Shown: in pieces, positions 1 to 64,000 of the stretch
Layout of the letters: every line of letters begins with the position of its first letter
How positions within the stretch are numbered: the first letter of the stretch is position 1
Assembly (NCBI GenBank): GCA_958295515.1
Contig: CATQGW010000001.1
Location: forward strand, 1,006,658-1,070,657
Reading direction: 5' to 3'
Length of the DNA stretch: 64,000 nt
Source of the DNA: an uncultured Dehalococcoidia bacterium
GTDB taxonomy: Bacteria > Chloroflexota > Dehalococcoidia > Bin125
Translations under genes and position numbers: made by a program
The notes under the pieces: generated by a model
Told to the model about the DNA's origin: nothing
What the model saw: only the letters and a program-made list of their open reading frames with translations
Database searches by the model: none

Positions 1-2637
1 GGGGGGCGCGGGGATGGTTTGGGCGGGCTCGACGCGGCGCGTTTGGGCTGGGGCGGCGGCGCGCTTGGGCGCGGCGCGTTTGGGCGCGACGGCGTGGGGG
101 GGCGGCTCGCCGGCGGCGAGGGCGGTCATGATCCGCAGGCCTTCGAAGGCGTCCTGGCCGTACCAGACTCGGCCCTCGAATTGCCCGCGCAGGTCGGATT
201 CGACGTAGCTGCGGGTGAGGGCGGCGCCGCCGAGCAGGATTGGCCAGCGCTCGGCGAGGCCGCGGCGGTTGAGCTCTTCGAGGTCGTCGCGCATGACGAG
301 GGTGGATTTGACGAGCAGGCCGGAGAGTCCGATGGCGTCGGCGTTGTGCTGCTCGGCGGCTTCGATGATGGGACCGATCGGCTGTTTGATGCCGAGGTTG
401 ACGGTGGTGAAGCCGTTGTTGCTGAGGATGATGTCGACGAGGTTTTTGCCGATGTCGTGGACATCGCCGCGGACGGTGGCGAGCACGATGGTGCCTTTGC
501 CGGCGGCGTCGCTGCGCTCCATGTGCGGTTCGAGTCGGGCGACGGAGGCTTTCATGGTCTCGGCGGACTGGAGGACGAAGGGGAGCTGCATTTTGCCGGC
601 GCCGAAGAGGTCGCCGACTTCCTGCATTGCGGGCAGCAGCAGGCCGTTGATGATCTCGAGCGCGGGGCGGTCGCGCAGGGCTTCGTCGAGGTCGTCGTGC
701 AGGCCCTCGCGGAGGCCGTCGACGATGCGACGGTGGAGGCGCTGCTCGATGCTGAGTTCGGCGATGTCGCTCTCTTCGCGGCGGACGCGGACGCCTTCGA
801 AGAGGGCCATGAACTCGGTCAGCGGGTCTGCGCCGTCGATCCATTGGTTGTGGATCAGGCGGAGGGCGGCTTCGCGCCGGCGCTCGTCGATCTGGTGGGC
901 GGGCAGGATTTGGGCGGCGTGGACGATGGCGGCGGAGAGGCCGCGGTCGACGGCTTCCTGGAGGAAGACGCTGTTGAGCACCTGGCGGGCGGCGGGGTTG
1001 AGTCCGAAGGAGACGTTGCTGACGCCGAGGATGGTCTGGGCGCGTGGGAAGCGGCGGGAGATTTCGGCGACGGCGTCGAGGGTTTCGATGCCGTCGCGGC
1101 GGAGGTCTTGCTGCCCGCTGCCGAGCGGGAGGGTGAGGGCGTCGAAGAAGAGGTCGTCGGGGGGTAGGCCGTAGTCGTCGGTGGCGATGCGGTAGAGACG
1201 CTCGGCGATTTCGAGCTTGCGCTCGCAGGTTCGGGCCTGTCCCTGCTCGTCGATGGAGAGTGCGACGACGGCGGCGCCGAAGCGGACGGCGGCGGAGAGG
1301 GTTTGGTGGAGCCGCGCGCCGCCGTCTTCGAGGTTGATGGAGTTGACGATCGCCTTGCCGCCGAGCAGCTTGAGGCCGGCTTCGAGCACGGGCGGTTCGG
1401 TGGAGTCGAGCATCAGCGGGAGAGTGGAGAGTCCGCGCGCTTTGCCGACGAGTTTGTCCATGTCGGGGACGCCGTCGCGGCCGACGAAGTCGACGCAGAT
1501 GTCGGCGACGTGCGCGCCCTCGGCGGCCTGGTCGCGGACGACGTTGGCCATCTCTTCCCAGCGTTCCTCATCGAGCAGGCGCTTGAAGCGTCGGGAGCCG
1601 TTGGCGTTGGCGCGCTCGCCGACGATCAGGAAGGAGGCGTCCTGTGCGTAGGGGACGGCGCTGAAGAGGGAGGCGGCGGCGGGCGCGAGTTGGGGGTTGC
1701 GGGCGGCGCGCTCGATGCCGCGGACGCGCTCGGAGACGGCGCGGACGTGTTCGGCGGTGGTGCCGCAGCAGCCGCCGACGATGCTGACGCCGTATTCGGC
1801 GATGAAGGTTGCGTGGGCTTCGGCGAGGGCGTCGGGGGTGAGGTCGTAGATGGTTTGTCCGTCCTCGACGCGGGGCAGGCCGGCGTTGGGCGAGCAGAGC
1901 AGGGGGAAGGGGGCGCTTTCGGCGAGGAAGCGGAGGGGCTCGTGCATGAGGTCGGGGCCGGTGGCGCAGTTGAGGCCGACGCCGGCGAGTCCGAGCGGTG
2001 CGAGGGCGGTGAGGGCGGCGGCGATCTCGCTGCCGACGAGCATCTGGCCGGTGGTTTCGATGGTGACGGTGGCGAAGATGGGGGTGTCGAGGTTGCGCTC
2101 GTCGAGCGCGTCGCGGCAGGCGAGGATGGCGGCTTTGCCCTGGAGGAGGTCGTAGACGGTTTCGACGAGCAGGGCGTCGATGTCGCCGTCGAGCAGTCCG
2201 CGGGCCTGTTCGAGGTAGGCGGCGTGGAGTTGGTCGAAGTTGATTTGGCCGAGGCTGGGGAGCTTGGTGCCGGGGCCGATGGAGCCGATGGCGAAGCGTG
2301 GGGCGTCGGTGGTCGTGAATTGGTCGGCGGCGGCGCGTGCGTGGCGGGCGGCGGCGGCGTTGATTTCGCGGGTGCGTTCGGCGAGGTCGTATTCGGCGAG
2401 GGTGACGGCGGAGGCGCCGAAGGTGTTGGTGAGGACGGCGTCGGCGCCGGCCTGGAGGTAGGAGGCATGGAGGGCCTGGACGGCCTGGGGGCAGCTGAGG
2501 TTGAGTATTTCGTTGCAGCCTTCGAGGCCGTCGAAGTCGGAGAGGGGGAGGTCCATGGTCTGGATGCCGGTGCCGGTGGCGCCGTCGAGGACGATGGCGC
2601 GTTGAGCGGCGGCGTCGAGCAGGGTGGGGCGGGGCAT
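1..2637 (-). CDS. metH: Methionine synthase (cobalamin-dependent) MetH, partial. The C-terminal AdoMet domain lies beyond window position 1.
   Basis: My minus-strand translation from the ATG at 2637-2635 reads MPRPTLLDAAAQRAIVLDGATGT..., matching the Hcy-binding domain. The reverse complement of 421-480 reads ATVRGDVHDIGKNLVDIILS, which is the B12-binding DxHxxG motif. No complete ORF appears in the track because the gene runs off the window edge. The long plus-strand ORFs here (19..1167, 1303..2784) are low-complexity wrong-frame artefacts. Confidence 0.85.
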   Translation of the reverse strand, partial: MPRPTLLDAAAQRAIVLDGATGTGIQTMDLPLSDFDGLEGCNEILNLSCPQAVQALHASYLQAGADAVLTNTFGASAVTLAEYDLAERTREINAAAARHARAAADQFTTTDAPRFAIGSIGPGTKLPSLGQINFDQLHAAYLEQARGLLDGDIDALLVETVYDLLQGKAAILACRDALDERNLDTPIFATVTIETTGQMLVGSEIAAALTALAPLGLAGVGLNCATGPDLMHEPLRFLAESAPFPLLCSPNAGLPRVEDGQTIYDLTPDALAEAHATFIAEYGVSIVGGCCGTTAEHVRAVSERVRGIERAARNPQLAPAAASLFSAVPYAQDASFLIVGERANANGSRRFKRLLDEERWEEMANVVRDQAAEGAHVADICVDFVGRDGVPDMDKLVGKARGLSTLPLMLDSTEPPVLEAGLKLLGGKAIVNSINLEDGGARLHQTLSAAVRFGAAVVALSIDEQGQARTCERKLEIAERLYRIATDDYGLPPDDLFFDALTLPLGSGQQDLRRDGIETLDAVAEISRRFPRAQTILGVSNVSFGLNPAARQVLNSVFLQEAVDRGLSAAIVHAAQILPAHQIDERRREAALRLIHNQWIDGADPLTEFMALFEGVRVRREESDIAELSIEQRLHRRIVDGLREGLHDDLDEALRDRPALEIINGLLLPAMQEVGDLFGAGKMQLPFVLQSAETMKASVARLEPHMERSDAAGKGTIVLATVRGDVHDIGKNLVDIILSNNGFTTVNLGIKQPIGPIIEAAEQHNADAIGLSGLLVKSTLVMRDDLEELNRRGLAERWPILLGGAALTRSYVESDLRGQFEGRVWYGQDAFEGLRIMTALAAGEPPPHAVAPKRAAPKRAAAPAQTRRVEPAQTIPAPP

Positions 2638-2705
2638 GGGTTGATCTTAGAGAGGGGGAGGGGTTGGTGGGTGGGGCGGGGGGCGCGGGGCTTGGGGGGC
2701 GGCAC

Positions 2706-2740
2706 GGCGAGATACCCGCGGCGGGGCGCGGGTATGACGG
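2706..2740. repeat. Palindromic hairpin element, type A: GGCGAGATACCCGCG-loop-CGCGGGTATGACGG.
   Basis: A 9-bp perfect stem ATACCCGCG/CGCGGGTAT with a 5-nt loop. The same element recurs more than 15 times in the window (3700-4510, 25240-25535, 44870-45560). Confidence 0.8.
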
Positions 2741-2776
2741 ATTCAGGGGCGCGGGTGTGGCGGATCCGGGGCTGGG

Positions 2777-3502
2777 TCAGGTGAAGAGGTGGTCGAAGGG
2801 GAGGAGTTTTGCGGCGGCGATGGCTTCCGGGGGCATTGGGGGTGGGGGGCCGGCGAGGAAGTCGGCGTTTTCTTCGAGGAATTTGACTGCCTCGGCGTAC
2901 AGTTCGGGGGAGATTTGGGAATTTTCGGTTTCGGGCGTGTTTTTCGGGTTGGGGGCGGGGTTTCTATCTGGTCGGGGCGGGTTGGGGGTGTTCGGTGTTG
3001 TTCGATCCTGTTCGGCTGTGTTCGATTGTGTTCGATCCTGTTCGATTGTGTTCGACTGTGTTCGATCCTGTTCGATGGTGTTCGATTGTGTTCGATCCGG
3101 TTCGGGGGCGGTGAGTTGGTCGTCGGGGTAGTTGAGGGTCGGCTCGGGGCGGTCGGAGAGGCTGTGTTTGTGGATTTGGTTGGCGGTCTGGCGCAGTTCG
3201 CGGCAGAGCGGGAGCAGGTCGTTGAGTTGTGAGGCGTAGCGGTAGCTTCCGTCGGGCTGGGGTTGGAGGGTGGCGGCGAGGGCGAACTGGAGGGCGGCGA
3301 GGGAGGAGAGCAGGGCGTCGTTGGCGGCCTGGCGGGTGATGTCGTGCCAGTGTTGTTCGAGCAGGCGGAGGTCTGCTTGGATGGCGGCGGGGTCGGCGTC
3401 GAGGTTGGCGGCGATGTTTTGGGTGGTGGCGCCGGCCTGGCGGAGGTAGTGGGCGCTGAGGATGCGCTGGCGTTGTTGTGGGGAGATGGTGGCGGCACTC
3501 AT
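2777..3502 (-). CDS. Hypothetical protein with an N-terminal HTH-like region and an internal DRTQSNTIEQ-type repeat. It has an inverted paralog at 62217..62894.
   Basis: A 241-aa ORF in the track. Its N-terminus, MSAATISPQQRQRILSAHYLRQAGATTQNIAANL, is ~85% identical to the 62217..62894 product. The upstream ~80 bp is also shared. The central part is encoded by 10-bp tandem DNA repeats. Confidence 0.6.
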   Translation of the reverse strand: MSAATISPQQRQRILSAHYLRQAGATTQNIAANLDADPAAIQADLRLLEQHWHDITRQAANDALLSSLAALQFALAATLQPQPDGSYRYASQLNDLLPLCRELRQTANQIHKHSLSDRPEPTLNYPDDQLTAPEPDRTQSNTIEQDRTQSNTIEQDRTQSNTAEQDRTTPNTPNPPRPDRNPAPNPKNTPETENSQISPELYAEAVKFLEENADFLAGPPPPMPPEAIAAAKLLPFDHLFT

Positions 3503-3575
3503 GTTCTGTATTGGACGCTGGTGGGGTGGGTTTTGTCAAATTGGGTGGGGTGTTGGGGGTTGCATTGGGGGGTGG
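2830..3575. repeat. Left copy of a ~740-bp inverted duplication; the partner is at ~62135..62840.
   Basis: The reverse complement of 3503-3560 (...gcaacccccaacaccccacccaatttgacaaaacccaccccaccagcgtccaatacagaacATG) is near-identical to 62150-62219. The encoded proteins align over ~200 aa and diverge only at the extreme C-terminus. Confidence 0.75.
2990..3110. repeat. About 12 tandem copies of a 10-bp unit (TGTTCGATYS) inside a coding region.
   Basis: Direct reading gives tgttcgatcc tgttcggctg tgttcgattg tgttcgatcc tgttcgattg tgttcgactg and so on. The unit length is not a multiple of 3, so three units encode one 10-aa peptide repeat. Confidence 0.85.
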
Positions 3576-3589
3576 GGGGGTGGGGCGGG

Positions 3590-4560
3590 TCGTTTTCGTC
3601 ATTCCCGCGAACGCGGGAATCTCGTGGCGTGGCTTCGGAGGTTGGGCGGGGGAGATTCCCGCTTTCGCGGGAATGACGGAAAGGGGGCTTGGGAGGCGGC
3701 ACGGCGAGATACCCGCGGCAAGCGCGGGTATGACGGATCTGTGGGCGCGGGGGTGGCGGATCTATAGGCGCGGGTGTGACGGAAAGGGGGGCAGGGCTTG
3801 GGAGGTTGCGCGGGGGGATTCCCGCGTTCGCGGGAATGACGGAAAGGAGGGGGCGGGAATGGTCGCCAAAGGGATGTGGGGATGGCGGAAGTGAGGGGGC
3901 CGGTGTGCGACGGAGGTGGGGGTGGGGCTTGGAGGGTGGGACGGCGAGATACCCGCGGCGGGGCGCGGGTATGACGGATCTATGGGTGCGGGGATGACGG
4001 AAGAGGGGGTGCGGGGTGACGGAAGTGAGAGCGGGGCTTGGGAGGTTGTGCGGGGGAGATTCCCGCTTTCGCGGGAATGACGGAATTTTGGGAGCGCTGG
4101 AGACGGTGCGGGGGCTTGGTGCTGCTCACGGCGAGATACCCGCGGCAAGCGCGGGTATGACGGATCTGTGGGTGCGGGTGTGACGGATCTACGGGGGCGG
4201 GGATGGCGGAGGTGAGGGGGCAGGTGTGCGGCGGAGGTGGGGGTGGGGCTTGGAGGGTTGGGCGGGGGGGATTCCCGCTTTCGCGGGAATGACGGAATTT
4301 TGGGAGCGCTGGAGACGGCGCGGGGGCTTGGTGCTGCTCACGGCGAGATACCCGCGGCAAGCGCGGGTATGACGGATCTATGGGCGCGGGTGTGACGGAT
4401 CTACGGGGGCGGGGATGACGGAAGTGAGGGGGCGGGTGTGTGGCGGAGGTGGGGGTGGGGCTTGGAGGGTTGGACGGCGAGATACCCGCGGCGGGGCGCG
4501 GGTATGACGGATCTATGGGGGCGGGTATGACGGAAGAGGGGCGCGGGAGTGACGGAAGAG
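3590..4560. repeat. Tandem array (~210-bp period, 4-5 units) of composite hairpin elements, type A plus type B (GATTCCCGCKTTCGCGGGAATGACGG).
   Basis: The block 4060-4270 is repeated almost exactly at 4270-4480. Each unit contains one ATTCCCGC/GCGGGAAT hairpin, one ATACCCGCG/CGCGGGTAT hairpin and G-rich spacers. The ORFs the track predicts here (3776..3997, 3980..4360 and others) are periodic artefacts. Confidence 0.85.
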
Positions 4561-4569
4561 AGGGGTGGG

Positions 4570-5214
4570 TTAGCGGTTGCGGCGGAGGAAGTTTAGGGGG
4601 TTGTTGGTGCGTTGGGTTTCTCGTTGGGTTTGGGCGGCGGCTAGGTCGGATTCGGCTTTTTCGGTTTGGCGGCGGAGGCGGTTGAGTTCTTTGCGGCGTT
4701 CGTCGAAGGCGGCTTCGTGCTCGGCGAGGGCGGCTTGAGCTTGGGACTCGGCGGCTTGGGCGGCGGCGGCGGTTTGCTCGGCGGTTTGGAGTTTGGTTTG
4801 GGTTTCGGTGAGTTGGGCGGCGGCGGCGTCGCGCGCGGCTTCGGCTGCGGCGAGCGCTTGATGTGCGGCTTGGAGCGCTGTCTCGGTGGATTGGCGCGCT
4901 GTTTCGAGCGTGGATTCGGTTTCGGCGGCTTGCTCGGCTTTGGCGAGGGCGGCGTCGCGCTCGGATTTGGCCTGGTTGAGCTGTTCGGTGAGGGCGGCGA
5001 TTTGGGCGCGGAGGGGTTCGGTGTCGTCGCCGATTTCGGCGAGGCGGGCGGCGAGTTTTTCGGCTCGGTTTTGGGCTTCGAGGGCGCGGGCGGAGGCGGC
5101 TTTTTCGCGTTCTTCGTAGACGCGGGCGCGTTCGACCGCGGTTTTGCGGCTTTGTTCGGCGCGCTCGGCGGCGGCGCGCGCCTGGCGCAGTTGGGCGGGC
5201 AGGCTGAGACTCAT
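4570..5214 (-). CDS. Coiled-coil protein of unknown function; alanine, glutamate and glutamine make up more than 50% of residues.
   Basis: This is the C-terminal frame of track ORF 4570..6144. It starts at the internal Met (MSLSLPAQLRQARAAAERAEQ...). The upstream part of the 524-aa ORF overlaps icd in another frame and is arginine-rich junk. Confidence 0.5.
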   Translation of the reverse strand: MSLSLPAQLRQARAAAERAEQSRKTAVERARVYEEREKAASARALEAQNRAEKLAARLAEIGDDTEPLRAQIAALTEQLNQAKSERDAALAKAEQAAETESTLETARQSTETALQAAHQALAAAEAARDAAAAQLTETQTKLQTAEQTAAAAQAAESQAQAALAEHEAAFDERRKELNRLRRQTEKAESDLAAAQTQRETQRTNNPLNFLRRNR

Positions 5215-5252
5215 GGGTGGCCTCTGCTGGGGGCGGCCTCTGCTGGGGGCGG

Positions 5253-6467
5253 TCAGGCGCCGGCGCGCACCTGGTCGATGGCCTCTTGCCAGCGCGATTC
5301 GAGCTGGGGGTCGCGGACGGTGTCGACGACGTAGTCGCCGAAGTCGGCGGTGGTGGCGCCGGTGTCGCGTCCGGTCATGACCAGCTTTTTTTCGTATTGG
5401 CCGCAGAGGTCCATGGCTTTGTCGAGGCGTTGGCCGAGCTCGTTGTAGCCGATGTGGCTGAGCAGCATTGCGCCGGCGCGGAGCATGGAGGAGGGGTCGG
5501 CGTAGATGTCGCGTCCCTCGCGGACCATGCGGGGGGCGGAGCCGTGGATGGCCTCGAACATGGCGGTTTTGGTGCCGAGGTTGGCTGCGCCGGCGGTGCC
5601 GACGCCGCCCTGGAATTCGGCGGCTTCGTCGGTGAGGATGTCGCCGTAGAGGTTGGGCAGGACGAAGACTTCGAAGTTGGCGCGGCGCTTGGGGTCGACG
5701 AGCTTGGCGGTCATGATGTCGATGTACCAGCCCTCCCACTCGATGTCTGGGTAGTCCTCGCCGACTTTGCGGGCGGCGTCGAGGAAGGAGCCGTCGGTGG
5801 TTTTGACGACGTTGGCTTTGGTGACGACGGTGACGCTCTTTTTGCCGTTCTGTTTGGCGAATTCGAAGGCGGCGCGGATGATGCGCTCGTTGCCGGGGTT
5901 GGAGAGGATTTTGAAGTCGACGTTGAGGTCGCCGATGCTGAAGCCTTCGCTGCCGACGGCGTAGAGGTCTTCGGTGTTCTCGCGGAAGAAGGTCCAGTCG
6001 ATGCCTTCGGCGGGGACGCGGACGGGTCGGACGTTGGCGAAGAGGTCGAGCACCTTGCGCATGGCGACGTTGGCGCTCTCGATGTTGGGCCAGCCGTCGC
6101 CCTGTTCGGGGGTGGTGGTGGGGCCTTTGAGGGTGACGTCGCACTCGTGGATTTCCTGGAGCACGGCTTCGGGGATGGCGGCGAGTTCTTCGGCGCGGCG
6201 CTCGATGGTGAGTCCGTCGATGGTGCGGAAGCGGACGCGGCCGGCGGCGACGGGTTCGGCGAGCAGTTCTTCGAGGACGCGCTGGGACTCGCGGGCGATG
6301 GCGGGTCCGATGCCGTCGCCGCCGAGCACGCCGATGGTGATGGTGTCGAGGGCGGGGTAGTCGGTGGGGGGACCCTGGGCTTTGATGCCGTCGACGCGCT
6401 GTTGCTGCGCGGTGAGCAGTTCGCCGAAGCGGTTCTTGGCCTGTTCGATGTTGTCCACAGGGGGCAT
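5253..6467 (-). CDS. icd: NADP-dependent isocitrate dehydrogenase (prokaryotic type).
   Basis: 404 aa. Family motifs present: KGPTTTP, NLYGDILTDEAAEFQGGVGTAGAANLG and FEAIHGSAP. These match the isocitrate/isopropylmalate dehydrogenase family, and the length fits Icd rather than LeuB. Confidence 0.75.
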   Translation of the reverse strand: MPPVDNIEQAKNRFGELLTAQQQRVDGIKAQGPPTDYPALDTITIGVLGGDGIGPAIARESQRVLEELLAEPVAAGRVRFRTIDGLTIERRAEELAAIPEAVLQEIHECDVTLKGPTTTPEQGDGWPNIESANVAMRKVLDLFANVRPVRVPAEGIDWTFFRENTEDLYAVGSEGFSIGDLNVDFKILSNPGNERIIRAAFEFAKQNGKKSVTVVTKANVVKTTDGSFLDAARKVGEDYPDIEWEGWYIDIMTAKLVDPKRRANFEVFVLPNLYGDILTDEAAEFQGGVGTAGAANLGTKTAMFEAIHGSAPRMVREGRDIYADPSSMLRAGAMLLSHIGYNELGQRLDKAMDLCGQYEKKLVMTGRDTGATTADFGDYVVDTVRDPQLESRWQEAIDQVRAGA

Positions 6468-6746
6468 GGTTGTTCTCCTTAGGGCGCGGGCGGCGGGCGC
6501 AGTGTCGCCGGGGGCGCGGGCGCTTGCATCATACCCGCCTGCGCGCTGTGTTCAGCCTTCGTGGTGCGAATGTGTGTGCTGAGTGAGGGGTTGGCTACCG
6601 TCGCGGGCGAAGATGCCGGCCTCGCGACGGCGCGAGTCGGGGCCTTGGAAGTCCCCCTGCGCCGTTGCCGCAGCGATGCGGCGTGGGCTCAATTCTTCTG
6701 CGGGGCGGGGGTGGGGAGGACGTTTGAGACGGGTTCGTTGCTGCGG

Positions 6747-7700
6747 CTATTCGTCGGAGCCGATGGTTGCGGAGAGCCAGAGGATGCGATTGTTGCGCCA
6801 GCCGATGATTGGGGCGGCGTTGTGGATGACGATCTTTAGCGTCGCATCGAGCGTGTTGACGGCGAGTATGCCGTCGGTGGTGCGGAGTAGGAAGGCGGAG
6901 CTGTCGGCGTTCCAGAGTGGGGGTGATGCACTGCCGACCGGTAGGATGCGAACGCTGCCATCCGCGCCCCTGAGCATTGTCTGTACGCTCCCGACCGTCG
7001 CTACCCATTGACGATTCGGGGATAGGGGGCGGCCTTGTGCGAGGTCCAGAGGAAGCTCTGCGTCGCTCACCATGCGTTCGAGCGACGGGTTGCCGCCGTT
7101 GATGTCGATGGAATAGATCGCGTAGGTGTATTGCCGCTGTTGTTCGATTGCCGCCGCCCAGCGGCCGGAGGGTGATGCCAGCAGGGTGTGCGCCAGACCG
7201 CGATCGGGGAGCAGCAGCGCGTCGCGTCGATGTACCTCGTTGTTTACCATGCGCAGTTCTCCTGCGGTGGTTGGATAGCCTGCGGTCAGCGTCGGTTCGA
7301 CGAGCGGTCCGGGCAGGGTGATGCGACGCGGGGCGTTGGCTGCGTGATGCAGGAGTATGGTTGGGTCGGACGTATGCTCCAGCCAACCGGGGGTCATTGG
7401 TACGATTTCATAAAGAGCGCCGGTAGCGGGATTGCCGGCGACCAGCGTGTATCCGCGAGATGTGTAGGTTAAGAAGACAAGCCGCTCGGGCTCACGGAGC
7501 CAACCAACGACGCCGTAATGACGCGCTGTCCATTCGCCGGTCATAAGGCCATTCTGGTTGTATACGCGGACGAACTCGGGCACGTTCGCGGCGCCGCTTG
7601 TTGCGACGGGTTCGCGGTGGTGTTGCGCGTCGCCGTGGTGTGTGAGAGGCGAAAGCGCGAGAACGATGGCGAGTGTTAGCCAGGCGAGCGCTAATAACAT
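6747..7700 (-). CDS. Secreted or membrane-anchored hypothetical protein.
   Basis: 317 aa with an N-terminal hydrophobic signal (MLLALAWLTLAIVLALSPL). I recognise no family motif. Confidence 0.5.
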   Translation of the reverse strand: MLLALAWLTLAIVLALSPLTHHGDAQHHREPVATSGAANVPEFVRVYNQNGLMTGEWTARHYGVVGWLREPERLVFLTYTSRGYTLVAGNPATGALYEIVPMTPGWLEHTSDPTILLHHAANAPRRITLPGPLVEPTLTAGYPTTAGELRMVNNEVHRRDALLLPDRGLAHTLLASPSGRWAAAIEQQRQYTYAIYSIDINGGNPSLERMVSDAELPLDLAQGRPLSPNRQWVATVGSVQTMLRGADGSVRILPVGSASPPLWNADSSAFLLRTTDGILAVNTLDATLKIVIHNAAPIIGWRNNRILWLSATIGSDE

Positions 7701-7746
7701 CTCGGCTTCTCACGTTGCGGGGGCATGCGGGAGCGGCTGCTTTGGG

Positions 7747-9750
7747 TTAGAGGCCGAGTTCGCGGAGGAAGGCTTCGGGGGTGGGTGGGCGGCCGAGGAA
7801 GGTTTTGGTTAGGGTTTCGCCGTCCTCTGTGCCGCCGGGTTCGAGGATTTGTTTGCGGTATTCGCGGCCTACGGACTCGGGGGATGATGCGGAGCCTTCG
7901 AAGCGGGTGAACATGTCGTCGCCGTAGACGCGGGACCAGAGGTAGCCGTAGTAGCCGGCGTCGTAGCCGAAGAGGTGGCCGAAGCCGGCCTGGAAGTGGG
8001 TGTCTTGGGGGAAGTCGAAGCCGGTGATGTGGTGGAGTTGGCGGGCGATGGCGTCGGTGTCTTTTTGTGCGCCGGGGGCGTGGTAGGCGAGGTCGAGGCG
8101 GGCGAAGTAGAGCTGGCGCAGGTTGGCGACGCCGCTGCTGAGGTGTTTGGCGGCGAGCATGCGGTCGAGCAGGTCGGCGGGGAGGGGGTCGCCGGTTTGC
8201 CAGTGGCGGCTGAAGCCGGCGAGCACGGCGGGGTCCCAGCACCAGTGCTCGAGCATTTGGGAGGGGGCTTCGACGAAGTCGCGCTCGACGCGGGTGCCGG
8301 AGAAGCGGGTGAAGCGGGCGCGGGTGAGGGTCTGGTGGAGGATGTGGCCGAATTCGTGGAAGAGGGTGATCACCTCGCCGTGGCGGAGCAGGGCGGGCGA
8401 GTCGGCGGTGGGTTTGGTGAAGTTGGCGACGATCGCGGAGATGGGCTGCTGGTAGCCGCCGTCGGGGGTTTGGCGTCCGCCGCGCAGGGTGAAGGCGGCG
8501 GCGTGGCCGAATTTGCCGGGGCGGGGGTGGAGGTCCATGTAGAAGCGGGCGAGCGGCTGGCTGTTCGATGAGCTGCTCGATGAGCCGTTGCTCGCGTCGA
8601 CGATGTCGTAGGGGCGGGCGTCGGGGTGCCAGGCCTGGTCTGCGGCGTCGGGGCGGGGGATGAATTGGACGCCGACGAGCCGCTGGTAGAGGTCGAACAT
8701 GCCGTCGAGCACGGCGTCGAGGGGGAAGTAGGCGGCGACTTCGAAGGGGTCGACGCGGTGTTCTTCGAGCAGGATGCGGTTGGTGTAGTAGCGCCAGTCC
8801 CAGATTTGGAGCGGGTTGTGGTCGCCGGTGCGGCGCTCGCGTTCGCGTTGGAGCAGGGCGAGGTCGTCGGCGAGTTTGGGGGCGAGGCGGGTTTCGAGGT
8901 CGGTGAGGAAGTCGAGCACATTGTCGGGCGATTTGGCCATGCGCAGTTCGAGCACATAGGCGGCCCAGGAGGGGTAGCCGAGTCGGCGGGCGATTTCGTC
9001 GCGCACGGCGATCGCTTCTTCGAGCAGTTCGAGGTTGGCGTCGGCGGCCTTGTTGTGGTTTTTGAGGAAGAGTTCGCGGCGCAGTTCGGGGTCGTGCGCG
9101 GAGTCGAGGAAGGGGTGCAGCTCGGGGTAGTCGAGGGAGACGCGATAGGTGGTTGCGCCGTTTTCTTCGTCGGTGCGCAGGCGGTCGATGTAGGAGTCGG
9201 GCAGGCCGTCGAGTTGGGCGCGGGAGAGGTGGATGGCGTCTTCGTAGTCGTCGATGTTGCGGCGGAACTGGATGCCGAGGCGGACGAGGCGTTCGTGCAG
9301 GTTGCGCACGACGTCGCGCTGTTCGGCGGGGAGCTCGAAGCCGTTGCGTCGGTAGTCGCGCAGGGCGAATTCGAGCAGGCGCGCGGCGTCGTGGGGCAGG
9401 GCTTCGGTTTCGGCGCGTGCGGCGTAGGCCTTGAGTGCGCGGTCGAGTTCTTCGCGGAAGCCGAGTCCGGCGGCGAAGATGTCGAGGCGTTGCTCTTCTT
9501 CGTGGGCGGTGTTGCGCAGTTCGGGGTCGGCGGAGACCTGGGCGAGGAAGCCGAAGCGTCCGTTGGTTTGGCCGATCAGGTCGCCGATTTCGTCGAGGGC
9601 GAGCACGGTGTTGTCGAAGCTGCGTTGGGCGTCGGGGACGGAGGCGATGGCGTCGATGCGGCGCTCGGCGTCGTCGATGGCGTGGGAGACGCCGCGGCGG
9701 ATGTCGTCGGGTGCGGTGTCGGCCCAGTTGGGGGTGTTGGTTTGGGGCAT
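7747..9750 (-). CDS. M3-family zinc oligopeptidase (Dcp / oligoendopeptidase-like).
   Basis: 667 aa. Contains the HEFGH zinc motif within ...EVITLFHEFGHILHQTL... Confidence 0.8.
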   Translation of the reverse strand: MPQTNTPNWADTAPDDIRRGVSHAIDDAERRIDAIASVPDAQRSFDNTVLALDEIGDLIGQTNGRFGFLAQVSADPELRNTAHEEEQRLDIFAAGLGFREELDRALKAYAARAETEALPHDAARLLEFALRDYRRNGFELPAEQRDVVRNLHERLVRLGIQFRRNIDDYEDAIHLSRAQLDGLPDSYIDRLRTDEENGATTYRVSLDYPELHPFLDSAHDPELRRELFLKNHNKAADANLELLEEAIAVRDEIARRLGYPSWAAYVLELRMAKSPDNVLDFLTDLETRLAPKLADDLALLQRERERRTGDHNPLQIWDWRYYTNRILLEEHRVDPFEVAAYFPLDAVLDGMFDLYQRLVGVQFIPRPDAADQAWHPDARPYDIVDASNGSSSSSSNSQPLARFYMDLHPRPGKFGHAAAFTLRGGRQTPDGGYQQPISAIVANFTKPTADSPALLRHGEVITLFHEFGHILHQTLTRARFTRFSGTRVERDFVEAPSQMLEHWCWDPAVLAGFSRHWQTGDPLPADLLDRMLAAKHLSSGVANLRQLYFARLDLAYHAPGAQKDTDAIARQLHHITGFDFPQDTHFQAGFGHLFGYDAGYYGYLWSRVYGDDMFTRFEGSASSPESVGREYRKQILEPGGTEDGETLTKTFLGRPPTPEAFLRELGL

Positions 9751-9817
9751 GGGTTGCTCCTCAGGGAGAGGGTAGGGCGCGGATGGGGGTGGGTGCGACG
9801 GAAGGGAGGGTGCGGGT

Positions 9818-10618
9818 ATGGTTGGGGCGGCAGGAGTTTGTGTGACTGACGACGATGTGGCTCAGTTGGCTCAGCCGCTGGTGGGGCGGATTGCGCTGGT
9901 GACGGGGTCTTCGCGGGGGATTGGGCGGGAGATTGCGCTGGAGCTGGCGCGCGGGGGGGCGGATATCGCGGTCAACTATGCGCGCTCCGAGGCGGCCGCG
10001 GCCGCGGTGGCTGCGGAGATTGCGGCTTTGGGGCGGCGCAGCCTGCCGATCCGCGCCGATGTTTCGGATCCTGAGGCAGTGGCGGCGATGCTGAAGGCGG
10101 TGGGCGACGAACTGGGACGCCCGGACATTCTGGTCAACAACGCGGGGATCACGCGCGACACGCTGGCGATGCGGATGAAGGACGACGACTGGTCGGCGGT
10201 GCTGGCGACCAACCTGACGGGCGCGTTTCTGGTCACGCGGGCTTGCCTGCGGGGGATGATTCGGGGGCGCTGGGGGCGGATCATCACGATTGGCTCGGTG
10301 ATCGGGACGATGGGCAACCCTGGGCAGATCAACTACGCGGCGGCGAAGGCGGGGCTGGCGGGGATGACCCGCTCGCTGGCGAAGGAGCTCGGCTCGCGCA
10401 ACGTGACGGTGAATCTCGTTGCGCCGGGCTTCATCCGCACGGACATCACGGCGGACCTGACGCAGGAGCAGATCGACGCGGTGCTCAGCCAGGTGCCGCT
10501 GGAGCGGCTCGGCGATCCCGACGATGTGGCGCCGCTGGTGGCGTTTCTGGCGGGAGAGGGCGGGCGCTACATCACGGGGCAGGTGATCCATGTCGACGGC
10601 GGGCTGGTAATGTCTTAA
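9818..10618 (+). CDS. fabG: 3-oxoacyl-ACP reductase FabG (SDR). The true start may be the downstream GTG at ~9860.
   Basis: TGSSRGIG Rossmann motif, NAG motif and the YAAAK catalytic motif. It sits directly upstream of fabD. Confidence 0.8.
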   Translation: MVGAAGVCVTDDDVAQLAQPLVGRIALVTGSSRGIGREIALELARGGADIAVNYARSEAAAAAVAAEIAALGRRSLPIRADVSDPEAVAAMLKAVGDELGRPDILVNNAGITRDTLAMRMKDDDWSAVLATNLTGAFLVTRACLRGMIRGRWGRIITIGSVIGTMGNPGQINYAAAKAGLAGMTRSLAKELGSRNVTVNLVAPGFIRTDITADLTQEQIDAVLSQVPLERLGDPDDVAPLVAFLAGEGGRYITGQVIHVDGGLVMS

Positions 10619-10786
10619 CGGAACGGTTCACGCAGATCGCAGCGCGCACACGCTCCGCGTGTGAGATGCGCAGCGCGCGACAGGCTCTTCACGACAGGGC
10701 ACTCATCAGCGCCGCCAGGCGGATACAATCAACAGAACAACACCAGTGCGCCCGCGCGCAGCGCGAGCCGCCGGCGGGGATCATCA

Positions 10787-11797
10787 ATGGACGCTCAGCA
10801 GGCACTAGCCCCCGATGTCAGGGAAGAGGACGAGTACGCGATCGTCTTCCCCGGTCAGGGTTCGCAATCGGTGGGGATGGCGGGCAAGGTGCTGCATGTC
10901 TACCCGGGCGCGGAGCACTGGTTCGAGCGGGCGAATCAGCTGCTCGACTACGACCTGCTCGATCTGATTGAGCGCGGCCCGGTGGAAGACTTGAATGAGA
11001 CGGAGCATTCGCAGCCGGCGATTTTCGTGGCGAGCGTGGCCTGGCTGGAGGCGCTGCGGGGGAAGTGGAGCGAGGCGGGGCGGCGGCTGTCGCCGACGGT
11101 GGTCTCCGGGCACAGCATGGGGCAGATCACGGCGATGTTCTCGGCGGGGGCGATCAACTTCGACGAGGCGCTGGCGCTGGTCAAGCGGCGCGGGGAGCTG
11201 ATGCGCGAGGCGAATCTGCGCCGCCCCGGTGGGATGGCTTCGATTATCGGTCTGCGCGATCGGGTGCTGCGGGGGCTGGTGGGTGAGGCGGCGAACGACG
11301 GGACGATCGTGGTGGCCAACGACAACTGCCCGGGGCAGACGGTGGTCTCGGGGGACGACGCGCCGCTGCGGCGGCTGATGCGGCTGGCGGAGGATCATGG
11401 GGCGCGGCGGGTGGTGCGGCTGCCGATCTCGATTGCCTCGCACTCGCCGCTGATGGCGGACGCGCAGACGCAGTTCCGTCAGGCGGTGCAGACGGTGAAG
11501 TGGCGCGATCCGGCGGTGCCGGTGGTGAGCAACATCAGCGGCGGGCTGATGCACCAGCGGGAGCAGCTGGTGCATGAGCTCTCGGACGCGCTGACCGCGC
11601 CGGTGGATTGGCAGTCGGCGGTGAAGACGATGGCGGCGCAGGGTTCGACGCTGTTCGTGGAGGCGGGGCCGGGCGATGTGCTCTCGAAGCTCGTGCGGCG
11701 CATTTCGCGCACCTCGTGGACGTTCCCGCTGTCGGACGAGGACGCGGGGCTGGGCGCGCGGGACTATCCCGACAAGAGTGACGGGATTCCCAAGTGA
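10787..11797 (+). CDS. fabD: Malonyl-CoA:ACP transacylase FabD.
   Basis: Starts MDAQQALAP...AIVFPGQGSQSVGMAG and contains the GHSMGQ active-site motif. Track ORF 10661 begins upstream; I chose the ATG at 10787 to fit the FabD N-terminus. Confidence 0.8.
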   Translation: MDAQQALAPDVREEDEYAIVFPGQGSQSVGMAGKVLHVYPGAEHWFERANQLLDYDLLDLIERGPVEDLNETEHSQPAIFVASVAWLEALRGKWSEAGRRLSPTVVSGHSMGQITAMFSAGAINFDEALALVKRRGELMREANLRRPGGMASIIGLRDRVLRGLVGEAANDGTIVVANDNCPGQTVVSGDDAPLRRLMRLAEDHGARRVVRLPISIASHSPLMADAQTQFRQAVQTVKWRDPAVPVVSNISGGLMHQREQLVHELSDALTAPVDWQSAVKTMAAQGSTLFVEAGPGDVLSKLVRRISRTSWTFPLSDEDAGLGARDYPDKSDGIPK

Positions 11798-11843
11798 GCA
11801 GCATGCGCCGGCCGGCTGGGCCCTGGGCGCATTGGCTGAGCTG

Positions 11844-13091
11844 ATGCGTCGCACCGTGATCACCGGTTTGGGCGCGGTTACTCCGGTCGGCGCGACGATG
11901 CCGACGACCTGGGATGCGTTGGTCGGGGGGGACAGCGGTGTGGGGCGGCTGCAGCGATTCGATCCGGACGAGGCCGGCCTGCGCATTCCGCTGGCGGCCG
12001 AGGTGCGCGACTTTGATCCGGACGCGGTGCTGCCGAACGACAAGGCGCTGCGCCATATCGACCGTAATGTGCAATACGGCCTGGCTACGGCGCTGGAGGC
12101 GCTGGAGGATTCCGGGCTGGAGATCAACGAGGACAATCGGGGGCGGGTGGGAGTGATTTTCGGCAGCGGCGGTGGGGGGATGGAGCTGGTGATTCACTGG
12201 GAGCGGGTGTTGCAGGCGCGGGGGGCGCGGCGGGTCTCGCCGTTTGCGATGCCGAATCTGATTGCGGATGCGGCGAGCGGGCACATTTCGATTGCGACGG
12301 GCGCGGCGGGGCCCAACTACTCGCCGACCTCGGCGTGCGCGACCGGCGCGAACGCGGTGGCGGACGGGATGCTGCATATTGGGGCGGGGCGGGCGGACGC
12401 GCTGATCGTGGGCGGCTCGGAGGCGATCATTCTGCCGCTGTTCCATGCCTGCTTCGAGCGGATGGGGGTGCTCTCCTCGCTGACCGAACCGCTGTCCGCG
12501 TCGTGCCGTCCCTATGACCTGCACCGCGACGGCTTCGTGCCGGGCGAGGGCGCGGCGGCGCTGATGATTGAAGAGCTGGAGCACGCGCGGGCGCGGGGGG
12601 CGCACATTTACGCGGAGGTGGTCGGGGGCGGGAGCGCGAACGACGCGCACGACATGGCGCAACCGGACGGCGATGGTCTGGGGCTGATGATCGCGGTGGA
12701 GCAGGCGTTCAATCAGTCGCAGATTGATCCGCGCGAGGTGGGCTACATCAGCACGCACGGGACGGGCACCAAGCTCGGCGATTTGGTGGAGACGACGGCG
12801 ATTAAACGGATCTTCGGGGCGCATGCGGAGGAGCTGTCGCTGTCCTCGATTAAGCCGGCGACGGGGCACATGATGGGTGCGAGCGGGGCGCTGGAGGTGA
12901 GCGTCTGCGCGCTGGCGCTGGATCGCGGGGTGGCTCCGCCGACGCTCAACTACGAAACCCCCGACCCGGACTGCGACCTCGACTGCATCCCCAACGAGGC
13001 GCGGGAATTGGATTTGGAGGCGGCGCTTTCGTTTTCGGTGGGTCTCGGCGGGCACAACGCCGCCGTGCTGTTGAAGCGTTACCGCGAATGA
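11844..13091 (+). CDS. Beta-ketoacyl-ACP synthase II (FabF/KasA-like), copy 1.
   Basis: The Cys-His-His triad is present (SACATG, ISTHGTGT, GHMMGASGALE). Its stop TGA overlaps the next gene's ATG (ATGA). Confidence 0.8.
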   Translation: MRRTVITGLGAVTPVGATMPTTWDALVGGDSGVGRLQRFDPDEAGLRIPLAAEVRDFDPDAVLPNDKALRHIDRNVQYGLATALEALEDSGLEINEDNRGRVGVIFGSGGGGMELVIHWERVLQARGARRVSPFAMPNLIADAASGHISIATGAAGPNYSPTSACATGANAVADGMLHIGAGRADALIVGGSEAIILPLFHACFERMGVLSSLTEPLSASCRPYDLHRDGFVPGEGAAALMIEELEHARARGAHIYAEVVGGGSANDAHDMAQPDGDGLGLMIAVEQAFNQSQIDPREVGYISTHGTGTKLGDLVETTAIKRIFGAHAEELSLSSIKPATGHMMGASGALEVSVCALALDRGVAPPTLNYETPDPDCDLDCIPNEARELDLEAALSFSVGLGGHNAAVLLKRYRE

Positions 13092-14329
13092 CGGAGCGCG
13101 TGGTGATCACGGGGATTGGGCCGGTTACGCCGATCGGGATCGGGGTGGAGACCTTCTGGGAGTCGCTGCGCGAGGGGCGCTCCGGGGTGCGGCGGGTGCC
13201 GTCGCTGGTGGATGCGGGACTGAAGGTGCAGATCGCCGCGGACATCCCCGAGTTCGAGCCGAACGATTTCATGGATGCCAAGGCGGCGCGTCGGATGGCG
13301 CGTTTCTCGCAGCTGGCGGTGGCGGCGTCGCAGCTGGCCGTCGCGGACGCGGGGCTGGAGCTCGAGGACTGGGACCCGGAGCGGGTCGCCACGGTGGTCA
13401 ATACGGGCGGTGGGGGAGTGACGACGATCGCGGATCAGTCCGCGGTGCTCAATGATCGGGGGCCGGGGCGGGTTTCGGCGCTGTTCGTGCCGATGATGGC
13501 GGGGAATATGGCTTCCTGTCAGGTCTCGATTCAGCTGGGGCTGCGGGGGCCGACGATCACCTCGCTGGCGGCCTGCGCGAGCAGCGTGTACGCCTTTATC
13601 GACGGTCGCCAGCTGCTGCTCGGCGGCGAGGCGGAGCTGGCGCTGGCCGGCGGGACGGAATCGAATGTCTCGCCGCTGGGCATCGCGGGGCTGGCGAATA
13701 TGCATGCGCTCTCGCGCCGCAACGACGAGCCGACGCGCGCTTCGCGTCCGTTCGACCGCGACCGCGATGGGTTTGTGTTCGGCGAGGGCGCGGTGGTCTG
13801 CATTCTGGAAACGCTCGAGGCGGCGCGTGCGCGTGGGGCGCGGATTTACGCGGAGGTGCTGGGCGGAGGGCGGACTGCGGACGCGTTCCACATCACCGCG
13901 CCGGATCCGCAGGGCGAGGGGGCGGCGCGGGCGATGCGGGCGGCGCTGCGCAACTCGCAACTCGAACCGGAGGCGATCGACTACATCTGCGCGCACGGGA
14001 CGGGCACGGCGCTGAACGACGCGATCGAGACGCGGGCGATCCACGATGTGTTCGGGGAGCACGCGAAGCGGCTGGCGGTCAGCTCGCCGAAGAGCATGAC
14101 GGGTCACCTGATGGGTGCGGCGGGGGCGCTGTCGGCGGCGGCGGCGGCGCTGGCGCTGTATCACGGGGTGCTGCCGCCGACGATCAACCATGAGCACTCG
14201 GATCCGGAGTGCGATCTGGACTACGTGCCGCAGCGCTCGCGGCCGGCGGAGTTGCGCGCGGCGCTGGTGAACGGGTTCGGTTTCGGGGGTCAGAACGGGG
14301 TTGTCGCGCTGGCGCGGCTCAGTGAGTAG
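13088..14329 (+). CDS. Beta-ketoacyl-ACP synthase II (FabF/KasB-like), copy 2.
   Basis: 413 aa with the active-site Cys retained (AACASS) and ICAHGTGT and GHLMGAAGA motifs. This is a true KAS, not a chain-length factor. Confidence 0.8.
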   Translation: MTERVVITGIGPVTPIGIGVETFWESLREGRSGVRRVPSLVDAGLKVQIAADIPEFEPNDFMDAKAARRMARFSQLAVAASQLAVADAGLELEDWDPERVATVVNTGGGGVTTIADQSAVLNDRGPGRVSALFVPMMAGNMASCQVSIQLGLRGPTITSLAACASSVYAFIDGRQLLLGGEAELALAGGTESNVSPLGIAGLANMHALSRRNDEPTRASRPFDRDRDGFVFGEGAVVCILETLEAARARGARIYAEVLGGGRTADAFHITAPDPQGEGAARAMRAALRNSQLEPEAIDYICAHGTGTALNDAIETRAIHDVFGEHAKRLAVSSPKSMTGHLMGAAGALSAAAAALALYHGVLPPTINHEHSDPECDLDYVPQRSRPAELRAALVNGFGFGGQNGVVALARLSE

Positions 14330-14389
14330 CCTCAGGGCACAGCGCGCCGCCGAATCGCGGCGGGTAAGACCATGCCTGAGGGAGCGCCG

Positions 14390-14644
14390 ATGAGCACCGT
14401 GCAGGACCGCGTGCAGCAACTGATCGCCGACCAGCTGCGCCAGCCGCTGGAGAAGGTCACCAGCGACGCCCACCTGATCGACGATCTCGACGCCGATTCG
14501 CTCGACATCGTTGATCTGACGATCGCCATTGAGGAAGAGTTTTCGACGGAGGAGAACCAGCTGGAGATTCCGGAAGAGGATGCGTCGGAGATTCGCACGG
14601 TGCAGCAGATGCTGGACTACCTCGCGGCGCAGGGCGTCGCCTGA
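14390..14644 (+). CDS. acpP: Acyl carrier protein.
   Basis: MSTVQDRVQQLIADQL...DLDADSLDIVDL, carrying the DSL phosphopantetheine-attachment site. A GAGGGAG RBS lies upstream. Confidence 0.85.
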   Translation: MSTVQDRVQQLIADQLRQPLEKVTSDAHLIDDLDADSLDIVDLTIAIEEEFSTEENQLEIPEEDASEIRTVQQMLDYLAAQGVA

Positions 14645-14649
14645 GCGTC

Positions 14650-14943
14650 GTGCCGCTCCAGCGGATCCGGGCGGGAGCGATTCCCGGCGCCGAGGCGGCG
14701 CGGCGGGCGGCGCAACTCAACGCGGAAGCGATGCGGTTGCCGCAGGGACGCACGCTGCTCAACCGCTCGGTCGACTCCGCTTCCGCGCTGATCGTCGTGG
14801 AGGGGGCAATCCACATCGGGGTGGCGGATGATGATGCGCTGCTCTCGCAGGGCGAGGGGGTGCTGCTGCCTGCGGGGGCGGCCTACTCGCTGCGCGCGGA
14901 GCAGGAGGCGGTTGCGTTTCTGTTCTCCACGCGGGGGGAATAG
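14650..14943 (+). CDS. Small cupin-like protein.
   Basis: 97-aa ORF with a beta-rich segment (ALIVVEGAIHIGVADDDALLSQGEGVLLPAGAAYSLRA) resembling cupin_2. This rests on weak motif evidence only. Confidence 0.35.
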   Translation: MPLQRIRAGAIPGAEAARRAAQLNAEAMRLPQGRTLLNRSVDSASALIVVEGAIHIGVADDDALLSQGEGVLLPAGAAYSLRAEQEAVAFLFSTRGE

Positions 14944-14958
14944 CTGCGCATCGGCGGC

Positions 14959-15324
14959 TTGCTCGAAGGCTCCAGCGCATCAAAGCGAACGCGGATTTCG
15001 TATTCTGGGATCCAGACGCTGCGAGGCTTGGGCGTCATGGGGAATGTTCAGATGAAGAATGAGCGGGTGCGCTCGGAGTTGGCCGGCAAGCTGCGCGCAT
15101 ACCTCGTGGGTGGCGCTGATGTCGGCGACATCCTCGAGTTTGAGGCAGGCTACGGCCTGGATGATGAGATTGACAATGACCTGCGCCTGCTTCTGGATGG
15201 CCTCGCGCTGGTCGGATACGAAGTGCTCAGCGGCTGGGCGGCGACTTCGCACTTTGATGATCTGGCGCGTGACACGCTGGACAAGCTCCTGCCGACCGTC
15301 GCTGCGGAAGCCGCGGCGGATTGA
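14959..15324 (+). CDS. Hypothetical acidic protein.
   Basis: ORF with plausible composition. No recognisable domain. Confidence 0.25.
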   Translation: MLEGSSASKRTRISYSGIQTLRGLGVMGNVQMKNERVRSELAGKLRAYLVGGADVGDILEFEAGYGLDDEIDNDLRLLLDGLALVGYEVLSGWAATSHFDDLARDTLDKLLPTVAAEAAAD

Positions 15325-15626
15325 CCGCTGCGCCGCCCGCCGGCGTGGATGCGGGAGAGTCTCCGAAACGGTGCGGGGGCGGTGCTTGGAGCGGCGTGGG
15401 TACCGCGATGCGGCGCGCTCGGCTACACTTGGTGGACGATGCGCGGAACCGGGATCATCGCAATGAGTGGAGCGAGCGTCGCTGTAGCGAGCGGCTCCGC
15501 GCTGCGCGCAGGCGGTTGAACGGCCGTTGAGCGATGCGACGGAGCCCCACGCCGGTCGAGTGGCCGGCGTTTCCTGTATCCCAACCCGGCCGGCAGGCCG
15601 GTCTGAGACGAGCGAAATGAGCAGCC

Positions 15627-17306
15627 ATGCGACTGTCCGGCGCTGAAATCCTGATGGAATGCCTTCGCGCGGAGGGGGTTGATGTCTTCTTCGGCTACCC
15701 CGGCGGGGTGGTGCTGCCGCTGTACCACAAGCTGGGCGCGTATCCGGATGTGAAGCACGTGCTGGTGCGGCATGAGCAGGCGGCGGCGCACGCGGCGGAC
15801 GGCTACGCGCGGGTTTCGGGGCGCACCGGCGTTTGCCTGGCGACCTCGGGACCGGGCGCGACCAACCTGGTGACCGGGATCACGACGGCGCACATGGATT
15901 CGGTGCCGATTGTGGTGATCACCGGCAACGTGGCGCGGGACCTGATTGGTCGGGACGGCTTCCAGGAGGCGGACATCACGGGGATCACGCTGCCGATCAC
16001 GAAGCACAACTATCTGCTGATGCGGGCGAGCGAGATCGCGCAGGCGGTGAAGGAGGCGTTCCACATCGCTTCGACGGGGCGCAAGGGGCCGGTGTTGGTG
16101 GATATCCCCAAGGATGTGTTCATCGAGGAGGCCGATTGGGACGGGTATCCGACCGATGTGAGCCTGCGCGGGTATCCGATTATGGATATCCCGCGCGACG
16201 ATGAGGTGGCGGTGGCGGCGGATGTGATCAACAGCGCCAAGAAGCCGATCATCATCGCGGGGCACGGGGTGGTGCAGTCGGGCGCGGCCGCGGAGCTGCG
16301 CCAGCTGGCGGAGCTGGCCGATGTGCCGGTGCTGACTACGTTGCTGGGCATCTCGGGCTTCCCCGATGATCACCCGCTGTCCTTCGGCTTTCTCGGCATG
16401 CATGGGCACTTCTACGCGAATATGGCGGCGGACCGTGCGGATGTGGTGATTGGGATTGGGATGCGCTTCGACGACCGCGCGATGGGGCGGTTCAAGGACT
16501 TCAACCCGACGGCGCGGATCGTGCATATCGACATCGACCCGGCCGAGATCGGCAAGAATTTCCACACGCATGCGCCGGTCAACGGGGATGTGCGGGAGAC
16601 GCTGCTGCGTCTGCTGCCGCGGCTCGAACCGGTCTCGCACCCGCAGTGGCGGGCCGAGATTGAGGCGATTAAGGCGGATCACCCGACCAACTACATCGAC
16701 GAGGGCACTGCGGTGACCGGTCCCTGGCTGGTGCAGGCGCTGGCGGAGGAGACGGAAGGGCAAGCGACGGTGGTGACCGGGGTTGGCCAGCACCAGATGT
16801 GGGGGGCGCAGTATTACCCGTACACGCGGCCGCGGCAGTGGGTGACCTCGGGCGGGTTGGGCACGATGGGTTATGAGGTGCCGGCGGCGATGGGGGCGCA
16901 GTTCGCGCAGCAGGAGCCGGTCTGGTCGATCTGCGGCGACGGCGGGTTCCAGATGACCTCGCAGGAGCTGCAGACGGTGCGGGAGCACGACCTGCCGGTG
17001 CGCTTTGCAATCTTCAACAACGGCTTCCTCGGTATGGTGCGGCAGTGGCAGGAGCTGTTCTACGAGAACAACTACCACTCGGTGGATATCGGCCAGCCGG
17101 ACTTCGTGAAGCTGGCGGAGGCCTACGGCATCCCCGGGCTGCGGGCGACGACGCGCGCGGAGGCGCGGCAGGTGATTCGGGAGGCGGAGGCGCTCGATGG
17201 GCCGGTCGTGATCGACTTCCAGCTGGAGCCGGAAGAGAATGTGTGGCCGATGGTGCCCGCGGGGGCGGCGCTCTCGGAGACGATCGAATCCGCTGAAGAC
17301 CTGTAG
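15627..17306 (+). CDS. ilvB: Acetolactate synthase large subunit.
   Basis: 559 aa with a ThDP-enzyme fold (GYPGG, ...GMHG..., GLGTMGY). Confidence 0.9.
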   Translation: MRLSGAEILMECLRAEGVDVFFGYPGGVVLPLYHKLGAYPDVKHVLVRHEQAAAHAADGYARVSGRTGVCLATSGPGATNLVTGITTAHMDSVPIVVITGNVARDLIGRDGFQEADITGITLPITKHNYLLMRASEIAQAVKEAFHIASTGRKGPVLVDIPKDVFIEEADWDGYPTDVSLRGYPIMDIPRDDEVAVAADVINSAKKPIIIAGHGVVQSGAAAELRQLAELADVPVLTTLLGISGFPDDHPLSFGFLGMHGHFYANMAADRADVVIGIGMRFDDRAMGRFKDFNPTARIVHIDIDPAEIGKNFHTHAPVNGDVRETLLRLLPRLEPVSHPQWRAEIEAIKADHPTNYIDEGTAVTGPWLVQALAEETEGQATVVTGVGQHQMWGAQYYPYTRPRQWVTSGGLGTMGYEVPAAMGAQFAQQEPVWSICGDGGFQMTSQELQTVREHDLPVRFAIFNNGFLGMVRQWQELFYENNYHSVDIGQPDFVKLAEAYGIPGLRATTRAEARQVIREAEALDGPVVIDFQLEPEENVWPMVPAGAALSETIESAEDL

Positions 17307-17366
17307 GCAGACCTGTCGGCAGACCTATAGGCAGGCTTGTAAGCAGGAAGTGGGGAGCGTATCGAG

Positions 17367-17954
17367 ATGGCTTCGCGCAATACGATTGTCGCGCATGTGG
17401 AGGACCGGCCCGGGGTGCTGGCGCGCGTCGCCTCGCTCTTTCGGCGGCGCGGCTTCAACATTGAGAGTCTGACCGTGGGGCAGTGCGAAGAGCCGGGACT
17501 GAGCCGCATGACGATCGTGGTCGACGGCGATGATCACCAGGTTGATCAGGTTTGCCGGCAGCTGTTCAAGCTGATCGATGTCGTGTCGATCTTCGACATC
17601 ACGTACGAGCCGATGGTGGATCGGGAGTTGGCGCTGATCAAAGTCTCGGCGACCAACTTCAACCGGCGCGAGGTGCTGGATGTGGTGGAGATGTTCCGCG
17701 CCGATGTGGTGGACGTACACAGCGATTCGCTGATCGTGCAGATCCTCGGCGACGAGGGCAAGGTGAACGCCGCGCTGGGGATGTTCCAGCAGTTCGGCGT
17801 GCTGGAGATGGTGCGCACGGGGCGCGTGGCGATGCGTCGCGGGGTGGAGACCTCGAAGCCGCCGCCGGTGAGCGACTCGCAGCAGGCGGCGGCGGCGGTC
17901 CGGGCGATGCTCGGGCGCCGTCCGGAGGGCGTGCTGCCCTTCGCCAGCGACTGA
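17367..17954 (+). CDS. ilvN: Acetolactate synthase small (regulatory, ACT) subunit.
   Basis: N-terminal ACT domain (IVAHVEDRPGVLARVASLFRRRGFNIESL). Confidence 0.85.
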   Translation: MASRNTIVAHVEDRPGVLARVASLFRRRGFNIESLTVGQCEEPGLSRMTIVVDGDDHQVDQVCRQLFKLIDVVSIFDITYEPMVDRELALIKVSATNFNRREVLDVVEMFRADVVDVHSDSLIVQILGDEGKVNAALGMFQQFGVLEMVRTGRVAMRRGVETSKPPPVSDSQQAAAAVRAMLGRRPEGVLPFASD

Positions 17955-18017
17955 ACCCGCAACCGCTGCAACGCAGCGACAACGCGAAACGACCGCGAAG
18001 AACAGAAGGAGAGTCTG

Positions 18018-19022
18018 ATGCCCGCCACGATGTACTACGACGACGATGCCGATCTGGATTTGCTGAAGGGCAAGACGATTGGGGTGGTGGGCTTCGGCTC
18101 GCAGGGCCACGCGCACGCGCTCAACCTGCACGACAGCGGGGTGGACGTGATTGTGGGTCTCTACCCGGGCTCGCGCTCGTGGAACAAGGTGATCGATTCG
18201 GGGCTGCGGGTGGACACGGTGGCGAATGTGGCGGACGCCTCGGACATCATCATGGTGTTGACGCCGGACCACATTCAGAAGCAGATTTACGATCAGCACA
18301 TCGCGCCCTCGATGGTGGAGGGCAAGACGCTGATGTTCGCGCACGGCTTCGCGATTCACTACAACCAGGTCGCGCCGCCGCCGGAGGTGGATGTGACCAT
18401 GATTGCGCCCAAGGGTCCGGGCCATCTGGTGCGGCGGGTCTTCGAGGAAGGCGGCGGGGTGCCGGCGCTGTTGGCGATTTACCAGGACGCCTCGGAGACG
18501 GCGAAGGATGTGGCGCTGGCCTACGCGAAGGGGATCGGGGGCACGCGCGCGGGGGTGCTGGAGACGACATTCCTGGAGGAGACGGAGACGGATTTGTTCG
18601 GCGAGCAGTCGGTGCTCTGCGGCGGCGTGACGTCGCTGATGCAGGCGGCGTTCGAGACGCTCGTGGAGGCCGGCTACCAGCCCGAATCGGCGTACTTTGA
18701 GACGATTCACGAGGTGAAGCTGATCGTGGATTTGATCTACGAAGGCGGCTTCGCCAACATGCGCTACTCGGTGTCGGACACGGCGGAGTACGGCGATCTG
18801 ACGCGCGGGCCGCGGGTGATCGACGCGTCGGTGAAGGACCGGATGCGGCAGCTGCTGAGCGACATTCAGGACGGGACGTTCGCGCGGGAGTGGATCATGG
18901 AGAATCAGACGGGGCGTCCGGGCTTCGACAAGCTGCGCGCGCGCGCGGCGGCGCATCCGAGCGAAGAGGTGGGCGCGGAGCTGCGCGGGATGATGGCCTG
19001 GCTCAACGAGGAAGCGGACTAG
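18018..19022 (+). CDS. ilvC: Ketol-acid reductoisomerase.
   Basis: 334 aa. N-terminal Rossmann motif ([17 protein letters not shown]) plus the KARI C-terminal domain. Confidence 0.9.
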
Positions 19023-19555
19023 TCGGAGACGGCGGCCAGGAGCTCCTCCTCCGTAGGTTGCTCCAACTCGATCAGCGCGGACTGGTACGGGATGGCTTCC
19101 CCGTCATCAGTTCCGATCCATCCGGGATGCTGATGCGAGAGGTCGCTCAGCTCGCGCGCGCTCAGGTCTTGCGCCTCGCGGAGGATTTGCTCGACGACAG
19201 CGATCTCGACTCCACTGAAGGGCGAAAGGTCCGGCCGCTCGAGCGGCACCGGGCGCTGCTGCACGTAGCCGAAGCGGTCGCGATGGCGGATGATCAACCG
19301 CTGAGCATCGGCCAGGCTGGTGAGCCGCTGCTCCAGACTGGCGGCCATAGGGCCGTGCTTGCGATGCACGTACGTTGTGCCCGTGATCGATTCGCCGGTG
19401 AGGCGGTAATGTTGAAAGTCGCTCATCCAGAGCAACTTGTGCAGCTTGGTCTTGCCGTAGGTCTCGCTGGCGAGCTCACGCTCGGAGATGTAGAGAATCA
19501 ACTCATCGAGCTTGGCGGCGTTGAGAGTCGGTTGAGGTGCGGCGGCCATCGACAT
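19019..19555 (-). CDS. Panacea-domain (DUF4065, SocA-like) antitoxin-type protein.
   Basis: 178 aa. The core [35 protein letters not shown] resembles the Panacea/DUF4065 signature. Local GC (~62%) is lower than the flanks. Confidence 0.55.
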
Positions 19556-19641
19556 CGTCCCTCGGCGGTTTGGTCACTGACGTTGTAGGGCTACGACATA
19601 GCTTAGCGTTGCCTGATGCGGCTTGCGTGTAATGTGGGGCT

Positions 19642-19908
19642 GTGCCGAGTCAATTTGAAGTCAACGCCGACGATGCGATGTTTCGTGCAGCGTGCGAACG
19701 GCTTGCGCTGACGCGCCGGCAGATCGACGAGATCGCGCAGGCGGTGTATCTGCATGCGCGTGCCGGTACTCCGCCGCCCAACCCTGTTGCCATCGCTCTG
19801 CCCGGGATGCGCCCACACGCCGTTTCCAGCCCGCGGCTGTGGGTCTCGTTCGAGATCCGCGGGAGCCAGATCGTGTTGCGGGGGCTGAGCGAACGACCAT
19901 CAGACTGA
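19642..19908 (+). CDS. Small hypothetical protein, divergent from the Panacea gene. The C-terminus is weakly RelE/ParE-like.
   Basis: 88-aa ORF whose C-terminus RLWVSFEIRGSQIVLRGL weakly recalls toxin beta-strand signatures. It is unverified. Confidence 0.3.
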   Translation: MPSQFEVNADDAMFRAACERLALTRRQIDEIAQAVYLHARAGTPPPNPVAIALPGMRPHAVSSPRLWVSFEIRGSQIVLRGLSERPSD

Positions 19909-19911
19909 AGA

Positions 19912-20280
19912 CTAGGGCGCCGGGGCTGTTGCGCCGCAGGGGACGTTGCGGGCGGTGAGGAGTTCGAGCCACTCGCGCTGGGTGTGGTGGCGGAAGGCTT
20001 CGCTGAGGATGCCGGAGAGCGCGTCGGCGTTGGCCAGGCGCGCCTGGTGTGAGGCGAAGCGCGGGTCGTCGGTGATGTCCAGCTGGAATTCGGGCAGGTA
20101 ATCGCCCGTGTCGGCGGGGTGGCGCTCGTGGTGATCCCACTGGTGGTTGGCCAGCGCGAACTCGCCCAGCGCGGAGCGCAGGCGCTGCCAGTCCGTCTCG
20201 CTCTCGATGTCGAGATGCACCCAGCCGTCGGTCGCCCGATACGCCCGCCGCAGCGGGTCCGTGGTCGCCGCCATCGTCAT
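19912..20280 (-). pseudogene. C-terminal remnant (~120 aa) of a family-III CoA-transferase (CaiB/BaiF).
   Basis: It contains DPRFASHQARLAN...EWLELLTARNVPCG, the conserved C-terminal region of CaiB-family enzymes. An in-frame TAG lies 17 codons upstream of the first Met and no N-terminal 270 aa exists. Intact paralogs are present at 21431..23895. Confidence 0.6.
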
Positions 20281-20371
20281 TGCCTCCGGCTCGTCGCGCG
20301 CATGCGCGCAGGTTATCGCCTAGCCTTTGCCCGCCGGGCGGCAGGCTGCCGCTGGGAACAAGGAGTCTGCG

Positions 20372-21391
20372 ATGCGCGCTGTGGTGCTGCGAAACATGGA
20401 GCTGGTCGTTGATGACATCGCCCAACCGGAACCTGCGGAGGGCGAGGCGCTGGTGAAGAGCCTGGCCTGCGGCATCTGCGGCTCGGACCTGCACTTCGTC
20501 AAGTTCGGGCAGGAGATGGTGACGGCGTCTCAGTCGGAGGGGCGCTCGCGCTTTGCGCCCGATCTCGAGCGCGACATCGTGATGGGCCACGAGTTCTGCT
20601 GCGAAGTGGTGGCCTACGGACCGAACACGCCGGAGACGGTGCCGGTCGGGGAGCGCTGCGTCTCCGTGCCCAGCCGCGGCGCGTATTCCAACGAGTACCC
20701 GGGCGGCTACAGCGAGTACATGGTGCTCGACGCCTCAATGCTGCTGCCGGTGGCGGATTCGCTGGCGACGCACCACGCGGCGGTGACCGAGCCGATGGCG
20801 GTGGGTCTGCACGCGGTTCGGGCGGGCGCGTTCAGCGACGAGCCGGCGGTGATCTACGGCTGCGGTCCGGTCGGTCTGGCGACGATTGCGGCGCTCAAGA
20901 TCGATGGGGTGGGGCCGATCGTGGCGGCCGATTTTTCGCGGAAGCGCCGGGAGTTGGCGGGGATGATGGGGGCGGACAGCGTGGTGGATCCGCGCGAGTT
21001 GTCGCCGGTGACGGCGCTGGAGCGGCTGGGCTCGTTCTCGGAGACGGTGCTGTTCGACGCGGTCGGGGTGCCGGGGATGCTGTCGCTGCTGTCGCGCGAG
21101 GCGCCTGATCGGGGCGCGCGGATTGTGGTGGTGGGCGTCTGCATGCAGTCGGACACGATTCAGCCGATGGCGGCGATCGAGAAGGAGTTGAGCTACAAGT
21201 TCGTGCTCGGCTACACGCCCGAGGAGTTTGAGGAGAGCCTGCGTGCGCTGGAGAACGGGCTGATCGATGCTTCGCAGTTCGTCAGCGGCGCGGTTGGCCT
21301 CGATGATGTCGGGGCGGCCTTCGAGACGCTCGCCGACCCTGAGGAGCACTGCAAAATCATGGTCACGCCGCACGAGGAGCACTCGCTCTGA
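20372..21391 (+). CDS. Zn-dependent alcohol / threonine-type dehydrogenase (MDR family).
   Basis: An AAGGAG RBS lies 6 nt before the ATG at 20372. Motifs GICGSDLH and GHEFCCEVV are present. Confidence 0.8.
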   Translation: MRAVVLRNMELVVDDIAQPEPAEGEALVKSLACGICGSDLHFVKFGQEMVTASQSEGRSRFAPDLERDIVMGHEFCCEVVAYGPNTPETVPVGERCVSVPSRGAYSNEYPGGYSEYMVLDASMLLPVADSLATHHAAVTEPMAVGLHAVRAGAFSDEPAVIYGCGPVGLATIAALKIDGVGPIVAADFSRKRRELAGMMGADSVVDPRELSPVTALERLGSFSETVLFDAVGVPGMLSLLSREAPDRGARIVVVGVCMQSDTIQPMAAIEKELSYKFVLGYTPEEFEESLRALENGLIDASQFVSGAVGLDDVGAAFETLADPEEHCKIMVTPHEEHSL

Positions 21392-21430
21392 GCGCTTGTT
21401 CGCTGCGTCGAGCTGTTCGCTGCGGCGGCG

Positions 21431-22648
21431 CTAGCTCAGCGCGCCGGCGGCGGCCAGGTCCGTGATCCGGGCGTCGCTGTAGCCGAGGATTTCTTGGAGG
21501 ATTTGCGTGGTGTGCTGGCCGACCTGTGGGGCGGGCGCGGCGGGCGCGCCGGGGGTGTCGGAGAGCTGGTAGCGCGGGGCTTCGACGATGGTCTGGCCGT
21601 GCAGCGGGTGGGGCAGGCGCAGGAAGTGGTTGCGGTGAGCGAGCTGGGGGTCGTTGGCGGCGTCCTCGCTGGAGGCGAGGGCGTGGGCGGGGACGCCGGC
21701 GGCTTGCAGCGCCTGTTCGGCCTCGGCGGCGGAGCGCTGCTCGCTCCAGGCGGCGATGGCGGCGTCGAGCTCGGCTGAGCGGTCGCGGCGCTGGGGCAGG
21801 GTGAGATTGGGGTCGAGGCCGCTGATCAGTTGGGCGAGGCTGCGCCAGTCGGCGTCGTCGCGGGCGGTGATCGCGATCCAGGCTTCGTCGCGATCGGCGG
21901 GCGGCAGCGAGGGGTAGACGCCGTGCGGCGACATTTGCGGATCGTCGTTGCCGCGCCGTTGCAGCGAGGGGCCGCCGTTGACGTAATCGATCAGCGCGGG
22001 CGCGAGGAGGTGCAGCGTGGCCTCGGCCTGCGCCTGGTCGATATGGACGCCCCGGCCGGTGAGGCGGCGGTGTTCGAGGGCGGCCAGCAGTGCGGTGAGG
22101 GCGAAACGCGGGGCGGGATAGTCGGTGTAGGGCCCGTAGGGGCCGGCGGGTGGTCGGTCGGGCCAGCCGGTGAGGTCGAGCGCGCCGGACATGCCGGCGC
22201 CCTGGGTGCCGAAGCCGGAGACGCCGCGCTCGGGGCCGTATTGGCCGAGCAGGGTGCTGCTGAGCATGATCAGGTCGGGCTTGATTTGGCGCAGGGCGTC
22301 GTAGTGCAGGTCCCACTTTTGGAGCACGCCGGCGGTGAAGGATTCGGACATCACGTCCGCCCAGCGGACGAGGTCGCGGAGCACATCGCGCGCTGCGGGA
22401 ACGCGCAGGTCGAGCGCGATGCCCAGCTTGCCGGCGTTGACGTTGCCGTAGAGGCCGGAGTTTTCGACGCCGGGTTCGTCGGCGTGGAAGGGACCGACGA
22501 TGCGGGCGGTGTCGACGCGGGCGCTGGATTCGACGCGGATCACGGTTGCGCCGAAGTCGGCAAGCGCGCGTCCGACGGTGGGACCGGCGACGATCCAGGA
22601 GAGGTCGAGCACCTTGAGGTCGGCGAGGATCGGGCGTTCGTGCGGCAT
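21431..22648 (-). CDS. CoA-transferase family III (CaiB/BaiF-like).
   Basis: Starts MPHERPILADLKVLDLSWIVAGPTVGRALADFGATVIRVE. Its ATG shares one nucleotide with the upstream gene's TGA (TGATG). Confidence 0.8.
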   Translation of the reverse strand: MPHERPILADLKVLDLSWIVAGPTVGRALADFGATVIRVESSARVDTARIVGPFHADEPGVENSGLYGNVNAGKLGIALDLRVPAARDVLRDLVRWADVMSESFTAGVLQKWDLHYDALRQIKPDLIMLSSTLLGQYGPERGVSGFGTQGAGMSGALDLTGWPDRPPAGPYGPYTDYPAPRFALTALLAALEHRRLTGRGVHIDQAQAEATLHLLAPALIDYVNGGPSLQRRGNDDPQMSPHGVYPSLPPADRDEAWIAITARDDADWRSLAQLISGLDPNLTLPQRRDRSAELDAAIAAWSEQRSAAEAEQALQAAGVPAHALASSEDAANDPQLAHRNHFLRLPHPLHGQTIVEAPRYQLSDTPGAPAAPAPQVGQHTTQILQEILGYSDARITDLAAAGALS

Positions 22649-23895
22649 CAGATAATGCCTCTCTCGCGCAGCGCGGTGAGTTCGTCGGCGCTCAGCCCGA
22701 GTTCGCCCCAGACTTCGTCGTTGTGTTGACCGAGCCGCGGGGGTGGGCGGTCGTCCCAGCGCTGGGGCGCGCCGTCGATGCGAATTTGCAGCGGCGCGGC
22801 GGGCAGGCGCAGGCTGCGGCCGTCGTCGAGCGTGAATTCGCGCCAGAAACCGCGCGCGTCGAGCTGGCGGCTCTCGGCCAGGTCGGCGATGTTCAGGACC
22901 GGCACCAGGAGCAAGTCGTAGGCGATTGAGACGTCCAGCATTTCGCGCTTGGTTTTGCCGCGCACGTGCGCCTGCATGACCTCCTGGATGCGCGGCAGCA
23001 GATCGGGGTCGGCTGCGCCGGCCGCGAGACGGTCCGGATAGGTGACGAAGTTCTCCTCGGCCAGCTCGGCTTCGAGGACGCCCTCATCGATTAGCCAGCG
23101 GACGGCGTGGTTGACGAAGTGCCCGACGGCGGGGCCGGGCGCGAGCGCGAGGACGATCCAGCCGTCTTCGACTTCGCGGGTGCCGCGGAAGCCGACGCCG
23201 CGCGCTTTGACGCCGCCGGCGTAGCGCTCCGGCTCGACGGCGCCGAGCGAATGCGCGAGCACCTGTCCGAGCGTGGCCTGGGCGGCGGAGACCTGGGCGG
23301 AGATATCGACGTGCTGCCCGCGTCCGGTCGCGCGGCGCGCGTGCAGCGCCAGCATTGCGCCGCCCGCGGCGTCGCCGGCGGCGTGCGACCAGGACTGCGG
23401 GACGGAGATGCGCACGGGCGGTCGGTCGTCGTCGCCGCTCATCAGCAGCGGCGTGCCGGCCGCCCAGATGACCAGGTCGGTGGCCTGGTAGCGGGCTTTG
23501 GGGCCGGTTTGGCCGAAGGCGGTGATCGAGGTGTAGATCAGCTGCGGGAAGTCGTCTTTGAGCTGCTGGTAGCCGAGGCCGAGCGCGGCCATCGCGCCGG
23601 GGTCGGCGGATTCGAGCAGGATGTCGGCGCTGTCCAGTAGGCGGCGCAGCAGGGTGCGCCCGTCGGAGTGCTCGATGTCGCAGGTGATGCCGCGCTTGTT
23701 GCGGGTGTAGGCGGTCCAGAAGATGGAGCGCTCGGTTTCGGGCGCGTCGCCGCCGAAGAAGGGCGCGACGCGGCGTCCGCGCGAGCCTGCGGGCGGCTCG
23801 ACCTGGATGACGTCTGCGCCGAGGTCGGCCAGCATCTGTCCGGCGAGCACGCCGCGTTGGTCGGTGAGGTCGAGGACGCGCAGATGGTTGAGCAC
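22648..23895 (-). CDS. CoA-transferase family III (CaiB/BaiF-like).
   Basis: Starts MLNHLRVLDLTDQRGVLAGQMLADLGADVIQVEPP. Confidence 0.8.
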   Translation of the reverse strand: MLNHLRVLDLTDQRGVLAGQMLADLGADVIQVEPPAGSRGRRVAPFFGGDAPETERSIFWTAYTRNKRGITCDIEHSDGRTLLRRLLDSADILLESADPGAMAALGLGYQQLKDDFPQLIYTSITAFGQTGPKARYQATDLVIWAAGTPLLMSGDDDRPPVRISVPQSWSHAAGDAAGGAMLALHARRATGRGQHVDISAQVSAAQATLGQVLAHSLGAVEPERYAGGVKARGVGFRGTREVEDGWIVLALAPGPAVGHFVNHAVRWLIDEGVLEAELAEENFVTYPDRLAAGAADPDLLPRIQEVMQAHVRGKTKREMLDVSIAYDLLLVPVLNIADLAESRQLDARGFWREFTLDDGRSLRLPAAPLQIRIDGAPQRWDDRPPPRLGQHNDEVWGELGLSADELTALRERGII

Positions 23896-23958
23896 GGGGG
23901 CAGGCTAGCGGTGCGGCGCGCTTCGGCGTTAGCGGGTGGGCGGCGTATCGTGGCATCT

Positions 23959-25188
23959 ATGCCACTGGAAGTCGGACACGACGGCAATCGGGTGATGCTG
24001 CGGGGGGCGCTGCGCCGCTTTGATGAGCTGCGGGTGGTCAGCGCGGCGCTGTTCGACGCGATCGGGCGGCGCGGGCAGCGCGCGGTGACGCTCGATTTCT
24101 CGGCGTGCGAGGAGTTCTCGCCGGCGACGATGTTGCCGCTGCTGCCGGTCGCGGCGGGGTACCGCGAGGTCTCGGGCGCGACGTTCGAGCTGGTGGCGCC
24201 GGAAGACGAGGGGTTGAAGCGGCTGCTGATCGACTCGAATTGGGCGCACTTCATCGATCCTGAGCGGTATGCGATCAATGAGGAGGCCGGTGGGCAGGTT
24301 CCGGCGCAGCGGTTTGGGGCGGAGACGGAGGTGGGAGCGATCGTGGCGGGCGTGATGGAGCTGCTGCTGCCGAGGATGGACGTTGAGCGCGAGGCGCTCG
24401 CGGCGCTGGAATGGTCGATGTATGAGTTGATGGACAATGTGCTCTGCCACGCGGAGTCGCCGACGGGCGGGTTTGCGCAGGCGAGCGTTGATGCGCAGTC
24501 GGGGTGGGTGGAATTCGTTGTGGCGGACGGCGGGATCGGCGTCGCGGAGAGTATGCGCATTCGCGATCACGAGCAGGCGCTGGGGCGGGCGATCGCTGAG
24601 GGCGGGACGCGGGACCGAGCGGCGCACGCGGGCGATGGGCTGTTTGGGGCGTTCCGCGCGGCGACGCTGTCGGGCGGTCAGTTTGAGATCAACTCCGGGT
24701 TCGGGCTGCTCTATGGATCGCGCGAGGGTCCTGAGGAGTACCGGACCGGCAAGCGGCGGATTCGCTATAGCGGCACGGCGGTGCGCTGCGAGGTGGGCGT
24801 CGGCGATGCGGGATTGCTGGGGCGCGCGCTGGCGTTCTGCGATCGGGCGTATGAGCCGTTGGACGAGTCTGCTCAGCGAGGGAGCGGGGCGGGGGAGGTC
24901 GCTCCGTTCTCGATTCGGGAGGAGGCGGCGCAGGATGTCGGCTCGAGATCGGGCGGGCGGCGGGTGCGGGAGCTGGTGGAGGAGCGTTTGCGCCGGGATG
25001 GTGAGGCGGTACTGGACTTTGGCGGTGTTGCGGTGATTTCGAGCGGCTTCGCGGATGAGGTGTTGGGGCGGTTGTTTGCGGGGATGGGTCCGCGCGCGTT
25101 TATGAGTCGGGTTCGGGTGCGTAATGCGAATGTTGTGATCGAGGCTCTGATCGACCGCGCGATCCTACAGCGCACGCGCGCCGGGTAG
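23959..25188 (+). CDS. GHKL-ATPase (HATPase_c)-like protein with a C-terminal STAS-like domain; a putative anti-sigma-type serine kinase or regulator.
   Basis: The central segment EWSMYELMDNVLCHA...GWVEFVVADGGIGV fits the HATPase_c N- and G1-boxes. The C-terminus DFGGVAVISSGFADEVLGRLF is STAS-like. Track ORF 23668 starts upstream in a junk prefix; I chose the ATG at 23959. Confidence 0.4.
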   Translation: MPLEVGHDGNRVMLRGALRRFDELRVVSAALFDAIGRRGQRAVTLDFSACEEFSPATMLPLLPVAAGYREVSGATFELVAPEDEGLKRLLIDSNWAHFIDPERYAINEEAGGQVPAQRFGAETEVGAIVAGVMELLLPRMDVEREALAALEWSMYELMDNVLCHAESPTGGFAQASVDAQSGWVEFVVADGGIGVAESMRIRDHEQALGRAIAEGGTRDRAAHAGDGLFGAFRAATLSGGQFEINSGFGLLYGSREGPEEYRTGKRRIRYSGTAVRCEVGVGDAGLLGRALAFCDRAYEPLDESAQRGSGAGEVAPFSIREEAAQDVGSRSGGRRVRELVEERLRRDGEAVLDFGGVAVISSGFADEVLGRLFAGMGPRAFMSRVRVRNANVVIEALIDRAILQRTRAG

Positions 25189-25199
25189 CGGCGGGATCG

Positions 25200-25545
25200 T
25201 TTCAGCGCTGAGTTTGTCACGGCTGTTGGTGCTGGTCACGGCGAGATACCCGCGGCAAGCGCGGGTATGACGGTGGTGGGGGCGCGGGTATGACGGTGGG
25301 TTCGACACGGATGTTGGCGCTGGTCAGGGCGAGATACCCGCGGCAAGCGCGGGTATGACGGTGGTTGGGGCACGGGTGTGGCGGTGGGTTCGACACGGAT
25401 GTTGGCGCTGGTCAGGGCGAGATACCCGCGGCAAGCGCGGGTATGACGGTGGTAGGGGTGCGGGCGTGGTGGTGGGTTCGACACGGATGTTGGTGCTGGT
25501 CAGGGCGAGATACCCGCGGCAAGCGCGGGTATGACGGTGGTGGGG
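25200..25545. repeat. Four tandem copies of a ~90-bp unit containing the type A hairpin.
   Basis: The unit ttcgacacggatgttggcgctggtcagggcgagatacccgcggcaagcgcgggtatgacggtgg... repeats at 25240, 25330, 25420 and 25505. Confidence 0.85.
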
Positions 25546-26210
25546 GCGCGAGTGCGGAGCGGAGCGCTGCTTCGACGTCGGATTCTTCGAGATCGAAGTC
25601 GGAGGCGATGAAGGCGATCGATTCGTCGGCGCGCCAGCGCTTGACGATGGTTTCGAGCAGGAGGGCCGCGGTTGAGGAAGGTGACCGCGCCGCCGGCGAA
25701 GCGCGGATCGATCATCAGCGGCGCGCTGTCGCCGGCTGGGAAGAGGCGCCGCGCCCATGTGCCCGCTGCGGCATTCTGAGCGCAATCGTCGTACTCGATC
25801 GCGCGTGTCGCGAGCTCGGCGAACTTGGGCAGGGGCGGCAGTGATGTCGGCCATTCGTCATCGTGGCCAGGGCTGCTCGCGTTGGAGTCGCCGCAGCCCA
25901 GCGTGTTCAATCTGAGTTCGGCGAAGGGATGCTCAACTCCCCAGCGCTCGCGGGCGAACTCGCGGCTTTGGCGAAGCTGCTCGACGCTGAGTCCGCAGGC
26001 GCGGAGGCGGCGCGCGACGATCAGCTCGACGAGTTCGAGGAACGAGAGGTGGAACGTTGCCTGGTCCGGGCGGCGATCGGCGAATAGCGGCGGCGCGGCG
26101 CGGTGGCCGCGAAACCAGCGGACGACGGTGGCGGTCGTCGTCTCTGCGAGGCGGGCGGCTTCGGCTGTCGTGTACAGCGATGTCGTGCGGGCGTCGTTGG
26201 GCGATCTCAT
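25500..26210 (-). pseudogene. MerR/excisionase-type HTH fused to DUF433, interrupted by a -1 frameshift near 25665.
   Basis: Frame 1 gives MRSPNDARTTSLYTTAEAARLAETTTATVVRWF...IDPRFAGGAVTFLNRG and then nonsense. A second frame continues LLETIVKRWRADESIAFIASDFDLEESDVEAALRS, which is the DUF433 C-terminal signature. Both frames terminate inside the 90-bp repeat array. Confidence 0.5.
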
Positions 26211-26243
26211 GGGTACAGCGTATCGGCGAATTTCGCCCGTCGG

Positions 26244-27071
26244 TCAGCTCGATGCGGAGCGTTGGGGGCGGCCGGGGCCGGGGGGGCCGGCGAAGGCTTG
26301 GGCTCGTTGGAGGAATTCTTCGGCGGCGGGGCCTTGCCACTGGAGGGCGGTGTCGCGGTAGTGGATGCGCTGGGTGGCGACGCGGCAGAAGTCGCCGGCG
26401 GCGCCGTGGATGCGGTTGGGTGCGTCTTCGGGGCCGCGCGCCCAGGCTGCGCCGGAGGGGAGGGTGAGTTCGAGGCGCAGCGGTTCGGAGTTGGGCTCGA
26501 GGCCGCGGGTTTGGTAGGCGAAGGCGCGGGTGATGTAGCCGAGGTGGGCGATGTGCTCGAGGCGGTCGCTGTCGACGGGGGCGATCTGCGCGCCGTCGAG
26601 CGCGTCGAGGCCGTGGCTCCAGCATTCCATGAGGCGGGCGGTGGCGAAGGAGCGGGCGCTCATGGGCGGGCCGGCCCAGGGCAGGCGGTGTTTGGCGTCG
26701 AGCGGGCGGAGGGCGGCTTCGAGTCGGCCGCGGGCGGCGCGCCACCAGTCGACGAGCTGGAGGCGGTTCATATGGCGCGCTTGGTCCTGGGCGTGGGAGC
26801 GCAGGCCGTCGGCGGAGCGCCCGCCGCTGTCGGGGTAGCGCGGCGCGCCGGAGGCGACGATGGCGGCGTGGTCGTCGACTTCGGCGAGGTGGGCGATCAC
26901 GTCGCGGACGAGCCAGCCGTCGCAGGGGGTGGGTCGCTGCCAGAGGGCGTCGTCGGTCTGGGCGAGGGCGTCGTCGAGGTAGCGCTGCTCGGCGGTGAGG
27001 TCGTCGAGGAGGGTTTGCCAGGGGTCGGGCATCTCTGCGCGTCTCTTTCCTGCTGTGTTGGCGCGGCTCAC
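26244..27071 (-). CDS. DinB/MDMPI_N-family protein (mycothiol-type maleylpyruvate-isomerase N-terminal domain).
   Basis: 275 aa with the motif PTPCDGWLVRDVIAHL. Confidence 0.6.
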   Translation of the reverse strand: MSRANTAGKRRAEMPDPWQTLLDDLTAEQRYLDDALAQTDDALWQRPTPCDGWLVRDVIAHLAEVDDHAAIVASGAPRYPDSGGRSADGLRSHAQDQARHMNRLQLVDWWRAARGRLEAALRPLDAKHRLPWAGPPMSARSFATARLMECWSHGLDALDGAQIAPVDSDRLEHIAHLGYITRAFAYQTRGLEPNSEPLRLELTLPSGAAWARGPEDAPNRIHGAAGDFCRVATQRIHYRDTALQWQGPAAEEFLQRAQAFAGPPGPGRPQRSASS

Positions 27072-27190
27072 GGCATTGGGCGGTCAGGTCGCTTCGCCCG
27101 GCGCAGCTGCCGCTGTTGCTTCGGCCCCGATCGGGCCTTGGCCAGCGACGGGCCGCTGTGTAGGGTACGCGGCCCGCGAAGGAGAGTTTC

Positions 27191-27998
27191 GTGAGTTCAT
27201 CCGTTCGTTTTACCCCCCCCCCCACAGGGACGTGCCGCCGCCAACAGCGCACGGTCTCCGCTGCGGTATCCGGGCGGGAAGTCGCGGGCGGTCAAGCACA
27301 TTCGCCCGCACATCCCCGCGAATGTCGGGCAGCTCTGTGCGCCGTTCCTGGGCGGCGCGAGCGTTGAGCTTGCGTGCGCCGCTGAGGGGATCGTCGTTCA
27401 CGGCTCCGACGCATTCGAGCCGCTGGTCAACTTCTGGCGCTTCGCGCTGACCGATGCCGGTCGCCTCGTTGAGCGAGTGCGGGATCATCACCCGTTGTTG
27501 AAGAGCGGGTTCTACAACCTACAGCGGAGTTACCATAACTTGACTGACCCGCTCGAACGGGCGGCGGTCTTCTTCGCGCTCAATCGATCTTCGTTTTCCG
27601 GGACGACGCTGTCAGGCGGTATGTCGCCGGGGCATCCGAGGTTCACGCCCGCGGCGATCACGCGCCTGGAGCAGTTTGCGAACGACGGTTTGTGCGTCGA
27701 GCACCTCGACTATCGAGAGGCGCTGACTCGCCATCCGAACGAATTTCTGTACCTGGATCCTCCTTACGCGAACGGGCAGCGCTTGTATGGCGACAGAGGC
27801 GACATGCACGGGAGCGTTGATCACCGCGAGCTGGCGGCGATGTTGTACCGACGCAGCGGATGGGTGCTGAGCTACAACGACTGCGCCGAGATACGCGAGC
27901 TGTATCGCGGCTACCGCATCATCGAACCGGGCTGGGCGTACGGCATGTCGGGGGAAGGCCGCCTGCGCTCGCGGGAATTGCTGATCATCGATGCCTAG
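27191..27998 (+). pseudogene. Dam-class (alpha, D12) N6-adenine DNA methyltransferase, out of frame at an 11-C homopolymer. It is a phase-OFF or frameshifted allele.
   Basis: GAAGGAGAG lies 6 nt before the GTG at 27191. The GTG frame runs through the C tract and stops at ~27360. A different frame encodes SPLRYPGGKSRAVKHIRPHIPANVGQLCAPFLGGASVEL (Dam motifs X and I) through to FLYLDPPYA (motif IV) and the stop at 27998. That frame has no start codon after its in-frame TGA at 27192 until the internal GTG at 27477. Removing one C joins the GTG frame to the Dam frame and gives a ~269-aa product. Confidence 0.7.
27213..27223. repeat. Homopolymeric C11 tract. On the minus strand it reads G11-TAAAAC.
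   Basis: Direct count across ...cgttttaCCCCCCCCCCCacaggg... Confidence 0.9.
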
Positions 27999-28854
27999 TC
28001 AAGCAGAGAGCGGCAAGGCGTGGGAATATGGACTTGCCCGCCGTCTGGGGCGGATGAACGGAGTGTCCATCCTCTCGAGCAATGCGCCGCTGGCAGCGCT
28101 CAAGGCGTATCATCAGTACGGCGAGCAGGCTCGAGCTGAGATCGAACGCGCTGCGGTTGCTGCCGCGAACTTCCTCGAAGCCCACGACGATCGTTTCGGG
28201 GAACTGGCGAACCTTGAGCTCCAGAGTGATCAGCGCGGTAGAGACGGCGATGTGCGCGACATTCTGGCGGCGACGCAAAGCGGCGACGTGATTGGCATTT
28301 CGGCGAAGCATCGACATCGAGCGCTCAAGCACTCGCGGCTGTCGGACAGCATCGACTTCGGCCTCGAGTGGTACGGCCGGCCTTGCTCGGCAACCTATTG
28401 GGCGCGCGTCAAGCCGGTGTTCGGCAGTCTTCGGCGTGTCAACGTCGGATACTGGCGTGAGTTGCCCGACAAGCATGACGGATATTACCGGCCGGTGTTG
28501 ACAGCGTTCATGGACGAGGTGCGGACCAATGCCGATGCGGCGCGGCTGCTGCGCTACGTCGTCGGGCGCTACGATTTCTACAAGGTGATCAAGTCGAACG
28601 GCGACATCGAGATTCAGTCGTTCAACCTCAGCGGCAGCCTGCAGTGGGGAGCCAAGTTGCCGATGCCGACTCGGATCGTTGAATTTCGACGGGAAACGGA
28701 TCGAGTCGGGACCGCTGAGCTGACGCTTGATCAAGGATGGCAGTTGTCGTTTCGCCTGCACAACGCCAATGCTGCGATCGAGCCGTCGCTCAAGTTCGAT
28801 ATCCAGTTGGTCGGGAGTCCGGAGGAGATGGGCAACTACACCACCGCCTATTGA
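27991..28854 (+). CDS. Putative type II restriction endonuclease partner of the Dam-class MTase, family unknown.
   Basis: 287-aa ORF whose ATG lies inside the MTase stop (ATGCCTAG). Coding-like composition and ~60% GC. A possible variant nuclease motif is GDVRD...GDVIGISAKH. The role is inferred from position only. Confidence 0.4.
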   Translation: MPSQAESGKAWEYGLARRLGRMNGVSILSSNAPLAALKAYHQYGEQARAEIERAAVAAANFLEAHDDRFGELANLELQSDQRGRDGDVRDILAATQSGDVIGISAKHRHRALKHSRLSDSIDFGLEWYGRPCSATYWARVKPVFGSLRRVNVGYWRELPDKHDGYYRPVLTAFMDEVRTNADAARLLRYVVGRYDFYKVIKSNGDIEIQSFNLSGSLQWGAKLPMPTRIVEFRRETDRVGTAELTLDQGWQLSFRLHNANAAIEPSLKFDIQLVGSPEEMGNYTTAY

Positions 28855-29033
28855 TGGTTGTCACCGGTTGGCGCGTACGCCGCGTTGAAGACTGCGGACG
28901 GCTTCGACGATTGCGCCGTGTGCTCGTACTCGCGCATGGCTGCTCCTCCCGCGTTGCGAGGGGAACGTATCGGGCCGGGGCGTGGGCGGCGAGCGTGGGC
29001 GTGGGCCCGCGGTGGGCCCTGTGGACCGGGGTT

Positions 29034-30119
29034 TTAGATGGGGGCGAGTTCGTCCATGAGCCAGGTGAGGCGCTCTTCGCTGAGTTTGGGGGCGGGCTTG
29101 GCGGCTTTTTCGGCGCTGCCGGGGTAGGCGAAGTTGCCCTGGCGGTCGCGGTCGGAGCTGCGCACGTACTGGCCGAGCCCGATCCGCCCGGCGTAGTCGA
29201 GGTGCTCGCGGGCGTACTTGGGCAGGTCGTCCCAGGTGACGGCGTGCGCCATTTCGGCGGCGACCTCGAAGTTGACCGCGTCGATCATCTTGTCCCACTC
29301 GCCGCGCAGCGAGAGTTCGTGCAGCTGCATGCCGAGCGAGTCGAAGCCGTGCGCTTCGAAGATGCGGTGGTAGGTGCGGGTGGAGCCGTAGAAGGAGATC
29401 GGCTGGCGCAGGCCCTCGATGGCTTGCTCGACTTCGGCTTCGGTCTCGCCGAAGGCCATGAAGCCGCCGACGGAGACTTCGATGTCTTCGACGTTGCGGC
29501 CGGCGCGGTCGGCGCCCTTTTTGACGTTGGGCAGGACGGATTCGAGCATCATTTTGTGGGTCATGAAGCCGTGCGGGCGGAGTCCGTCGGCGCAGGCGCC
29601 GGCGACCTGCGCCATCAGCGGGCCGACGTTGGCGAGGGAGATTTTGGGCGGCGCGTACTCGATCGGGCCGGGGTCGAACATGGGGGTCATGAGCGTGTAG
29701 GTGTAGTTGTCGGAGATGTATTCGGGGCGCTGGCCGGTCTGCCAGGAGTGCCAGACGGCGCGCATCATGCCGATGTAGTCCTCCATGCGGCGGGCGGGCG
29801 GCGTCCAGGTGCCGCCGAAGCGGCGGACGTTGTGGCCTTTGACCTGGCTGCCGAGTCCGATGTTGATGCGGCCGCCGGAGAGCTGCTGGAGGTCCCACAT
29901 GGCCTGGGCGAGGATCATCGGCGAGCGGGGGAAGGCGATGGTGACCGAGGAGCAGATTTCGACGCGCTCGGAGTGTTCGGCGGCGAGCGCCAGGGCGAGG
30001 GTGGAGTCGTGCTTGGTTTCGGGGGTGACGACGGCGTCGAAGCCGCGTTGTTCGGCGAGGCGCACCTGTTCGGGGATGCCGCCGAGCCAGCCGCCGCCGA
30101 AGCCGGTTTCGATTTTCAT
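29034..30119 (-). CDS. LLM-class F420/flavin-dependent oxidoreductase (luciferase-like).
   Basis: Starts MKIETGFGGGWLGGIPEQVRLAEQRGFDAVVTPE. I chose the second ATG because an AAAGGA RBS precedes it. Confidence 0.7.
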   Translation of the reverse strand: MKIETGFGGGWLGGIPEQVRLAEQRGFDAVVTPETKHDSTLALALAAEHSERVEICSSVTIAFPRSPMILAQAMWDLQQLSGGRINIGLGSQVKGHNVRRFGGTWTPPARRMEDYIGMMRAVWHSWQTGQRPEYISDNYTYTLMTPMFDPGPIEYAPPKISLANVGPLMAQVAGACADGLRPHGFMTHKMMLESVLPNVKKGADRAGRNVEDIEVSVGGFMAFGETEAEVEQAIEGLRQPISFYGSTRTYHRIFEAHGFDSLGMQLHELSLRGEWDKMIDAVNFEVAAEMAHAVTWDDLPKYAREHLDYAGRIGLGQYVRSSDRDRQGNFAYPGSAEKAAKPAPKLSEERLTWLMDELAPI

Positions 30120-30320
30120 GGGATCGGGTCCTTTCGCGGTCATCGCGGGTTGAGGGCAGTGTAGCCGCCTTGTTGGTAGCCGCCCTGTTGGCAGCCGCCT
30201 TGTTGCGGAGCGCCCCGGGGATGCGCACTGTTGCCTTCAGGCTGTCTGGCAAGCTGTCTGAATTGGCGGCATTGGGTACCCTGCCCGCAGCGCCGTCACA
30301 GCGGGCGCGGGAGACCTTGC

Positions 30321-31751
30321 ATGGCCGACTTTTATCGCCCGCCCTGGCGCGAGAGCTCCGGCCCGCTGCGTCGGCTCGTCGTGGAGCCGACGCTGCGCTT
30401 TATGCAGGTGGAGGCGGCGGGCGGGATTGCGCTGGCGGTGGCCGCGTTGATCGCGCTGATCTGGGCGAACATCAGCCCGGATTCGTACACTTCGTTCTGG
30501 CACACGGAGATCTCGTTCGACATCGGCATCTGGTCGTTTCAGGAGGACGGGCACGGGGTTCACCTGCAGCACGTGGTCGACGATGTGCTGATGGTGATTT
30601 TCTTTCTGGTGGTGGGCGCGGAGATCAAGCGTGAGGTGGTGCACGGGGAGCTGCGCAATCCGCGGCGCGCGGCGCTGCCGATTATGGCGGCGCTGGGCGG
30701 GATGCTGGTGCCGGCGGGGCTCTACGCGCTGCTCAACACGGGCGGTCCGGGCGGCCCCGGCTGGGGCATCCCGGTGGCCACGGACATCGCGTTCGCGCTG
30801 GGCGTGTTGGCGCTGCTGGGGCCGCGCGTGCCGATTCAGCTCAAGGTCTTCCTGCTCACCCTCGCGGTGGCGGACGATGTGGGCGGCATTCTGATCATTG
30901 CGGTCTTCTACAGCGAGGGCATTCGGCTCGAATGGCTGGCCGGGGTGGTCGGGGCGGTGGCCTTCCTGCTCGTGCTGAAGCGGGTTGGGGTGCGGTACTT
31001 CGGGGCGCATGCGATCGGCGGGGTGTTCCTCTGGCTGACGCTCTGGGAGGCGGGCATTCACTCGCCGCTGGCGGGCGTGATTCTCGGCCTGATCGTGCCC
31101 GCCAGCTCGCTCTACGACCACGGCGGCACGGCGCGCCGGATGGATTATCTGCTGCAACGCTTCCGGCACGCGATCGGCGACGATGATCCGCGCGTCGCGG
31201 AGCATGATTCGCAGGAGGCGCTGCGGGGCATCCGCCATGTTGCGCACGAGGGGATGAGTCCGCTCGAGCGTCTGGAGGAGACGACGGCGCCGATCTCGGC
31301 CTTTGTGGTGGTGCCGATTTTCGCGCTGGCGAACGCGGGGATCGTGCTCAACGCGGACAGCATCAGTGAGGCGGTGAGTTCGAACATCGCGATCGGCATC
31401 TTCGCCGGCTTGCTGCTGGGCAAGGTCGTGGGCATTATGGGCGGCTCGCTGCTGGCGGTGCGGCTGGGGCTGGCGATCAAGCCGCCGGAGCTGCTCTGGC
31501 GCGATATCGCGGGGGCCTCGCTGCTGGCGGGGATCGGCTTCACCGTCGCCATTTTCATTGCGGATCTCTCGTTCCCGCGCGACGACCAGGCGGCGGTGGA
31601 GGAGGTGGCGAAGATGGGGATTTTCGCGGCCTCGGTTGTGGCGGCGGTTCTGGGCTACGCGGTGCTGCGCTTCACGACGGGCCACCGCGTCGCGCCGGCG
31701 GAGGCGGTTGTGGAGCCGGAGGCGCCGCCGGTCGCGACGGGCACGAAGTGA
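30321..31751 (+). CDS. nhaA: Na+/H+ antiporter NhaA.
   Basis: Multi-TM protein carrying the NhaA signature ...IPVATDIAFALGVLALLG... Confidence 0.75.
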   Translation: MADFYRPPWRESSGPLRRLVVEPTLRFMQVEAAGGIALAVAALIALIWANISPDSYTSFWHTEISFDIGIWSFQEDGHGVHLQHVVDDVLMVIFFLVVGAEIKREVVHGELRNPRRAALPIMAALGGMLVPAGLYALLNTGGPGGPGWGIPVATDIAFALGVLALLGPRVPIQLKVFLLTLAVADDVGGILIIAVFYSEGIRLEWLAGVVGAVAFLLVLKRVGVRYFGAHAIGGVFLWLTLWEAGIHSPLAGVILGLIVPASSLYDHGGTARRMDYLLQRFRHAIGDDDPRVAEHDSQEALRGIRHVAHEGMSPLERLEETTAPISAFVVVPIFALANAGIVLNADSISEAVSSNIAIGIFAGLLLGKVVGIMGGSLLAVRLGLAIKPPELLWRDIAGASLLAGIGFTVAIFIADLSFPRDDQAAVEEVAKMGIFAASVVAAVLGYAVLRFTTGHRVAPAEAVVEPEAPPVATGTK

Positions 31752-31787
31752 GCCGTTGATCCGCTGCGCTCGCTCAAGCGTGCGGCC

Positions 31788-32369
31788 TTGGCAGGGCGCG
31801 GCGGTGCGGGTATAACCCTGGGCGTGGATACGAAGAGCGGGCGACGCCGCGCAGACGGCAACGCGGACGAGATCGCGGCGCTGCTCGGCGACGAGCGGGC
31901 GGTGTCGCGCGAGGCGGGCGCGCGTCGGGCGGCGCGCGACGGCTCGGCGCGGCACCTGCGAACGCTCAACGAGCTGGCGCTCGGCGATCCGTCGCAGCGG
32001 GTGCGGCGCGAGGCGGCGGCCTCGATTGGCCGCATCGCGGCCGAGCTGCCGGAGGCGTTTGCGATGCTGGCGGGGCTGGCCGAGCACACGGATCCGGGGG
32101 TGGTGCTGCAGGCCGCGCGTGGGCTGATGCGCAGCGGTCGGGGCTGCACACAGCGGGCGATCGCCGAACCGCTGCTGGATCGCCTCGCGGCGCATCCCAA
32201 CGAGGTCGTGCGCGACTTCGTGGCGGTCGAGCGGGGGCGCGCAGCCCGCGGTCATAACGCGCGTGCGGGGGGGGGGGGGGGTAAAAGCGCACCGCGACGC
32301 GCCGGCCTGGCTGGAGAATCGACTGGTGCAGGGCGACGCGCTCGAGCTGCTGCGGCGCTTGCCCGATGA
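31788..32369 (+). CDS. HEAT / PBS-lyase repeat protein. The C-terminal tail beyond the G tract is probably not native.
   Basis: TTG start. Repeats present: DPSQRVRREAAASIGRI, DPGVVLQAARGL and HPNEVVRDFVA. The reading frame passes through the G15 tract, encoding GGGGG. Confidence 0.45.
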   Translation: MAGRGGAGITLGVDTKSGRRRADGNADEIAALLGDERAVSREAGARRAARDGSARHLRTLNELALGDPSQRVRREAAASIGRIAAELPEAFAMLAGLAEHTDPGVVLQAARGLMRSGRGCTQRAIAEPLLDRLAAHPNEVVRDFVAVERGRAARGHNARAGGGGGKSAPRRAGLAGESTGAGRRARAAAALAR

Positions 32370-33132
32370 CAGCATTCACCTGACGTTCACGTCGCCGCCC
32401 TACTACAACGCGCGTGATTACTCGGTCTACGAGTCCTACGAGGCTTACCTCGACTTTCTGGAATCGGTCTTCGCCGAGCTGCACCGCGTCACCAAAGAGG
32501 GGCGCTTTCTGGTGGTCAACACCTCGCCGGTGATCGTGCCGCGCGCGGGGCGGCAGCATGAGAGTCACCGCTTCGCGATTCCGTTCGACCTGCACCCGCG
32601 GCTGACGGCGCAGGGCTGGCGGTTCATCGACGACATCATCTGGCGCAAGCCGGACGGGGCGGCGAAGCCGCGCAATTCGGGCTTTGCGTCGCACCGCCAG
32701 CCGCTGACCTGGAAGGCGAATGCGGTGACGGAGTATGTGATGGTCTACCGCAAGCGGTCGGCGCGGCTGATCGACTGGAATCTGCGGCAGTACCCGGCGG
32801 ATGTGCGCGAGGCGAGCCGCGCGCCGGACGACTATGAAACGAGCAATGTGTGGGAGATTGATCCCGCCGTTGATCGGGTGCATAGCGCGGTGTTTCCTGC
32901 GGCGCTGTGCGAGCGGGTGATCGCGTATTACTCGATGGTGGGGGACCTGATTTTCGATCCGTTCGCGGGCAGCGGAACGGTGGGGGTGGCGGCGCTGAAG
33001 CTGGAGCGGCGGGCGCTGCTGGCGGAGATCGATGATCGGTATGTGCAGCGGATTCAGAACCGCGTCGGTATGCAAATGCGCGCCTGCACGATCGAACAGT
33101 TATTGGAGGGGCGCGATGCGTCTGAGTCCTGA
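32263..33132 (+). CDS. Beta-class DNA methyltransferase (motif IV SPPY before motif I), probably N4-cytosine specific.
   Basis: The motif order is NRLVQGDALELLRRLPDDSIHLTFTSPPYYN and then FDPFAGSGTVGVAA. The annotated start is the GTG 4 nt before the G tract. An alternative start is the GTG at ~32326, which has a GGAGA RBS. Confidence 0.75.
   Translation: MRGGGGVKAHRDAPAWLENRLVQGDALELLRRLPDDSIHLTFTSPPYYNARDYSVYESYEAYLDFLESVFAELHRVTKEGRFLVVNTSPVIVPRAGRQHESHRFAIPFDLHPRLTAQGWRFIDDIIWRKPDGAAKPRNSGFASHRQPLTWKANAVTEYVMVYRKRSARLIDWNLRQYPADVREASRAPDDYETSNVWEIDPAVDRVHSAVFPAALCERVIAYYSMVGDLIFDPFAGSGTVGVAALKLERRALLAEIDDRYVQRIQNRVGMQMRACTIEQLLEGRDASES
32267..32281. repeat. Homopolymeric G tract of ~15 nt, followed by TAAAAG.
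   Basis: Read directly. The tract length of 15 is the one consistent with both track ORF frames (HEAT ...ARAGGGGGK and MTase MRGGGGVK). Confidence 0.85.
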
Positions 33133-34030
33133 CGGCCTGCGGCACGCGATTCGCTGCCTGATCCGCGACGGCCAGAGCCATCGGCAGGCGATTTTCGAGG
33201 AGATCAACCGCGAATTCGTGCGCCATGCGGTTGAGTTTTTCACCGAGGTCGCGCACGCCAAGCTGAAGGGCGAAGACCTGGCGGCCTCCGAGGACTGGTA
33301 CGAACGGCAGCTGCTGCGCAGCGGCCGATACAGCAAGGAAGAGATCGCTGTTCACGCCGGCATTCCGATGAAAACGATCGAGAACATTCACGAGTCGACC
33401 AGCTCCAATGTGGTGCTCGACGCCAGCTTGCAGAATCATCAGGCGCTGCGGCGGACGATCGAAGAGGTTCTCGCCGCCGGGGAGGGTCCCTCGATCACGT
33501 TGACGATCAAGCTGCGCGGCGTTGGGGTGGATCTCAGCCTCGATGAGAGTCTGATCGTAATCAATTCATTGGCGGTCAAGCGCGAGCGGATTCGCGGCGG
33601 GATGTGGTCCACAGCGGGCAAGCAGGTTGAGGTGCCGCTGATGGCGACGCTCTGTCTGCTGCACGGTGTGGATGATCGCTTCTGGCGGATCGCCAAGCCT
33701 GACGAGTATCCGCATCAGATTGATTTCGTGTTGCAGAGCCACGGAAAGCAGTATCTCTGCGAAGTGAAGCTGATGGGCAAGGGGAACCCGGAAAGCGCCA
33801 AGGCTGCGCACGCGCACAATGCCAATCTGTTGGTCGCCGACCGCCTCTCGGAGCAGGCGAAGCAATCGTTGAGCAAGAACAATGTCGAGTGGGTAGAGCT
33901 GGCGGCAGCGTCGGGCTACCGGCGGTTCGGCGTTGTGCTGGACCGGTTCAACATTGAGCGAGGGGAAGCGGCTGATCTCGAGGGGTTGGATGAGATCATT
34001 GAGCGCGCCATTGAGCGCACGGCTCGCTGA
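33116..34030 (+). CDS. Putative type II restriction endonuclease of the PD-(D/E)XK class.
   Basis: Its ATG overlaps the MTase 3' end by 17 nt. The motif ...HQIDFVLQSHGKQYLCEVKLMG fits D-x13-E-x-K. Local GC is ~60%. Confidence 0.5.
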   Translation: MRLSPDGLRHAIRCLIRDGQSHRQAIFEEINREFVRHAVEFFTEVAHAKLKGEDLAASEDWYERQLLRSGRYSKEEIAVHAGIPMKTIENIHESTSSNVVLDASLQNHQALRRTIEEVLAAGEGPSITLTIKLRGVGVDLSLDESLIVINSLAVKRERIRGGMWSTAGKQVEVPLMATLCLLHGVDDRFWRIAKPDEYPHQIDFVLQSHGKQYLCEVKLMGKGNPESAKAAHAHNANLLVADRLSEQAKQSLSKNNVEWVELAAASGYRRFGVVLDRFNIERGEAADLEGLDEIIERAIERTAR

Positions 34031-34154
34031 GGCGGTGGTGGGATGTTCCGTCGTGCGGCTGTTGGGAGGGAGGCTTTGGCGGGGCTGTGGAGGTTGAATC
34101 CACAACATCCGCGCTTGTTTGCTTGTAGGGTATGCGGCGCACTTGGGAGAGGGA

Positions 34155-36206
34155 ATGCCGATGCCTATCGCAGCCGTGTTGAGCGCCAGGACCGTGGTCG
34201 GCGGCATTGCGCTCGCCGCGTTGCTGCTGTTGGTTGGCGTTGTTCTCGGTATCGCAGGCGGTTGGCAACAGGCGGAAGCTCAGGAGGAAGCCCGCGCGGT
34301 CGCGATCAGCGTCGGCGAATCGCACGCCTGCGCGCTGCTCGACTCGGGCGCGATCGAGTGCTGGGGCGACAACCGGTACGGTCAAACGGATGCGCCGAAC
34401 GGTCGCTTCAGCGCGGTCAGCGCGGGAGATCGGCATAGCTGCGGGCTGCGGGAGGGGGGCGAAGTCGAATGCTGGGGATGGAACGGGTTCGGCCAAACGG
34501 ATACACCGAGCGGCCGCTTTAGCGCGGTGAGCGCGGGTTTGTTCCACAGCTGTGGGCTGTGGAAGACGGGCGAAGTCGAGTGCTGGGGCGACAACCGGTA
34601 CGGTCAAACGGCTGCGCCGAGCGGTCGTTTCAGCGCCGTCAGCACGGGCAGCGCGCACAGCTGCGGGCTGCGGAAGACGGGTGCCGTCGAGTGCTGGGGA
34701 AGTAATGAGTACGGCCAAGCAGGTGCGCCGAGCGGTCGCTTCAGCGCGGTCAGCGCAGGCTGGGGGCACAGCTGCGGACTGCGGGAGACGGGTGCCGTCA
34801 AATGCTGGGGATACAACAGGTCTGGCGAAGCGGCTGCGCCGAGCGGTCGCTTCAGCGCGGTCAGCGCGGGCAGCTCGCGCAGTTGCGGGCTGCGGGAGAC
34901 GGGCGCGGTCGAGTGCTGGGGATGGAACGAGGACGACCAAACGGCTGCGTCGGGTGGTCGCTTCAGCGCGATCAGCGCAGGCTGGTCGCACATTTGCGGG
35001 CTGCGGGAGACGGGCGCGGTCGAGTGCTGGGAAGCCAACAATGCCGGCCAAGCGGCTGCGCCGAGCGGTCGCTTCGGCGCGGTCAGAGCGGGAAATTTGC
35101 ATAGCTGCGGGCTGCGGGAGACGGGCGCGGTGGAGTGCTGGGGAGCCAACAGTGCCGGCCAAACGGGTACACCGAGCGGCCGCTTCAGCGCGGTGAGTGC
35201 GGGCGGGTGGCACAGTTGCGGGCTGCGGGAGACGGGCGCGGTTGAGTGCTGGGGAGCCAACGCCTTCGGCCAAACGGCTGCGCCGAGCGGTCGTTTCAGC
35301 GCCGTCAGCACGGGCAGCGTGCACAGTTGCGGGCTGCGGGAGACGAGCGTGGTCGAGTGCTGGGGGTACAACGGGGGCGGCCGGACGGATGCGCCGAGCG
35401 GTCGCTTTAGCGCGGTCAGCGCAGGCGCTGCGCACAGCTGTGGACTGCGGGAGACGGGCGAGGTCGAGTGCTGGGGACGCAACTTGGACGGCCAAGCGGA
35501 TGCGCCGGGCGGTCGCTTCGGCGCGGTCAGCGCGGGCTGGCGTCACAGTTGCGGGCTGCAGGAGACCGGCGCGGTTGAGTGCTGGGGATATAACAGGTCC
35601 GGCCAAACGGATGCGCCGAGGGGTCGTTTCAGCGCGGTCAGCGCGGGCGAGTATCACAGCTGTGGGCTGCGGGAGACGGGCACGATCGAGTGCTGGGGGT
35701 ACACATTCGACGGACAGACGCAGCCGCCCACAGGGAAGCATCTTCAAATCAGCGCTGGTGCGAATCACGCCTGCGCGCTGAGCGAAGGCGGAACGGTCTC
35801 TTGCTGGACGATCTTCAACGGCGCTGCCGATGTGCCCGCCTGGTTGCGCGAGCCCAGCGTTGAGGCGGTGGGCGATTCTGCCAGCGGTCGGATTGTGGCG
35901 CGCAGGCTGGCCGATGGGCGCACTGAGTTTGCCTGGCTGCCTGCCGGGAGTGAGGAGCGCATCTTGCCGCGCTCGCGCTACTTCCCCACGGGCGCCGCCG
36001 TGGACCGCTGGCTGCGCTCCAGCCCGATCGAGGTTGACGGCGTTGAGATTGGGCGGATCAACGCGCGGCTGCTGGCGAATGGGCGGATTGAGTTGGCGTT
36101 TACGCCGACGGGCGGCGAGCGGATTCTGCCGCCGTCGCGCTACTTCCCGGTGAATGCCGGCGTGGACCGCTGGTTGCGGAGCACGGAGATCGATCCGGGC
36201 GGCTGA
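34155..36206 (+). CDS. Membrane-anchored RCC1-like repeat protein (~21 repeats of ~26 aa).
   Basis: N-terminal TM helix, then the consensus repeat GxVECWGxNxxGQTxAPSGRFSAVSAGxxHSCGLRET. The DNA is 78-bp tandem repeats. The many overlapping antisense ORFs in the track are artefacts. Confidence 0.7.
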   Translation: MPMPIAAVLSARTVVGGIALAALLLLVGVVLGIAGGWQQAEAQEEARAVAISVGESHACALLDSGAIECWGDNRYGQTDAPNGRFSAVSAGDRHSCGLREGGEVECWGWNGFGQTDTPSGRFSAVSAGLFHSCGLWKTGEVECWGDNRYGQTAAPSGRFSAVSTGSAHSCGLRKTGAVECWGSNEYGQAGAPSGRFSAVSAGWGHSCGLRETGAVKCWGYNRSGEAAAPSGRFSAVSAGSSRSCGLRETGAVECWGWNEDDQTAASGGRFSAISAGWSHICGLRETGAVECWEANNAGQAAAPSGRFGAVRAGNLHSCGLRETGAVECWGANSAGQTGTPSGRFSAVSAGGWHSCGLRETGAVECWGANAFGQTAAPSGRFSAVSTGSVHSCGLRETSVVECWGYNGGGRTDAPSGRFSAVSAGAAHSCGLRETGEVECWGRNLDGQADAPGGRFGAVSAGWRHSCGLQETGAVECWGYNRSGQTDAPRGRFSAVSAGEYHSCGLRETGTIECWGYTFDGQTQPPTGKHLQISAGANHACALSEGGTVSCWTIFNGAADVPAWLREPSVEAVGDSASGRIVARRLADGRTEFAWLPAGSEERILPRSRYFPTGAAVDRWLRSSPIEVDGVEIGRINARLLANGRIELAFTPTGGERILPPSRYFPVNAGVDRWLRSTEIDPGG

Positions 36207-36320
36207 GGTGGGTCCGCGCCCGGCGACCCCTCCCGACAGCGCCAGCCGGGGCATGCGCTATCCTCTGCGCTGCGCGCTGCTCTTGGCGCGTGACTGGATA
36301 GCTGTGAGGAGGCGGAACCC

Positions 36321-37187
36321 GTGCAAGCCGTCAAATATGTGCGCGCCGCCAGCGTTGACGAGGCGTCCCGATTGCTGCAAGAGGGCGGCGAGGGGGCTCG
36401 TGTGCTGGCGGGCGGAACCGATGTGATCGTCCAGGCGCGCGAGCGCACCCGCGAGATTGACCTCTTCGTGGACATCAAGCAGATCGCGGAGACGATGAGC
36501 ATCGCCTACGACGCCGCCGACGGGCTGAGCATCGGCGCGGCGGCGCCGTGCCACGAGATCTACGGCAATGAGACGGTGCGGGAGCTCTACCCGTCGCTGG
36601 TCGACTCGACCTCGCTGATCGGCGGCACAGCAATTCAGGGGCGCGCCAGCCTGGGCGGGAACCTGTGCAACTCGTCGCCGGCGGCCGACGGCATTCCGAC
36701 GCTGATCGTGCTTGAGGCGACGGTGGAGATCGCCGGTCCGAACGGACGCCGCAGCGTGGCGGTGGAGGATTTCTGCACCGCGCCGGGGCGCAACGTGCTG
36801 GAGTCCGGCGAGTTCGTGGTCTCGCTCAAGTTTCCCACGCCGGCGGCGGGCAGCGGGGCGCGTTTCCTGCGCTTCATTCCGCGCAACGAGATGGATATCG
36901 CGGTGACCAACGCGGCGACGCAGGTGCGGATCGAGAACGGCTCGGTTTCGTGGGCGCGCGTCTCGATCGGTGCGGTGGCTCCGATTCCGCTGCTGGTCGC
37001 CGATGCCGCGGCGGCGCTGGTTGGGCAGCCGCTCAGCGATGAGACGATTGCGGCGGCGGCGGCGGCTTCGCGCGCCGCGGCCAGCCCGATTGACGACATG
37101 CGCGGCTCGATTCGCCAGCGCCGGCATCTGGCCGGCGTGCTGACCGAGCGCACCATCCGCCAGGCCGCCGAACGCGCGGCCGCCTAA
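36321..37187 (+). CDS. Molybdenum hydroxylase FAD-binding medium subunit (CoxM/XdhB-like).
   Basis: FAD_binding_5 features: VLAGGTDVIV and GTAIQGRASLGGNLC. Confidence 0.75.
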   Translation: MQAVKYVRAASVDEASRLLQEGGEGARVLAGGTDVIVQARERTREIDLFVDIKQIAETMSIAYDAADGLSIGAAAPCHEIYGNETVRELYPSLVDSTSLIGGTAIQGRASLGGNLCNSSPAADGIPTLIVLEATVEIAGPNGRRSVAVEDFCTAPGRNVLESGEFVVSLKFPTPAAGSGARFLRFIPRNEMDIAVTNAATQVRIENGSVSWARVSIGAVAPIPLLVADAAAALVGQPLSDETIAAAAAASRAAASPIDDMRGSIRQRRHLAGVLTERTIRQAAERAAA

Positions 37188-37226
37188 ACCCATAGACCGC
37201 AGACCCAGATCGGAAGGGGAGCCATC

Positions 37227-37712
37227 GTGACGACCCAGACCTCGCACATCGTCGTGAACACGACCATCAACGGCGAGCCCACCGTCTTTCTCGCCAACGA
37301 GCGCGACAGCCTGCTGGAAGCGCTGCGCGACCGGATTGGCCTGACGGGCGCGAAAGAGGGCTGCAACAACGGCAACTGCGGCGCGTGCTGCGTGAACCTC
37401 GACGGGCGGATTGTCAACTCCTGCCTGGTGATGGCCGCCGAGGTGGAGGGTTCGGAGGTGCGCACCGTCGAGGGGCTGGCGGACGGCGACCAGCTGTCGC
37501 CGCTGCAGAACGCCTTCCTGGAGGAGGCCGCGCTGCAGTGCGGCATCTGCACGCCGGGCTTCCTGGTCGCGGCGGAGGCGCTGCTGGAGCAGAATCCGGA
37601 TCCCAGCGAGCACGAAATCCGCTACTGGCTGGCCGGCAATCTCTGCCGCTGCACGGGCTACGACAAGATCATCCGCGCCGTGCAGCTGGCCGCCGGGCAG
37701 GGCCAGGACTAA
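37227..37712 (+). CDS. Molybdenum hydroxylase [2Fe-2S] small subunit (CoxS-like).
   Basis: CNNGNCGAC and CGICTPGF...CRCTGY cysteine clusters. Confidence 0.8.
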   Translation: MTTQTSHIVVNTTINGEPTVFLANERDSLLEALRDRIGLTGAKEGCNNGNCGACCVNLDGRIVNSCLVMAAEVEGSEVRTVEGLADGDQLSPLQNAFLEEAALQCGICTPGFLVAAEALLEQNPDPSEHEIRYWLAGNLCRCTGYDKIIRAVQLAAGQGQD

Positions 37713-37785
37713 CCGCGCAAGACACGGCAACAAGACACGGCAACAAGCCGCGCAATCGAGCCGATCAGCGAAGGGACGCACCGCA

Positions 37786-40077
37786 ATGGTCACCGCACAG
37801 AGTGAAGTCGCCAGCCAGTACAACGTGATCGGCACCCGCCCGATCCGCCACGACGGAGTGGACAAGGTCACGGGCGCCGCGCAGTACGGCGCGGATTTGC
37901 AGTTGCCGGGCATGCTCTACGGGCGGGTGCTGCGCAGCCCGCACGCGCACGCGCGGATCGTGAGCATCGACACCAGCAAGGCGGCGGCGCTGGAGGGTGT
38001 CAAGTCGGTGATCACGAACGCGGACTTCCCCCGCGCGAGCGATGACGTGATCGACACCGGCGAGGGCTCGGCGCAGCTGAACTGGCTGCTGGACAACGTG
38101 ATCGCTTCGGACAAGGCGCTCTACAAGGGCCACGCGATCGCCGCGGTCGCGGCGGTGGACCACCACATCGCCGAGGACGCGATTGAGCTGATCGAGGTGG
38201 AGTACGAGCTGCTGCCGCCGGTGCTCGACGTGCGCGACGCGATGCTGGACACCGCGCCGAAGCTGCACGACGGGCTGAAGACGGGCGAGATGGACGGCTC
38301 GAAGAGCGACGGCGACAGCAACACCGCGTCGCACCTGCGTTTCGCCAAGGGCGACATGGAGGCGGGCTTCGCGGACGCGGATGTGGTGATTGAGCGCGAG
38401 TTCGTGACCTCGATGGCGCACCAGGGCTACATCGAGCCGCACAACGGGACGGCCTACTGGCGCGCCGACGGCACGCTTGATGTCTGGACCAGCACGCAGG
38501 GCTCGTTCGTGGTGCGCGACTCGGTCGCGCCGCTGGTGCAGCTCTCGCCCTCGCAGGTGAAGGTCACGCCGATGGAGATCGGCGGCGGCTTCGGGGGCAA
38601 GATTCCGGTCTACCTCGAGCCGCTGGCGGCGATCCTCTCGCGCAACACGGGGCGGCCGGTGCAGCTGACGATGAACCGCGAGGAAGTGCTGCTGGCGACC
38701 GGGCCCACCTCGGGCACGTACATGCGGGTGAAGATGGGCGCGAAGCGGGATGGGACGCTGACCGCGGGCGAGGTGTACCTCGCCTTCGAAGCGGGCGCAT
38801 ACCCCGGCTCCCCCGTCGGCGCGGGCGCGATGTGCGCGCTGGCGCCCTACGACATCCCCAACCAGGTGATCGACGGCTACGACGTGGTGGTGAACAAGCC
38901 GAAGACGGCGGCCTACCGCGCGCCGGGCGCGCCGCAGGCGGAGTTCGCGACCGAAGCGGTGATCAACGAGCTCGCCGAGCAGCTGCAGATCGACCCGCTC
39001 GAGCTGCGGCTCCAAAACGCCGCCGTGGAGGGCGCGTCGCGCGCCGACGGCTTCACCTACGGGGTGATCGGCAACGTGGAGTGCATGCAGGCGGCGCAGG
39101 ACAGCTCGCACTGGAATTCCGAGCTGGCGGGCCCGAATCAGGGCCGCGGGGTCGCGCAGGGCTTCTGGTTCAACATCGGCTTCGAGTCGAGCGCCTACGC
39201 GCAGGTCAACGGCGACGGGACCGTGCCGCTGGTGCTGGGCTCGACGGATATCGGCGGCACCCGCGCGTCGATCGCGATGCAGCTGGCGGAGACGCTGGGG
39301 ATCAGCGCCGAGGAGGTCCGCCCGCACGTGGTGGACACGAACAGCGTGGGCTACACGCAGGTGACCGGCGGCAGCCGCACGACCTTCGCCGGCGGCTGGG
39401 CGGCCTACGAGTGCGCGATGGACATTCGGCGTCAGATGGCGGAGCGCGCCGCGCAAATCTGGGAGGTCGACGCGGCCGAGGTGGAGTACGGCGACGACGC
39501 GGTGATCCGCGGCCCGGCGGACGATGAGGGCAACGAGCGATCGTTCGGCTTCAAGGAGCTGGCCGGCCAGCTCGCCGCCAGCGGCGGGCACATTGTGGGC
39601 CGCGCCGACGTCAACAAGACCTCCTCCGGCCCCGCCTTCGCTACCCATATCGTCGATGTGGAGGTCGATCCCGACACCGGCAAGGTTGATGTGCTGCGCT
39701 ACACGGCGGTGCAGGATGCGGGCACGGCGATTCACCCGGCCTACGTCGAGGGGCAGATGCAGGGCGGCGCGGCGCAGGGCATCGGGATGGCGCTCAACGA
39801 GGAGTACTACTACGACGAGAGCGGCGACCTGAAGAACGCGAGTCTGCTGGACTACCGGATGCCGACCGCGCTGGACTTGCCGATGATCGAGCCGATCATC
39901 GTGGAGGTGCCCAATCCGGGCCACCCGTACGGGGTGCGGGGCGTCGGCGAGGTGCCGATCATCCCGCCCGCGCCGGCGATCCAGGCGGCGATTGCGGATG
40001 CGGTGGGTCTGCGCATGAACGAGCTGCCGATCTCGCCGCGTGCGATCCTCGAGGCGACGCTGCCCGAGGAGGGCTAG
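37786..40077 (+). CDS. Molybdopterin-binding large subunit of the xanthine dehydrogenase / aldehyde oxidase family (CoxL-like, not form I CODH).
   Basis: 763 aa. The active-site loop reads AAYRAPGAPQ, not the form I motif VAYRCSFR. Confidence 0.75.
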   Translation: MVTAQSEVASQYNVIGTRPIRHDGVDKVTGAAQYGADLQLPGMLYGRVLRSPHAHARIVSIDTSKAAALEGVKSVITNADFPRASDDVIDTGEGSAQLNWLLDNVIASDKALYKGHAIAAVAAVDHHIAEDAIELIEVEYELLPPVLDVRDAMLDTAPKLHDGLKTGEMDGSKSDGDSNTASHLRFAKGDMEAGFADADVVIEREFVTSMAHQGYIEPHNGTAYWRADGTLDVWTSTQGSFVVRDSVAPLVQLSPSQVKVTPMEIGGGFGGKIPVYLEPLAAILSRNTGRPVQLTMNREEVLLATGPTSGTYMRVKMGAKRDGTLTAGEVYLAFEAGAYPGSPVGAGAMCALAPYDIPNQVIDGYDVVVNKPKTAAYRAPGAPQAEFATEAVINELAEQLQIDPLELRLQNAAVEGASRADGFTYGVIGNVECMQAAQDSSHWNSELAGPNQGRGVAQGFWFNIGFESSAYAQVNGDGTVPLVLGSTDIGGTRASIAMQLAETLGISAEEVRPHVVDTNSVGYTQVTGGSRTTFAGGWAAYECAMDIRRQMAERAAQIWEVDAAEVEYGDDAVIRGPADDEGNERSFGFKELAGQLAASGGHIVGRADVNKTSSGPAFATHIVDVEVDPDTGKVDVLRYTAVQDAGTAIHPAYVEGQMQGGAAQGIGMALNEEYYYDESGDLKNASLLDYRMPTALDLPMIEPIIVEVPNPGHPYGVRGVGEVPIIPPAPAIQAAIADAVGLRMNELPISPRAILEATLPEEG

Positions 40078-40102
40078 GCGTCGGAGCGTCGCTGTGGTCC
40101 GA

Positions 40103-40357
40103 GTGTTGATCCCGGTCACGCTCCGCACGCTCAGCGGCGGCGAGGCCGAGATTGAGGCTGTCGGACATAATCTGCGCAGTGTGATCGCGGATCTGGGCGA
40201 GCGTTACCCGGAGCTTGCCGGGCGTTTGGTGCAGGATGGCCGTATCGGCCGCGGCCTGACGCTCGCGATCAACGGGGATGTGGTGAGTACGGGCCTGATC
40301 ACCAAGGTGCCGGCGGATGCGGAGATTGCGATTGTGCCGCAGATTAGTGGGGGCTAG
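40103..40357 (+). CDS. MoaD/ThiS-like ubiquitin-fold sulfur-carrier protein ending in Gly-Gly.
   Basis: GTG start. ~84 aa ending ...AEIAIVPQISGG. Its last ~40 bp are duplicated at 42283..42323. Confidence 0.6.
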   Translation: MLIPVTLRTLSGGEAEIEAVGHNLRSVIADLGERYPELAGRLVQDGRIGRGLTLAINGDVVSTGLITKVPADAEIAIVPQISGG

Positions 40358-42323
40358 AGGAGACGAAGATGAAACAGATCGAATCCGAGACGCCATCGGT
40401 CAGCAAGCTGCTCGGCGATACGCGCTACAACATTGACTACTACCAGCGCGAGTACCGCTGGGAGCGGCGACAGGTAGCACAGCTGCTAGACGACCTCTTC
40501 AGCGCTTTTCGCGAGTCGCATGATGGGGAGCATGCTCGGGACAAGGTCGCCACGTACGGACAGTACTTCTTGGGCCCAATCATCGTAAATTGCAGAGAGG
40601 CTGTGACTGACATCGTCGATGGCCAGCAGCGTGTCACAACTCTGACGCTCTTGCTCATTGCGCTCCGGCGTCGCATTCAAGACGAGAATCAGCGAGGCAG
40701 TCTCGCGAACTTGGTCGTGACCCACCAGTTCGGGCAACCAACCTTCACGTTGGACGTGCCCGAGCGCGCGCCTTGCATGGATGCGCTGTACACCGAGCAG
40801 GTCCTCGATCCTGCTTCGGCGGACCCGGCTGTTCGCAAGATCCTCGATTCGCGGGACCCGTCAGTTCGCAACATTCTGGATCGTTTCGCAGACGTTGAGG
40901 AACTGCTGGACGGCGGCCTGGATATGGACGCGTTGCCTTACTTCGCCGACTGGCTTATGTATCGAGTCAAGATGGTCAGCGTGATCGCAACATCGGAAGC
41001 TGACGCCTACACGATTTTCGAGACGATGAATGACCGTGGTCTTCGGCTGACGGCGCCAGAGATGCTTCGTGGCTACCTGCTCTCGCGAATCGAGGACGAG
41101 ACCGAGCGCTCCGAATCGAGCCAGGTGTGGAAGGAGCGAGTCAGCGAGCTGGCCGAAATTGGCAAAGAGGAGGATGTTGACGCGATTCAGGCTTGGCTTC
41201 GCGGTAGGCGCGCAGAAACCGCAAGTCGCTACGTAGCTGGTGTGGAACCGGGCGACTACGAGCGCATCGGCAACGAGTTCCACCGCTGGGTGCGGGATGT
41301 CGAAGAGGATCGATTGGCCCTTCGCTCGCCCTCGAACTTCGCGGACTTCATCCGGACAGACTTCGACTTTTACGTTGGCTGGTACGCGCGTCTGAGGCGG
41401 GCGGCGGAAACGACCACCAACGGCCTGGAGACGATCCAGTACATCGCAAGCCAGGGGTTCACCCTTCAGTACTCCCTCTTGCTGGCTGCCCTGGATGTCG
41501 GCGACAGCGAGGACCTCGCCCTGCGGAAGATTGGCGCGACCGCCGCATACATTGACATCCTGATCCATCGTCGGTTGTGGAACAGCATGCGGATCGGGCA
41601 AACCTACCTACGATTCCCGCTCTTCGATCTGGCGAAGAAAGTCCGGGCGGCGGAATCGATCGAGCAGTTGGTCAAGCTCCTCACCACTGAGATCGAGGGC
41701 AACGAGCTTGGCTTCTCACCGGACTGGCCATTTGCGCGCAATCGACGCAACGGAAACATTGTGCGTCGCATGCTCGCTCGGCTGACATCCTTCGTCGAGC
41801 GCGATCGTCCGGGCAGTGCTGGTTACGCTGAATTGCTCACCACTGGCCGCGATGGCTACGACATTGAGCACGTCATCGCGGACAAGCCGGAGCGCTACGC
41901 CGACGAGTTCGCGAATGAGGCCGAGTTCGACGCAGAGCGCAACTGGATCGGTGGGCTTTTGCTCATTCCGAGCAGCGTCAATCGCAGCTTCGGCGACCTC
42001 GCCTACGAGCCCAAGCGCGAGCACTATCTCAAAGAGAACTGGCTTGCAGCGAGCCTTCATGAGGCGGCCTATAAGCACAATCCGAAGCTCAAGCGGTTTG
42101 CGCAGGCGCGTGGCCTTGAGCTACAGGCGTATCCGCACTTCGGGCGGGCGGAGCTTGATGCTCGACAAGAGCTTTATGAGCAGATCGCTGCGGAAGTCTG
42201 GCGAGTTGACCGCATCAAGGAGGCAGCTGGTCTCCAGTTGGCGTAACCGGCAGCCGAGAAGACTCGTCGCGTGGGCACCTGATCGTGACGATTGCGATTG
42301 TGCCGCAGATTAGCGGGGGCTAG
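40321..42323. mobile_element. About 2-kb inserted segment carrying a type IV restriction gene, bounded by 38-bp imperfect direct repeats (40321-40361 and 42283-42323).
   Basis: gattgcgattgtgccgcagattagYgggggctagaggag occurs twice, with one mismatch. The second copy re-encodes ...IAIVPQISGG*. The internal GC (~58%) is lower than the flanks. No integrase or transposase is visible. Confidence 0.55.
40369..42246 (+). CDS. GmrSD-like type IV (modification-dependent) restriction endonuclease, DUF262 plus DUF1524.
   Basis: 625 aa. The N-terminal region has the DGQQR motif (VTDIVDGQQRVTTLTLLL). The C-terminal region resembles a His-Me finger (DIEHVIADKPE...NRSF). Confidence 0.7.
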   Translation: MKQIESETPSVSKLLGDTRYNIDYYQREYRWERRQVAQLLDDLFSAFRESHDGEHARDKVATYGQYFLGPIIVNCREAVTDIVDGQQRVTTLTLLLIALRRRIQDENQRGSLANLVVTHQFGQPTFTLDVPERAPCMDALYTEQVLDPASADPAVRKILDSRDPSVRNILDRFADVEELLDGGLDMDALPYFADWLMYRVKMVSVIATSEADAYTIFETMNDRGLRLTAPEMLRGYLLSRIEDETERSESSQVWKERVSELAEIGKEEDVDAIQAWLRGRRAETASRYVAGVEPGDYERIGNEFHRWVRDVEEDRLALRSPSNFADFIRTDFDFYVGWYARLRRAAETTTNGLETIQYIASQGFTLQYSLLLAALDVGDSEDLALRKIGATAAYIDILIHRRLWNSMRIGQTYLRFPLFDLAKKVRAAESIEQLVKLLTTEIEGNELGFSPDWPFARNRRNGNIVRRMLARLTSFVERDRPGSAGYAELLTTGRDGYDIEHVIADKPERYADEFANEAEFDAERNWIGGLLLIPSSVNRSFGDLAYEPKREHYLKENWLAASLHEAAYKHNPKLKRFAQARGLELQAYPHFGRAELDARQELYEQIAAEVWRVDRIKEAAGLQLA

Positions 42324-42502
42324 AGGAGGCGGCGGTGCTCGCGGCCTGATTCGTCTTCGAAGAGCACGTTGTAATCGGCGTTCGAATTGAACGGCGGGTC
42401 GAGGTAGATCAGGTCGATCGACTGATCGGGAATATGCTCCCGCATCACGCTCAGATTGTCGCCGAAGAACAGCGTGCCGCTCAGCTCGTCCGCCGTGGTC
42501 AT
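42320..42502 (-). pseudogene. N-terminal 60-aa fragment of a DNA methyltransferase (motif IV DPPF). It ends at the direct repeat.
   Basis: The fragment reads MTTADELSGTLFFGDNLSVMREHIPDQSIDLIYLDPPFNSNADYNVLFED and stops (TAG) inside the second direct repeat. Its start overlaps the FIST gene stop (ATGA). Confidence 0.6.
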
Positions 42503-43725
42503 TCGCTATCGCCTCCGGTGGTGAGTAGGGCGATGGAGGCGGTGAAGCCGTGGAGGTAGTTGGAACCGCCTACGGGGCCGATTTCGCCGTTGCAGAAGAA
42601 GCCGGCGGTGGGGAGCGGGCCGAATGCCTCCTCCAGGGCTGCGGCGTCGTGGTCGGGCTGGCCGAAGAGGCCGCGTCCGCGTCCGTTGCAGGAGCAGAGC
42701 AGCGCGCCGAGCACTTCTTCGCCTTCGCCGAGCGACTCGCGTTCGGCGGTGAGGCGGGCGCGCAGGTCGTCGTCGGCTGCGCCGGCGTCGCGGAACTGGA
42801 ATTGGAAGGTCTGGCCGACGCGCGGCACTTCATTGATGGCCAGCGCGCCCGACTCGCGGTCCGCGCCCATCACGTTGCGGATCAGGAAATCGCCGCGTTC
42901 GTGGGAGGCCTTGTACTCGTCCATCGCCAGACCGATGAGCAGGTTCTGCGCGGCGCGCTCGCGGGTCGCTTCGTCGAGCTCGGAGAGCGTCTCGGTCAGC
43001 ACTTCGAGGGCGGGGCGGGAGCCGAGCGTCTGCACCATGTTGGCGGTGCATTCGGTGACGATCCACGGCTGTCCGAGCGGCTCTGCGCCCTGGGCGACGA
43101 CGGGGCGGACGCGCACGCCGGAGAGGCCGAGCATCGCCGCGCCGCTGCGCAGCACCTGGTCGTCGATGAACACGGCCGCGCCCTCCGCCTGCCGCGCGGA
43201 TGAGGCCATGCCGCCGAGCAGCACCAGGCCCGGCCTGGTTTGCTGTAGGTGCTCAACCAGGCGGTCGGTCACGATTGTGAACGGATTGGTGAACATCAGC
43301 CAGACCTGCGGGCCGTCCTGCAGCGGCGTGAATGTGTCGTCGTCGAGCCGCTGGGGATCAATCGGCAGCGGCGTGAATTCCGCTTCGGGAATGCGCATCG
43401 CCAGCGCGGCGATCGCGTGCCCGTCCTCGGCCTCGAGCGAGGAACCGATCACGCTCTGCCCGCTGGCGCCGATCAGATGCTTCGCGCCGCTCGCCTCGCG
43501 CAGCTGGTCGATGATTTCTTGGTAGTTGTCGGCGAACGCGGAATCGATGAAGACGAGCAGTAGATCGGGGGATTGGACCTCGGCCAGCTCGGGCAGGATG
43601 CGCTGCACCGCGCCCTCCCAGCTGACATCGGTGGCGATGCTGGCGGCGGCGGCGGCGTCGCCCGCCCGCACTCGCGCGACGCCGGGACCGCCCATCTCCC
43701 GCGTGGTCTGGTGTTGACTGGTCAT
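42499..43725 (-). CDS. FIST-domain signalling protein.
   Basis: 408 aa with an FIST_N/FIST_C-like architecture. The call rests on pattern recognition of conserved glycine-rich segments and is less certain. Confidence 0.45.
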   Translation of the reverse strand: MTSQHQTTREMGGPGVARVRAGDAAAAASIATDVSWEGAVQRILPELAEVQSPDLLLVFIDSAFADNYQEIIDQLREASGAKHLIGASGQSVIGSSLEAEDGHAIAALAMRIPEAEFTPLPIDPQRLDDDTFTPLQDGPQVWLMFTNPFTIVTDRLVEHLQQTRPGLVLLGGMASSARQAEGAAVFIDDQVLRSGAAMLGLSGVRVRPVVAQGAEPLGQPWIVTECTANMVQTLGSRPALEVLTETLSELDEATRERAAQNLLIGLAMDEYKASHERGDFLIRNVMGADRESGALAINEVPRVGQTFQFQFRDAGAADDDLRARLTAERESLGEGEEVLGALLCSCNGRGRGLFGQPDHDAAALEEAFGPLPTAGFFCNGEIGPVGGSNYLHGFTASIALLTTGGDSE

Positions 43726-43802
43726 CGCCCGCTCCTCCCCCGTGTGTCGAGTGTAGGCGGCTGGGCGGGCTGCGTTTGGCGGCGGGCGGGTACCATCGTC
43801 AT

Positions 43803-44723
43803 ATGTCTGCTCTGACCACCGCCCAACTCGGCGAGCTCGACCGCACGGCCTATGAGCTGGCCGCGCGCGGCGGCGAGATCCTGCTGGACCGCTTTCAGTC
43901 GGCGCTGAACGTGCAATACAAGGACGAGAACGCGCACGACCCGGTCACGGAGGTGGACCGGGCGATCGAGGACATGGTGCGCGAGGAGGTGGGGCGGCGC
44001 TTCCCGGAGCACGGGGTGGTCGGGGAGGAGCGCGCCGACGCGGGTCCGGAGCAGGCCGATGTGGTGTGGGTGATTGATCCGCTCGACGGCACCTCGAACT
44101 TCATCAACGGGCTGGGGATGTTCGCGTGCTCGATTGGGATTTTGGAGCGGGGCGCGCCGGTCGCGGGGGCGATTTTCCTGCCGGTCAACCGCTACATGCG
44201 GCCGGGCGTTTACCACGCGCACCGCGGTTCGGGGCTGCGTTTCGACGGGGCGCGGGTGGAGCCGGCAGCGCCGGCGATTCCCCACTCGAGCCGTCTGAGC
44301 ACGGTGCCCAGCGGGACGGGCGGCGTGACCGGCCCGGCGGGGCGTCGCTTCGGCGTAGTGCGCACGCTCGGCAGCATCGCCGTGGAGCTCGCGCTGGCCG
44401 CGGAAGGCAGCGTGCAGATGGCGGTCTTCGAGGGGTCCAAGGTGTGGGATGTCGCGGGCGGTGTGGCGCTCTGCCTGGAGGCGGAGCGGGCGGTCTTCAC
44501 GCGGGCGGCGCGGGGCCCCGACTGGCGTCGCTTCACGCGCTTCGGGCAGGATCTGCGGGGACCGGTGACGAATCACACGCTGCGGGGTTGGTCGGACGCG
44601 ATTGTGGTGGGGGATCCGGCGCTGCTGCCGGAGGCGGCGGCAGATCTGCGTCGTGCGCAGGGGATGCGGGCGACGGTGCGGCGCGCTGCGGCGCGTCGGG
44701 TGCGGCGCACGCTGCGGCGCTGA
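43803..44723 (+). CDS. Inositol-monophosphatase family protein.
   Basis: WVIDPLDGTSNF and DPVTEVD metal-binding motifs. Confidence 0.75.
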   Translation: MSALTTAQLGELDRTAYELAARGGEILLDRFQSALNVQYKDENAHDPVTEVDRAIEDMVREEVGRRFPEHGVVGEERADAGPEQADVVWVIDPLDGTSNFINGLGMFACSIGILERGAPVAGAIFLPVNRYMRPGVYHAHRGSGLRFDGARVEPAAPAIPHSSRLSTVPSGTGGVTGPAGRRFGVVRTLGSIAVELALAAEGSVQMAVFEGSKVWDVAGGVALCLEAERAVFTRAARGPDWRRFTRFGQDLRGPVTNHTLRGWSDAIVVGDPALLPEAAADLRRAQGMRATVRRAAARRVRRTLRR

Positions 44724-44739
44724 GGGCGGGTTGTGGGTA

Positions 44740-45645
44740 CCCCCGTGATTCCCGCTCGGGGGCGGGAATGACGGAAAAGAGGAGTCGGAGGTTGAACGGC
44801 GAGATACCCGCGCTCCTCCGCCGTCATTGCCGCGCCCCGCCGCGGCAATCTCGCCGAGTTCAACACGGATGTTGGTGCAGGTCACGGCGAGATACCCGCG
44901 GCAAGCGCGGGTATGACGGAGTGTGTGTGGCGGGTGTGTGACGGAGCGGGCGGGTGTGTGACGGAATTGGTGGGCGGGAATGACGGAAAAGGGGAGTGGG
45001 AGGTTGAACGGGGAGATACCCGCGCTCCTCCTCCGTCATTGCCGCGTTCCGCCGCGGCAATCTCGCTGCGTTCAACACGGATGTTGGTGCAGGTCGCGGC
45101 GAGATACCCGCGGCAAGCGCGGGTATGACGGAGTGTGTGGCGGGTGTGTGACGGAGCGGGCGGGTGTGTGACGGAATTGGTGGGCGGGAATGACGGGAAG
45201 GGGGGGTCGGAGGTTGAACGGCGAGATACCCGCGCTCCTCCTCCGTCATTGCCGCGCCCCGCCGCGGCAATCTCGCTGCGTTCAACACGGATGTTGGTGC
45301 AGGTCACGGCGAGATACCCGCGGCAAGCGCGGGTATGACGGAGTGTGTGGCGGGTGTGTGACGGAGCGGGCGAGTGTGTGACGGAATTGGCGGGCGGGAA
45401 TGACGGAAAAGGGGGGTCGGAGGTTGAACGGCGAGATACCCGCGCTCCTCCTCCGTCATTGCCGCGTTCCGCCACGGCAATCTCGCTGCGTTCAACACGG
45501 ATGTTGGTGCAGGTCACGGCGAGATACCCGCGGCAAGCGCGGGTATGACGGAGTGTGTGGCGGGTGTGTGACGGAGCGGTCGGGTGTGTGACGGAATTGG
45601 TGGGCGGGAATGACGGAACTTGAGGTGGGCGGGGATGACGGAGGT
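44740..45645. repeat. Tandem array (4 copies of ~210 bp) of nested palindromes: type B, type C (ATTGCCGCG-N6-CGCGGCAAT) and type A.
   Basis: The unit ggttgaacggcgagatacccgcgctcctcc...gtcattgccgcg...cgcggcaatctcgc...gttcaacacggatgttggtgcaggtcacggcgagatacccgcggcaagcgcgggtatgacgg... repeats every 210 bp. The track ORFs here are offset by exactly 210. Confidence 0.9.
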
Positions 45646-45658
45646 GGCGAGCCGTGGG

Positions 45659-46591
45659 CTAGGCGGCGTCGGCGTGGACTACTGGTAGGACCTCTTCGAG
45701 GAGTTGCTGGGTTTGGCGCATGATGGCTTCGTCGCCCTGGACGGCGGGGCGCATGATGAATTTGCTGACGCCTACGGCGCGGTATTCGTCGATGCGCGCC
45801 TGGATTTCCTTTGCGCCGCCGACGACGAGGAACTGCTCGGGGCGCAGTTCGGGGAAGCGGCGGCGCAGGCCGTTCACCTGGGCCTGCACGTCGGGGTCGT
45901 CCCAGCTGCCGAAGTGGTAGCCCAGGCCGGCGCCGAAGTGGTCGGGCTCGTAGTCGGTGCGGCCGGCCTCGGCGAGGGCGGCGCGGATTTGCTGGATGAC
46001 GGGGCCGACCTCGTCGGCGCCTTGCACGCCGGCGACCCAGCCGGTGCCGATTTGGGCGGTGCGGCGGATCGCGGCCTTGCTCGCGCCGCCGATCCAGAGC
46101 GGCAGCGGCCGCTGCACGGGCTTGGGCTCCATTACGGCGTTGGTGTAGTGGAAGTGCTCGCCGTGGAAGGTGACCGACTCTTCGTTCCAGAGCCGCGACA
46201 TGAGCGTGAGCGCTTCATCGGCGATTGGCCCGCGGCCTTTGAGGGGGCGGTCGGTGACGCGCCATTCGGGGGCGATGGGTCCGCCGACGCCGAAGGCGGG
46301 GAGCAGGCGGCCGTTGCTGAGGAAGTCGATCGTCGCGCACTGCTTGGCGAGCACGAGCGGGTCGCGGAAGCCGACGACGACGACGTTCATGCCGAACTTG
46401 AGCTTCTCGGTGCCGGCGGCGAGGGCGGCCATGAAGGTCATCGATTCGAGCATCGGCTGCTCGGAGATCAGACGGTCGGTCTGCCAGATCGAGTCGACGC
46501 CGGCCTCCTCGCAGAGGTCGATCCAGCGCCAGAGCGTCTTGACGTCGGAAAACGGGAAGTTCGCAATGCCCATGCCGATGCGGTCGCTCAT
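45659..46591 (-). CDS. LLM-class F420-dependent oxidoreductase.
   Basis: A GGAGGAGG RBS precedes MSDRIGMGIANFPFS. Luciferase-like TIM-barrel signatures are present. Confidence 0.7.
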   Translation of the reverse strand: MSDRIGMGIANFPFSDVKTLWRWIDLCEEAGVDSIWQTDRLISEQPMLESMTFMAALAAGTEKLKFGMNVVVVGFRDPLVLAKQCATIDFLSNGRLLPAFGVGGPIAPEWRVTDRPLKGRGPIADEALTLMSRLWNEESVTFHGEHFHYTNAVMEPKPVQRPLPLWIGGASKAAIRRTAQIGTGWVAGVQGADEVGPVIQQIRAALAEAGRTDYEPDHFGAGLGYHFGSWDDPDVQAQVNGLRRRFPELRPEQFLVVGGAKEIQARIDEYRAVGVSKFIMRPAVQGDEAIMRQTQQLLEEVLPVVHADAA

Positions 46592-46668
46592 GCCCGATCC
46601 TCCTCCGTGCTCCGCGCGTTGCCCTGAGGCTAACAAACGTGCTCGAATTGTCGAAGCGGGGCGCGAAT

Positions 46669-46686
46669 TGGGGGGGGGGGGGGGGG
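46669..46686. repeat. Homopolymeric G18 tract followed by TAAAAG, ~100 bp upstream of the yhhQ-like gene.
   Basis: Direct count across gaattGGGGGGGGGGGGGGGGGGtaaaagttgg. Confidence 0.9.
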
Positions 46687-46783
46687 TAAAAGTTGGATTG
46701 ACGGTTTGCCACAGGTCGCTATCGTGGGCGCCGTAGGTGGGGACGGAAGCGGAACTCGCGCGCTGGGGAGTGGGAGCGAGACG

Positions 46784-47545
46784 ATGCGATTTTCGGGCAA
46801 GCTGGTGATCATCGTCGCGCTGGCGGTGTCGGTGCTGCTGGTGTCCAACACGATTGCCGGCAAGCCGCTCTATCTGTTCGACCTGGGCTTCGATTTCCTC
46901 GGCGACAGCGCGGTGATCGTCTCGGTCTCGGTGATTTGCTTCCCGCTCGGCTACATCATCAGCGACGTGCTGACGGAGGTCTACGGCTTCCGAGTGGCTC
47001 GCGGGGTGATCTGGCTGGGCTTCGCCTGCAACCTGCTGATGGTCTTCCTCTACTGGGGCGCGCGGGCCATCCCCGGGCTTGAAGGCTGGGGTTTCGGGTC
47101 GTTCAACGAGGAGTCCTTCGACGCGATTCTGGGCACGACCGGCTGGCTGCTGCTGGGCAGCTTCGGGGCGTACGTGATCGGCGAGTTCGCCAACGCCTCA
47201 ATGATGTCTCTGCTCAAGAGCCGGATGGCGGGGCGGCACCTGTGGCTGCGCGCGATCGCCTCGACGATAGTCGGGCAGGGCATCGACTCCTGGATTTTCT
47301 ACCTGATCGCGTTCGGTCTCTCGGGGCTGTGGGGCTGGCAAGCGGCGGCGCAGGGCGCGGTCTTCGGCTGGATCGTGAAGACGCTCTTCGAGGTGGTGGC
47401 GCTGCCGGTCACCTACTGGGTGGTGGACTGGCTGAAGCGCACCGAGCACATGGACATCTACGACGCGCCGGCCTCGCTGAACCCGTTCGGGATTTTCGGC
47501 GACGAGGACAGCGAGAGCCGCAACGCCGCGGCGACCTCCGACTGA
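46784..47545 (+). CDS. Queuosine-precursor transporter family (YhhQ / DUF165, VUT) membrane protein.
   Basis: Multi-TM protein with the YhhQ-like motif ...PLGYIISDVLTEVYGF... Confidence 0.65.
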   Translation: MRFSGKLVIIVALAVSVLLVSNTIAGKPLYLFDLGFDFLGDSAVIVSVSVICFPLGYIISDVLTEVYGFRVARGVIWLGFACNLLMVFLYWGARAIPGLEGWGFGSFNEESFDAILGTTGWLLLGSFGAYVIGEFANASMMSLLKSRMAGRHLWLRAIASTIVGQGIDSWIFYLIAFGLSGLWGWQAAAQGAVFGWIVKTLFEVVALPVTYWVVDWLKRTEHMDIYDAPASLNPFGIFGDEDSESRNAAATSD

Positions 47546-47597
47546 ACGGCCTATCCTGCTGCTGGTCCACTGAGCCGAAGAGCAGGAGCGCCCGACT

Positions 47598-48806
47598 ATG
47601 ACCAGCGAAGCCGTCGCCGCCGAATCCACCGCGTTCACCCTCGCGCGCGAGCGCTACGGGGGCGAGCTGGAAGAGGCGCTCGCGCCCGCGCAGGCGGTGA
47701 TCTCGGCCGACTCGCACATCATCGAACCGGCCGATCTCTGGACCAGCCGGATTGACCCGGCCTACCGCGAGCGCGGCCCGCACATCGAGATGCAGGCGGA
47801 GATGCCGAGCGGGGAGGTGGAAGAGGGGCAGTTCATGGTCGTTGAGGGCGGCGCGCCGCAGCGCGTGGCGGGCTTCGCCGTGGCCAACGTCGATCCCAAA
47901 GACCGCGCCGAAGCGAACAAGCGCGGCTACGACCAAATCCGCCCGGGCGCCTGGGATCCGGTGGAGCGGCTGAAGGATCAGGACATCGACGGGATCGTCT
48001 GCGAGGTGATCTACCCGTCGATGGCGATGCCCTACTTTTCGCTGCCGGACAGCGGCCTGCAGCAGGCGGTGTTCCGCGCCTACAACGACTGGATGGCGGA
48101 GTTCTGCTCGCACGATCCGAAGCGGCTGGTGGGGCTGGCGATGCTTTCGCTGGACGATGTGGAGCAGGCGGTGGCGGAGCTGCGGCGGGCGCGCGAGTTG
48201 GGCTTGCGCGGCGCGCTGATCCCGAACTCGCTCGCGCCGGAAGCGTCCTACGGGGACCCCGGGTTCGACCCGCTCTGGGCGGCGGCGGCGGAGCTGCAGA
48301 TGCCGCTCAGCATGCACATTCTGACAGGCCGCTACCGCCCGGCCGGGAGCGCCGCGGATCCGTGGCTGGTCTGGTACATGGATCTGCCCGCGCCGGCAAT
48401 GAAGTCGATCACCGCGATGCTGTGCAGCGGGGTGTTCACCCGCCACCCGGAGCTGAAGGTGATCTCGGTGGAGAACGACATCGGCTGGCTGGGGCACTAC
48501 CTCTATCGGCTCCAGCACGGCTGGGACGAGTTCCGGTTCATGCTCAATCTCGAGCAGGAGCTTTCGCCCAACGAGTACTTCAGCCGCAATATCTGGGCGA
48601 CGTTCCAGAGCGATCCGGTGGGCGTGCAAACGCGCGAGCGGATCGGCGTCGATCGGCTGATGTGGGGCTCGGACTACCCGCACGGGGACTCGACCTGGCC
48701 GGAGTCGCGCCCGACGATCAACTTCAACTTTCAGAATGTCGAGAGCAGCGATATCGCGGCGATCTGCTACGACACGGTGCGGGAGCTGTACAGCATCGAT
48801 CGTTAG
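47598..48806 (+). CDS. Amidohydrolase-2 family metal-dependent hydrolase.
   Basis: ADSHIIEP and HxH-like motifs, plus the C-terminal GSDYPHGD. Confidence 0.7.
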   Translation: MTSEAVAAESTAFTLARERYGGELEEALAPAQAVISADSHIIEPADLWTSRIDPAYRERGPHIEMQAEMPSGEVEEGQFMVVEGGAPQRVAGFAVANVDPKDRAEANKRGYDQIRPGAWDPVERLKDQDIDGIVCEVIYPSMAMPYFSLPDSGLQQAVFRAYNDWMAEFCSHDPKRLVGLAMLSLDDVEQAVAELRRARELGLRGALIPNSLAPEASYGDPGFDPLWAAAAELQMPLSMHILTGRYRPAGSAADPWLVWYMDLPAPAMKSITAMLCSGVFTRHPELKVISVENDIGWLGHYLYRLQHGWDEFRFMLNLEQELSPNEYFSRNIWATFQSDPVGVQTRERIGVDRLMWGSDYPHGDSTWPESRPTINFNFQNVESSDIAAICYDTVRELYSIDR

Positions 48807-48859
48807 TGGGGCTCGGCTTTGGCGTGTAATCATCGCCGCCCGCCAAAGCTCACCGCGCG

Positions 48860-49204
48860 TCACTCTTCGAGCAAGATCGAGACGGACTCGATGAAGTCCA
48901 TGTCGTCGTCGGCATGCGGACTTTCGTTGATTGCCTTCGCCTGCCGCCGCATTTCCTCGGCGAAATGCGGCGAGCTCGGGTCCGGCGTCCGGACCAGCTC
49001 GGGATGCATCGCGCGCTCGCGCGTCTGACCGCAGTCAGGGCAGTCCGCGATTTCTTGCGCCCGGCGGCGCGCCTCGGCAATGAATTCAGGGTCACTCGTG
49101 TCCGGCAGCCAGAGCACGACAGGCACCAGCCCCTGCGCGCGCATCTCCTTGTGCTCTTCGCTCTCCGGGTCAAGCGCTGTGTAGGGATCGCGTGCTGCCG
49201 GCAT
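48860..49204 (-). CDS. DUF3018-like (MazE-type) antitoxin homolog, second copy.
   Basis: Contains ...MRAQGLVPVVLWLPDTSDPEFIAEARRRAQEIA...DMDFIESVS, similar to the 49702..49926 product. ~58% GC. Confidence 0.45.
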   Translation of the reverse strand: MPAARDPYTALDPESEEHKEMRAQGLVPVVLWLPDTSDPEFIAEARRRAQEIADCPDCGQTRERAMHPELVRTPDPSSPHFAEEMRRQAKAINESPHADDDMDFIESVSILLEE

Positions 49205-49278
49205 TTGGGCTCCTCGCTTCCTCCACGATAGCGCGCCGAGTCTCGCTTAGCGCGCCTGGCCAATCGGGCGCTGCCCAA

Positions 49279-49692
49279 TCAAGTCACATTGGGCGAAACG
49301 CCTCCGGAGGTCATGAATTCGATCAGGCGCAAGTAGAATTCATCCATGATTGTTTGGTCAAGCGTACCTATCCGTGTTCTGAGACTTTCTTTTTGTACTG
49401 TGGTGACTTTGTCGACCATCAGCCGAGATGGTTTGTCCAGTCCGTTGACTTCATCGGGTTCCACCAAAATGCGGTAAAATGCCTGTTCTTCGTTCGTTGT
49501 GAATATGCAAACGGTGACTGAATCCAAACCGCCGGCTTTCACCATGTCCTGCACGACAACGGCGGGGCGTGGCTTGCTTCTCACATAGGCTTGTTCGTCG
49601 TCTTGGACGATCCAGATCGTCCCAAGCTCCAGCTTCGGCTCGCTTGTGGTGCGGGTCCGCTCAATATTCTGGTCGTGCTCGCGTCCGGGCAT
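49279..49692 (-). CDS. mazF: MazF/PemK-family toxin (mRNA interferase).
   Basis: Contains GTIWIVQDDEQAYVRSKPRPAVVVQ...VTVCIFTTNEEQ...LMVDKVTTVQKESL. Confidence 0.7.
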   Translation of the reverse strand: MPGREHDQNIERTRTTSEPKLELGTIWIVQDDEQAYVRSKPRPAVVVQDMVKAGGLDSVTVCIFTTNEEQAFYRILVEPDEVNGLDKPSRLMVDKVTTVQKESLRTRIGTLDQTIMDEFYLRLIEFMTSGGVSPNVT

Positions 49693-49701
49693 CGCTGTTC
49701 G

Positions 49702-49926
49702 TCACGAGTCGCGACGAAGCACTGAGACAGCTTTGATGAAGGCCAAGTCCTCGCGCTCCTGAGGGCTTTGCGCGATCGCCAGTGTCTGACGTTGCGCTTC
49801 GGCGATGGATTCCGCAGAGCACTTGTCCGATAGCCGGAGCCTCCTTCTGAGCGCCAGCCTCGGATCCGGTCGCTCAATGACGCTGTCCTCGCTTTGCGAG
49901 GACGGGAACTGAGTTCTGTCCGACAT
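49702..49926 (-). CDS. DUF3018-like antitoxin, cognate to the MazF toxin.
   Basis: 74 aa, 9 nt upstream of mazF. Contains ...AEAQRQTLAIAQSPQEREDLAFIKAVS. Confidence 0.55.
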   Translation of the reverse strand: MSDRTQFPSSQSEDSVIERPDPRLALRRRLRLSDKCSAESIAEAQRQTLAIAQSPQEREDLAFIKAVSVLRRDS

Positions 49927-50005
49927 CAGACCTGCCTCCTCCTGAGGCGCGTTGGCTCAGCTGTGCGGCCAGCGTAGCGAAGCGTTGTCGTTGTTCGCAA
50001 ACCTG

Positions 50006-50529
50006 TCAGCGCCCGCGGCCGATCGGGCGCTGCCAGAGCGCGACATCCCAGTAGCGGCCGAACTTCCAGCCGGCCTCGCTGAGCACGCCGACGCGCTCGT
50101 AGCCGGCGCGCTCGGTCAGCTTCTCCGACGGATCGTTGGGCAGCGTGATTTGGGCGAACGCGCGGTGCAGCGGCTCTGTTGCGAGCGCCTCCAGAAGCGC
50201 TGAGATCAGCTGCGGTCCGATGCCTTGCCCGGTTGCGCCGTCCAGGCAGTACACGCTGGTCTCCACGCTCGTCGCGTAGGCCGCCTTCTCGCGCCACGGA
50301 CTGCTGTAGGCCATGCCGACGATTTGGCCTGCGTCCTCGGCGACGAGGATGCGATAGGGGCCGGTGGGGGCGTACTTGGCGAACCACACTGCGCGGCGGC
50401 GCTCGACCGTCCACGGCTCGAGGTCGAACGTCGCGGACGACGTTTCGATGTAGTGGTTGTAGAGCGCCGTCAGCGCCGGCAGGTCGTCGTCGACGGCTGC
50501 CCGAATTTCGAGGCCGCCGCGCTCGGCCA
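50006..50529 (-). CDS. GNAT N-acetyltransferase (PAT-like).
   Basis: Acetyl-CoA-binding motif QGIGPQLISALLE. The track ORF extends to 50608, but the GNAT N-terminus fits a TTG start at ~50529. Confidence 0.6.
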
Positions 50530-50534
50530 AGCGC

Positions 50535-51434
50535 TTAGCCAACCCGGCGCTCGCCCAGGACGGCGGGCTTGAAGACGCGCTCGATCTCCTCGGCGGCGCG
50601 CTCGACATCCCAGCGCTCGGTGCCGGCGAGCTGGCGCTGCACCTCGTACTGCGTGTAGAGCGAGATGTCGTAGCCCATCGCGCCGATCACCTGGCCGTTG
50701 AGCCAGTCGGAGGCTTCGGAGGCGATGTAGGCGATCGGCACGGCGACGTTGGCCGGCGACATGCGGGGGTCGGCTTCGGCGCTGTCGGTGATCGCGCTGC
50801 CGCGCCGCTCGTCGGGCACGGTGTCGGTCATCCGCGTCGCCGCGCCCGGCCCGATGGCGTTGGAGGTCACGCCGTAGCGCCCGAGCGCGTTGGCGCAGGA
50901 GTAGGTGAAGCCCACGATGCCCAGCTTGGCGGCGGCGTAGTTGGGCTGGCCGGGCGCACCGAACAGGCCGGAGCCGGAGGTGAAGTTGATCAGCCGGTAG
51001 TGCCCCTCGCGCTGCTGCCGCCAGTAGATCGAGGCGTACTTGGTCGTGTTGAAGGTGCCCTTCATGTGGACATCAACCACCGCGTCCCACTCGTCCTCGG
51101 TCATGTTGAAGACCATGCGGTCGCGCAGGATGCCGGCGACGTTGACGAGGATGTCGAGGCGTCCGTAGGCGTCGAGCGCCTGCTGGATGATGCCTTCGGC
51201 GGCGTTGTAGTCGGAGACGGAGGCGTAGTTGGCCTGCGCGTCCCCGCCGGTGTCGTTGATCAGCGCGACGACCTCGTCGGCGGGTCCCGCGGCGGCGCCG
51301 GTGCCGTCGACCGAGCCGCCCAGGTCGTTGACCACGACTTTGGCGCCCTGCGCGGCGAACAGCTTGGAGATTTCCGCGCCGATCCCGCGGCCCGCGCCGG
51401 TCACGATCGCCACTCGGTTGTCAAGCATTCCCAT
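50535..51434 (-). CDS. SDR-family oxidoreductase, paralog 1.
   Basis: Starts MGMLDNRVAIVTGAGRGIGAEISK...YAAAK. Confidence 0.75.
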   Translation of the reverse strand: MGMLDNRVAIVTGAGRGIGAEISKLFAAQGAKVVVNDLGGSVDGTGAAAGPADEVVALINDTGGDAQANYASVSDYNAAEGIIQQALDAYGRLDILVNVAGILRDRMVFNMTEDEWDAVVDVHMKGTFNTTKYASIYWRQQREGHYRLINFTSGSGLFGAPGQPNYAAAKLGIVGFTYSCANALGRYGVTSNAIGPGAATRMTDTVPDERRGSAITDSAEADPRMSPANVAVPIAYIASEASDWLNGQVIGAMGYDISLYTQYEVQRQLAGTERWDVERAAEEIERVFKPAVLGERRVG

Positions 51435-51480
51435 GAGGTTCGTCCTTCCTGTCTGCTGCGCTGCTCTGTCTGCTGCGCGG

Positions 51481-52384
51481 CTAGCCGAAGAAGCCGCCGT
51501 CGCCGCCGACGGCCGGCTTGAAGATCTGCTCGAACTGCTCGGCTGCGCCCTCGACGCTCCAGCGTTCGGTGCCGCGCATCTGGCGAATCACGGCCGGCTT
51601 GTTGAACAGCTGCAAGTCGTAGCCCGACGCGCCGATGATCTGGCCGTTCAGCCAGTCGGACTGTTCGGAGGCCATGTAGACCAGCGGGACGGCGACATTG
51701 GCGGGCGAACGCTGCGGGTCCTGCTCGGTGGACTCGATCGAGCCTTCGCGCCGTCGGTCTTCCGGCACGGTGTCGGTCATTCGGGTGGACGCGCCCGGCG
51801 AGATCGCGTTGGCGGTCGCGCCGTAGCGCCCCAGCGCGTTGGCGCAGGAGTAGGTGAAGCCGACCACGCCCATCTTGGCCGCGGCGTAGTTCGGCTGGCC
51901 GGGCGCGCCGAAGATGCCGGAGACGGAGGAGAAGTTGATCAGGCGGTAGTGCCCCTTGCGCTCGGTGCGCCAGTGGATCGAGGCGTACTTGGTGGTGTTG
52001 AAGGCGCCCTTCAGATGCACGTCGAGGACGGCGTCCCATTCGGCTTCGGTCATGTTGAAGACCATGCGGTCGCGCAGGATACCGGCGGTGTTGACGAGGA
52101 TGTCGAGGTCGCCGAAGGTGTCGATCGCCTGGCGGATGATGCTCTCGGAGGCGTCGTAGTCGGAGACCGAGGAGTAGTTGGCGACGGCCTGTCCACCGGT
52201 GTCGTTGATGAAGGCCACGACCTCGTCGGCGGGCGCGTTGGCCGCGCCGCTGCCGTCGACCGAGCCGCCCAAGTCGTTGACGACGACCTTCGCGCCTTCG
52301 GCGGCGAACAGCTTGGAGATTTCCGCGCCGATTCCGCGTCCTGCGCCGGTGACGACTGCGACGCGATTGTCAAGCATGCCCATG
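51481..52384 (-). CDS. SDR-family oxidoreductase, paralog 2 (tandem duplicate).
   Basis: Starts MGMLDNRVAVVTGAGRGIGAEISK. ~80% identical to paralog 1. Track ORF 51481..52560 begins upstream. Confidence 0.75.
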
Positions 52385-52554
52385 GGTTGGTTCGTCCTTC
52401 CTGCGGCTCGTTCGCCGCGTACGGCCAATTGGCCGAAACAAGTGCTGATGTGCGGCCGCGAGTCCTCAGGCCTGCGGCGTCGTTGCAGGCTATCACCGCT
52501 GATCCGTAGCGTCCGCCTGTTTGCCGCTCTCTTTTCGCCCCTGCCTGCCCTCCC

Positions 52555-52640
52555 CGTCATTCCCGCGAACGCGGGAATCTCGTGGCGGTACCTGGGAGGT
52601 AGCGCGAGGGAGATTCCCGCTCGGGGGCGGGAATGACGGG
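52555..52640. repeat. Two type B hairpin elements.
   Basis: gtcattcccgcgaacgcgggaatctcg and gattcccgctcgggggcgggaatgacgg. Confidence 0.8.
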
Positions 52641-52737
52641 AAAGAGCGCGGGCATGACGGAAGAGGGGTGGGAATGACGGAAAAGGGGATGGCGGCGGGT
52701 GGCTGTAGGCGGCTGGGGTTCTGGGGGGTTGGCTGGC

Positions 52738-53097
52738 TTAGTGGCGGGGTCCCTGGCGGCCTGGCTGTGGCTGTGTTTGGGCGAACTCTCGGCTTGTGGG
52801 GGTCTCGGTGATCACGGGCTCGTAGAGGCCCAGCACGGGGGGACCGTCCAGCACCTCGCCGATTGCGCCTTGCGCGTGGGCGAGGCGGAAGGATTCGCTG
52901 CGCGTCCAGGCGTGGAACGCTTCGGGGCTCTCCCACTGTGAGAACGAGATGTAGTCGCCCGCGTCTGCGCCGCGCAGCAGCATGAACTGCACGAAGCCGG
53001 GCACCTCCGCCAGGTAGGACTCGCGCTGCTTCCAGATCTGCTCCCACTGCTCCTCGCGGTCCGGCTTGACGCGGAAGCGATTCATGGCGAGATACAT
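52738..53097 (-). CDS. Antibiotic-biosynthesis-monooxygenase (ABM) domain protein.
   Basis: Starts MYLAMNRFRVKPDREEQWEQIW. Confidence 0.55.
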   Translation of the reverse strand: MYLAMNRFRVKPDREEQWEQIWKQRESYLAEVPGFVQFMLLRGADAGDYISFSQWESPEAFHAWTRSESFRLAHAQGAIGEVLDGPPVLGLYEPVITETPTSREFAQTQPQPGRQGPRH

Positions 53098-53150
53098 CGG
53101 CGGCTCCATCCCTGCTCGGTTGCTCAGGCTGCGTCAGTTTACGCTTTGGG

Positions 53151-53740
53151 CTATGCGCGGCAAGATACGGACTGTGATGTTGCTGATTGGGGGCTGCGCA
53201 GTCGCGCTGTTGGCCGCTGCGTGTTCGGGCGGCGTTTCGCAGGATGACTACGACGCGCTTGCCCGTGATGCGGCGGTCGCCGCCGCCGACGCGCAGCGCG
53301 CGCAGGTCTTCGCCGCGCTCGAACCGCTCGATCCGCTGCGCTATCACCTGCTCGACGCGGAGATCCGCAACGAGGGGCGGGCGCCGAGCGCGGCGATCGT
53401 CTGGGCCGAGCGCGCCCGCCAGACGCTCGGCTGGGTTGGTTGGCCGCCTGAGCTGCGGGAGCATGTCGAGCAGTACGCCGAATGGCTGGACTCGCTGCTG
53501 CCGGCGCTGCTCGGCAATGACGCGGAGGCCGCTGCGGAGCCGTCGCGCATCGTCCACGCGCTGGCGCATACCTTTGAGGCGGCCGTTGAGGCCTGGCTGA
53601 ACGGCGAGTCGGTGCCGGCCGCGCCGGCGCTGGCCGGGCTCGAACCGCCCTCTCATGTCCACCCCTCCGAGGGCGACGACGGGATGAGCATGGATGATGA
53701 AGCGGAGCACGGTTCGCACGACGCGCAAGACGAGCAGTAG
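53151..53740 (+). CDS. Lipoprotein, hypothetical.
   Basis: A signal peptide plus lipobox (LLAAACSGG), then an acidic C-terminus. Confidence 0.5.
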
Positions 53741-54368
53741 CGCGGCGGTTCTGTTGGCGGCGTTGGGCGGCCTCTGCGCAGCGTTGGCCGCGCTCGGCAC
53801 GGCGGACGCGCACGCCGCCTATGCCGCCTCGACGCCCGCTTTCGCGGCGGTGCTGGATGCTGCACCTGAGCGGATTGAACTGCGCTTCACCCAGCAGCTG
53901 TTCCGCCGCGAGGATGCGAACCGGATCACGCTTGAGCGATCCGATGACGACGCCTCAATCGCCTTGGGGGAAATTGAGATCGACAACGCGGACCGCGCAT
54001 CAATGCGCGCAGAGCTGCTGGCTCCGCTGCGGCCGGGGCGCTATCTGGTCGGCTGGCAGAACCTCTCGGCCGACGATGGAGACAGTGATCGGGGCAGCTA
54101 TCCCTTCTATGTGGGACGCTCGCCCAGCGCCGCGGAGCAGGCCGCCGATCGCACGCTGGCGGCTGAACTGCTGATCCCCTATCCCGGCGACGAGCCTGCC
54201 GAACCAGCGACGGAAACCGAGCTGGAGCAGCGCGCTCCGACCGTGGTCCGCCGCGAGGCGGAGCCGACGGGCGGGGTTGCGGCGTCGGCGATTGTCTGGC
54301 TGGCGCTGGGCGGCGGGGCGCTGTTGACGGTTGGCGCGAGTTGGCTGCGCCGCGGTCGAGCGACATAA
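53694..54368 (+). CDS. copC: CopC-domain copper-binding protein with a C-terminal TM anchor.
   Basis: The mature N-terminus HAAYAASTPA...ELRFTQ...GRYLVGWQNLSADDGDSDRGSYPFYV fits CopC. Confidence 0.6.
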   Translation: MMKRSTVRTTRKTSSSAAVLLAALGGLCAALAALGTADAHAAYAASTPAFAAVLDAAPERIELRFTQQLFRREDANRITLERSDDDASIALGEIEIDNADRASMRAELLAPLRPGRYLVGWQNLSADDGDSDRGSYPFYVGRSPSAAEQAADRTLAAELLIPYPGDEPAEPATETELEQRAPTVVRREAEPTGGVAASAIVWLALGGGALLTVGASWLRRGRAT

Positions 54369-55354
54369 TGCGCCGCGCATTTTGGGCTCTGCCGCTGGTC
54401 TTGCTGATTGCCGCTGCCTGCGGCGGTGAGCCTGCGCGTCCCGCCGTGCTGCCGGTGCCCGGGCTCGCCGCGTTCACCATTGGCGTTGACCTGTGGTTGC
54501 GCGACGACGGCGAGGAGCGCCGCATTGTGGAGTCCGAAGCGGGACGGCAGGTGCTTTCGCCCGCCATCTCGCCCGATGGCGAGCAGGTTGCCTTTGTGCT
54601 CTTCCAGCTGACCAACACCGATGAAATCAGCGTGGGCTCGGACATTGCGATCCACGACGGCTCCGGCGTTCGCATCGTGCTCCAGCATGAACGCCAGGCC
54701 GAGTACTTCTGGAGTCCGCGCTGGACGCCCGACGGGCGCTCGCTGGTCTACACGCGGGAAGCGCCGGGGATGGAGATCGCGGTCGAACAGCTGGATTTGA
54801 GCAGCGGCGAAACGCGCGTGCTGCGCAGCCGCGCGCGCGACGGCGACCTCTCGCCCGACGGCGGACGCCTGGTCTTCATCGACGACCCTTACGGCGGTTC
54901 GCCGCGCCTGATGGTGCGCGAGCTCCGGTCCGGCGTGGAGTACCCGCTCGATCCCGATGGCAGCTGGGAAATCCAGGTGTTTCGGATGCCCAAGTGGACG
55001 CCGGACGGCGAGTGGATTCTGTTCGCCGGCGCGGTGCAGGCGGCGACCGTCTCGAGCGTCGCGGCGCTGAGCGCGAACGGTCCTGAGGACATCTGGCGCG
55101 TCGCCGCGGGCGGCGGGCGGCCTGAGTTGATTGGGGCGATCACGGAGGATCAACCCGACTTCGCGATCTCCGATGATGGCCGCCATGTGCTGGCGCGCGG
55201 CTCGTTCGGCGTCTACATCCTTTCGCTCTCCGCGCCGGCTGCGGCGTTCGCGGTTGCGCCCGGCGAGTTTCACGGCTGGCACGACTGGCGGGGCGTCCTG
55301 ACCGATGAGCAGTGGGATCAGCTGATCGAGCAGGCCGGCGCGGGCGGGCAATGA
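54367..55354 (+). CDS. TolB-like beta-propeller lipoprotein (PD40 repeats).
   Basis: A lipobox (LIAAACGG), then repeated SPDGxxxAF / TPDGxxLVY motifs. Confidence 0.6.
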
Positions 55355-57597
55355 GACGGATCGCGCTGCTCGCCATTCTGCTCGCGGCCTGCGCGGCGCT
55401 GCTACAGGACGCCCCGCGCGCCTCCGCGCACGCGCTGTTGGCGCGCGCCGATCCGCCGATCAACGCCGCACTGCGCGAGTCGCCCGCCGCCGTCACGCTC
55501 TTCATGACCGAGCCATTGCAGCGCGAGTACAGCAGCGTGCAGGTGCTGGACAGCAACGGCCAGCGGCGCGATATCGGCGAAACCGAGTTCGCCGAGGCCG
55601 ACGCCACACGCATGCGCGTCAATGTCTTGCGCCTCACGCCGGGCGTCTACACCGTCGTCTGGCGCACGCTCTCGCAGGTGGACGGGCATACCTGGAACGG
55701 CTCCTACGTCTTCTCGGTGCTCAATCCCGACGGCAGCGCGCCTTCAGGCGCGGGCGTTGTCGTGGACCTCGATCGTCCCGGTCCGCCGCTCGCGGCGGAT
55801 ACGGTCGTCAAGGCCGTGGGGCTGACTGCGCTGGTGCTCTTCGTGGGCGCGTTGGCATTTTGGCTGGCTGCGGGAGGGTTGCCCACGCCGCGCGCGGGGC
55901 TGATTGAGTCCACCGTCAAACCGGCGCTGGCGATCGCCATTGCGCTCGGTCTTTTGGCCGGCGGCTATGAGGCGGTCTCCGCGGCGCTCCAGCTCGGCGG
56001 CTGGGGGCTGCTCGATGAGGTGCTCTTCGACACACGGATCGGCCTGCGGCTGCACACACGCTGGTTTGCGCTGATCGCCGCCGCGCTGCTGCTCGCCTGG
56101 TTCGCGCGCCGCCCGACGCCCGAATGGGCGCGGCGCTCGCTGGCCGTGTTCGCGCTGGTCTGGCTGGCGTCGACCGCCGCCGTTTCGCACGGCGCGGCGC
56201 TGGCGGCTGGCGGCGTCTGGGGCGCGCTCTTCGACGCGCTGCATCTGGCCGCTGCCGCCGTCTGGATGGGCATGCTCGCCGCACTGATTTTGGTGCTCTG
56301 GCGCGGACGCGCCGCCGCCGATTCACACGATTCACAATGGCGCGCCGCTCTGGTCCAGCGCTTCTCGCTGTTCGCCGCCGCCGCCGTGCCGATTCTGCTC
56401 GCCGCCGGCCTGCTCAACGCGCTGATCCAGGTCCCCGACGCGCGCGGTCTGGTCGAGACGGATTGGGGCGCGGCCTTCATCGCCAAGCTGGTCGCGCTGC
56501 TGCTGCTCTTCGCCGCGGCCGGTCTCAACGCGGTGGTGCTGCGCCCGCGCGCCGCAGGCGGCGGTCTGCGGGCGGAGCGTTGGTTTGGTCCGATGATGCG
56601 GATCGAGTTGGCGCTTGGCGTTGTGGTGTTGATCATCACCGCGGCGCTCACCCAGCTGCCGTCGCCCGCCAGCGCGCTGCCCGATACCGAGCAGCGCGAC
56701 AACACGATCAGCCGCACCGTGGCGCGCGCCGACGTGCTCGCGCAGCTGACCATCTCGCCCAACCTGGTCGGCTTCAACCGCTGGGAGCTGCGCGTGACGG
56801 ACGCCGACGGCCAACCGCTTGCCAACCCCGTGGAAGCGGTGCGCCTGCGCTTCCGCTACGACGATCCCTCGGTGGGGCCGGTCGTGGTGCCGACCGTTGC
56901 CGAGCAGGACGGCGTGTTCAGCCTCGAAGGCGCGTACTTCGGGCTGCCCGGGCGCTGGACTGTGGAGGCCGAACTGCGCCGCGCCGATGGCGACGACCTG
57001 ATCGCCGCCATCGAGAGCGATGTCGTCTCCGGCTACCAGACGGTGCTGCCCTGGGAGACCGGCGCGCCGGGCGCGCTCGCGCTGCCGCTGACGCAGATGG
57101 ACTGGAACGGCGTCGGGGCGCTCTGGGCGTTCGTGATCGGCGGGCTGCTGCTGGCCAACCGCGGCCAGCTGCGCGGGCGCTTCGGCCTGCGCGCCGGCGA
57201 CGCGAGCTTCGTCGGCGGCGCGCTCGGAATCATCGCCGCCGTCGTGCTGCTCACCGGCCTGCATGTCGATCCCGGACGCACGCTGCAAAATCCGGTGGAG
57301 CGCACGCCCGAATCCGTCGAGCGCGGCGCGGTGCTGTTCGCGGCCAACTGCGCCAGCTGCCACGGCGAGACCGGCGCGGGCGATGGGCCCCTCGCCGACA
57401 CGCTCCCGGCGCCGCCGGCCAACTTCACCGTGCATGTCCCCTTCCACCCCGACGGCGTGCTCTTCGCCTGGATTACGGAGGGCATCCGCGGCACCGGCAT
57501 GCCCGCCTGGCGCGACCAGCTGAGCGAGCAGGAGCGCTGGGATTTGGTCAATTTCCTGCGCGATCGCTTCGATCCGCTCTCCGCGTCCGCGCCCTGA
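55351..57597 (+). CDS. CopC-CopD fusion (YcnJ-like) with a C-terminal mono-haem cytochrome c domain.
   Basis: The N-terminus is a CopC domain (HALLARADPPINAALRESPAAVTLFMTEPLQ). A central CopD-like region has ~8 TM segments. The C-terminus carries CASCHG (CxxCH) and a Met-rich distal ligand region. Confidence 0.65.
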   Translation: MRRIALLAILLAACAALLQDAPRASAHALLARADPPINAALRESPAAVTLFMTEPLQREYSSVQVLDSNGQRRDIGETEFAEADATRMRVNVLRLTPGVYTVVWRTLSQVDGHTWNGSYVFSVLNPDGSAPSGAGVVVDLDRPGPPLAADTVVKAVGLTALVLFVGALAFWLAAGGLPTPRAGLIESTVKPALAIAIALGLLAGGYEAVSAALQLGGWGLLDEVLFDTRIGLRLHTRWFALIAAALLLAWFARRPTPEWARRSLAVFALVWLASTAAVSHGAALAAGGVWGALFDALHLAAAAVWMGMLAALILVLWRGRAAADSHDSQWRAALVQRFSLFAAAAVPILLAAGLLNALIQVPDARGLVETDWGAAFIAKLVALLLLFAAAGLNAVVLRPRAAGGGLRAERWFGPMMRIELALGVVVLIITAALTQLPSPASALPDTEQRDNTISRTVARADVLAQLTISPNLVGFNRWELRVTDADGQPLANPVEAVRLRFRYDDPSVGPVVVPTVAEQDGVFSLEGAYFGLPGRWTVEAELRRADGDDLIAAIESDVVSGYQTVLPWETGAPGALALPLTQMDWNGVGALWAFVIGGLLLANRGQLRGRFGLRAGDASFVGGALGIIAAVVLLTGLHVDPGRTLQNPVERTPESVERGAVLFAANCASCHGETGAGDGPLADTLPAPPANFTVHVPFHPDGVLFAWITEGIRGTGMPAWRDQLSEQERWDLVNFLRDRFDPLSASAP

Positions 57598-57687
57598 CCA
57601 CCCGCGCCGCTGCGCTACGGCGTTAGGCGCGAGCCTGATATGCTCGCGGCAAGATCGCTAATCGGCAGCGCGGAGCGGAGGAACACC

Positions 57688-58722
57688 ATGGTCAGCTCGA
57701 TCGAAAACCCCGGCCTGTACCTGGACTGGCTGAACCTGGAGACGGACGACGAATTTGAGGTGGAGGCGGGCCGCAAAGGGGTCACGCTGGCGTCGATTAA
57801 CCAGCGGATGGCCTCCGCGGACGGGCACGACGAAGCGGACTCGCGCTCCTTCGCGCCGCGCGGCATCACCGCCGACCCGCGCTCCAACGCGCACAGCCGC
57901 CAGTACCGCGACAAGGGCGATGTCTGGTCCGAAAGCGCGATGCTGCTCTACGAAGAGGCGCTCCAGCGCCAGTGGTCCAGCGCGCGCGACATCCCCTGGG
58001 ACACGGTCGGCGAGCAGCCCGACGACATCGAGCGCGCCATGTGTACGCTCTGCACCTTCCTCACCCAGGTCGAGTTCATCGCCGGTGATGTGCCCGGACG
58101 CTTCCTCGAAACCGTCCACCCCGACTTCTTCGAGTCGCAGCTCTTCCTCGGCACGCAGCTGATGGACGAAGCGCGGCACCTCGATGTCTTCCGCAAGCGC
58201 GCGCTGGTCAACGGCGGCGGGCTTTCGCCCTCCGGCCTCGGCGCGGTCGGCCTGCTGGCGCTCGACGACTTCACCGAAATGACCGCGATCCTCCACCTCT
58301 TCGCCGAGGGGCTGGTGCAGTCGCTCTTCCGCATGGGCGAGCTGATCGGCCAGAACGAGGCCGAGAAGCGCATGTTCCGCCTGTCCGCGCAGGACGAGAG
58401 CCGCCATCTCGCGTTCGGCGTCACGCACACCAAGTACACCGTGGAAACGCAGCCCTGGCGCAAGGAGGAGCTGCACCACTACCTCGACCTCAACGAGCGC
58501 GTGCAGAACACGCAGGCCGGGCTGACCACCAACCCGATCACCGGCGAGGCGCTGGCGGTGCTCGCCGGCGGCGGCATCGAGCACCTCGACGAGGGTTACA
58601 ACCTCGTGTTGCTGATGCGCAAAAAGCAGATGAACGAGTACTACCACCGCTTGCAGGTGGTCGGTCTCGGCGACCGTCTCGATCGTATGGCGCCGGAGAT
58701 GCGGGAGCTGATCGACGTCTAG
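57688..58722 (+). CDS. Ferritin-like diiron-carboxylate protein (AurF / N-oxygenase-like motif pattern).
   Basis: A GGAGG RBS is present. Two ExxH motifs (LMDEARHLDV and QDESRHLAFG) lie ~85 aa apart, with additional upstream Glu residues. Confidence 0.5.
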   Translation: MVSSIENPGLYLDWLNLETDDEFEVEAGRKGVTLASINQRMASADGHDEADSRSFAPRGITADPRSNAHSRQYRDKGDVWSESAMLLYEEALQRQWSSARDIPWDTVGEQPDDIERAMCTLCTFLTQVEFIAGDVPGRFLETVHPDFFESQLFLGTQLMDEARHLDVFRKRALVNGGGLSPSGLGAVGLLALDDFTEMTAILHLFAEGLVQSLFRMGELIGQNEAEKRMFRLSAQDESRHLAFGVTHTKYTVETQPWRKEELHHYLDLNERVQNTQAGLTTNPITGEALAVLAGGGIEHLDEGYNLVLLMRKKQMNEYYHRLQVVGLGDRLDRMAPEMRELIDV

Positions 58723-58771
58723 CGTCGGCCGCGGGGTCCCGCTCGCACAGCGATAGCAGGGAGTGGGAGCA

Positions 58772-60034
58772 ATGAAGCTCAGCCAGGCAGTGAAGATGCG
58801 CGCCGGCGCGCGCGGATGGTCCAAAGAACTGATCAGCAGGGTCGAGGAATCGCCCGCGCCGGTTGGCCAGATCGAAGCGCTGCTGCACATCGATATCGAG
58901 CCCGAGCGAATCGGCAAGTGGCTCGATTTCGTCGAGAGCAATCCCGATCACCCGTTCGGCACCCGCGCGCAGTTTGTGATGTTCCAGCCGGCTGGCGAGC
59001 AGGGCCTGAAGCCCACGCCGTCGGCGGACGGGATGCGGCTGTCGGATGTCGATATCGGCTCCTACGGCAACGTTCCCGATGTCTGGGATCTGCAGAACGA
59101 CACGCCGCGCGGGACGCGCCCGGTGCCCGGGCTGCATATGCCGGCCGGCTACTCGATCTTCGACCGCCACGAAGTCTGGGCCGACGGGGTGGGCGACCTC
59201 TACGAGGACGCGATCCGCGACCGCTGGATTCCCGCTACTGATCTGGACTGGAACGGCCTGCCCGATCTTTCCGCGGAAGTTGAGCGCGCCACCGGCCAGC
59301 TCTGCGCGGTCTATTCCACCTACGGTATCGCCGAGCAGAAGATCATCAGCAAGTGGTTCGAGGCGATCTCATACGGCTTCCACGAGGTCAAGCTCTTCCT
59401 CGCCACCCAAGTATACGACGCCGGACGCAAGGTGGAATCGCTGCGTAAGCGCGCCCTGCTCGGCGATGGGCTGATCGGCAAAGCGCCGCTCTCCGATGTC
59501 ACCACCGCCTGGTACTCGGCGCTGACTTTCACCGACATGATCGTGGCGCTGGATGTGGTCTACAAGTCCTACGAGGTAACGGCGTTCGAGGCGGCGGCAG
59601 AGTGGGCGCGCAGCGATTTCGACCGCGATCTGTTCAGTCGGCTCGCAGGCGACTCGCACCGCCATCTCGAGTACGGACTGAAACACCTCGAGTGGTATAA
59701 CCGCTACGCCAACCGCGCCGAGGAGCACATCAACATCTTCCTCGCCAAGGCGGAAGCAGGGCTGGCCAGCGAGCTGGCGCAGTCCAACGTCGAGCGCGAA
59801 GCGCTGGCGGTGCTCTACGCCGACGGCATCGAGCGGATCGACGCCGGCGTCGAGCAGTTGGGCAAGCTGCGCGAGCGGCAGTACGACGAATACATCGCCC
59901 GCCTCGACCAGGCCGGCGTGCAACGCCACGGCGACGCAATCGGCATTCTCCCCCTCGCAGCCCAGGACCCGCTGCTCCGCTCGCTCAACCCCGACGCGCT
60001 AGCCGAAAGCAACTTCGCCGCCACGCAGTCCTGA
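58772..60034 (+). CDS. Ferritin-like paralog, partly degenerate (one intact ExxH: DSHRHLEYG).
   Basis: Similar length and predicted helices. The first metal motif is degraded (DAGRKVESL). Confidence 0.45.
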   Translation: MKLSQAVKMRAGARGWSKELISRVEESPAPVGQIEALLHIDIEPERIGKWLDFVESNPDHPFGTRAQFVMFQPAGEQGLKPTPSADGMRLSDVDIGSYGNVPDVWDLQNDTPRGTRPVPGLHMPAGYSIFDRHEVWADGVGDLYEDAIRDRWIPATDLDWNGLPDLSAEVERATGQLCAVYSTYGIAEQKIISKWFEAISYGFHEVKLFLATQVYDAGRKVESLRKRALLGDGLIGKAPLSDVTTAWYSALTFTDMIVALDVVYKSYEVTAFEAAAEWARSDFDRDLFSRLAGDSHRHLEYGLKHLEWYNRYANRAEEHINIFLAKAEAGLASELAQSNVEREALAVLYADGIERIDAGVEQLGKLRERQYDEYIARLDQAGVQRHGDAIGILPLAAQDPLLRSLNPDALAESNFAATQS

Positions 60035-60223
60035 CGCTCCGGGTTCCAGCGCCGCGGGAAACACGCTCACCTTGCGCGGTGCGGCTTCGGCATCTTTACA
60101 CCTTGTGAGCGCGGTTGTCTCCGAACGCTCCGATAGGTTGCGTGGTGCTCTTCCCCTATCCTCGCCGTCGCCGGTGTTCGACGCCCGCTCACACCAAGAA
60201 TCTCCACCGACGGGGGACCGCTG

Positions 60224-62056
60224 ATGCCTATCTCAGCCGTGTTAGGCGCAAAGACTGTAGTCGGAGGGCTTACGCTCGCCGCGTTACTGCTGTTGGTCGG
60301 CGTTGTTCTCGGCATCGCAGACGGTTGGGAACAGGCGGAAGCACAGGGTGGAGATCGTGAGGTCGCGATCAGCGTCGGCCTCTGGCACGCCTGCGCGCTG
60401 CTCGACTCGGGCGAAGTCGAATGCTGGGGAGACAACCGGGACGGCCAAACGGCTGCGCCGAGCGGTCGCTTTAGCGCAGTCAGCGCGGGCAGCTCGCATA
60501 GCTGCGGACTGCGGGAGACGGGCGCGGTCGAGTGCTGGGGAGCCAACCGGGACGGCCAAACGGATGCACCGAGCGGTCGCTTCAGCGCGGTCAGCGCGGG
60601 CACGTCGTACACCTGTGGGCTGCGAGAGACGGGCGCGGTCGAGTGCTGGGGAGCCGACTGGTTCGGCGAAGCGGATGCGCCGAGCGGTCGCTTCAGCGCG
60701 GTCAGCGCGGGCGCGTTCCGCAGCTGCGGGCTGCGCGAGACGGGCGCGGTCGAATGCTGGGGAAACAACCGGAATGACCAAACGGCTGCGCCGAGTGGTC
60801 GTTTCAGCGCAGTCAGCGTGGGCGCGTCGCACAGTTGCGGGCTGCGGGAGACGGGCACAGTCGAGTGCTGGGGAGACAACCGGAACGGCCAAACGGCTGC
60901 GCCGAGCGGTCGCTTCAGCGCGGTCAGCGCGGGCACGTCGTACACCTGTGGGCTGTGGGAGACGGGCGCGGTCGAGTGCTGGGGTTACAACTGGAACGGC
61001 CAAACGGCTGCGCCGAGCGGTCGCTTCAGTGCGGTCAGCGCGGGCGTGAACCACAGTTGCGGGCTGCGGGAGACAGGCGAAGTTGAGTGCTGGGGCGGCT
61101 ACGAGCAAGGCCAAACGGCTGCGCCGAGCGGTGACTTCAGCGCGGTCAGCGCGGGCGCGTGGCACAGCTGCGGGCTGCGGGAGACGGGCGCGGTCGAGTG
61201 CTGGGGGGACAACTATTCCGACCAAGCGGATGCGCCGAGCGGTCGCTTCAGCGCGGTCAGCGCGGGCTGGTCGCACAGCTGCGGGCTGCGGGAGACGGGC
61301 GCGGTCGAGTGCTGGGGAGACAACAGGTACGGCGAAGCGGATGCGCCGAGCAGTCGCTTTAGTGCGGTCAGCGCGGGTGGGTTGCACAGCTGCGGGCTGC
61401 GGGAGACGGGCGCGGTCGAGTGCTGGGGAGGCAGCAGGTACGGCGAAGCGGATGCGCCGAGCGGTCGCTTCAGCGCGGTCAGCGCGGGCGCGGAGCACAG
61501 CTGCGGATTGCGAGAGACGGGCGCGGTCGAGTGCTGGGGATGGAACGAATACGGCCAAACGGATGCGCCGAGCGGTCGTTTCAGCGCGGTCAGCGCGGGC
61601 GCGGAGCACAGCTGCGGATTGCGGGAGACGGGCGCGGTCGACTGCTGGGGAGACAACAGCCGCGGCCAAACGGATGCACCGAGCGGTCGCTTCAGTGCGG
61701 TCAGCGTGGGCTGGTCGCACAGCTGCGGGCTACGGGAGACGGGCGCGGTCGACTGCTGGGGATACGAGTTCGACGGGCAGGCACAACCAGCCGGCAAGCA
61801 TCTTCAAATCAGCGCTGGTGTGTATCACGCCTGCGCAGTGAGCGAAGACGGAACCGTCTCCTGCTGGATGATCTTCAACGGCGCTGCCGATGTGCCGGCC
61901 TGGCTGCGCCCAGCCAGTCTCCCGTCCACCGGCACAGGCGGCCTGCTGGACCGCCGCATTGGCGCTCTGGAGCTGGGTGTAATCGCCCTCGTGGCGCTAG
62001 GCATCCCGACGCTATCGCTGCTCACGCTGTCGGCATGGCGTCGGAGCCGTCCATAG
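60224..62056 (+). CDS. RCC1-like repeat surface protein with a C-terminal LPSTG sortase sorting signal.
   Basis: Paralog of the 34155..36206 product. The C-terminus is ...ASLPSTGTGG, then a hydrophobic span and RRSRP. Confidence 0.7.
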   Translation: MPISAVLGAKTVVGGLTLAALLLLVGVVLGIADGWEQAEAQGGDREVAISVGLWHACALLDSGEVECWGDNRDGQTAAPSGRFSAVSAGSSHSCGLRETGAVECWGANRDGQTDAPSGRFSAVSAGTSYTCGLRETGAVECWGADWFGEADAPSGRFSAVSAGAFRSCGLRETGAVECWGNNRNDQTAAPSGRFSAVSVGASHSCGLRETGTVECWGDNRNGQTAAPSGRFSAVSAGTSYTCGLWETGAVECWGYNWNGQTAAPSGRFSAVSAGVNHSCGLRETGEVECWGGYEQGQTAAPSGDFSAVSAGAWHSCGLRETGAVECWGDNYSDQADAPSGRFSAVSAGWSHSCGLRETGAVECWGDNRYGEADAPSSRFSAVSAGGLHSCGLRETGAVECWGGSRYGEADAPSGRFSAVSAGAEHSCGLRETGAVECWGWNEYGQTDAPSGRFSAVSAGAEHSCGLRETGAVDCWGDNSRGQTDAPSGRFSAVSVGWSHSCGLRETGAVDCWGYEFDGQAQPAGKHLQISAGVYHACAVSEDGTVSCWMIFNGAADVPAWLRPASLPSTGTGGLLDRRIGALELGVIALVALGIPTLSLLTLSAWRRSRP

Positions 62057-62084
62057 AGCTGGGTACGGCTGCCCCCCTTTCCCG

Positions 62085-62135
62085 TCATTCCCGCCCCCTT
62101 TCCGTCATTCCCGCGAAAGCGGGAATCCCCCCGCC
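62085..62135. repeat. Type B hairpin elements abutting the right inverted-repeat copy.
   Basis: gtcattcccgcc...gtcattcccgcgaaagcgggaatcc. Confidence 0.8.
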
Positions 62136-62840
62136 CCACCTCCCAACCCCGCAATGCAACCCCCAACACCCCGCCCAATTTGACAAAACCTACCCCACCA
62201 GCGTCCAATACAGAACATGAGTGCCGCCACCATCTCCCCCCAACAACGCCAGCGCATCCTCCACGCCCACTACCTCCGCCAAACCGGCGCCGGCCCCAAA
62301 AGCATCGCCGCGAATCTCCAGGCCGACCCGGCCGTCATCCAAGAAGACCTCCAACTGCTCGAACAGCACTGGCACGACATCGCCCGCCAAGCCGCCAACG
62401 ACGCCCTGCTCGCCTCCCTCGCCGCACTCCAGACCGCCCTCACCAACTTCCTCCAACCCCACCCCGACGGACGCTACCGCTACGCCCCCAAGCTCGAAGA
62501 GCTCCTCCCCCTCTGCCGCGAACTGCGCCAGATCGCCCACCAACTCCACAAACACAGCCAGATCGATCGCCCCGAATCCCCCACTGACCACCCCGACGAC
62601 CAGCTCGCCGCCCCCGAACCGGATCGATCAAAATCGATCAGGATCGATCACAGTCGATCACAGTCGATCACAATCGAACACAATCGAACAACATCGAACA
62701 CCCCCAAACCGCCCCGACCAGATAGAAACCCCACCCCCACCCCCCCGAAAAGCACCCCCGAAACCGAAAATTCCCAAATCTCCCCCGAGCTGCGCGCCGA
62801 GGCACTCGAATTCCTCAAAGAAAACGCCGCCCTCCCCGCC
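62135..62840. repeat. Right copy of the ~740-bp inverted duplication.
   Basis: See the 2830..3575 entry. Confidence 0.75.
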
Positions 62841-62894
62841 GCCCCCCCGCCCCCGAGCGGGAATCTTCTGGCGGGCAATGAGCTCGTCCGCTAA
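62217..62894 (+). CDS. Hypothetical protein, inverted paralog of the 2777..3502 product, with a 10-bp coding microsatellite at 62612-62700.
   Basis: 225 aa. Starts MSAATISPQQRQRILHAHYLRQTGAGPKSIAANL. Confidence 0.6.
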   Translation: MSAATISPQQRQRILHAHYLRQTGAGPKSIAANLQADPAVIQEDLQLLEQHWHDIARQAANDALLASLAALQTALTNFLQPHPDGRYRYAPKLEELLPLCRELRQIAHQLHKHSQIDRPESPTDHPDDQLAAPEPDRSKSIRIDHSRSQSITIEHNRTTSNTPKPPRPDRNPTPTPPKSTPETENSQISPELRAEALEFLKENAALPAAPPPPSGNLLAGNELVR

Positions 62895-64000
62895 CGGAGC
62901 GCGGCGGCGAGGTATTCGGCGATGTGGCGAGGTGCGCGCTTGGTGAAGTGCGTAATTTGCTGGCGGCACGAGACGCCGGTGACGGCGACGGGCGCGTCCT
63001 CACGAGCGCGCAGCGCGGGGAAGAGGCGCAGCTCGCCCATCGCCTGCGAGATTTCGTAGTGCTCCGTCTCGAAGCCGAATGAGCCGGCCATCCCGCAGCA
63101 GCCGGAGTCGATGATTTCCGCCGCGTAGCCCGCATTGCGGAGGGCTTGCAGCGTCTGGTCGAAGCCCGCCAGCGCCTTCTGGTGGCAGTGCGCGTGCAGC
63201 AGCAGCGGGCCGCGATCCTGCGCGTCGAAGATTTGCGGCGCGTCGGTGGCGGACAGTTCGCGCGCGAGCCATTCATCGAAGAGCAGCGCGCGGCCGGCAA
63301 GCTTGCGCGAGGCGTCGTCGCGCAGCAGCAGCGGATATTCGTCCCGCAACGTCAGCAGGCAGGAGGGTTCGAGCCCAACGACGGCCCCATACGCCGACAG
63401 CGCCGCGACATTGATCGCGGCCTGCCCGCGCGCCTGGTCGAGGAGGCCTTTGGAGATCGCGGGGCGTCCGCAGCAGGCGGCGTTCTCCACCACGGCAACG
63501 CGGTAGCCGAGCGCCTCGATGATCCGCGCCGCCGCCAACCCGACCTCGGGGTGGAAGTGGTTGGTGAAGGTGTCGATGAACAGCGCCACTTTGCCGCGCG
63601 CGGTCGCGGGCGCCGCCGCGCGGTCCTGGAGCTGACGCTGCAAGGTGCGCGGAGCGAAGCGGGGCAAAGCGCGTTCGCGGTGGACGCCGGCGCGGTGCAG
63701 CAGATCGCGCGCGACGGGCAACTCTGCGAGCGCGTTTGCCAACGCGGGCATCAGGCTGCCGATCCGCGCCAGCGCGGCGATGTTGGCGAAGGCGCGGTCG
63801 CGCAGCGGCGCGCCCTTCACCGCGTGGCGCTGCCAGAGCGCCTCGTACTTGAGCTTCGCCAGATCGACGCCCGAAGGGCACTCCGCTTTGCAGGCTTTGC
63901 ATTCGACGCAGAGGTCGAGCGCGGCATGCAGCCGGTCGCCCGCCAGCTCTTCCGCCGGCAGCGCGCCGTTCAAAATCTGGCGCAACAGATTGGCGCGGCC
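62891..64000 (-). CDS. GlcF-like (Fe-S)-binding protein with CCG domains, partial. The N-terminus lies beyond the window end.
   Basis: CVECKACKAECP ferredoxin motif plus the cysteine-rich CCG motifs ACCGRP and GCCGMAG. Only one of the two expected 4Fe-4S motifs is inside the window. Confidence 0.65.
   Translation of the reverse strand, partial: GRANLLRQILNGALPAEELAGDRLHAALDLCVECKACKAECPSGVDLAKLKYEALWQRHAVKGAPLRDRAFANIAALARIGSLMPALANALAELPVARDLLHRAGVHRERALPRFAPRTLQRQLQDRAAAPATARGKVALFIDTFTNHFHPEVGLAAARIIEALGYRVAVVENAACCGRPAISKGLLDQARGQAAINVAALSAYGAVVGLEPSCLLTLRDEYPLLLRDDASRKLAGRALLFDEWLARELSATDAPQIFDAQDRGPLLLHAHCHQKALAGFDQTLQALRNAGYAAEIIDSGCCGMAGSFGFETEHYEISQAMGELRLFPALRAREDAPVAVTGVSCRQQITHFTKRAPRHIAEYLAAALR

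What the first reader, a model, noticed from the sequence alone, without database searches (positions are those of the whole stretch)
2990..3110. 10-bp coding microsatellite (unit length not a multiple of 3) in both paralogs, with different copy numbers
The left copy has ~12 units (TGTTCGATYS). The right copy has ~9 units of the same family on the reverse complement (62612-62700). Gain or loss of one unit shifts the frame, and three units add one DRTQSNTIEQ-like decapeptide. The copy-number difference between paralogs shows the tract is slippage-active. This is potentially a third kind of phase-variation or antigenic-variation device in this window.
Basis: seen in the sequence. Interest (0 to 1): 0.6.

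Follow-up and report, generated by a model that had tools for sequence, protein, structure and literature searches.

The report
Frame-shifting 10-bp repeat in regulator genes
A real, fast-changing 10-base tandem repeat sits in the flexible middle of a multi-copy DNA-binding protein gene of an uncultured bacterium. Closely related strains carry 5 to 18 units, and some counts shift the reading frame and replace the protein's tail, but true on/off switching and any surface or antigen role are not shown.

Summary
Window 2988-3097 (-) holds 11 clean 10-bp units and 62622-62701 (+) holds 8, each with one degenerate unit on either side. Both lie inside paralogous genes (2777-3502 -, 241 aa; 62217-62894 +, 225 aa).

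The tract is slippage-active. At the orthologous left locus, six co-occurring strains with about 99% identical flanks carry 5, 8, 11, 11, 11 and 12 units. The 12-unit allele is frame-shifted to a 182-aa product. Across 45 family members the counts run from 5 to 18, and 44 of the 45 differ by whole units.

The unit count modulo 3 sets the frame:
- 5, 8, 11 or 14 units give the full-length protein.
- 12, 15 or 18 units stop at a TAG just after the tract.
- 7, 10 or 13 units give a long alternative tail.

About 78% of copies are in frame, and most changes are 30-bp (one decapeptide) steps, including the difference between the two window copies.

The protein is a cytoplasmic helix-turn-helix (HTH) protein, and the tract encodes a disordered linker. 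Antigenic variation is therefore rejected. Reversible phase variation stays plausible but untested, because no read-level data were available.

The parts
2777..3502 (-). Left paralog: a 241-aa gene (P0001) with an N-terminal HTH/helical domain (aa 1-116), a disordered linker (aa 117-194) and a short C-terminal helix (aa 199-211).
   Evidence: ORF list. Exact match to P0001. dN/dS is 0.15-0.35 against orthologs and paralogs in this frame. AlphaFold2 model. The C-terminal SPELYAEA(V/L)xFL motif is conserved even in the 50%-identical subfamily.
2988..3097 (-). Left tract: 11 clean 10-bp units (nnTCGAACAn), organised as 30-bp super-units that encode DRTQSNTIEQ x3 plus DRTTPNT (aa 136-172).
2978..2987 (-). 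Degenerate 3' edge unit of the left tract (CCCCAACCCG).
3098..3107 (-). Degenerate 5' edge unit of the left tract (CCCCGAACCG).
2964..2966 (-). TAG stop within the conserved CCAGATAGA, 21 nt downstream of the clean tract. It is used when the unit number is 0 mod 3 (frame F1; products end ...APTR*).
   Evidence: (ORF 2964..3602). The ortholog P0021 in strain s23 has 12 units and ends here.
3503..3577 (-). About 75 bp of upstream sequence conserved in all copies. It contains TTGACA and runs to ...TCCAATACAGAAC directly before the ATG, with no Shine-Dalgarno sequence. It is a putative promoter, possibly for a leaderless transcript.
   Evidence: Multi-copy alignment. The consensus promoter scan found no site passing its criteria, so promoter function is inferred only.
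62217..62894 (+). Right paralog: a 225-aa gene (P0024), subfamily B. Its extreme C-terminus differs because the duplicated segment ends there.
62622..62701 (+). Right tract: 8 clean units. Five consecutive units carry TCGATCA and three carry TCGAACA. The best self-match register is 10 bp (19-nt exact run).
62723..62725 (+). F1-frame TAG stop after the right tract.
62740..62746 (+). C7 run just after the tract, a second frame-shift-prone site. The right-locus ortholog P0026 (strain s21) is in frame through the tract and then shifts here.
   Evidence: sequence; P0026 ...RNPAPTPRKTPLKPKIPKSPP.... That one C is missing in P0026 is inferred from the protein.

Best explanation
The tract is a hypermutable coding minisatellite with two nested periods. 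A 10-bp unit (nnTCGAWCAn) read in all three frames gives a 30-bp, 10-aa super-unit (DRTQSNTIEQ-like). It lies in the intrinsically disordered linker of a lineage-specific, multi-copy HTH DNA-binding protein.

Unit number changes by slipped-strand mispairing or unequal exchange between units. This mechanism is inferred from the pattern of whole-unit differences. Most events are 30-bp steps that only lengthen or shorten the linker (5, 8, 11 or 14 units).

Occasional single-unit steps change the frame. They leave the N-terminal DNA-binding half intact and replace the conserved C-terminal helix module. The replacement is either an immediate stop (unit number 0 mod 3) or a long Pro/Ser/Lys-rich alternative tail (unit number 1 mod 3).

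Selection, or the 30-bp mutational bias, keeps most copies at unit number 2 mod 3. I regard the out-of-frame alleles as recurrent by-products. They are probably tolerated because there are about 8 paralogs per genome. I do not regard them as a dedicated switch, although the architecture could work as one.
For: Variation at the same locus:
- The left locus (Iso_dh, a 214-aa gene, the HTH gene, MetH) carries 11, 11, 11, 8, 5 and 12 units in six strains.
- Their Iso_dh genes are 98.7-99.5% identical.

Whole-unit changes:
- 44 of 45 family members give an integer unit number, from 5 to 18.
- Frame follows unit number modulo 3 exactly.

Activity in the 10-bp register:
- The extra unit in strain s23 is a duplicated AGTCGAACAC.
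- L005 has 14 perfect AATCGATCAC units.
- An A-to-T unit variant occupies five adjacent units in the right copy.

Predominance of 30-bp steps:
- TRF scores period 30 higher than period 10, and self-matching is best at offset 30.
- The left-locus series runs 5, 8, 11.
- P0049 and P0057 differ as 15 versus 18 units.
- The window paralogs differ by 30 bp.

The gene is real:
- dN/dS is 0.15-0.35 in this frame.
- The C-terminal motif is conserved in a 50%-identical subfamily.

The protein is an HTH protein with a disordered linker:
- The AlphaFold2 model has pLDDT 76-94 for aa 1-116 and below 40 across the tract.
- Remote relatives pass the Pfam cutoffs for HTH_23, HTH_11 and HTH_DeoR at aa 5-47.

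Frame bias: 35 of 45 members are in frame, against one third expected from unbiased single-unit steps.
Against: - No read-level or clonal data exist, so rates and reversibility are unknown.
- Frame-shifted copies show no other decay. Their N-terminal dN/dS is like that of in-frame copies, and their post-tract region is fully intact when read in the original frame. A maintained, reversible switch would also produce this pattern. However, at 1-2% strain divergence the test has little power.
- The tract has persisted in relatives only 37-50% identical (P0030-42, P0066, P0069). This could indicate selection for the tract itself.
- The 45 members are 90%-identity cluster representatives and are not independent, so the frame statistics are only indicative.
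Confidence: 0.55

Rival explanations
1. True contingency (phase-variable) locus. Reversible gain or loss of single 10-bp units acts as a three-state switch. It toggles each of about 8 HTH regulators between full length, DNA-binding-only (truncated) and alternative-tail forms, creating combinatorial regulatory diversity among cells and strains.
For: - The unit length is not a multiple of 3 and lies inside the coding sequence.
- Unit number is polymorphic at one orthologous locus among ~99%-identical strains, and one allele is out of frame.
- 10 of 45 family members are out of frame, 9 of them by whole units.
- Out-of-frame alleles keep an intact downstream coding region and a constrained N-terminal domain.
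- A stop codon lies immediately after the tract in one alternative frame.
- One paralog has a perfect 14-unit array.
- The tract is retained across diverged subfamilies.
Against: - The window tracts are imperfect at the 10-bp level: 72% identity, with a 10-nt longest exact run in the left copy. Classical phase-variable simple sequence repeats are near-perfect.
- Variation is dominated by frame-preserving 30-bp steps.
- 78% of copies are in frame.
- At the fusion-gene locus, 9 of 10 strains share 11 units.
- The tract lies mid-gene, not near the 5' end.
- The product is not a surface or restriction-modification protein.
- There is no evidence of within-clone heterogeneity.
Confidence: 0.3
2. 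The 10-bp periodicity serves a DNA-level function, and the peptide repeat is incidental. Possible functions are a helically phased array of binding sites for the HTH protein itself or another factor, or a cluster of GATC/ATCGAT methylation sites.
For: - A 10-bp period matches one helical turn (established knowledge).
- Subfamily-B units contain GATC and ATCGAT.
- N6_N4 methyltransferase/HNH genes lie near two loci.
Against: - The TCGAWCA motif is absent from the conserved upstream region of the family.
- In the window the phased motif occurs only inside the two tracts.
- Unit number varies freely from 5 to 18.
- Subfamily A lacks GATC in most units.
- No binding data exist. This idea is untested speculation.
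Confidence: 0.05
3. Artefact or non-coding sequence. The ORFs are chance open frames in C-rich, stop-poor DNA, and the unit-number differences are assembly errors.
For: All three frames of the coding strand are open across the region, and local GC skew is extreme at 0.45.
Against: - dN/dS is well below 1 in this frame.
- The C-terminal motif is conserved at the amino-acid level in distant subfamilies.
- Remote homologs are HTH proteins in other lineages.
- The related contigs are multi-megabase hifiasm-named contigs. Long accurate reads would span a 70-200-bp tract, which is an inference from the contig names.
- The differences are clean whole units embedded in otherwise collinear sequence.
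Confidence: 0.03
4. Antigenic variation of a surface-exposed repeat protein.
For: The decapeptide copy number is variable.
Against: - The N-terminus is a polar HTH helix bundle with no hydrophobic signal or transmembrane stretch (sequence).
- Relatives hit HTH families.
- No signal-peptide predictor was run.
Confidence: 0.02

Closest known systems
Simple-sequence-repeat contingency loci of host-adapted bacteria. Examples are the tetra- and pentanucleotide tracts in Haemophilus and Neisseria lic, opa and mod genes. Repeat surveys accept periods up to decanucleotide (PMC5231331). Phase-variable mod genes are reviewed in PMC5909438.
   Same: - An intragenic tandem repeat whose unit is not a multiple of 3.
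- Whole-unit gain or loss changes the frame.
- Unit number differs among very close strains.
- Downstream coding capacity is preserved in out-of-frame alleles.
   Different: - The unit is 10 bp, the upper limit of what such surveys consider, and it is imperfect in most copies.
- It is nested in a codon-compatible 30-bp period, so most events preserve the frame.
- It lies mid-gene, so the DNA-binding half is always made.
- The gene is a cytoplasmic HTH protein in a multi-copy family.
- Switching frequency and reversibility have not been measured.
Coding VNTRs or minisatellites whose copy number varies between strains, such as the tandem-repeat copy-number variation reported for M. tuberculosis (PMC12817950, title and abstract).
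   Same: Tandem-repeat copy-number polymorphism inside genes among near-identical strains. In-frame steps change the length of a repetitive protein segment.
   Different: Here the base unit is 10 bp, so the same array can also shift the frame. The same tract is shared by about 8 paralogs per genome and by a second gene family (P0046-55).
Multi-state outcomes of slippage-induced frameshifts in Mycoplasma bovis mod genes (bioRxiv 10.64898/2026.04.01.715767; abstract only read).
   Same: Repeat-induced frameshifts need not be binary on/off. Different frames can give different products.
   Different: The organism, gene class and repeat type differ. In the present case no functional data exist.

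Membership tests
Repeat-mediated phase-variable (contingency) locus | Tandem repeat with a unit not divisible by 3, located in a coding region or promoter | tested here: met
   10-bp units lie inside ORFs 2777-3502 (-) and 62217-62894 (+).
Repeat-mediated phase-variable (contingency) locus | Unit-number polymorphism at the same locus among closely related strains | tested here: met
   5, 8, 11, 11, 11 and 12 units at the left locus in six strains with 98.7-99.5% identical Iso_dh.
Repeat-mediated phase-variable (contingency) locus | Unit changes switch the reading frame between alleles that are otherwise intact | tested here: met
   The 12-unit allele in strain s23 gives a 182-aa product. The post-tract region of L002, L003 and L004 is intact when read in the original frame.
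Repeat-mediated phase-variable (contingency) locus | High-frequency, reversible switching within a clonal population | not testable with these tools
   No reads or clonal lineages are available. Only assemblies of co-occurring strains were compared.
Repeat-mediated phase-variable (contingency) locus | Long, perfect or near-perfect repeat tract (the basis of hypermutability) | tested here: inconclusive
   The window tracts are 72% identical at offset 10, with longest exact runs of 10 nt (left) and 19 nt (right). Paralog L005 has 14 perfect units.
Antigenic variation by repeat-number change in a surface protein | The product is secreted or surface-exposed | tested here: not met
   The N-terminus is a confidently modelled polar helical/HTH domain with no hydrophobic leader visible in the sequence. 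No dedicated signal-peptide predictor was available.
In-frame coding minisatellite (VNTR) encoding a tandem peptide repeat | The repeat period is a multiple of 3, with copy-number variation that preserves the frame | tested here: met
   Period 30 scores best. In-frame members carry 1, 2, 3 or 4 extra decapeptides (221, 231 and 241 aa; 224, 234 and 244 aa; 236 aa).
Helix-turn-helix DNA-binding proteins | Recognisable HTH domain | tested here: inconclusive
   - The window proteins have no Pfam hit.
- Subfamily C (P0031) has sub-threshold HTH_38 and HTH_23 hits.
- Remote relatives found with the family profile exceed the Pfam cutoffs: P0078 scores HTH_23 28.6 (cutoff 24.6), and P0081 scores HTH_DeoR 26.1 (cutoff 21).
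- The model shows helices at aa 8-22, 27-33 and 38-50.
- Foldseek against the PDB gave no significant hit; the best matches are HTH regulators at E of 0.6 or higher.

The most novel reading that the evidence does not exclude
A decanucleotide tract, conserved across a whole paralogous family and shared with a second gene family, acts as a reversible three-state switch on the C-terminal module of about 8 HTH regulators per genome. It would give co-occurring strains or cells of an uncultured bacterium combinatorial regulatory states, a transcription-factor analogue of phasevarions. It might control the neighbouring eukaryote-like repeat-protein genes (RCC1, FG-GAP).
Probability: 0.15. Interest if true: 0.7.

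Novelty: new variant of a known kind. Interest (0 to 1): 0.5.

Why it matters
The tract is a clean natural example of one array with two mutational modes. Frame-preserving 30-bp steps change linker length, and frame-shifting 10-bp steps swap the C-terminal tail.

It occurs in cytoplasmic DNA-binding proteins of an uncultured, high-GC bacterium whose near-identical strains co-occur in one metagenome.

If the single-unit changes prove frequent and reversible, repeat-driven phase variation would extend in three directions. It would cover a longer unit than usually studied. It would reach transcription factors rather than surface or restriction-modification genes. It would also apply outside the classical pathogens.

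If they do not, the tract is still a sensitive strain-typing marker. It also warns annotators, because 22% of family members are called with frame-shifted or read-through products.

Tried and rejected
- Species-representative genomes (genome contigs): a protein-pattern scan and an exact 29-mer scan both found no relative.
- JGI metagenomes: the family-specific 29-mer found nothing.
- A generic TCGAACA-N3 x4 pattern found 51 loci. All are unrelated 10-bp microsatellites from diverse organisms (GC 23-70%). tblastn against them matched only the repeat itself, so they say nothing about this family.
- P0001 and P0065 were not on record for contig look-up.
- Pfam, NCBIfam, PHROGs and PADLOC gave no significant hit for the window proteins themselves. 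The phrog_645 ('RNase E') hits of remote relatives (E around 1e-6 to 1e-7) span the low-complexity linker, so I did not take them as functional evidence.
- Foldseek against the PDB gave no significant fold match.
- Rfam and tRNA scans of the window were empty, so they gave no taxonomic clue.
- The consensus promoter scan found no sigma-70-type site upstream of the left gene.
- The idea that the gene is a mobile element with terminal repeats was rejected. Copies share only about 75 bp upstream plus the ORF, and no terminal inverted repeats are visible.
- A prophage origin was considered and is not supported. A distant relative sits among housekeeping genes.

Full report

Yes. Tandem Repeats Finder reports 2988-3096 as period 10 x 10.9 copies (78% matches, score 127). 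It reports the same stretch as period 30 x 3.9 copies (89% matches, score 164). The second tract, 62623-62701, is period 10 x 6.5-7.8 copies.

- Read on the coding (-) strand, the left tract is 11 clean units at 2988-3097: GATCGAACAC AATCGAACAC CATCGAACAG, and so on. One degenerate unit sits on each side.
- The right tract is 8 clean units at 62622-62701, also with degenerate edges.
- The phased motif TCGAWCA-N3 x3 occurs 14 times, only in these two tracts. It occurs 0 times in 100 shuffles.

**2. What carries the tract?**

Each tract lies inside an ORF: 2777-3502 (-), 241 aa, and 62217-62894 (+), 225 aa. The two proteins are 69% identical. The DNA similarity covers about 75 bp upstream plus the ORF.

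All three frames of this C-rich strand are open, so I tested whether the ORF really codes for protein.
- Within the subfamily, dN/dS of the pre-tract part is 0.15-0.35.
- The post-tract motif SPELYAEA(V/L)xFL is conserved at the amino-acid level in a subfamily only about 50% identical.

AlphaFold2, run on an 18-sequence alignment, gives the following:
- A confident helical N-terminal domain, aa 1-116, with pLDDT 76-94. Helices at 8-22, 27-33 and 38-50 look like an HTH.
- A disordered region, aa 117-194, with pLDDT below 40. It contains the tract at aa 136-172.
- A short helix at aa 199-211 with pLDDT about 80.

The window proteins hit no Pfam family. A profile search of 1.84 billion representative proteins found 73 relatives. 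Several of these pass the Pfam cutoffs for HTH_23, HTH_11 or HTH_DeoR at aa 5-47. Foldseek against the PDB found nothing significant; the top weak hits are HTH regulators. One distant relative lies among shikimate and pheST housekeeping genes.

The product is therefore best read as a cytoplasmic HTH DNA-binding protein of an uncharacterised family, with the repeat encoding a flexible linker.

**3. Family and population context**

The close family (55 clusters) is confined to the window's genome and to contigs of one ENA metagenome analysis. That analysis, ERZ19489113, contains several hifiasm-named contigs of 2.8-3.0 Mb (s23, s321, s949, s510, s21 and others).

Their Iso_dh genes are 98.7-99.5% identical to the window's and to each other. 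These are conspecific strains that co-occur in one sample.

Each genome carries about 8 paralogs at different chromosomal sites, shown by the contig lengths. They fall into groups:
- Subfamily A, the type of the left copy.
- Subfamily B, the type of the right copy.
- Subfamily C, with a degenerate tract of stable length.
- A short form with an internal deletion.
- A second gene family (P0046-55) that has a different N-terminus fused to the same tract and C-terminal module.

**4. Is the tract slippage-active?**

Yes, on four lines of evidence.

(a) Orthologous locus. At the locus Iso_dh, 214-aa gene, HTH gene, MetH, the unit counts differ between strains:

| Strain | Units |
|---|---|
| window | 11 |
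| s510 | 11 |
| s21 | 11 |
| s321 | 8 |
| s949 | 5 |
| s23 | 12 |

The extra unit in s23 is a duplicated AGTCGAACAC. It truncates the product to 182 aa (P0021).

(b) Family-wide counts. I computed the distance between the conserved flanks from the protein sequences. In 44 of 45 members it corresponds to an integer unit number, from 5 to 18 (with P0011 and P0067 added by inspection). Frame follows unit number modulo 3 without exception:

| Units | Frame | Outcome | Members |
|---|---|---|---|
| 5, 8, 11, 14 | F0 | full length | 35 |
| 12, 15, 18 | F1 | stop at the TAG in CCAGATAGA, 21 nt after the tract | 5 |
| 7, 10, 13 | F2 | long Pro/Ser/Lys-rich read-through tail | 5 (one irregular) |

(c) One paralog (L005, strain s949) has 14 perfect consecutive AATCGATCAC units.

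(d) A unit variant, TCGATCA in place of TCGAACA, occupies five adjacent units in the right copy and blocks of units in other copies. This requires turnover at the 10-bp level rather than the 30-bp level.

**5. Most change preserves the frame**

- Period 30 fits the left tract better than period 10. Self-identity is 81% at offset 30 with a 20-nt exact run, against a 10-nt run at offset 10.
- The two window paralogs differ by one clean 30-bp indel.
- The left-locus series 5, 8, 11 moves in 30-bp steps.
- Even two out-of-frame cluster-mates differ by three units (15 versus 18).
- At the fusion-gene locus, 9 of 10 strains share 11 units.
- The right window copy is the more frame-shift-prone of the two. 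Its best register is 10 bp, with a 19-nt exact run.
- By their read-through C-termini, its apparent orthologs carry 7 units (P0044, F2) and 11 units (P0026). P0026 then shifts frame at the C7 run just downstream.

**6. Switch or by-product?**

For a switch:
- Out-of-frame alleles are otherwise intact.
- Their N-terminal dN/dS is the same as for in-frame copies.
- Their post-tract region is a perfect ORF when read in F0.
- One alternative frame has an immediate stop.
- The tract persists in relatives only 37-50% identical.

Against a switch:
- The units are imperfect.
- 30-bp steps dominate.
- 78% of copies are in frame.
- The tract lies mid-gene.
- The gene class is not surface or restriction-modification.
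- At 1-2% strain divergence, intact downstream sequence has little evidential power.

Within-clone heterogeneity, the defining test, cannot be done here. I put 0.55 on 'slippage-prone linker minisatellite whose frame-shifts are tolerated by-products'. I put 0.30 on a genuine reversible three-state switch of the C-terminal module. Antigenic variation is rejected because the protein is not a surface protein.

**7. Comparison with known systems**

The mechanism class is the familiar repeat/VNTR slipped-strand one. Surveys of contingency loci consider periods up to 10 nt (PMC5231331), and phase-variable mod genes are the best-studied cytoplasmic case (PMC5909438).

This tract differs in four ways:
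- It has a decanucleotide unit nested in a codon-compatible 30-bp period.
- Its consequence is a swap of the C-terminal module rather than on/off expression.
- Its host gene is a multi-copy HTH family.
- It occurs in an uncultured bacterium.

I found no paper describing a decanucleotide coding tract acting in phase variation. Two literature searches are not an exhaustive check.

**8. Verdict**

The tract is slippage-active and capable of shifting the frame. Its status as a phase-variation device is unproven, and antigenic variation is rejected. I rate it a new variant of a known kind, with moderate interest (0.5).

Noticed in passing
window 3500-4560, 25218-25554, 44760-45642, 52624-52688, 62073-62152: Dense arrays of REP-like elements. 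They include about 23-bp GGGGCGCGGGTATGACGGATCTA-type repeats, palindromes such as ATTCCCGCGAAAGCGGGAAT, and higher-order repeats of 88, 210 and 212 bp. They flank both HTH paralogs. They are translated into spurious peptides (RHSRESGNP, IPAKAGI) in called ORFs, and even inside the P0046-55 proteins.
   Followed up: partly
window 60224-62056 (+) and 34345-35703; L009:10411-12471: There are RCC1-repeat (eukaryote-like) protein genes with a 111-bp DNA period. One sits directly upstream of the right HTH paralog. In strain s21, a copy about 80% identical is inserted into the REP array directly upstream of the left-locus HTH gene, where the other strains have none. An FG-GAP repeat protein precedes another paralog (L003).
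   Followed up: partly
window 62740-62746: A C7 homopolymer lies just after the right tract. It appears to be a second frame-shift site: ortholog P0026 is in frame through the tract and changes frame here.
   Followed up: partly
window 32267-32281 and 46670-46686: Perfect G15 and G17 homopolymer runs. I did not examine them.
   Followed up: no
window 2777-3502 (-) versus 62217-62894 (+): The two paralogs are about 86% identical over about 800 bp and lie in inverted orientation about 59 kb apart. Recombination between them could invert the intervening segment. I did not compare synteny across the 59 kb between strains.
   Followed up: no
window 3100-3502 (-), codons 1-135; L002, L006-L009: The pre-tract part of the HTH gene differs by 4-6% between strains whose flanking Iso_dh differs by 1.3% or less. 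Paralogs within one strain are as similar to each other as orthologs between strains. This suggests gene conversion among copies. Amino-acid differences cluster at aa 34-43, the predicted third HTH helix region.
   Followed up: partly
L002:3323-5599: In strain s23, two tandem IS30-like transposase genes (HTH_38 + rve) are inserted between the 214-aa gene and the HTH gene. This is the same strain whose left-locus allele is frame-shifted.
   Followed up: no
L005:5001-5447 (strain s949): This is the short-form paralog, which has an internal deletion of the helical domain. It carries 18 units, 14 of them perfect AATCGATCAC, each containing GATC and ATCGAT. An N6_N4 methyltransferase/HNH gene lies about 1.2 kb upstream.
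   Followed up: partly
P0046-P0055 (357-402 aa; not in the window): A second gene family has an unrelated N-terminus (MNDDTLQRLRDAYARR...) but ends with the same 10-bp tract and the same C-terminal SPELRAEALEFLEEN module. The tract and C-terminus therefore behave as a transferable module.
   Followed up: partly

Follow-up and report, generated by a model that had tools for sequence, protein, structure and literature searches.

The tandem hairpin arrays in the 64-kb stretch of DNA analysed here (referred to as the window) are genuine clusters of a known class of repeats, the CGTC-tagged REPs of the Neisseria dRS3/NTS type. The system itself is thus already known, and what is new is its host, the chromosome of an uncultured member of the Chloroflexota, and the arrangement of the repeats. 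The same elements have been described as hairpins of single-stranded DNA under the name of Ssn-related motifs (SRM) by Chenal et al. (2025, PMC11893778). Taking all evidence together we consider it probable that the repeats are CGTC REPs or SRMs cut by the nuclease Ssn, that the ssn gene lies elsewhere in the genome, and that a composite unit was copied and amplified into semi-selfish arrays that modulate recombination.

With the search pattern CGTCATWSCCGCN{2,8}GCGGSWAT, 26 exact matches to a tagged hairpin were obtained in the window, versus none in all 100 dinucleotide-preserving shuffles. They are found at six separate intergenic sites, of which three are tandem arrays (periods 212, 210 and 88 bp) and the other three are small. 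The hairpins belong to three families, all of which had been named in the initial annotation, as had the arrays at three places. Type A, with the stem ATACCCGCG/CGCGGGTAT, accounts for 14 complete hairpins and type B, ATTCCCGC(G)/(C)GCGGGAAT, for nine, while type C, ATTGCCGCG/CGCGGCAAT, is represented by three perfect hairpins and one decayed copy at 45453. In types A and C the stem (ATACCCGCG or ATTGCCGCG) is 9 bp long and encloses a loop of 5-6 nt, and type B has the 8-bp stem ATTCCCGC with a GAAC or GAAA loop that is extended to 6 nt in two copies. All 26 hairpins have CGTC on one strand, where it directly adjoins the stem on the 5' side, and the conserved tail reads CTC(GCC) or CCCC. Each full hairpin is accompanied on its tag side by one to three half-sites, consisting of the tag and the proximal arm only, with a period of 20-23 nt. 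The six sites are:

2712-2763, minus strand: small site, a lone type A hairpin (2712-2739) with one half-site (2751-2763)
3597-4560, minus strand: array 1, ten complete CGTC-tagged hairpins and about 11 half-sites of tag plus arm
25205-25556, minus strand: array 3, four 88-bp units, 92-95% alike
44743-45645, minus strand: array 2, 4.1 units of 210 bp, 95-97% alike
52555-52680, both strands: small site, a tags-outside inverted type B pair (52555-52582 with CGTC on the plus strand, 52613-52638 with CGTC on the minus strand) and two half-sites (52648-52680)
62082-62130, plus strand: small site, a half-site (62082-62094) and the type B hairpin CGTCATTCCCGCGAAAGCGGGAATCC at 62103

The solitary copies reported earlier correspond to the sites at 2712, in the interval from the metH start (2638) to the stop of a gene for a 241-aa protein (2777), at 52555/52613, where the copy is an inverted pair, and at 62103. 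The last of these sits at the edge of a 646-nt inverted duplication (2974-3619/62100-62745).

Array 1 fills the intergenic space between the stop of a minus-strand ORF (4570) and the start of the minus-strand 241-aa gene (3502). Types B (ATTCCCGC) and A (ATACCCGCG) alternate in units of 134-240 bp with a mutual likeness of 53-80%, and CGTC is located on the plus strand at 3597-3624 only and on the minus strand in the nine hairpins at 3655, 3709, 3818, 3949, 4059, 4136, 4271, 4348 and 4482. The plus strand is G-rich here (GC skew +0.48). Tandem Repeats Finder delimits a region of 3961-4489 (period 212, 2.5 copies, 89% matches), which is the better-preserved part of an array that is itself more decayed across 3597-4560. 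Array 2 (44760-45618 in the same program, period 210, 4.1 copies, 95% matches) lies between two convergent genes, for an IMPase (stop 44723) and an F420-dependent LLM oxidoreductase (stop 45659). It contains a type B hairpin with a 6-nt loop at 44748, and its unit is a tags-outside pair of type C (CGTC on the plus strand; 44822, 45034, 45244 and the decayed copy) and type A (CGTC on the minus strand; 44892, 45104, 45314, 45524), separated by a 42-nt spacer and followed in every case by three half-sites. Array 3 (25218-25554, period 88, 3.8 copies, 93% matches) is situated between convergent ORFs, past the stop of the plus-strand gene 23668-25188, and its unit comprises the subterminal stretch CACGGATGTTGGCGCTGGTCAGGGCGAG, a type A hairpin, GACGG and one half-site. 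The motif ATGACGG(A) that had been described behind each hairpin is only in part a flanking element: GACGG, which reads CCGTC on the other strand, is a conserved, unpaired flank of the hairpins, but AT is the last pair of the stem.

Type C hairpins are oriented opposite to their neighbours, and each forms a tags-outside (HH) inverted pair with the next type A hairpin. HH pairs occur at 3597/3655, at 44822/44892 and likewise in every unit of array 2, and at 52555/52613, and they are the most frequent arrangement in the loci of sister metagenome-assembled genomes (MAGs) as well. Such pairs can fold into a single long hairpin. The nested outer palindrome of the earlier description was recovered as GTTGAACGGCGAGAT...ATCTCGCCGAGTTCAAC at 44792-44864. 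Note that the palindrome GTTGAAC...GTTCAAC is merely the outer portion of an inverted hairpin pair.

Two other types of repeat array were ruled out. As had been recognised before, the arrays are not CRISPR: the whole 88-212-bp unit, including the DNA between hairpins that would have to serve as spacers, is itself repeated (92-97% in arrays 2 and 3), and Pfam scans of the window ORFs revealed no Cas family. Integron attC cassette arrays were dismissed on the basis that the window holds no integrase family and the units contain no ORF. Transposase genes were likewise not found in the window. The 241-aa gene (2777-3502) was considered as a repeat-associated gene and discarded, as it does not recur near the repeats in other loci; it has no Pfam or NCBIfam match. 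Hairpins lie on either side of this gene, and a paralogue in inverted orientation is located at 62217-62894.

The assignment to a class rests on the CGTC-tagged REP superfamily with its families CGTC-1 to CGTC-4, as defined by Di Nocera, De Gregorio and Rocco (2013, PMC3733652). There, an unpaired CGTC (or TGTC/CCTC) tag is located at one end of a stem-loop whose 8- or 9-bp stem starts with AT and whose loop comprises 4 or 5 nt. A short tail, CCA in most cases, likewise stays unpaired, and the repeats are high-copy, extragenic and predominantly arranged as HH dimers (PMC3733652). In the window the tag is CGTC in 26 of 26 cases, the stems of 8-9 bp start from AT and enclose loops of 4-6 nt, and the HH dimers are extragenic, within the six intergenic sites. 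The initial annotation had called the elements REP/BIME-like, and this holds true in the form of the CGTC class. Its view of the tandem arrangement as unusual was overstated, however, as large clusters of this class are known from the Neisseria NIMEs and from Wolbachia (PMC3733652) and as sister Dehalococcoidia MAGs contain similar arrays with periods of 111-198 bp. In a gonococcal locus used for comparison, 11 dRS3 copies are spread over 2.7 kb with a period of about 252 bp. Neither is the hairpin family a private duplication, since the same hairpins are present in more than 25 Dehalococcoidia/Chloroflexota MAGs; the ATTCCCGC form is also found in many other phyla.

The published SRM search pattern is HGTCWYN(0-2)YYVSBRHN(0-5)WNVSBRGN(0-2)RNCYNB (PMC11893778). 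It is matched by seven type B copies with a 3-nt loop, versus approximately one match per shuffle, and the type B copy at 62103 shares all of its 26 nt with an NTS copy of Neisseria gonorrhoeae (L206). Types A and C and the type B copies with a 6-nt loop fail at the W that precedes the 3' arm. Types A and C may represent Ssn specificities outside the published motif.

REP-like hairpins raise the question of the enzyme that acts on them. Following the initial annotation, the repeats might be classical REP/BIME elements mobilised by a RAYT, a Y1 transposase of the IS200/IS605 type. They do resemble such elements, being short, extragenic and GC-rich hairpins that carry an unpaired tag and occur as inverted pairs and clusters, and the GTAG and CGTC classes are treated as sister superfamilies (PMC3733652). 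Their tag is CGTC, however, and not GTAG, and for CGTC repeats a lack of association with tyrosine transposases has been reported (PMC3733652). A search for an IS200/IS605-like RAYT was fruitless: phmmer with E. coli RayT at E<=10, a single-sequence query that is weak when taken alone, retrieved nothing among the 5627 stop-to-stop ORFs of the window and 114 repeat-centred loci (0.9 Mb), and no Y1_Tnp was found in Pfam scans of all window ORFs. What the hairpins do enclose is a gene for a GIY-YIG nuclease. On these grounds taken together, we regard mobilisation by a RAYT as highly improbable.

This nuclease, Ssn, is a single-domain GIY-YIG protein of about 95 aa that binds and cuts SRM hairpins (PMC11893778). 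The Neisseria and Wolbachia enzymes bind the hairpin sequence-specifically when the CGTC strand is single-stranded, and nick it a few nucleotides away from the tag on its 5' side; neither the complementary strand nor duplex DNA or RNA is accepted as a substrate (PMC11893778). That the ssDNA form is bound and cleaved in a strand-specific manner has been demonstrated for three Neisseria species and Wolbachia only, and natural competence is the sole process shown to be affected by Ssn (PMC11893778). The link of GIY-YIG nuclease and hairpin is hence already published (Chenal et al. 2025, PMC11893778), and it was re-derived independently here. Clustering of the ORFs from the 114 repeat-centred loci led to a GIY-YIG family of about 96 aa in six loci from different phyla, closely flanked by hairpins in four of the six. 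In the reverse test, 80 metagenomic loci were selected solely by their Ssn-like protein, and the density of tagged perfect hairpins was 2.86 per kb at distances of up to 200 nt from the gene versus 0.064 per kb elsewhere, an approximately 45-fold difference. These loci hold 105 hairpins, compared to 0-4 in shuffles, and 28 of the 80 have them on both sides of the gene. Cultured examples, each with its own stem variant, are N. gonorrhoeae, Azospirillum lipoferum and Sinorhizobium meliloti, and the CCA tail is present in metagenomic and cultured Ssn-associated examples.

In the relatives of the window (L201-L205 and L092), CGTC-ATACCCGCG-loop-CGCGGGTAT, the exact type A hairpin of the window, is found on both sides of an ssn homologue, with a subterminal stretch that resembles the one in the window arrays. 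As far as seen, this homologue is single-copy at its locus in close relatives. Its protein is 48% identical to the gonococcal SsnA orthologue (E 3e-32), and the residues that correspond to Y6, Y17 and E64 do not vary. A paralogue of ssn in L210 is surrounded by type B hairpins, with half-site runs outside them, and a second one in L209 by another variant, ATTCCAGCG. No ssn gene is located within the 64-kb window, and from the relatives we infer that one or more are encoded elsewhere in the genome. As the paralogues are bracketed by type A, type B or the ATTCCAGCG variant, the sequence data fit a situation in which more than one nuclease specificity would serve the three co-resident hairpin families.

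The proximity of gene and repeats could also arise if ssn were a homing-type selfish gene that targets pre-existing hairpins, in the way IS110/IS1111 elements target REPs, with the repeats spreading by host processes unrelated to Ssn. The gene does sit within one tags-outside pair or is framed by two of them, at times in odd locations (in A. lipoferum it separates sufB from sufC), and its orientation differs between two related genomes, the inversion having its breakpoints within hairpins. On the other hand, the chloroflexotal ssn is syntenic, with an identical protein encoded on 12 contigs at the same M17-peptidase/rpsO locus, the hairpin variants are specific to the individual nuclease lineages, and ssn is present in 81% of the genomes that contain more than 200 SRMs (PMC11893778). 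Because of this synteny, the lineage-specific variants and the co-occurrence, we hold the homing scenario to be improbable. The evidence argues for a stable partnership of nuclease and repeat, in which either partner might drive the spread.

Alternatively, the hairpins might act at the level of RNA, as terminators, stabilisers of mRNA 3' ends or a structured-RNA array, functions that had been suggested in part at the outset. Every site is intergenic, mostly downstream of genes or between convergent genes, the stems are stable, and REPs in E. coli stabilise the mRNA upstream of them, which provides a precedent. However, none of the hairpins coincides with a terminator-like site with a T-tract, scanning the window for Rfam families and tRNAs returned no match, and arrays 1 and 3 are oppositely oriented with respect to the upstream gene. 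Orientation instead follows the strand-wide GC skew: in 24 of 27 loci of this clade, the CGTC of unpaired hairpins lies on whichever strand is C-rich locally. Neisseria SsnA, furthermore, does not bind the RNA form (PMC11893778). A role in RNA thus seems distinctly unlikely as the primary one, and the hairpins may have a secondary effect on transcripts.

Under the preferred reading, a CGTC REP cut by Ssn, and by analogy with the characterised enzymes, a hairpin would be bound once its CGTC strand becomes single-stranded and would then be nicked 5' of the tag. In the cell, the arrays would serve as putative ssDNA cut marks on incoming DNA or on replication and repair intermediates, and cutting would thereby modulate recombination around the genes they flank. 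They may at the same time be semi-selfish repeats tied to a nuclease, as REPINs are to RAYTs. The C-rich strand is presumably the one that is not exposed on the lagging-strand template, and one to six iterated half-sites precede the hairpins, at the predicted cut side of Ssn. Strand-specific insertion or counter-selection of self-cleavage, together with slippage during cut and repair, could generate the strand bias and the half-site runs. A bolder proposal, which we put forward tentatively and with considerable doubt, is that arrays, half-site runs and strand bias are all footprints of Ssn acting on the ssDNA of the chromosome itself, and that SRM and Ssn form an intragenomic replicator resembling REPIN-RAYT with a GIY-YIG enzyme. 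In the publications consulted we have not found a description of the half-site runs, of the two variants that fail the SRM pattern or of the strand bias.

As for the history of the arrays, a composite unit of about 210 bp, consisting of a hairpin, a half-site run, a second hairpin or inverted pair and the subterminal stretch, would have been copied to several intergenic sites, where unequal recombination or slippage from one repeat to another would subsequently have multiplied it into arrays of the NIME/BIME type. Local amplification is suggested by the high likeness of units within arrays 2 and 3 (92-97%) as opposed to that between arrays 1 and 2 (only 54-65%, though these are colinear), by the arrays in sister MAGs and by the distribution of array 2. 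This array is missing from the orthologous gene junction in relatives (78-86% LLM identity) and is therefore lineage-specific; the closest short-read relative, L200, ends 16 nt past the LLM stop and is uninformative in this respect.

These results place the Ssn/SRM system in marine or sponge-type Chloroflexota, where it appears to be dense, with 26 hairpins in 64 kb, and one genome can hold at least three hairpin variants in regular composite arrays. Natural candidate pairs of enzyme and site emerge, in which proteins of the L092/L201, L210 and L209 types go with ATACCCGCG, ATTCCCGCG and ATTCCAGCG, respectively, and these could add to the site-specific ssDNA nucleases available as tools. Strand bias and half-site runs, provided that complete genomes confirm them, bear on whether Ssn spreads the repeats or only uses them. 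For annotation, the arrays account for assembly breaks and for spurious 'AGMT/GNDG'-type ORFs in such MAGs.

Compared to the CGTC REP superfamily, the window shares the tag, stem, loop, presence of an unpaired tail and HH dimers, as well as the location between unidirectional or convergent genes. It differs in that the Chloroflexi are absent from the five phyla listed for CGTC repeats (PMC3733652), in the tail, CTC(GCC) rather than CCA, and in the dominance of head-to-tail tandems, which were negligible in that survey. With the SRMs and the NTS-SsnA pair of Neisseria (PMC11893778) it has in common the CGTC-AT orientation of the hairpin, an apparently high copy number, the intergenic position and clustering around genes, a type B sequence equal to NTS over 26 nt and, in the relatives of the window, a nuclease of about 96 aa that keeps the catalytic Tyr/Tyr/Glu and is bracketed by the same hairpins. 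In contrast, the host is an uncultured Dehalococcoidia-like member of the Chloroflexota, unmentioned in the text of PMC11893778, the dominant 9-bp stems (ATACCCGCG, ATTGCCGCG) with loops of 5-6 nt lie outside the degenerate pattern, the tail is CTCGCC instead of CYRG/CCA, the window lacks the nuclease gene, and the repeats build regular tandem arrays of a composite unit with half-site runs. NIMEs, which are RS units flanked by dRS3, and BIME-2 of E. coli likewise are tandem intergenic composites of oriented hairpins and linkers, but differ in unit composition and host, and BIME-2 consists of GTAG-type REPs linked to a RAYT. The REPIN-RAYT system (Bertels and Rainey), finally, also features inverted hairpin pairs able to fold into one long hairpin, a nuclease gene at one conserved locus flanked by its own repeats, and lineage-specific repeat populations. 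It is set apart by a different tag and by an HUH-Y1 enzyme in place of the GIY-YIG fold, and mobilisation driven by Ssn is putative.

The tandem hairpin arrays are real, and the sequence agrees with their description in the initial annotation at 3590-4560, 25200-25555 and 44740-45645. Tandem Repeats Finder delimits the arrays as follows, and hairpins also stand at smaller sites:

3961-4489: array 1, period 212 bp, 2.5 copies, 89% matches
25218-25554: array 3, period 88 bp, 3.8 copies, 93% matches
44760-45618: array 2, period 210 bp, 4.1 copies, 95% matches
2712: single hairpin
52555/52613: inverted hairpin pair
62103: single hairpin

The pattern CGTCATWSCCGCN{2,8}GCGGSWAT has 26 matches on the two strands of the window, and 0 in each of 100 dinucleotide-preserving shuffles. 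All hairpin sites are intergenic, in a window of 67.6% G+C with the gene content of an ordinary chromosome (metH, leuB, ilvBNC, fab genes, nhaA, short-chain dehydrogenases, CoA-transferases). The element is asymmetric: on one strand CCGTC precedes a stem-loop whose stem starts with AT, and the returning arm is followed by a short tail, here CTC and often CTCGCC. Three stem families occur:

Type A: stem ATACCCGCG, 9 bp, loop 5-6 nt
Type B: stem ATTCCCGC, 8 bp, loop 4 nt (6 nt in two copies)
Type C: stem ATTGCCGCG, 9 bp, loop 6 nt

Type C and the next type A are placed head-to-head, tags outside, with a spacer of 42 nt, and as single-stranded DNA the pair is predicted to fold into one long hairpin (z-score -5.9 for the CGTC-rich strand of an array-2 unit). 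Nearly all full hairpins are accompanied, on their tag side, by one to three half-sites, consisting of tag and proximal arm (e.g. CCGTCACACCCGC), with a period of 20-23 nt. The window contains 45 solo half-sites (≤2 substitutions) against a shuffle background of about 17; some 31 of them lie within or adjoining arrays, and these share the orientation of their hairpin in all cases. Strand asymmetry of the arrays is strong: the strand complementary to the CGTC tag has a GC skew of +0.27 to +0.48. Likeness between units reaches 95-97% in array 2 and 92-95% in array 3; array 1 is older, with units that are 53-80% alike and 134-240 bp long. Although colinear, the units of array 1 and those of array 2 are only 54-65% alike; given this divergence and the likeness within arrays, a composite unit of about 210 bp appears to have reached separate sites and then been amplified in place. 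Array 2 is lineage-specific; at the corresponding convergent junction of F420-dependent LLM oxidoreductase and IMPase genes in relatives (LLM oxidoreductase 86% and 78% identical) no hairpin is present, and the junction measures 26 bp or the genes overlap.

Other repeats and genes of the window deserve mention. Two paralogous genes, 2777-3502 (-, 241 aa) and 62217-62894 (+, 225 aa), are inverted and 58 kb apart; their products have no match in Pfam or NCBIfam, and each gene contains 10-bp/30-bp tandem repeats coding several times for the decapeptide EQDRTQSNTI. An inverted repeat, 2974-3619 / 62100-62745, is 83% alike over 646 nt, with a type-B hairpin exactly at its boundary on each side. RCC1-repeat paralogues at 34119-36206 (+) and 60224-62056 (+) each comprise about 12 tandem 111-bp (37-aa) repeats, 75-85% alike, and have a 75% identical homologue in another Dehalococcoidia MAG (L031). 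At 17297-17346, where the genes for the large and small subunits of acetolactate synthase meet, the 12-bp AGACCTGTAGGC is repeated 4.2 times in tandem. The interval between arrays 3 and 2 is rich in defence genes (27195-28854, 32128-34030, 40348-42246), encoding a Dam-type methylase with a HaeIII-like endonuclease, an N6/N4 methylase with a CfrBI-like endonuclease, and a GmrSD type IV enzyme. The neighbour of a conserved FIST gene differs in relatives (SNF2-type helicase), suggesting that this stretch is a variable island. Outside the interval lie a MazEF pair (48860-49701) and a SocA/Panacea antitoxin (19019-19573).

A scan with the exact hairpin pattern, one genome per species and the window's own genome not among the loci, yielded at least 114 loci, about two thirds of those listed being Dehalococcoidia/Chloroflexota MAGs, including SAR202 and sponge-derived bins. 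The remaining listed loci carry the ATTCCCGC form only and belong to Alpha-, Beta- and Gammaproteobacteria, Bacteroidota and others. A private duplication was rejected on the basis of this spread across Dehalococcoidia/Chloroflexota MAGs and other phyla. The commonest arrangement among the listed loci is the tags-outside inverted pair, 56-68 nt apart, and tandem arrays are present in other Dehalococcoidia MAGs as well:

L004: period 111 bp, 9.5 copies
L073: period 198 bp, 4.8 copies
L100: period 131 bp, 4.8 copies
L100, second array: period 152 bp, 3.4 copies
L002: period 135 bp, 2.6 copies

Note that one hairpin (L199 8018-8045, CGTCATTCCCGCGAAGGCGGGAATGACG) bears a CGTC tag on both strands and could be a substrate on either.

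The initial annotation had placed the arrays as REP/BIME-like, correctly so, as they belong to the CGTC-tagged REP class. Judged by sequence, the hairpins match the features of these repeats: the tag is CGTC, the 8-9-bp stem begins with AT, the loop has 4-5 nt, dimers mostly have their tags outside, and there is a short tail, mostly CCA in that class and CTC or CCCC in the window (Di Nocera et al. 2013, PMC3733652). In that work family CGTC-1 is the Neisseria dRS3, large clusters are noted in Neisseria and Wolbachia, five host phyla are listed, Chloroflexi not among them, and a dedicated transposase was not found. The proposal of a RAYT partner did not hold; a search with E. coli RayT over 5627 ORFs (window plus 114 loci) gave no match. 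Likewise, T tracts expected of terminators are absent at the hairpins, and no known RNA family is found in the window. The proteins of the 64-kb window include no transposase, integrase or Cas protein; CRISPR had rightly been dismissed, the whole unit of arrays 2 and 3, DNA between the hairpins included, being repeated at 92-97% identity, and an integron was also rejected for want of an integrase and of ORFs in the units.

Unbiased ORF clustering of the window and the 114 loci pointed to another candidate partner, a GIY-YIG family of about 96 aa with members at six loci in unrelated taxa; hairpins closely flank four of these. In the reverse test, an alignment of the six proteins was used to pick 80 metagenomic loci by protein similarity alone, and 46 of these contain perfect CGTC-tagged hairpins. 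Within 200 nt of the gene a hairpin is found upstream in 37, downstream in 37 and on both sides in 28 of the 80. Near the gene there are 2.86 hairpins per kb, against 0.064 per kb in the remainder of these loci, and 105 hairpins compare with 0-4 in shuffles. The usual layout is CGTC-hairpin, 10-25 nt, ORF, 8-25 nt, hairpin-GACG, with CCA as the far-side tail; stems agree across the two sides of one gene and vary between loci. As evidenced by tblastn on annotated replicons, the gene is present in taxa known for CGTC repeats, each with its own hairpin variant:

N. gonorrhoeae (L206, NZ_CP119142.1): within a dense dRS3 cluster
Azospirillum lipoferum 4B plasmid AZO_p3 (L207 1091-1599): annotated 'GIY-YIG nuclease family protein', between sufB and sufC in the suf operon, inverted hairpin pairs on both sides
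S. meliloti: between gltA and lpxB

The association of such hairpins with the nuclease had been reported before (Chenal et al. 2025, PMC11893778). SsnA, a 94-aa GIY-YIG protein of family cd10448, binds oriented dRS3 (Neisseria Transformation Sequence, NTS, CGTCATTCCCGCGMAVGCGGGAATCYRG) exclusively in single-stranded form and on this strand alone, and cleaves a few nucleotides upstream of it. It acts on neither duplex DNA nor RNA, and it reduces transformation by NTS-bearing DNA about five-fold; 71% of ssn homologues are flanked by Ssn-related motifs (SRMs), and a RAYT-like domestication was considered (PMC11893778). Note that NZ_CP119142.1 (2.17 Mb) is a plasmid entry in PLSDB but evidently a chromosome, and that its SsnA orthologue, without listed annotation, has an apparent non-ATG start codon (ATT/ATA) if 94 aa as published.

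The 64-kb window encodes no Ssn-like protein. In Chloroflexota relatives the GIY-YIG proteins form a clade at least 76% identical to one another; the protein is 48% identical to the gonococcal SsnA orthologue (E 3e-32), keeps the equivalents of Y6, Y17 and E64, and has the UPF0213 proteins 1zg2 and 1ywl as nearest solved structures. An identical protein is found on 12 contigs at one locus, between an M17 peptidase gene and rpsO. The exact type-A hairpin of the window brackets the gene in L092 and L201-L205, and the stretch gttcgtgctggacgcggcgag before the right-hand hairpin there resembles gttggtgctggtcacggcgag before type-A hairpins of arrays 2 and 3. Between two related genomes the ssn cassette of about 550 bp is inverted (L202 1280-1865 vs L203 1283-1865), with breakpoints inside the flanking hairpins and common genes on either side (M17 peptidase/FeThRed_B and rpsO/pnp). 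At the M17 peptidase/rpsO locus of another genome, a 60%-identical paralogue has type-B hairpins on both sides and, beyond them, runs of 3-6 half-sites, and one MAG has a second paralogue with a ATTCCAGCG variant. The published degenerate SRM pattern matches seven short-loop type-B copies (about one match per shuffle) and misses type A, type C and 6-nt-loop type B, each at a single position. Because type A brackets the ssn homologue in L092 and L201-L205, it would nevertheless qualify as an SRM by the functional criterion; a type-C hairpin adjoins the cassette in L202.

With repeats and surroundings masked and residual GC skew taken per Chloroflexota locus, most loci have CGTC on their C-rich strand, a proxy-based count on non-independent 8-kb samples (30 C-rich to 6 G-rich with a 150-nt mask and skew threshold 0.03, p 7e-5; 24 to 3 with 500 nt and 0.05, p 5e-5; 16 to 2 with 800 nt and 0.08, p 1.3e-3). 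The skew of the window holds irrespective of gene orientation (+0.11 over plus-strand, +0.20 over minus-strand genes) and therefore probably reflects the replication strand. From this proxy, the lagging-strand template may be kept free of the cleavable strand, or insertion itself may be strand-specific. Along the window the skew is unusually strong; it declines steadily, starting at +0.35 on the left and reaching about 0 beyond 56 kb, and the cumulative skew flattens toward the right end. The skew may therefore turn, possibly at the replication terminus, close to the right edge or shortly past it.

The hairpin-nuclease system is thus the one already known as Ssn/SRM, and the hairpin with outer half-site run at the ends of the type-B-bracketed paralogue is the architecture of the window. 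The half-site runs, on the predicted Ssn cut side, and what appear to be multiple nuclease paralogues that share a genome but differ in their hairpin variant, are not described in PMC11893778 or PMC3733652, and the text of PMC11893778 does not mention replication strand or skew. The novelty lies in the host lineage and the hairpin variants, in composite arrays of regular build that carry runs of half-sites and, possibly, in a replication-strand bias.

Follow-up and report, generated by a model that had tools for sequence, protein, structure and literature searches.

Head-to-head Panacea and putative RelE/ParE-like genes as an exchangeable two-gene cassette beside ilvC in Dehalococcoidia

In an uncultured Dehalococcoidia bacterium, the interval between ilvC and an alcohol dehydrogenase gene contains a Panacea-domain gene, a small divergent open reading frame (ORF) and an ORF resembling part of a CoA-transferase, and the question is whether these represent the scar of a recent insertion, as an original prediction had proposed, or a maintained genetic module. 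The window analyzed was a stretch of 64,000 nucleotides. Within it, ilvC (ketol-acid reductoisomerase; 18018–19022, plus strand) could be defined by synteny as the conserved left flank and cassette border, and a Zn-dependent alcohol dehydrogenase gene (ADH; 20372–21391, plus strand; 339 aa from the ATG at 20372; PF08240 and PF00107) as the conserved right-hand neighbour, so that the setting of the Panacea gene was as predicted. The ilvC synteny was kept across all ilvC-linked loci, and ADH adjoins the CoA-transferase-like ORF, from which it diverges, in 16 of the related loci shown. Neither tRNA searches nor Rfam searches, the latter run on the locus as well as on the entire window, gave a match.

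The identity of the Panacea (DUF4065) protein was confirmed by HMM search. The ORF at 19019–19555 (minus strand; 178 aa counted from the first ATG), which carries the 16 residues originally quoted for it, matched PF13274 (SocA_Panacea) above the curated threshold (E = 1.4e-16; 61.9 bits, cut-off 25.7), with residues 38–146 corresponding to profile positions 1–112 of 113. The true start is likely the ATG at 19549 (176 aa, MAAAPQ...), with the SD sequence GAGGGA upstream at 19558–19563, and the start lines up with those in relatives. A conserved GP(V) motif is located in strand β2 of Panacea (PMC8832971); here G68 and P69 were invariant in 17 homologs, the third position being M, F, V, I or A. 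Values of ω (0.06–0.17) indicated purifying selection. The product is a PanA-like stand-alone Panacea-domain protein, a putative antitoxin or sensor, in which no DNA-binding domain for autoregulation of the shared spacer could be recognised. The stop codon of this gene (PanA below) overlaps that of ilvC within the palindrome CTAG (19019–19022).

Across an 86-bp divergent control region common to both genes (19556–19641), the predicted 88-aa ORF was found at 19642–19908 (plus strand). A positional equivalent was present in every related locus, and the frame is conserved at 64–68% amino acid identity among orthologs with ω of 0.10–0.25 and saturated dS; overall, ω ranged from 0.10 to 0.31, indicating purifying selection. 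Small ORFs of the related loci fall into two types, group A (the window type) and group B, between which homology was not demonstrable (hhalign E = 0.16). A HMMER search of 1.84 billion representatives with the 88-aa ORF returned only one true relative (P0017), the remainder being low-complexity noise, and a word-indexed search returned only a truncated call of the window's own ORF. In public data, the group B genes either have no gene call or are annotated on the opposite strand, and none of the seven group B sequences looked up was present in a collection of 15 billion proteins. In L008–L011, an 84-aa ORF called upstream of PanA and in the same direction was rejected, the conserved reading frame there being that of the opposite strand.

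A −10-like TAATGT at 19630–19635 (plus strand) lies exactly 6 nt before the GTG of the small ORF, a leaderless-type arrangement. The same pattern (TAnnnT-N6-start) was found at the annotated small-ORF start in 11 of 14 related loci, covering both cassette types, and in a twelfth (L019) it precedes an in-frame ATG 18 nt downstream of the annotated start; the spacers between the two genes are otherwise poorly conserved among loci. This arrangement suggests a leaderless-type promoter for the small ORF. Candidate −10 boxes for PanA (TAAGCT and TATGTC) could be placed at 19595–19605 (minus strand). A scan of 18900–20450 for sigma-70 and terminator consensus sequences found no sites, and a repeat search of the spacer gave only two 9-nt inverted repeats, which were judged to be chance.

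The head-to-head pair was found between ilvC and the CoA-transferase-like gene (the mini-gene below) in at least 13 species-level Dehalococcoidia genomes, with spacers of 45–87 bp in the relatives. The same orientation was seen in every ilvC-linked locus and in L026, where the pair sits at a second site beside an IS1595 transposase gene; in L002/L016 the pair lacks the mini-gene and ADH as neighbours. The types of PanA and of the small ORF always co-varied (A with A, B with B), and no related locus had the small ORF without PanA. In a single, anecdotal case (L018), PanA is intact and only the last ~27 codons of the small ORF remain. A frameshift in L025 may be an assembly error.

Comparison of L017 with L019 defined the limits of the cassette. 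The flanks (ADH, mini-gene and ilvC) share 90–100% nucleotide identity (pS 0.14–0.21), whereas PanA and the small ORF share 31–73% (pS 0.79 and 0.75, saturated); identity breaks exactly at the two flanking stop codons and is again 100% at the ilvC stop codon. The tree of PanA conflicts with those of ilvNC and ADH, and L014, although host-close to the window, has a cassette of the other type. PanA and the small ORF are one evolutionary unit at one fixed site in a lineage of high-GC Dehalococcoidia, and the cassette consists of deeply diverged alleles exchanged by recombination via the conserved flanks. The predicted low-GC patch (~62%) proved to be a real dip, but a modest one: at 63.3% GC, the cassette (19023–19908) lies below the 67.6% of the window, and 8.7% of segments of its size are as low. 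Cassette GC was below that of the flanks in 13/13 related loci. The dip is confined to the Panacea gene, the small ORF and the spacer between them, and does not take in the CoA-transferase-like gene, which had been placed inside the island.

For the small protein, an AF2 model was built from a 5-sequence alignment (pLDDT 79.4, pTM 0.68) and showed a β-α-α-β-β-β topology. When the model was compared with the PDB using Foldseek, 14 of the 16 top matches were RelE/ParE-superfamily toxins, none of them significant; these top matches included YafQ, HigB2, RelE, ParE and YoeB (best E = 0.17; TM 0.35–0.58, with HigB2 at 0.55–0.58). These type II toxins are the best structural neighbours of the small protein, which also resembles them in size (87–98 aa) and in the predicted β1-α1-α2-β2-β3-β4 topology. 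The 88-aa ORF probably encodes a RelE/ParE-like toxin. The small protein differs from the described members in having no significant sequence or structure score and no identifiable catalytic residues, in having a Panacea protein as its partner rather than RelB, ParD or HigA, and in that its gene is not co-transcribed with that of the partner. A Pfam scan of 12 small ORFs found no family at E up to 10, and models of RelE/ParE families (PF05016 ParE_toxin, HigB, YafQ and similar) gave no sequence match among the same 12. NCBIfam and PADLOC scans of the 88-aa ORF were empty, as was a search of PDB sequences with the small-ORF profile; a PHROGs scan of the ORF gave a single chance-level match (E = 0.27), and Foldseek against viral structures was uninformative. 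The suggestion that the divergent ORF could be a toxin partner stands as far as a real, conserved and co-inherited gene is concerned, and the toxin role itself is plausible but putative.

Sister PanA genes from other phyla are accompanied by a co-directional, ParE/HigB2-like partner of ~92 aa, and an HMM of this family identified such an ORF directly downstream of PanA in almost every one of the remote loci L027–L094. One family member matched ParE_toxin over its full length with E = 0.0018, below threshold, and the family profile matched HigB-2 weakly. Profile-profile comparison (hhalign) of the small ORFs with the ~92-aa family gave P values of 0.0024–0.034, with 0.0024–0.0028 for the type found in the window, collinear over 69–82 columns, a marginal link, and HMM-versus-sequence comparison gave only E = 1.3–7.9. 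A 48-aa ORF downstream of PanA in L026 that matched the partner-family HMM (E = 0.005) was treated as chance because it lies antisense inside the intact IS1595 transposase gene.

The closest known systems are the PanAT pairs (Kurata et al. 2022, PMC8832971; Ernits et al. 2023, PMC10440598), in which PanA antitoxins are combined with toxins of many folds, MqsR-like and ParE among them (PMC8832971). Published PanAT loci were delimited by a gap of ≤100 nt and conservation in at least two species (PMC8832971); here the spacer is 86 bp and the architecture recurs in at least 13 species-level genomes. The locus resembles PanAT in its stand-alone Panacea protein of typical size with the GP motif, in the small neighbour gene that lies within 100 nt and is conserved across species, and in a partner that is fast-evolving or swapped among relatives. 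In addition, its nearest relatives outside the Dehalococcoidia are canonical antitoxin-first operons with the ParE/HigB2-like ~92-aa gene. In contrast to PanAT, the window genes are arranged head-to-head and not as an operon, whereas type II toxin–antitoxin (TA) genes are co-directional and co-transcribed; the putative toxin appears to have its own leaderless-type promoter; the module takes the form of exchangeable alleles at one fixed core-genome site and is not patchy; and no sequence match links the partner to a described PanT cluster or to a Pfam family. Two general observations count against a TA reading: stable vertical synteny at a core-genome site is unusual for a selfish TA system, and divergent transcription breaks the operon coupling usual in type II systems. 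SocA of Caulobacter is the founding Panacea protein and acts as a ClpXP adaptor for the toxin SocB. The SocAB pair resembles the present one in setting a Panacea-domain protein against a small chromosomal toxin (putative here), and differs from it in being encoded by an operon and in that SocB is a DnaN-binding toxin of unrelated fold.

On balance, we lean towards reading 19019–19908 as a PanAT-like two-gene module, in which PanA is placed head-to-head with a fast-evolving ~88-aa protein of predicted RelE/ParE type. Within the 86-bp spacer between the two genes, a leaderless-type promoter of its own would drive the small gene, whose product would be a RelE/ParE-superfamily toxin that inhibits growth by acting as an mRNA interferase or as a gyrase poison. 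Direct binding by the Panacea protein would neutralise this toxin, in the manner demonstrated for other stand-alone PanAs (PMC10440598), and the Panacea protein might also serve as the trigger sensor. Such a layout could be derived from the canonical PanA-then-toxin operon of the sister clades by inversion of the PanA gene alone.

The most serious alternative, which we consider rather unlikely, is a real co-evolving module whose small protein is not a toxin: it would serve a Panacea sensor as partner, regulator or decoy, or be a domesticated, non-toxic protein of RelE/ParE fold, with the divergent layout reflecting a relation of regulator and target. A divergent arrangement in which each gene has its own promoter counts in favour of this reading, and the long fixation of the pair at one core-genome site fits it as well, as do the lack of assignable catalytic residues and of any family match. 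It also agrees with the finding that about half of Panacea proteins lie outside recognisable TA loci (PMC8832971) and with the hypothesised sensory role of Panacea (PMC10440598). Against it, the predicted fold and its best structural neighbours are those of toxins, the sister PanAs are paired with a ParE/HigB2-like gene of equal size, the single decayed locus lost the small gene and kept PanA, and hypervariable allelic cassettes are typical of TA and defence modules.

The remaining alternatives turn on the ORF at 19912–20280 (minus strand; 122 aa), the mini-gene, which runs tail-to-tail with the small ORF with a 3-nt gap in the window. It matched PF02515 (CoA_transf_3) with E = 2.9e-14 (53.4 bits, cut-off 23.3) over the small-domain part only, at profile positions ~261–310 of 366, corresponding to residues 253–328 of 394 in Rv3272. 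The protein comprises 120 aa from the ATG at 20274, which is served by its own SD sequence (GGAGG, 20283–20287). The original description as the last ~120 aa of a CaiB-family CoA-transferase was therefore right as to the family but not as to the part: the protein is an internal small domain, lacking the catalytic domain at the N terminus as well as the C-terminal ~60 residues. An AF2 model (pLDDT 79) was matched by Foldseek to SUGCT, Rv3272 and Frc (E = 4e-4, probability 1.00, TMq 0.60–0.65, TMt ~0.2). Like the small domain of family III CoA-transferases (CaiB/BaiF/Frc; SUGCT, Rv3272, Frc and MCR) in sequence and predicted fold, it differs from these enzymes in having neither the large Rossmann-like domain with the catalytic Asp nor the C-terminal return segment, in its length (120 aa versus ~360–430 aa), in a His-rich insert and in its stand-alone state.

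The mini-gene was kept in every syntenic relative with ADH. Its homologs formed 37 clusters, 33 of them of 116–130 aa, with uniform start and stop; their alignment contained 44 invariant columns, including an invariant motif (H-x-W-D-H-H-E-R-H-P-A-D) in the His-rich insert of ~24 aa. Purifying selection without relaxation was indicated by ω of 0.15–0.21, and the base composition (71% GC, GC3 0.92) is typical of host genes. The 120-aa ORF is a separate, intact and conserved gene and not insertion debris. It derives from family III CoA-transferases and forms a stand-alone family restricted, as far as seen, to these Dehalococcoidia, and the invariant His/Asp/Glu motif suggests a specific function.

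Could the mini-protein then be a functional component of a three-gene system, for example as an accessory factor or metal-binding cofactor protein? The mini-gene is always tail-to-tail with the small ORF (from a 3-nt gap to a 9-nt overlap in loci with clear ORF ends) and is conserved throughout the lineage, and its invariant motif would suit such a role. We nevertheless regard this as improbable, since the mini-gene lies outside the recombining cassette (95–98% nucleotide identity where the cassette has 31–73%), does not co-vary with cassette type and is convergent with the small ORF, not co-transcribed; moreover, the pair persists in L002/L016, where the mini-gene is missing or degraded, and at the second-copy locus L026, which has no mini-gene.

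The scenario of the original prediction, in which a recent low-GC island landed in a third CaiB-family paralog, deleted its N-terminal two-thirds and left a pseudogene, is very improbable. It accounted for an ORF covering only part of the PF02515 profile, for the in-frame stop upstream (present, 13 codons before the ATG), for the slightly lower GC of the cassette and for the two full-length CoA-transferases 1–4 kb away. However, the mini-protein showed no significant similarity to these two by BLASTP (E = 0.3–0.4), they are not conserved neighbours in more distant syntenic loci, and only 91–97 bp separate the mini-gene start from ADH. Both ends of the enzyme are missing, not the N terminus alone, and conservation, selection, host-like GC3 and a novel invariant insert all speak for an intact gene with its own SD. 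The proposed synteny check found no full-length ortholog at this position in any relative; a real truncation, to a 25–33-aa remnant, was seen only in the L002/L016 lineage. All syntenic relatives that keep ADH share the same ~120-aa form, and the truncation, if there ever was one, is therefore ancient and unrelated to the cassette.

The weakest alternative is that the 88-aa ORF is no gene but a frame left open by chance in a high-GC genome; it draws on several overlapping ORFs of similar length in other frames, on a GC3 of only 0.72 and on the failure of gene callers and protein collections to register the group B versions, and it is hardly tenable given the selected frame with its equivalent in every locus, the promoter-like box at a fixed distance from the start and the compact fold predicted with confidence.

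A broader reading of the preferred PanAT-like module may be put forward only tentatively. The site could be a fixed chromosomal "allele slot", in which balancing or frequency-dependent selection maintains anciently diverged head-to-head pairs of PanA and a RelE/ParE-like gene, and homologous recombination through ilvC and the mini-gene shuffles them among Dehalococcoidia. This would amount to an immunity-type polymorphism, in which Panacea would be the sensor of phage cues and the small leaderless toxin the effector. If true, no such locus would have been described before for uncultured soil or subsurface Dehalococcoidia, and it would indicate that a type II TA system is workable without operon coupling.

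The locus corrects a tempting mis-annotation, in that a "truncated CoA-transferase" is a conserved stand-alone small-domain protein and a candidate for a new function. It also shows, in an uncultured and little-studied lineage, a clean natural case of two genes exchanged as a cassette between housekeeping flanks that are conserved. As a PanAT-like module, it would extend the PanAT paradigm to a divergent architecture missed by operon-based TA finders and even by gene callers.

Gene order was established from the ORF listing and Pfam scans of the window. The ilvB, ilvN and ilvC genes (15627-19022, +) are followed by a 178-aa Panacea-domain ORF (19019-19555, −; PF13274, E = 1.4e-16), confirming the original prediction of such a gene; this stand-alone protein, PanA, is a putative antitoxin. 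A spacer of 86 bp (19556-19641) separates it from the facing 88-aa small ORF (19642-19908, +), and the three together are termed the cassette. Beyond it lie a 122-aa CoA_transf_3-like ORF, the mini-gene (19912-20280, −; PF02515, E = 2.9e-14), a Zn-ADH (20327/20372-21391, +) and two full-length family III CoA-transferases (21431-23895, −), just past which is a 409-aa DUF4325 (PF14213) protein (23959-25188, +; 362-1591 in locus L001). Searches of the whole window for tRNAs and Rfam families gave no match.

Relatives were collected by a homolog search with the Panacea protein and a survey that took a single genome for each species, which placed the window among high-GC Dehalococcoidia MAGs. The order ilvBNC, PanA, small ORF, ~120-aa CoA-like gene and ADH is shared by loci of 13 or more species-level genomes: PanA is convergent with ilvC (stop codons overlapping), the small ORF head-to-head with PanA, and the CoA-like gene tail-to-tail with the small ORF; PanA identity across these loci ranged from 98% down to 49%. 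The low-GC island proposed originally was borne out in part: a dip is present but modest (63.3% for 19023-19908 versus 67.6% for the window, with 8.7% of equal-sized windows as low), and the mini-gene, at 71% GC, lies outside it. GC3 was 0.82 for PanA, 0.72 for the small ORF and 0.92 for the mini-gene, and cassette GC was below flank GC in 13 of 13 loci. Because the same order recurs in so many species-level genomes, a recent island is ruled out, and the arrangement is old and vertically kept at a single chromosomal site. The deepest GC trough of the window, at about 49100-49500 (300-bp GC down to 0.50, mean 0.676), far exceeds the cassette's dip. One sublineage (loci L005-L007, L020 and L022) carries a second Panacea gene, a tandem paralog of 162-170 aa, between PanA and ilvC (e.g. 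L007 5192-5680), without a small ORF of its own.

The mini-gene had been read as the last ~120 aa of a third CoA-transferase paralog, most of which the island deleted. The upstream in-frame stop is real, but the protein aligns to residues 253-328 of the 394 of Rv3272, and its AlphaFold2 model can be overlaid on the small domain of SUGCT, Rv3272, Frc and MCR (E = 4e-4, TMq 0.60-0.65, TMt about 0.2); it is thus an internal domain of the fold and not a C-terminal remnant. Of 37 homologous clusters, 33 fall at 116-130 aa, ω is 0.15-0.21, the second ATG (20274) follows a GGAGG box, neither downstream CoA-transferase shows significant similarity, and the gene sits in the conserved flank, outside the cassette. 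The deletion is therefore rejected, and the mini-gene is an intact, conserved gene. The two downstream CoA-transferases are absent from more distant syntenic loci. In the alignment 44 columns are invariant, and they include a ~24-aa insertion, missing from canonical family III enzymes, whose His/Asp/Glu-rich stretch H46-x-W-D-H-H-E-R-H-P-A-D57 (gene read as 19912-20274, −) is a possible metal-binding site. No member of the family seems to occur outside these Dehalococcoidia, and the gene always adjoins the Zn-ADH in divergent orientation. True truncation was found only in L002 and L016, as a 25-33-aa C-terminal remnant beside the small ORF (L002 5539-5637, L016 3554-3628); here the rearrangement broke inside the mini-gene, and a 117-126-aa membrane protein and proS-nusA-infB replace the ADH and its neighbours.

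The 88-aa ORF had no meaningful match in Pfam, NCBIfam, PADLOC or PHROGs, the sole match being a PHROGs family at E = 0.27. Its frame is nevertheless open in relatives of 64-68% amino acid identity (group A), with ω of 0.10-0.25 and saturated dS. In more distant genomes this position is occupied, in matching orientation, by a 90-112-aa ORF (group B), a coherent family (pairwise E 1e-5 to 1e-23) whose HMM matches in every remaining ilvC-linked locus; homology between the groups was not demonstrated by hhalign (E = 0.16). Gene callers overlooked group B ORFs or placed them on the wrong strand, and 0 of 7 looked up were present in a 15-billion-protein collection. In L008-L011, public calls give an 84-aa ORF upstream of PanA on its strand (e.g. 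L009 463-717, +), which was rejected, the conserved frame being a 92-aa ORF on the opposite strand. The annotated small-ORF start follows a TAnnnT hexamer at a distance of exactly 6 nt in 11 of 14 loci of both groups, and in a twelfth (L019) the hexamer stands at that distance from an in-frame ATG 18 nt past the annotated start; the spacers have otherwise diverged. This context is a putative leaderless-type promoter; PanA, unlike the small ORF, has an SD-bearing leader. The small ORF, predicted as a divergent gene, is thus a real one and the partner of PanA.

AlphaFold2 modelling of the small protein from a 5-sequence alignment (pLDDT 79.4, pTM 0.68) gave the order β-α-α-β-β-β, the established topology of RelE/ParE toxins. 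Foldseek against the PDB returned nothing significant (best E = 0.17); RelE/ParE-superfamily toxins made up 14 of the first 16 of these non-significant matches, which included YafQ, HP0894/HP0892, HigB2 (TM 0.55-0.58), RelE2, PfiT, ParE2, YoeB and RelE. In almost all remote relatives in other phyla, PanA is followed immediately by a co-directional ~92-aa ORF; one member of this family matches ParE_toxin end to end (E = 0.0018), and the family profile weakly matches HigB-2. Profile-profile comparison of this family with the Dehalococcoidia small ORFs was collinear (P 0.0024-0.034), a suggestive sign of kinship that falls short of proof; HMM-versus-sequence comparison was non-significant. The head-to-head layout could have arisen by inversion of PanA alone from a canonical PanA-then-toxin operon. 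In L018 PanA is intact and the small ORF is cut to its last ~27 codons (3887-3985), the order in which a toxin-antitoxin pair would be expected to decay; the opposite pattern is seen at none of the loci. At about 3700 in L025, the small ORF differs from that of L024 by a 1-nt frameshift at codon 75, perhaps an assembly error, and the two are identical in all else.

Exchange of the cassette was clearest between L017 and L019, where identity breaks precisely at the stop codons of the CoA-like gene and ilvC. The ADH, CoA-like gene and ilvC share 90-100% nucleotide identity (pS 0.14-0.21, pN 0.001-0.02), and the whole cassette 31-73% (pS 0.79 and pN 0.27 for PanA; pS 0.75 and pN 0.48 for the small ORF). 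Saturated synonymous sites between young flanks rule out mere fast protein evolution, and by this sequence signature the alleles pre-date the host split and were swapped by recombination. Trees agree, since L014 nests beside the window for ilvNC and ADH while its PanA falls among distant B-type alleles. Each type of PanA is always accompanied by its own type of small ORF, and in L002 and L016 the pair is present where the CoA-like gene and ADH are lacking. The genome holding L017 has a second head-to-head pair away from ilvC (L026, OZ253456.1, 3630-5460), directly adjoining an intact IS1595-family transposase, which hints at how pairs move.

PanA antitoxins partner dozens of unrelated toxins, MqsR-like and ParE among them. 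In published work a locus counted as TA-like if its gap was ≤100 nt and it was conserved in 2 species or more, and partner swapping is frequent within PanA clades (PMC8832971). Stand-alone Panacea is a direct toxin neutraliser, and a sensor role for the domain has been hypothesized (PMC10440598). Like PanAT, the Dehalococcoidia module falls within these spacing and conservation limits and its PanA carries the GP motif; unlike PanAT, it is not an operon. PanA and the small ORF very probably form a functional two-gene module, and on balance we favor a PanAT-like toxin-antitoxin mechanism with the small protein as putative toxin. Head-to-head and with apparently separate promoters, the layout would be new for a PanAT-like pair. 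The pair is best explained as a hypervariable cassette that recombines and is retained at one fixed position in the core genome of Dehalococcoidia.

Follow-up and report, generated by a model that had tools for sequence, protein, structure and literature searches.

Homopolymer-switched methyltransferase (MTase) and Type IIG genes are well known in Helicobacter pylori, for example JHP1272 with a poly-C tract that is read as PPPP; alleles classed as inactive in reference genomes gain activity by a one-base repair (PMC3936762). In Neisseria gonorrhoeae, the Type II system NlaIV has separate methylase (M) and endonuclease (R) genes with homopolymeric tracts near their 5′ ends. Its working switch is a poly-T tract in the endonuclease gene, and the MTase is on in almost all isolates (bioRxiv 10.64898/2026.01.10.698759). 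The nearest characterised relative of the MTase treated below is M.CbeI of Caldicellulosiruptor bescii, the structure of which is PDB 7M6B (PMC8616854). M.CbeI had been annotated as a D12 adenine methylase, was shown experimentally to be an alpha-class N4-cytosine methylase of GGCC with a DPPY motif, and has the HaeIII-like nuclease CbeI as its partner (PMC3425538). In the pilus genes of Bifidobacterium breve, an intragenic G tract shows length heterogeneity by replication slippage, as shown by error-controlled deep sequencing (PMC9187656).

The locus described here lies in the window, that is, the whole 64-kb stretch of DNA that was analysed, and its host is a sponge-associated member of the Dehalococcoidia. 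Like the H. pylori genes, it has an intragenic G/C homopolymer that is read as a short Pro/Gly run, the length of which would decide enzyme production. However, the H. pylori systems belong to low-GC host-adapted pathogens and are mostly single-polypeptide R-M-S or Type III mod enzymes, whereas the window holds a classical two-gene M-then-R operon of a 67.6% GC uncultured bacterium. NlaIV represents the safe arrangement; in contrast, the tract in the window sits in the MTase gene, upstream of an overlapping nuclease gene. The enzyme pair itself is similar to CbeI/M.CbeI (and to DmtB of Anabaena), in that an alpha-class D12-family enzyme with DPPY lies beside a HaeIII-like endonuclease. The accessible part of the CbeI report mentions no tract (PMC3425538), and the specificity of the window enzyme is a prediction from homology and from its partner. 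As in B. breve, a fairly GC-rich bacterium that lives with a host and is not a pathogen has a long G run inside a coding region. The B. breve tract controls pili, whereas the window tract sits in DNA modification and restriction genes and its lengths come from assemblies. Escherichia coli Dam, the GATC N6-adenine orphan methylase, shares PF02086 and the motif order FxGxG then DPPY; unlike Dam, the window MTase falls below the Dam cut-offs and is paired with a nuclease. Most likely, the homopolymer switch is of a known kind for which no report was found in the Dehalococcoidia lineage. The literature consulted, with incomplete coverage, contained no description of phase variation driven by repeats, either for symbionts of sponges or for Chloroflexota. 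The only paper to mention both sponge symbionts and phase variation was a survey of Pseudomonas from a freshwater sponge.

The operon and its 5′ region comprise the following features.

27138..27143, plus strand: -35-like hexamer TTGGCC of the putative operon promoter; invariant in 7/7 aligned orthologous 5′ regions
27161..27166, plus strand: -10-like hexamer TAGGGT; TATGGT in the orthologs, with the T, A, G, G and T columns invariant (7 sequences)
27178..27184, plus strand: Shine-Dalgarno (SD) sequence GAAGGAG, 6 nt before GTG 27191
27191..27367, plus strand: GTG start and 58-codon out-of-frame ORF of the 11-C state; stop TGA 27365-27367
27213..27223, plus strand: C11 homopolymer, followed by A-C; an interrupted C13 (C11-A-C) relative to sister strains
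27225..27998, plus strand: MTase body, alpha-class D12-family amino-MTase (M.CbeI-like), in a frame offset from the GTG; PF02086, 2.3e-25
27991..28854, plus strand: HaeIII-family restriction endonuclease; PF09556 RE_HaeIII, 3.2e-69; its ATG overlaps the MTase stop (GATGCCTAG)

A preliminary description of this DNA had stated that a ribosome binding site and the GTG at 27191 open a frame that crosses the C11 tract and terminates, that the MTase body follows in an offset frame without a start codon, and that deletion of a single C fuses the two frames. All three statements were borne out. The GTG frame ends after 58 codons at the TGA listed above. The MTase frame is open from 27195 to the TAG at 27996-27998 and is closed upstream by the TGA at 27192-27194, which overlaps the GTG; its first ATG, GTG or TTG is GTG 27477. 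By frame arithmetic, 11 C give a product of 58 aa and 12 C one of 86 aa, while with 10 or 13 C the GTG frame reaches 27998 and the product has 268 or 269 aa (the 10-C product had been put at about 269 aa). The in-frame run lengths for the window are 10, 13 or 16 C. The 10-C translation scored 90.2 bits against PF02086 (cut-off 22) and covered profile positions 1-253 of 253.

The C11 tract lies about 19-22 nt past GTG 27191, inside codons 8-11. The SD, overlapped by AGGAGA at 27180-27185, is conserved in the alignment of the window with L031, L035, L001, L004 and L003, and the peptide before the tract is kept in the GTG frame across the orthologs (VSSSVRFT, VASLVNFT, VTSLVDFT, VRSATRFIA). The spacing from TTGGCC to the -10-like box is 17 nt in the alignment of seven orthologous 5′ regions. 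A strict sigma-70 consensus scan of 26900-29100 found no promoter and did not flag TTGGCC; it is the conservation of the hexamers that suggests a promoter of the MTase operon at this position. The upstream starts chosen by gene callers (an ATG in L001, a GTG in L003 and a far-upstream start in L031) were rejected, because they cross the conserved -10 box and the SD, and no SD precedes them. The ATG of L001 lies within the -10-like box; likewise, the ‘full-length’ proteins P0001, P0002 and P0260 were called from an upstream ATG or GTG that sits in or before this box and reads through the SD. The SD-proximal GTG 27191 was taken as the real MTase start. Rfam at the gathering threshold and ARAGORN, applied to the whole window, gave no match, and no riboswitch or RNA gene appeared at any tract.

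The MTase had been called Dam-class. This stands at the Pfam level, where PF02086 is above the gathering score; the translation shows RYPGGKSR, APFLGGASV (first read as EPFLGGASV) and DPPY, and PFLGGAS with DPPY places it in the D12 class and alpha group. It does not extend to Dam proper, which was rejected because the NCBIfam Dam models TIGR00571 and PRK10904 stay below their cut-offs (78 against 114.85 and 31.8 against 441), the Dam and DpnM structures match at E values of 8e-6 to 1e-4, and there is a nuclease partner. The best solved-structure match was M.CbeI (7M6B; E 2e-34, 122 bits, residues 21-256). The endonuclease gave no sequence match against the PDB. Its pairing with the MTase is present in all syntenic orthologs, and the M-stop/R-start overlap junction is identical in 5/5 lineages. 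On these similarities, the locus is a predicted CbeI-like M-then-R Type II operon, and its specificity, judged from homology and the partner nuclease, is probably GGCC with m4C as the product. The earlier reading dealt with the MTase only, but this is not a lone enzyme: its gene opens an M-R operon in which the HaeIII-family endonuclease is intact; what the switch controls therefore differs from that reading. The 64-kb window contains 428 GGCC sites, and therefore the nuclease without the methylase would be lethal. The observed/expected ratio of GGCC is 0.69, within the range of other palindromes (CCGG, GTAC, ACGT).

Homologs of the locus were confined to marine-sponge symbiont MAGs of many phyla in a scan of a genome collection; identity did not exceed 71% for any relative in that scan, and none of the bacterial homologs carried a C run. 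The sole syntenic match over several genes in that scan was the Dehalococcoidia MAG OZ241375.1 (L006), whose MTase has 71% aa identity and which shares an intergenic repeat family with the window. Closer relatives were the metagenome contigs L001-L005 (82-89% aa identity) and the strain-level genomes L031 and L034-L036, which come from one HiFi sample and have 96-97% nt identity to the window. The gene order is common to all: a divergent MDMPI-like gene, the MTase, the HaeIII-family nuclease and a luciferase-like gene. The lengths of the C tract at the MTase locus were as follows.

Window: C11, then A-C (interrupted C13)
L035: C13
L031, L034 and L036: C14
L004, same as L005: C13
L001, same as L002: C14
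L003: C15

All of these are assembly consensus lengths, and G/C runs of 11-17 nt are miscalled by HiFi and Illumina sequencing alike. The statement that the MTase is switched off is thus right about the frame break at 11 C, and otherwise depends on an assembled homopolymer length, which is unreliable at 11-17 nt. The tract was found at the same site in eight distinct sequences with lengths of 11-15. One species (96-97% nt) has C11, C13, C14, C14 and C14, and the sister lineages have C13, C14 and C15, or a span of 12-16 once the in-frame protein alleles are counted. The GTG start is out of frame in 8/8 sequences available as DNA, for which the chance with random phase is about 0.04. The correction needed is +1 in the window, L035 and L004 and -1 in L031, L001 and L003; a programmed ribosomal frameshift was rejected on this difference of direction. 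In-frame alleles exist at the protein level. P0256 (270 aa, MRSATRFIAPPPPSLG) and P0251 (271 aa, PPPPP) differ by one proline and both start at the SD-proximal GTG, with MRSATRFIAPPPP(P)SLG; in the L003-type frame they correspond to 13 and 16 C. P0254, P0247 and P0252 are likewise in frame, while P0002 and P0255 match run lengths of 15 and 12 C. The MTase body of the window is identical to that of L031 over 732 nt, yet the tracts differ (C11-A-C against C14). Either the tract evolves far more quickly than the remainder of the gene, or its length is miscounted.

The more distant sequences are different. L006 has no C run; instead, (CGCGGGA)x3 lies between an SD-preceded ATG (9933) and the MTase body, and the gene is again out of frame; 1 or 4 copies of CGCGGGA would bring it into frame. 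The N-terminus of the homolog P0005 reads RIADRGS x3, which probably reflects a 7-nt DNA repeat. Homologs at a greater distance start at an ordinary ATG and lack a repeat.

Two further long tracts are present in the window, one of them in a second R-M operon at a distance of 5 kb from the C11 locus.

31788..32369, plus strand: HEAT-repeat N-terminal part of the second MTase gene; PF13646, 8.5e-16; crosses the G tract in the wrong frame
32267..32281, plus strand: G15 homopolymer in the linker between the HEAT and MTase domains of the second operon; these are joined in one frame at G14 or G17
32263..33132, plus strand: N4/N6 beta-class MTase domain (SPPY) of the second operon; PF01555, 2.3e-39
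33116..34030, plus strand: CfrBI-family restriction endonuclease; PF09516, 9.9e-18; overlaps the MTase end by 17 nt
46670..46686, plus strand: G17 homopolymer in the spacer of a divergent gene pair; it lies 11 nt upstream of the promoter-like site TTGACG-16-TATCGT

The translation of the CfrBI-family nuclease agrees with the gene called in L031. Intact homologs with HEAT and PF01555 are single proteins of 400-470 aa, several of them with a poly-Gly linker. The G tract of this operon is G15 in the window, L036 and L033, G16 in L031, L034 and L035, and G14 in L032, where the allele is the fused protein P0122 (437 aa). Further fused HEAT-MTase alleles are P0262, P0277, P0288 and P0295. A second M-R operon of the same design, with a varying G run and fused alleles, supports the switch reading of the first. 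The gene behind the TTGACG-16-TATCGT site is Vut_1, a queuosine-precursor transporter; its upstream G tract has 17, 15 and 16 nt in three strains and is missing in a lineage with an 86% identical Vut_1 protein. Thus at least two MTase tracts and one intergenic tract occur within 20 kb. On the G strand, all three long runs have the same flank, G(n)-TAAAA; the loci are unrelated, and the orientation with respect to the gene varies. G17 plus TAAAAGTTGGA looks like an insertion when compared with the sister lineage that lacks it. A common mechanism might install, maintain or read the tracts, as a dedicated hypermutation-cassette system that equips sponge symbionts with on/off switches at their genes for defence and uptake; we regard this idea as very improbable.

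The preliminary description had regarded long homopolymers as rare in a genome of about 70% GC. The measured GC content of the window is 67.6%. C11 is one of three long tracts in the window (11, 15 and 17), and apart from these the longest C or G run is 7. Dinucleotide shuffles gave a mean of 0.42 C11/G11 matches per window, and C11 by itself is not improbable, merely mildly unusual. The run is non-random because it occupies the same codon position in every close ortholog.

Both genes of the first operon have remained intact. In each of the five lineages compared, the reading frame is uninterrupted over the 244 codons of the MTase body and the 287 codons of the nuclease. Between lineages, dN/dS is 0.08-0.15 for the MTase (dS 0.18-2.3) and 0.08-0.14 for the nuclease. 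Within the species, differences in the MTase are almost all synonymous: over five assemblies, all of them out of frame, its pooled pN/pS is 0.05. The nuclease has a value of 0.21. Therefore, the open bodies together with the low dN/dS and pN/pS indicate that the MTase gene is in use. These data bear directly on whether a recent, irreversible frameshift has inactivated the MTase and left the operon to decay. Such decay could account for the finding that neither R-M operon is in frame in any of the five strains of the species, and for the C-to-A interruption in the tract of the window. However, no other lesion is present in the 244 + 287 codons of any lineage, and dN/dS of about 0.1 and the pN/pS values above are not those of a pseudogene. 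The strains are also out of frame differently (+1, +2), so there is no single ancestral lesion, and an intact GGCC nuclease would not be tolerable without its methylase. The decayed state envisaged earlier, a fixed frameshift shared by orthologs without a tract, was not what the relatives showed; the close ones keep the tract, their lengths differ, and in-frame alleles exist. One-way inactivation is accordingly judged extremely improbable.

The same selection data would also be explained, despite the out-of-frame consensus in all strains, if RNA polymerase or the ribosome slips on the C run, so that the tract tunes the level of expression and every length yields some full-length MTase. Transcriptional slippage becomes common beyond the RNA-DNA hybrid length of about 9 bp, and the runs of 11-15 exceed it. 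However, the direction of the correction differs between sequences (+1 against -1), which does not describe a programmed recoding site, and the comparable G tract of B. breve is attributed by its authors to replication rather than transcriptional slippage (PMC9187656). Leaky expression of this kind is considered improbable.

A more serious concern is the consensus itself. If it is in error by one or two bases, the gene would be in frame and constitutively on, and the run would do no more than encode prolines in an N-terminal tail that tolerates them. The source of the related genomes is a HiFi metagenome assembled in hifiasm style (contigs are named s21.ptg000022c and similar), and its strains (n=5) have lengths 1-2 below the in-frame length at both MTase loci (13-14 against 15, and 15-16 against 17), exactly the pattern to be expected if the run in an always-on gene were systematically called too short. 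The length of the non-coding G17 tract is likewise unsteady (15, 16 or 17), and the strong within-species purifying selection fits a working gene. On the other hand, the window needs 10 or 13 C and has 11, to which a uniform under-call is no clean fit. Two assemblers agree for each of two samples (C14 in L001 and L002, C13 in L004 and L005), and Illumina assemblies of other samples give both in-frame and out-of-frame alleles. A pure CCC-only run over a dS of about 1 is unexpected for a plain poly-Pro motif, and what breaks the frame in the L006 ortholog is a 7-nt repeat, a kind of repeat that sequencing rarely miscounts. Taken together, an artefact of the consensus is unlikely, though it has to be kept seriously in mind.

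The reading that we favour, with moderate confidence, is that the C run provides slipped-strand phase variation of the whole Type II R-M operon. The architecture proposed for the MTase in the preliminary description is backed by a tract that is fixed in place and variable in length in a gene under purifying selection. Four features of a contingency gene are found together here: a slip-prone repeat (for homopolymers, about 8 nt or more) within the ORF, a change of frame with one repeat unit, variation in length among close relatives and purifying selection. Slipped-strand mispairing during replication would alter the length of the C run, and one length in three would join the SD-proximal GTG to the MTase body. 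At the off lengths, translation would end early, at 27367 in the window, about 620 nt before the ATG of the nuclease. This ATG has no nearby SD and is preceded by cgcgggaattgctgatcatcgATG. Since it overlaps the MTase stop and lacks a good SD, the nuclease would be silent together with the MTase, through lost translational coupling and possibly polarity, and the whole R-M system would flip on and off as a unit. We infer both this coupling of MTase and nuclease and the reversibility of the switch within a clone. The tract sits in the MTase and not in the nuclease, and therefore safety must come from co-silencing. Switching off a Type II system is expected to be costly, as residual nuclease outlasts methylation. 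In a phasevarion, the switching MTase, usually from a Type III mod or Type I gene and often without an active nuclease, changes the expression of a set of genes. The intact and selected nuclease makes defence switching more likely here than such epigenetic regulation.

With the tract placed in the methylase gene and the nuclease gene behind it, the question arises of how the cell is protected from its own nuclease during switching. The finding also matters for annotation. Errors in homopolymer length in long reads directly affect functional calls. In most relatives, gene callers give the MTase as a truncated or strangely extended ORF, and 14 of the 24 cluster members are fragments of 152-216 aa; therefore the R-M inventories of such MAGs are undercounted. 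Sponge symbionts are rich in restriction-modification genes. If several of their Type II operons flip by homopolymer slippage, cells in different states of defence and methylation would form a mosaic within a single symbiont population, and such a mosaic would bear on phage pressure and gene flow inside the sponge.

Three long homopolymers are found in the window, in unrelated loci, and 3/3 share the same flank: along the G strand it reads G(n)-TAAAA. The occurrences are as follows:

27207-27223, minus strand, flank and C11 run of the M.CbeI-like MTase gene
32267-32287, flank and G15 run of the second R-M operon
46670-46692, flank and G17 run (46670-46686), in the intergenic DNA that separates the Vut_1 queuosine-precursor transporter gene from a luciferase-like gene on the minus strand

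With the base composition of the window, the chance of such a flank is about 1e-4 per site. The orientation of the run relative to the gene is not constant.

The second R-M operon (31788-34030) is composed of a HEAT-repeat and N4/N6 (SPPY) MTase gene followed by a CfrBI-family nuclease gene. The reading frame of this MTase gene is split by the G15 run (32267-32281). Among the relatives, the corresponding run was found as G14, where the frame is intact and fused, and as G15 and G16.

Repeats were also found at homologs of the first MTase. In the syntenic ortholog of the Dehalococcoidia MAG L006 (OZ241375.1), the C run is replaced by (CGCGGGA)x3 at 9954-9974. The gene is out of frame with three copies, and one or four copies would place it in frame. 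The N-terminus of the homologous protein P0005 contains RIADRGS three times, which is consistent with a 7-nt repeat in its DNA. In sponge-associated Nitrosopumilaceae MAGs, G9-G11 runs are located in the intergenic DNA 5' of a copy of this MTase family:

L023, 9799-9807, about 180 nt upstream of the MTase ATG
L026, 9795-9805, about 180 nt upstream
L028, 9787-9797, about 180 nt upstream
L027, 8068-8078, about 330 nt upstream

The run is absent at one locus, L025.

The intergenic G17 run is followed, 11 nt downstream, by a TTGACG-16-TATCGT site. Its counterparts in sister strains are 15 and 16 nt long, and the run is missing from a lineage with an 86% identical Vut_1 protein. An Rfam scan of the whole window at the gathering threshold gave no riboswitch at the G17/Vut_1 region. 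In the lineage with the 86% identical protein (L040), the Vut_1 gene is directly followed by a 478-aa N6_N4 MTase gene (2201-3637). Since the L040 contig opens with a C9 run (1-9), its assembly break at another homopolymer is suggested.

Longer repeats are present as well. Tandem arrays with periods of 88 and about 210 nt occupy intergenic DNA of the window:

3961-4489, 25218-25554 and 44760-45618, tandem arrays
3722-3783, 4361-4560 and 52624-52688, further stretches

Their common palindromic core is ATACCCGCG...CGCGGGTAT-GACGG, and the same element is present in L006 at about 16206-16332. The arrays represent a REP/BIME-like repeat family. Two large genes consist of about twelve 111-nt RCC1-type repeats (PF13540, 13 stretches), and are 81-84% identical to each other in DNA:

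34119-36206, RCC1-type repeat gene
60214-61909, RCC1-type repeat gene

Their predicted products are eukaryote-like repeat proteins.

The 5' neighbour region of the first R-M operon (23668-26210) contains a HATPase/DUF4325 (STAS-like) protein gene, after which a DUF433 and PIN_10 pair comes in the relatives. A small, putative toxin-antitoxin or defence-like gene cluster adjoins the operon. The MTase body (27267-27998) showed 0/732 nt differences from strain L031 (100% identity), whereas the surrounding DNA is only about 96% identical. This disparity suggests that the R-M locus was recently exchanged between strains, or that it is under unusually strong constraint.
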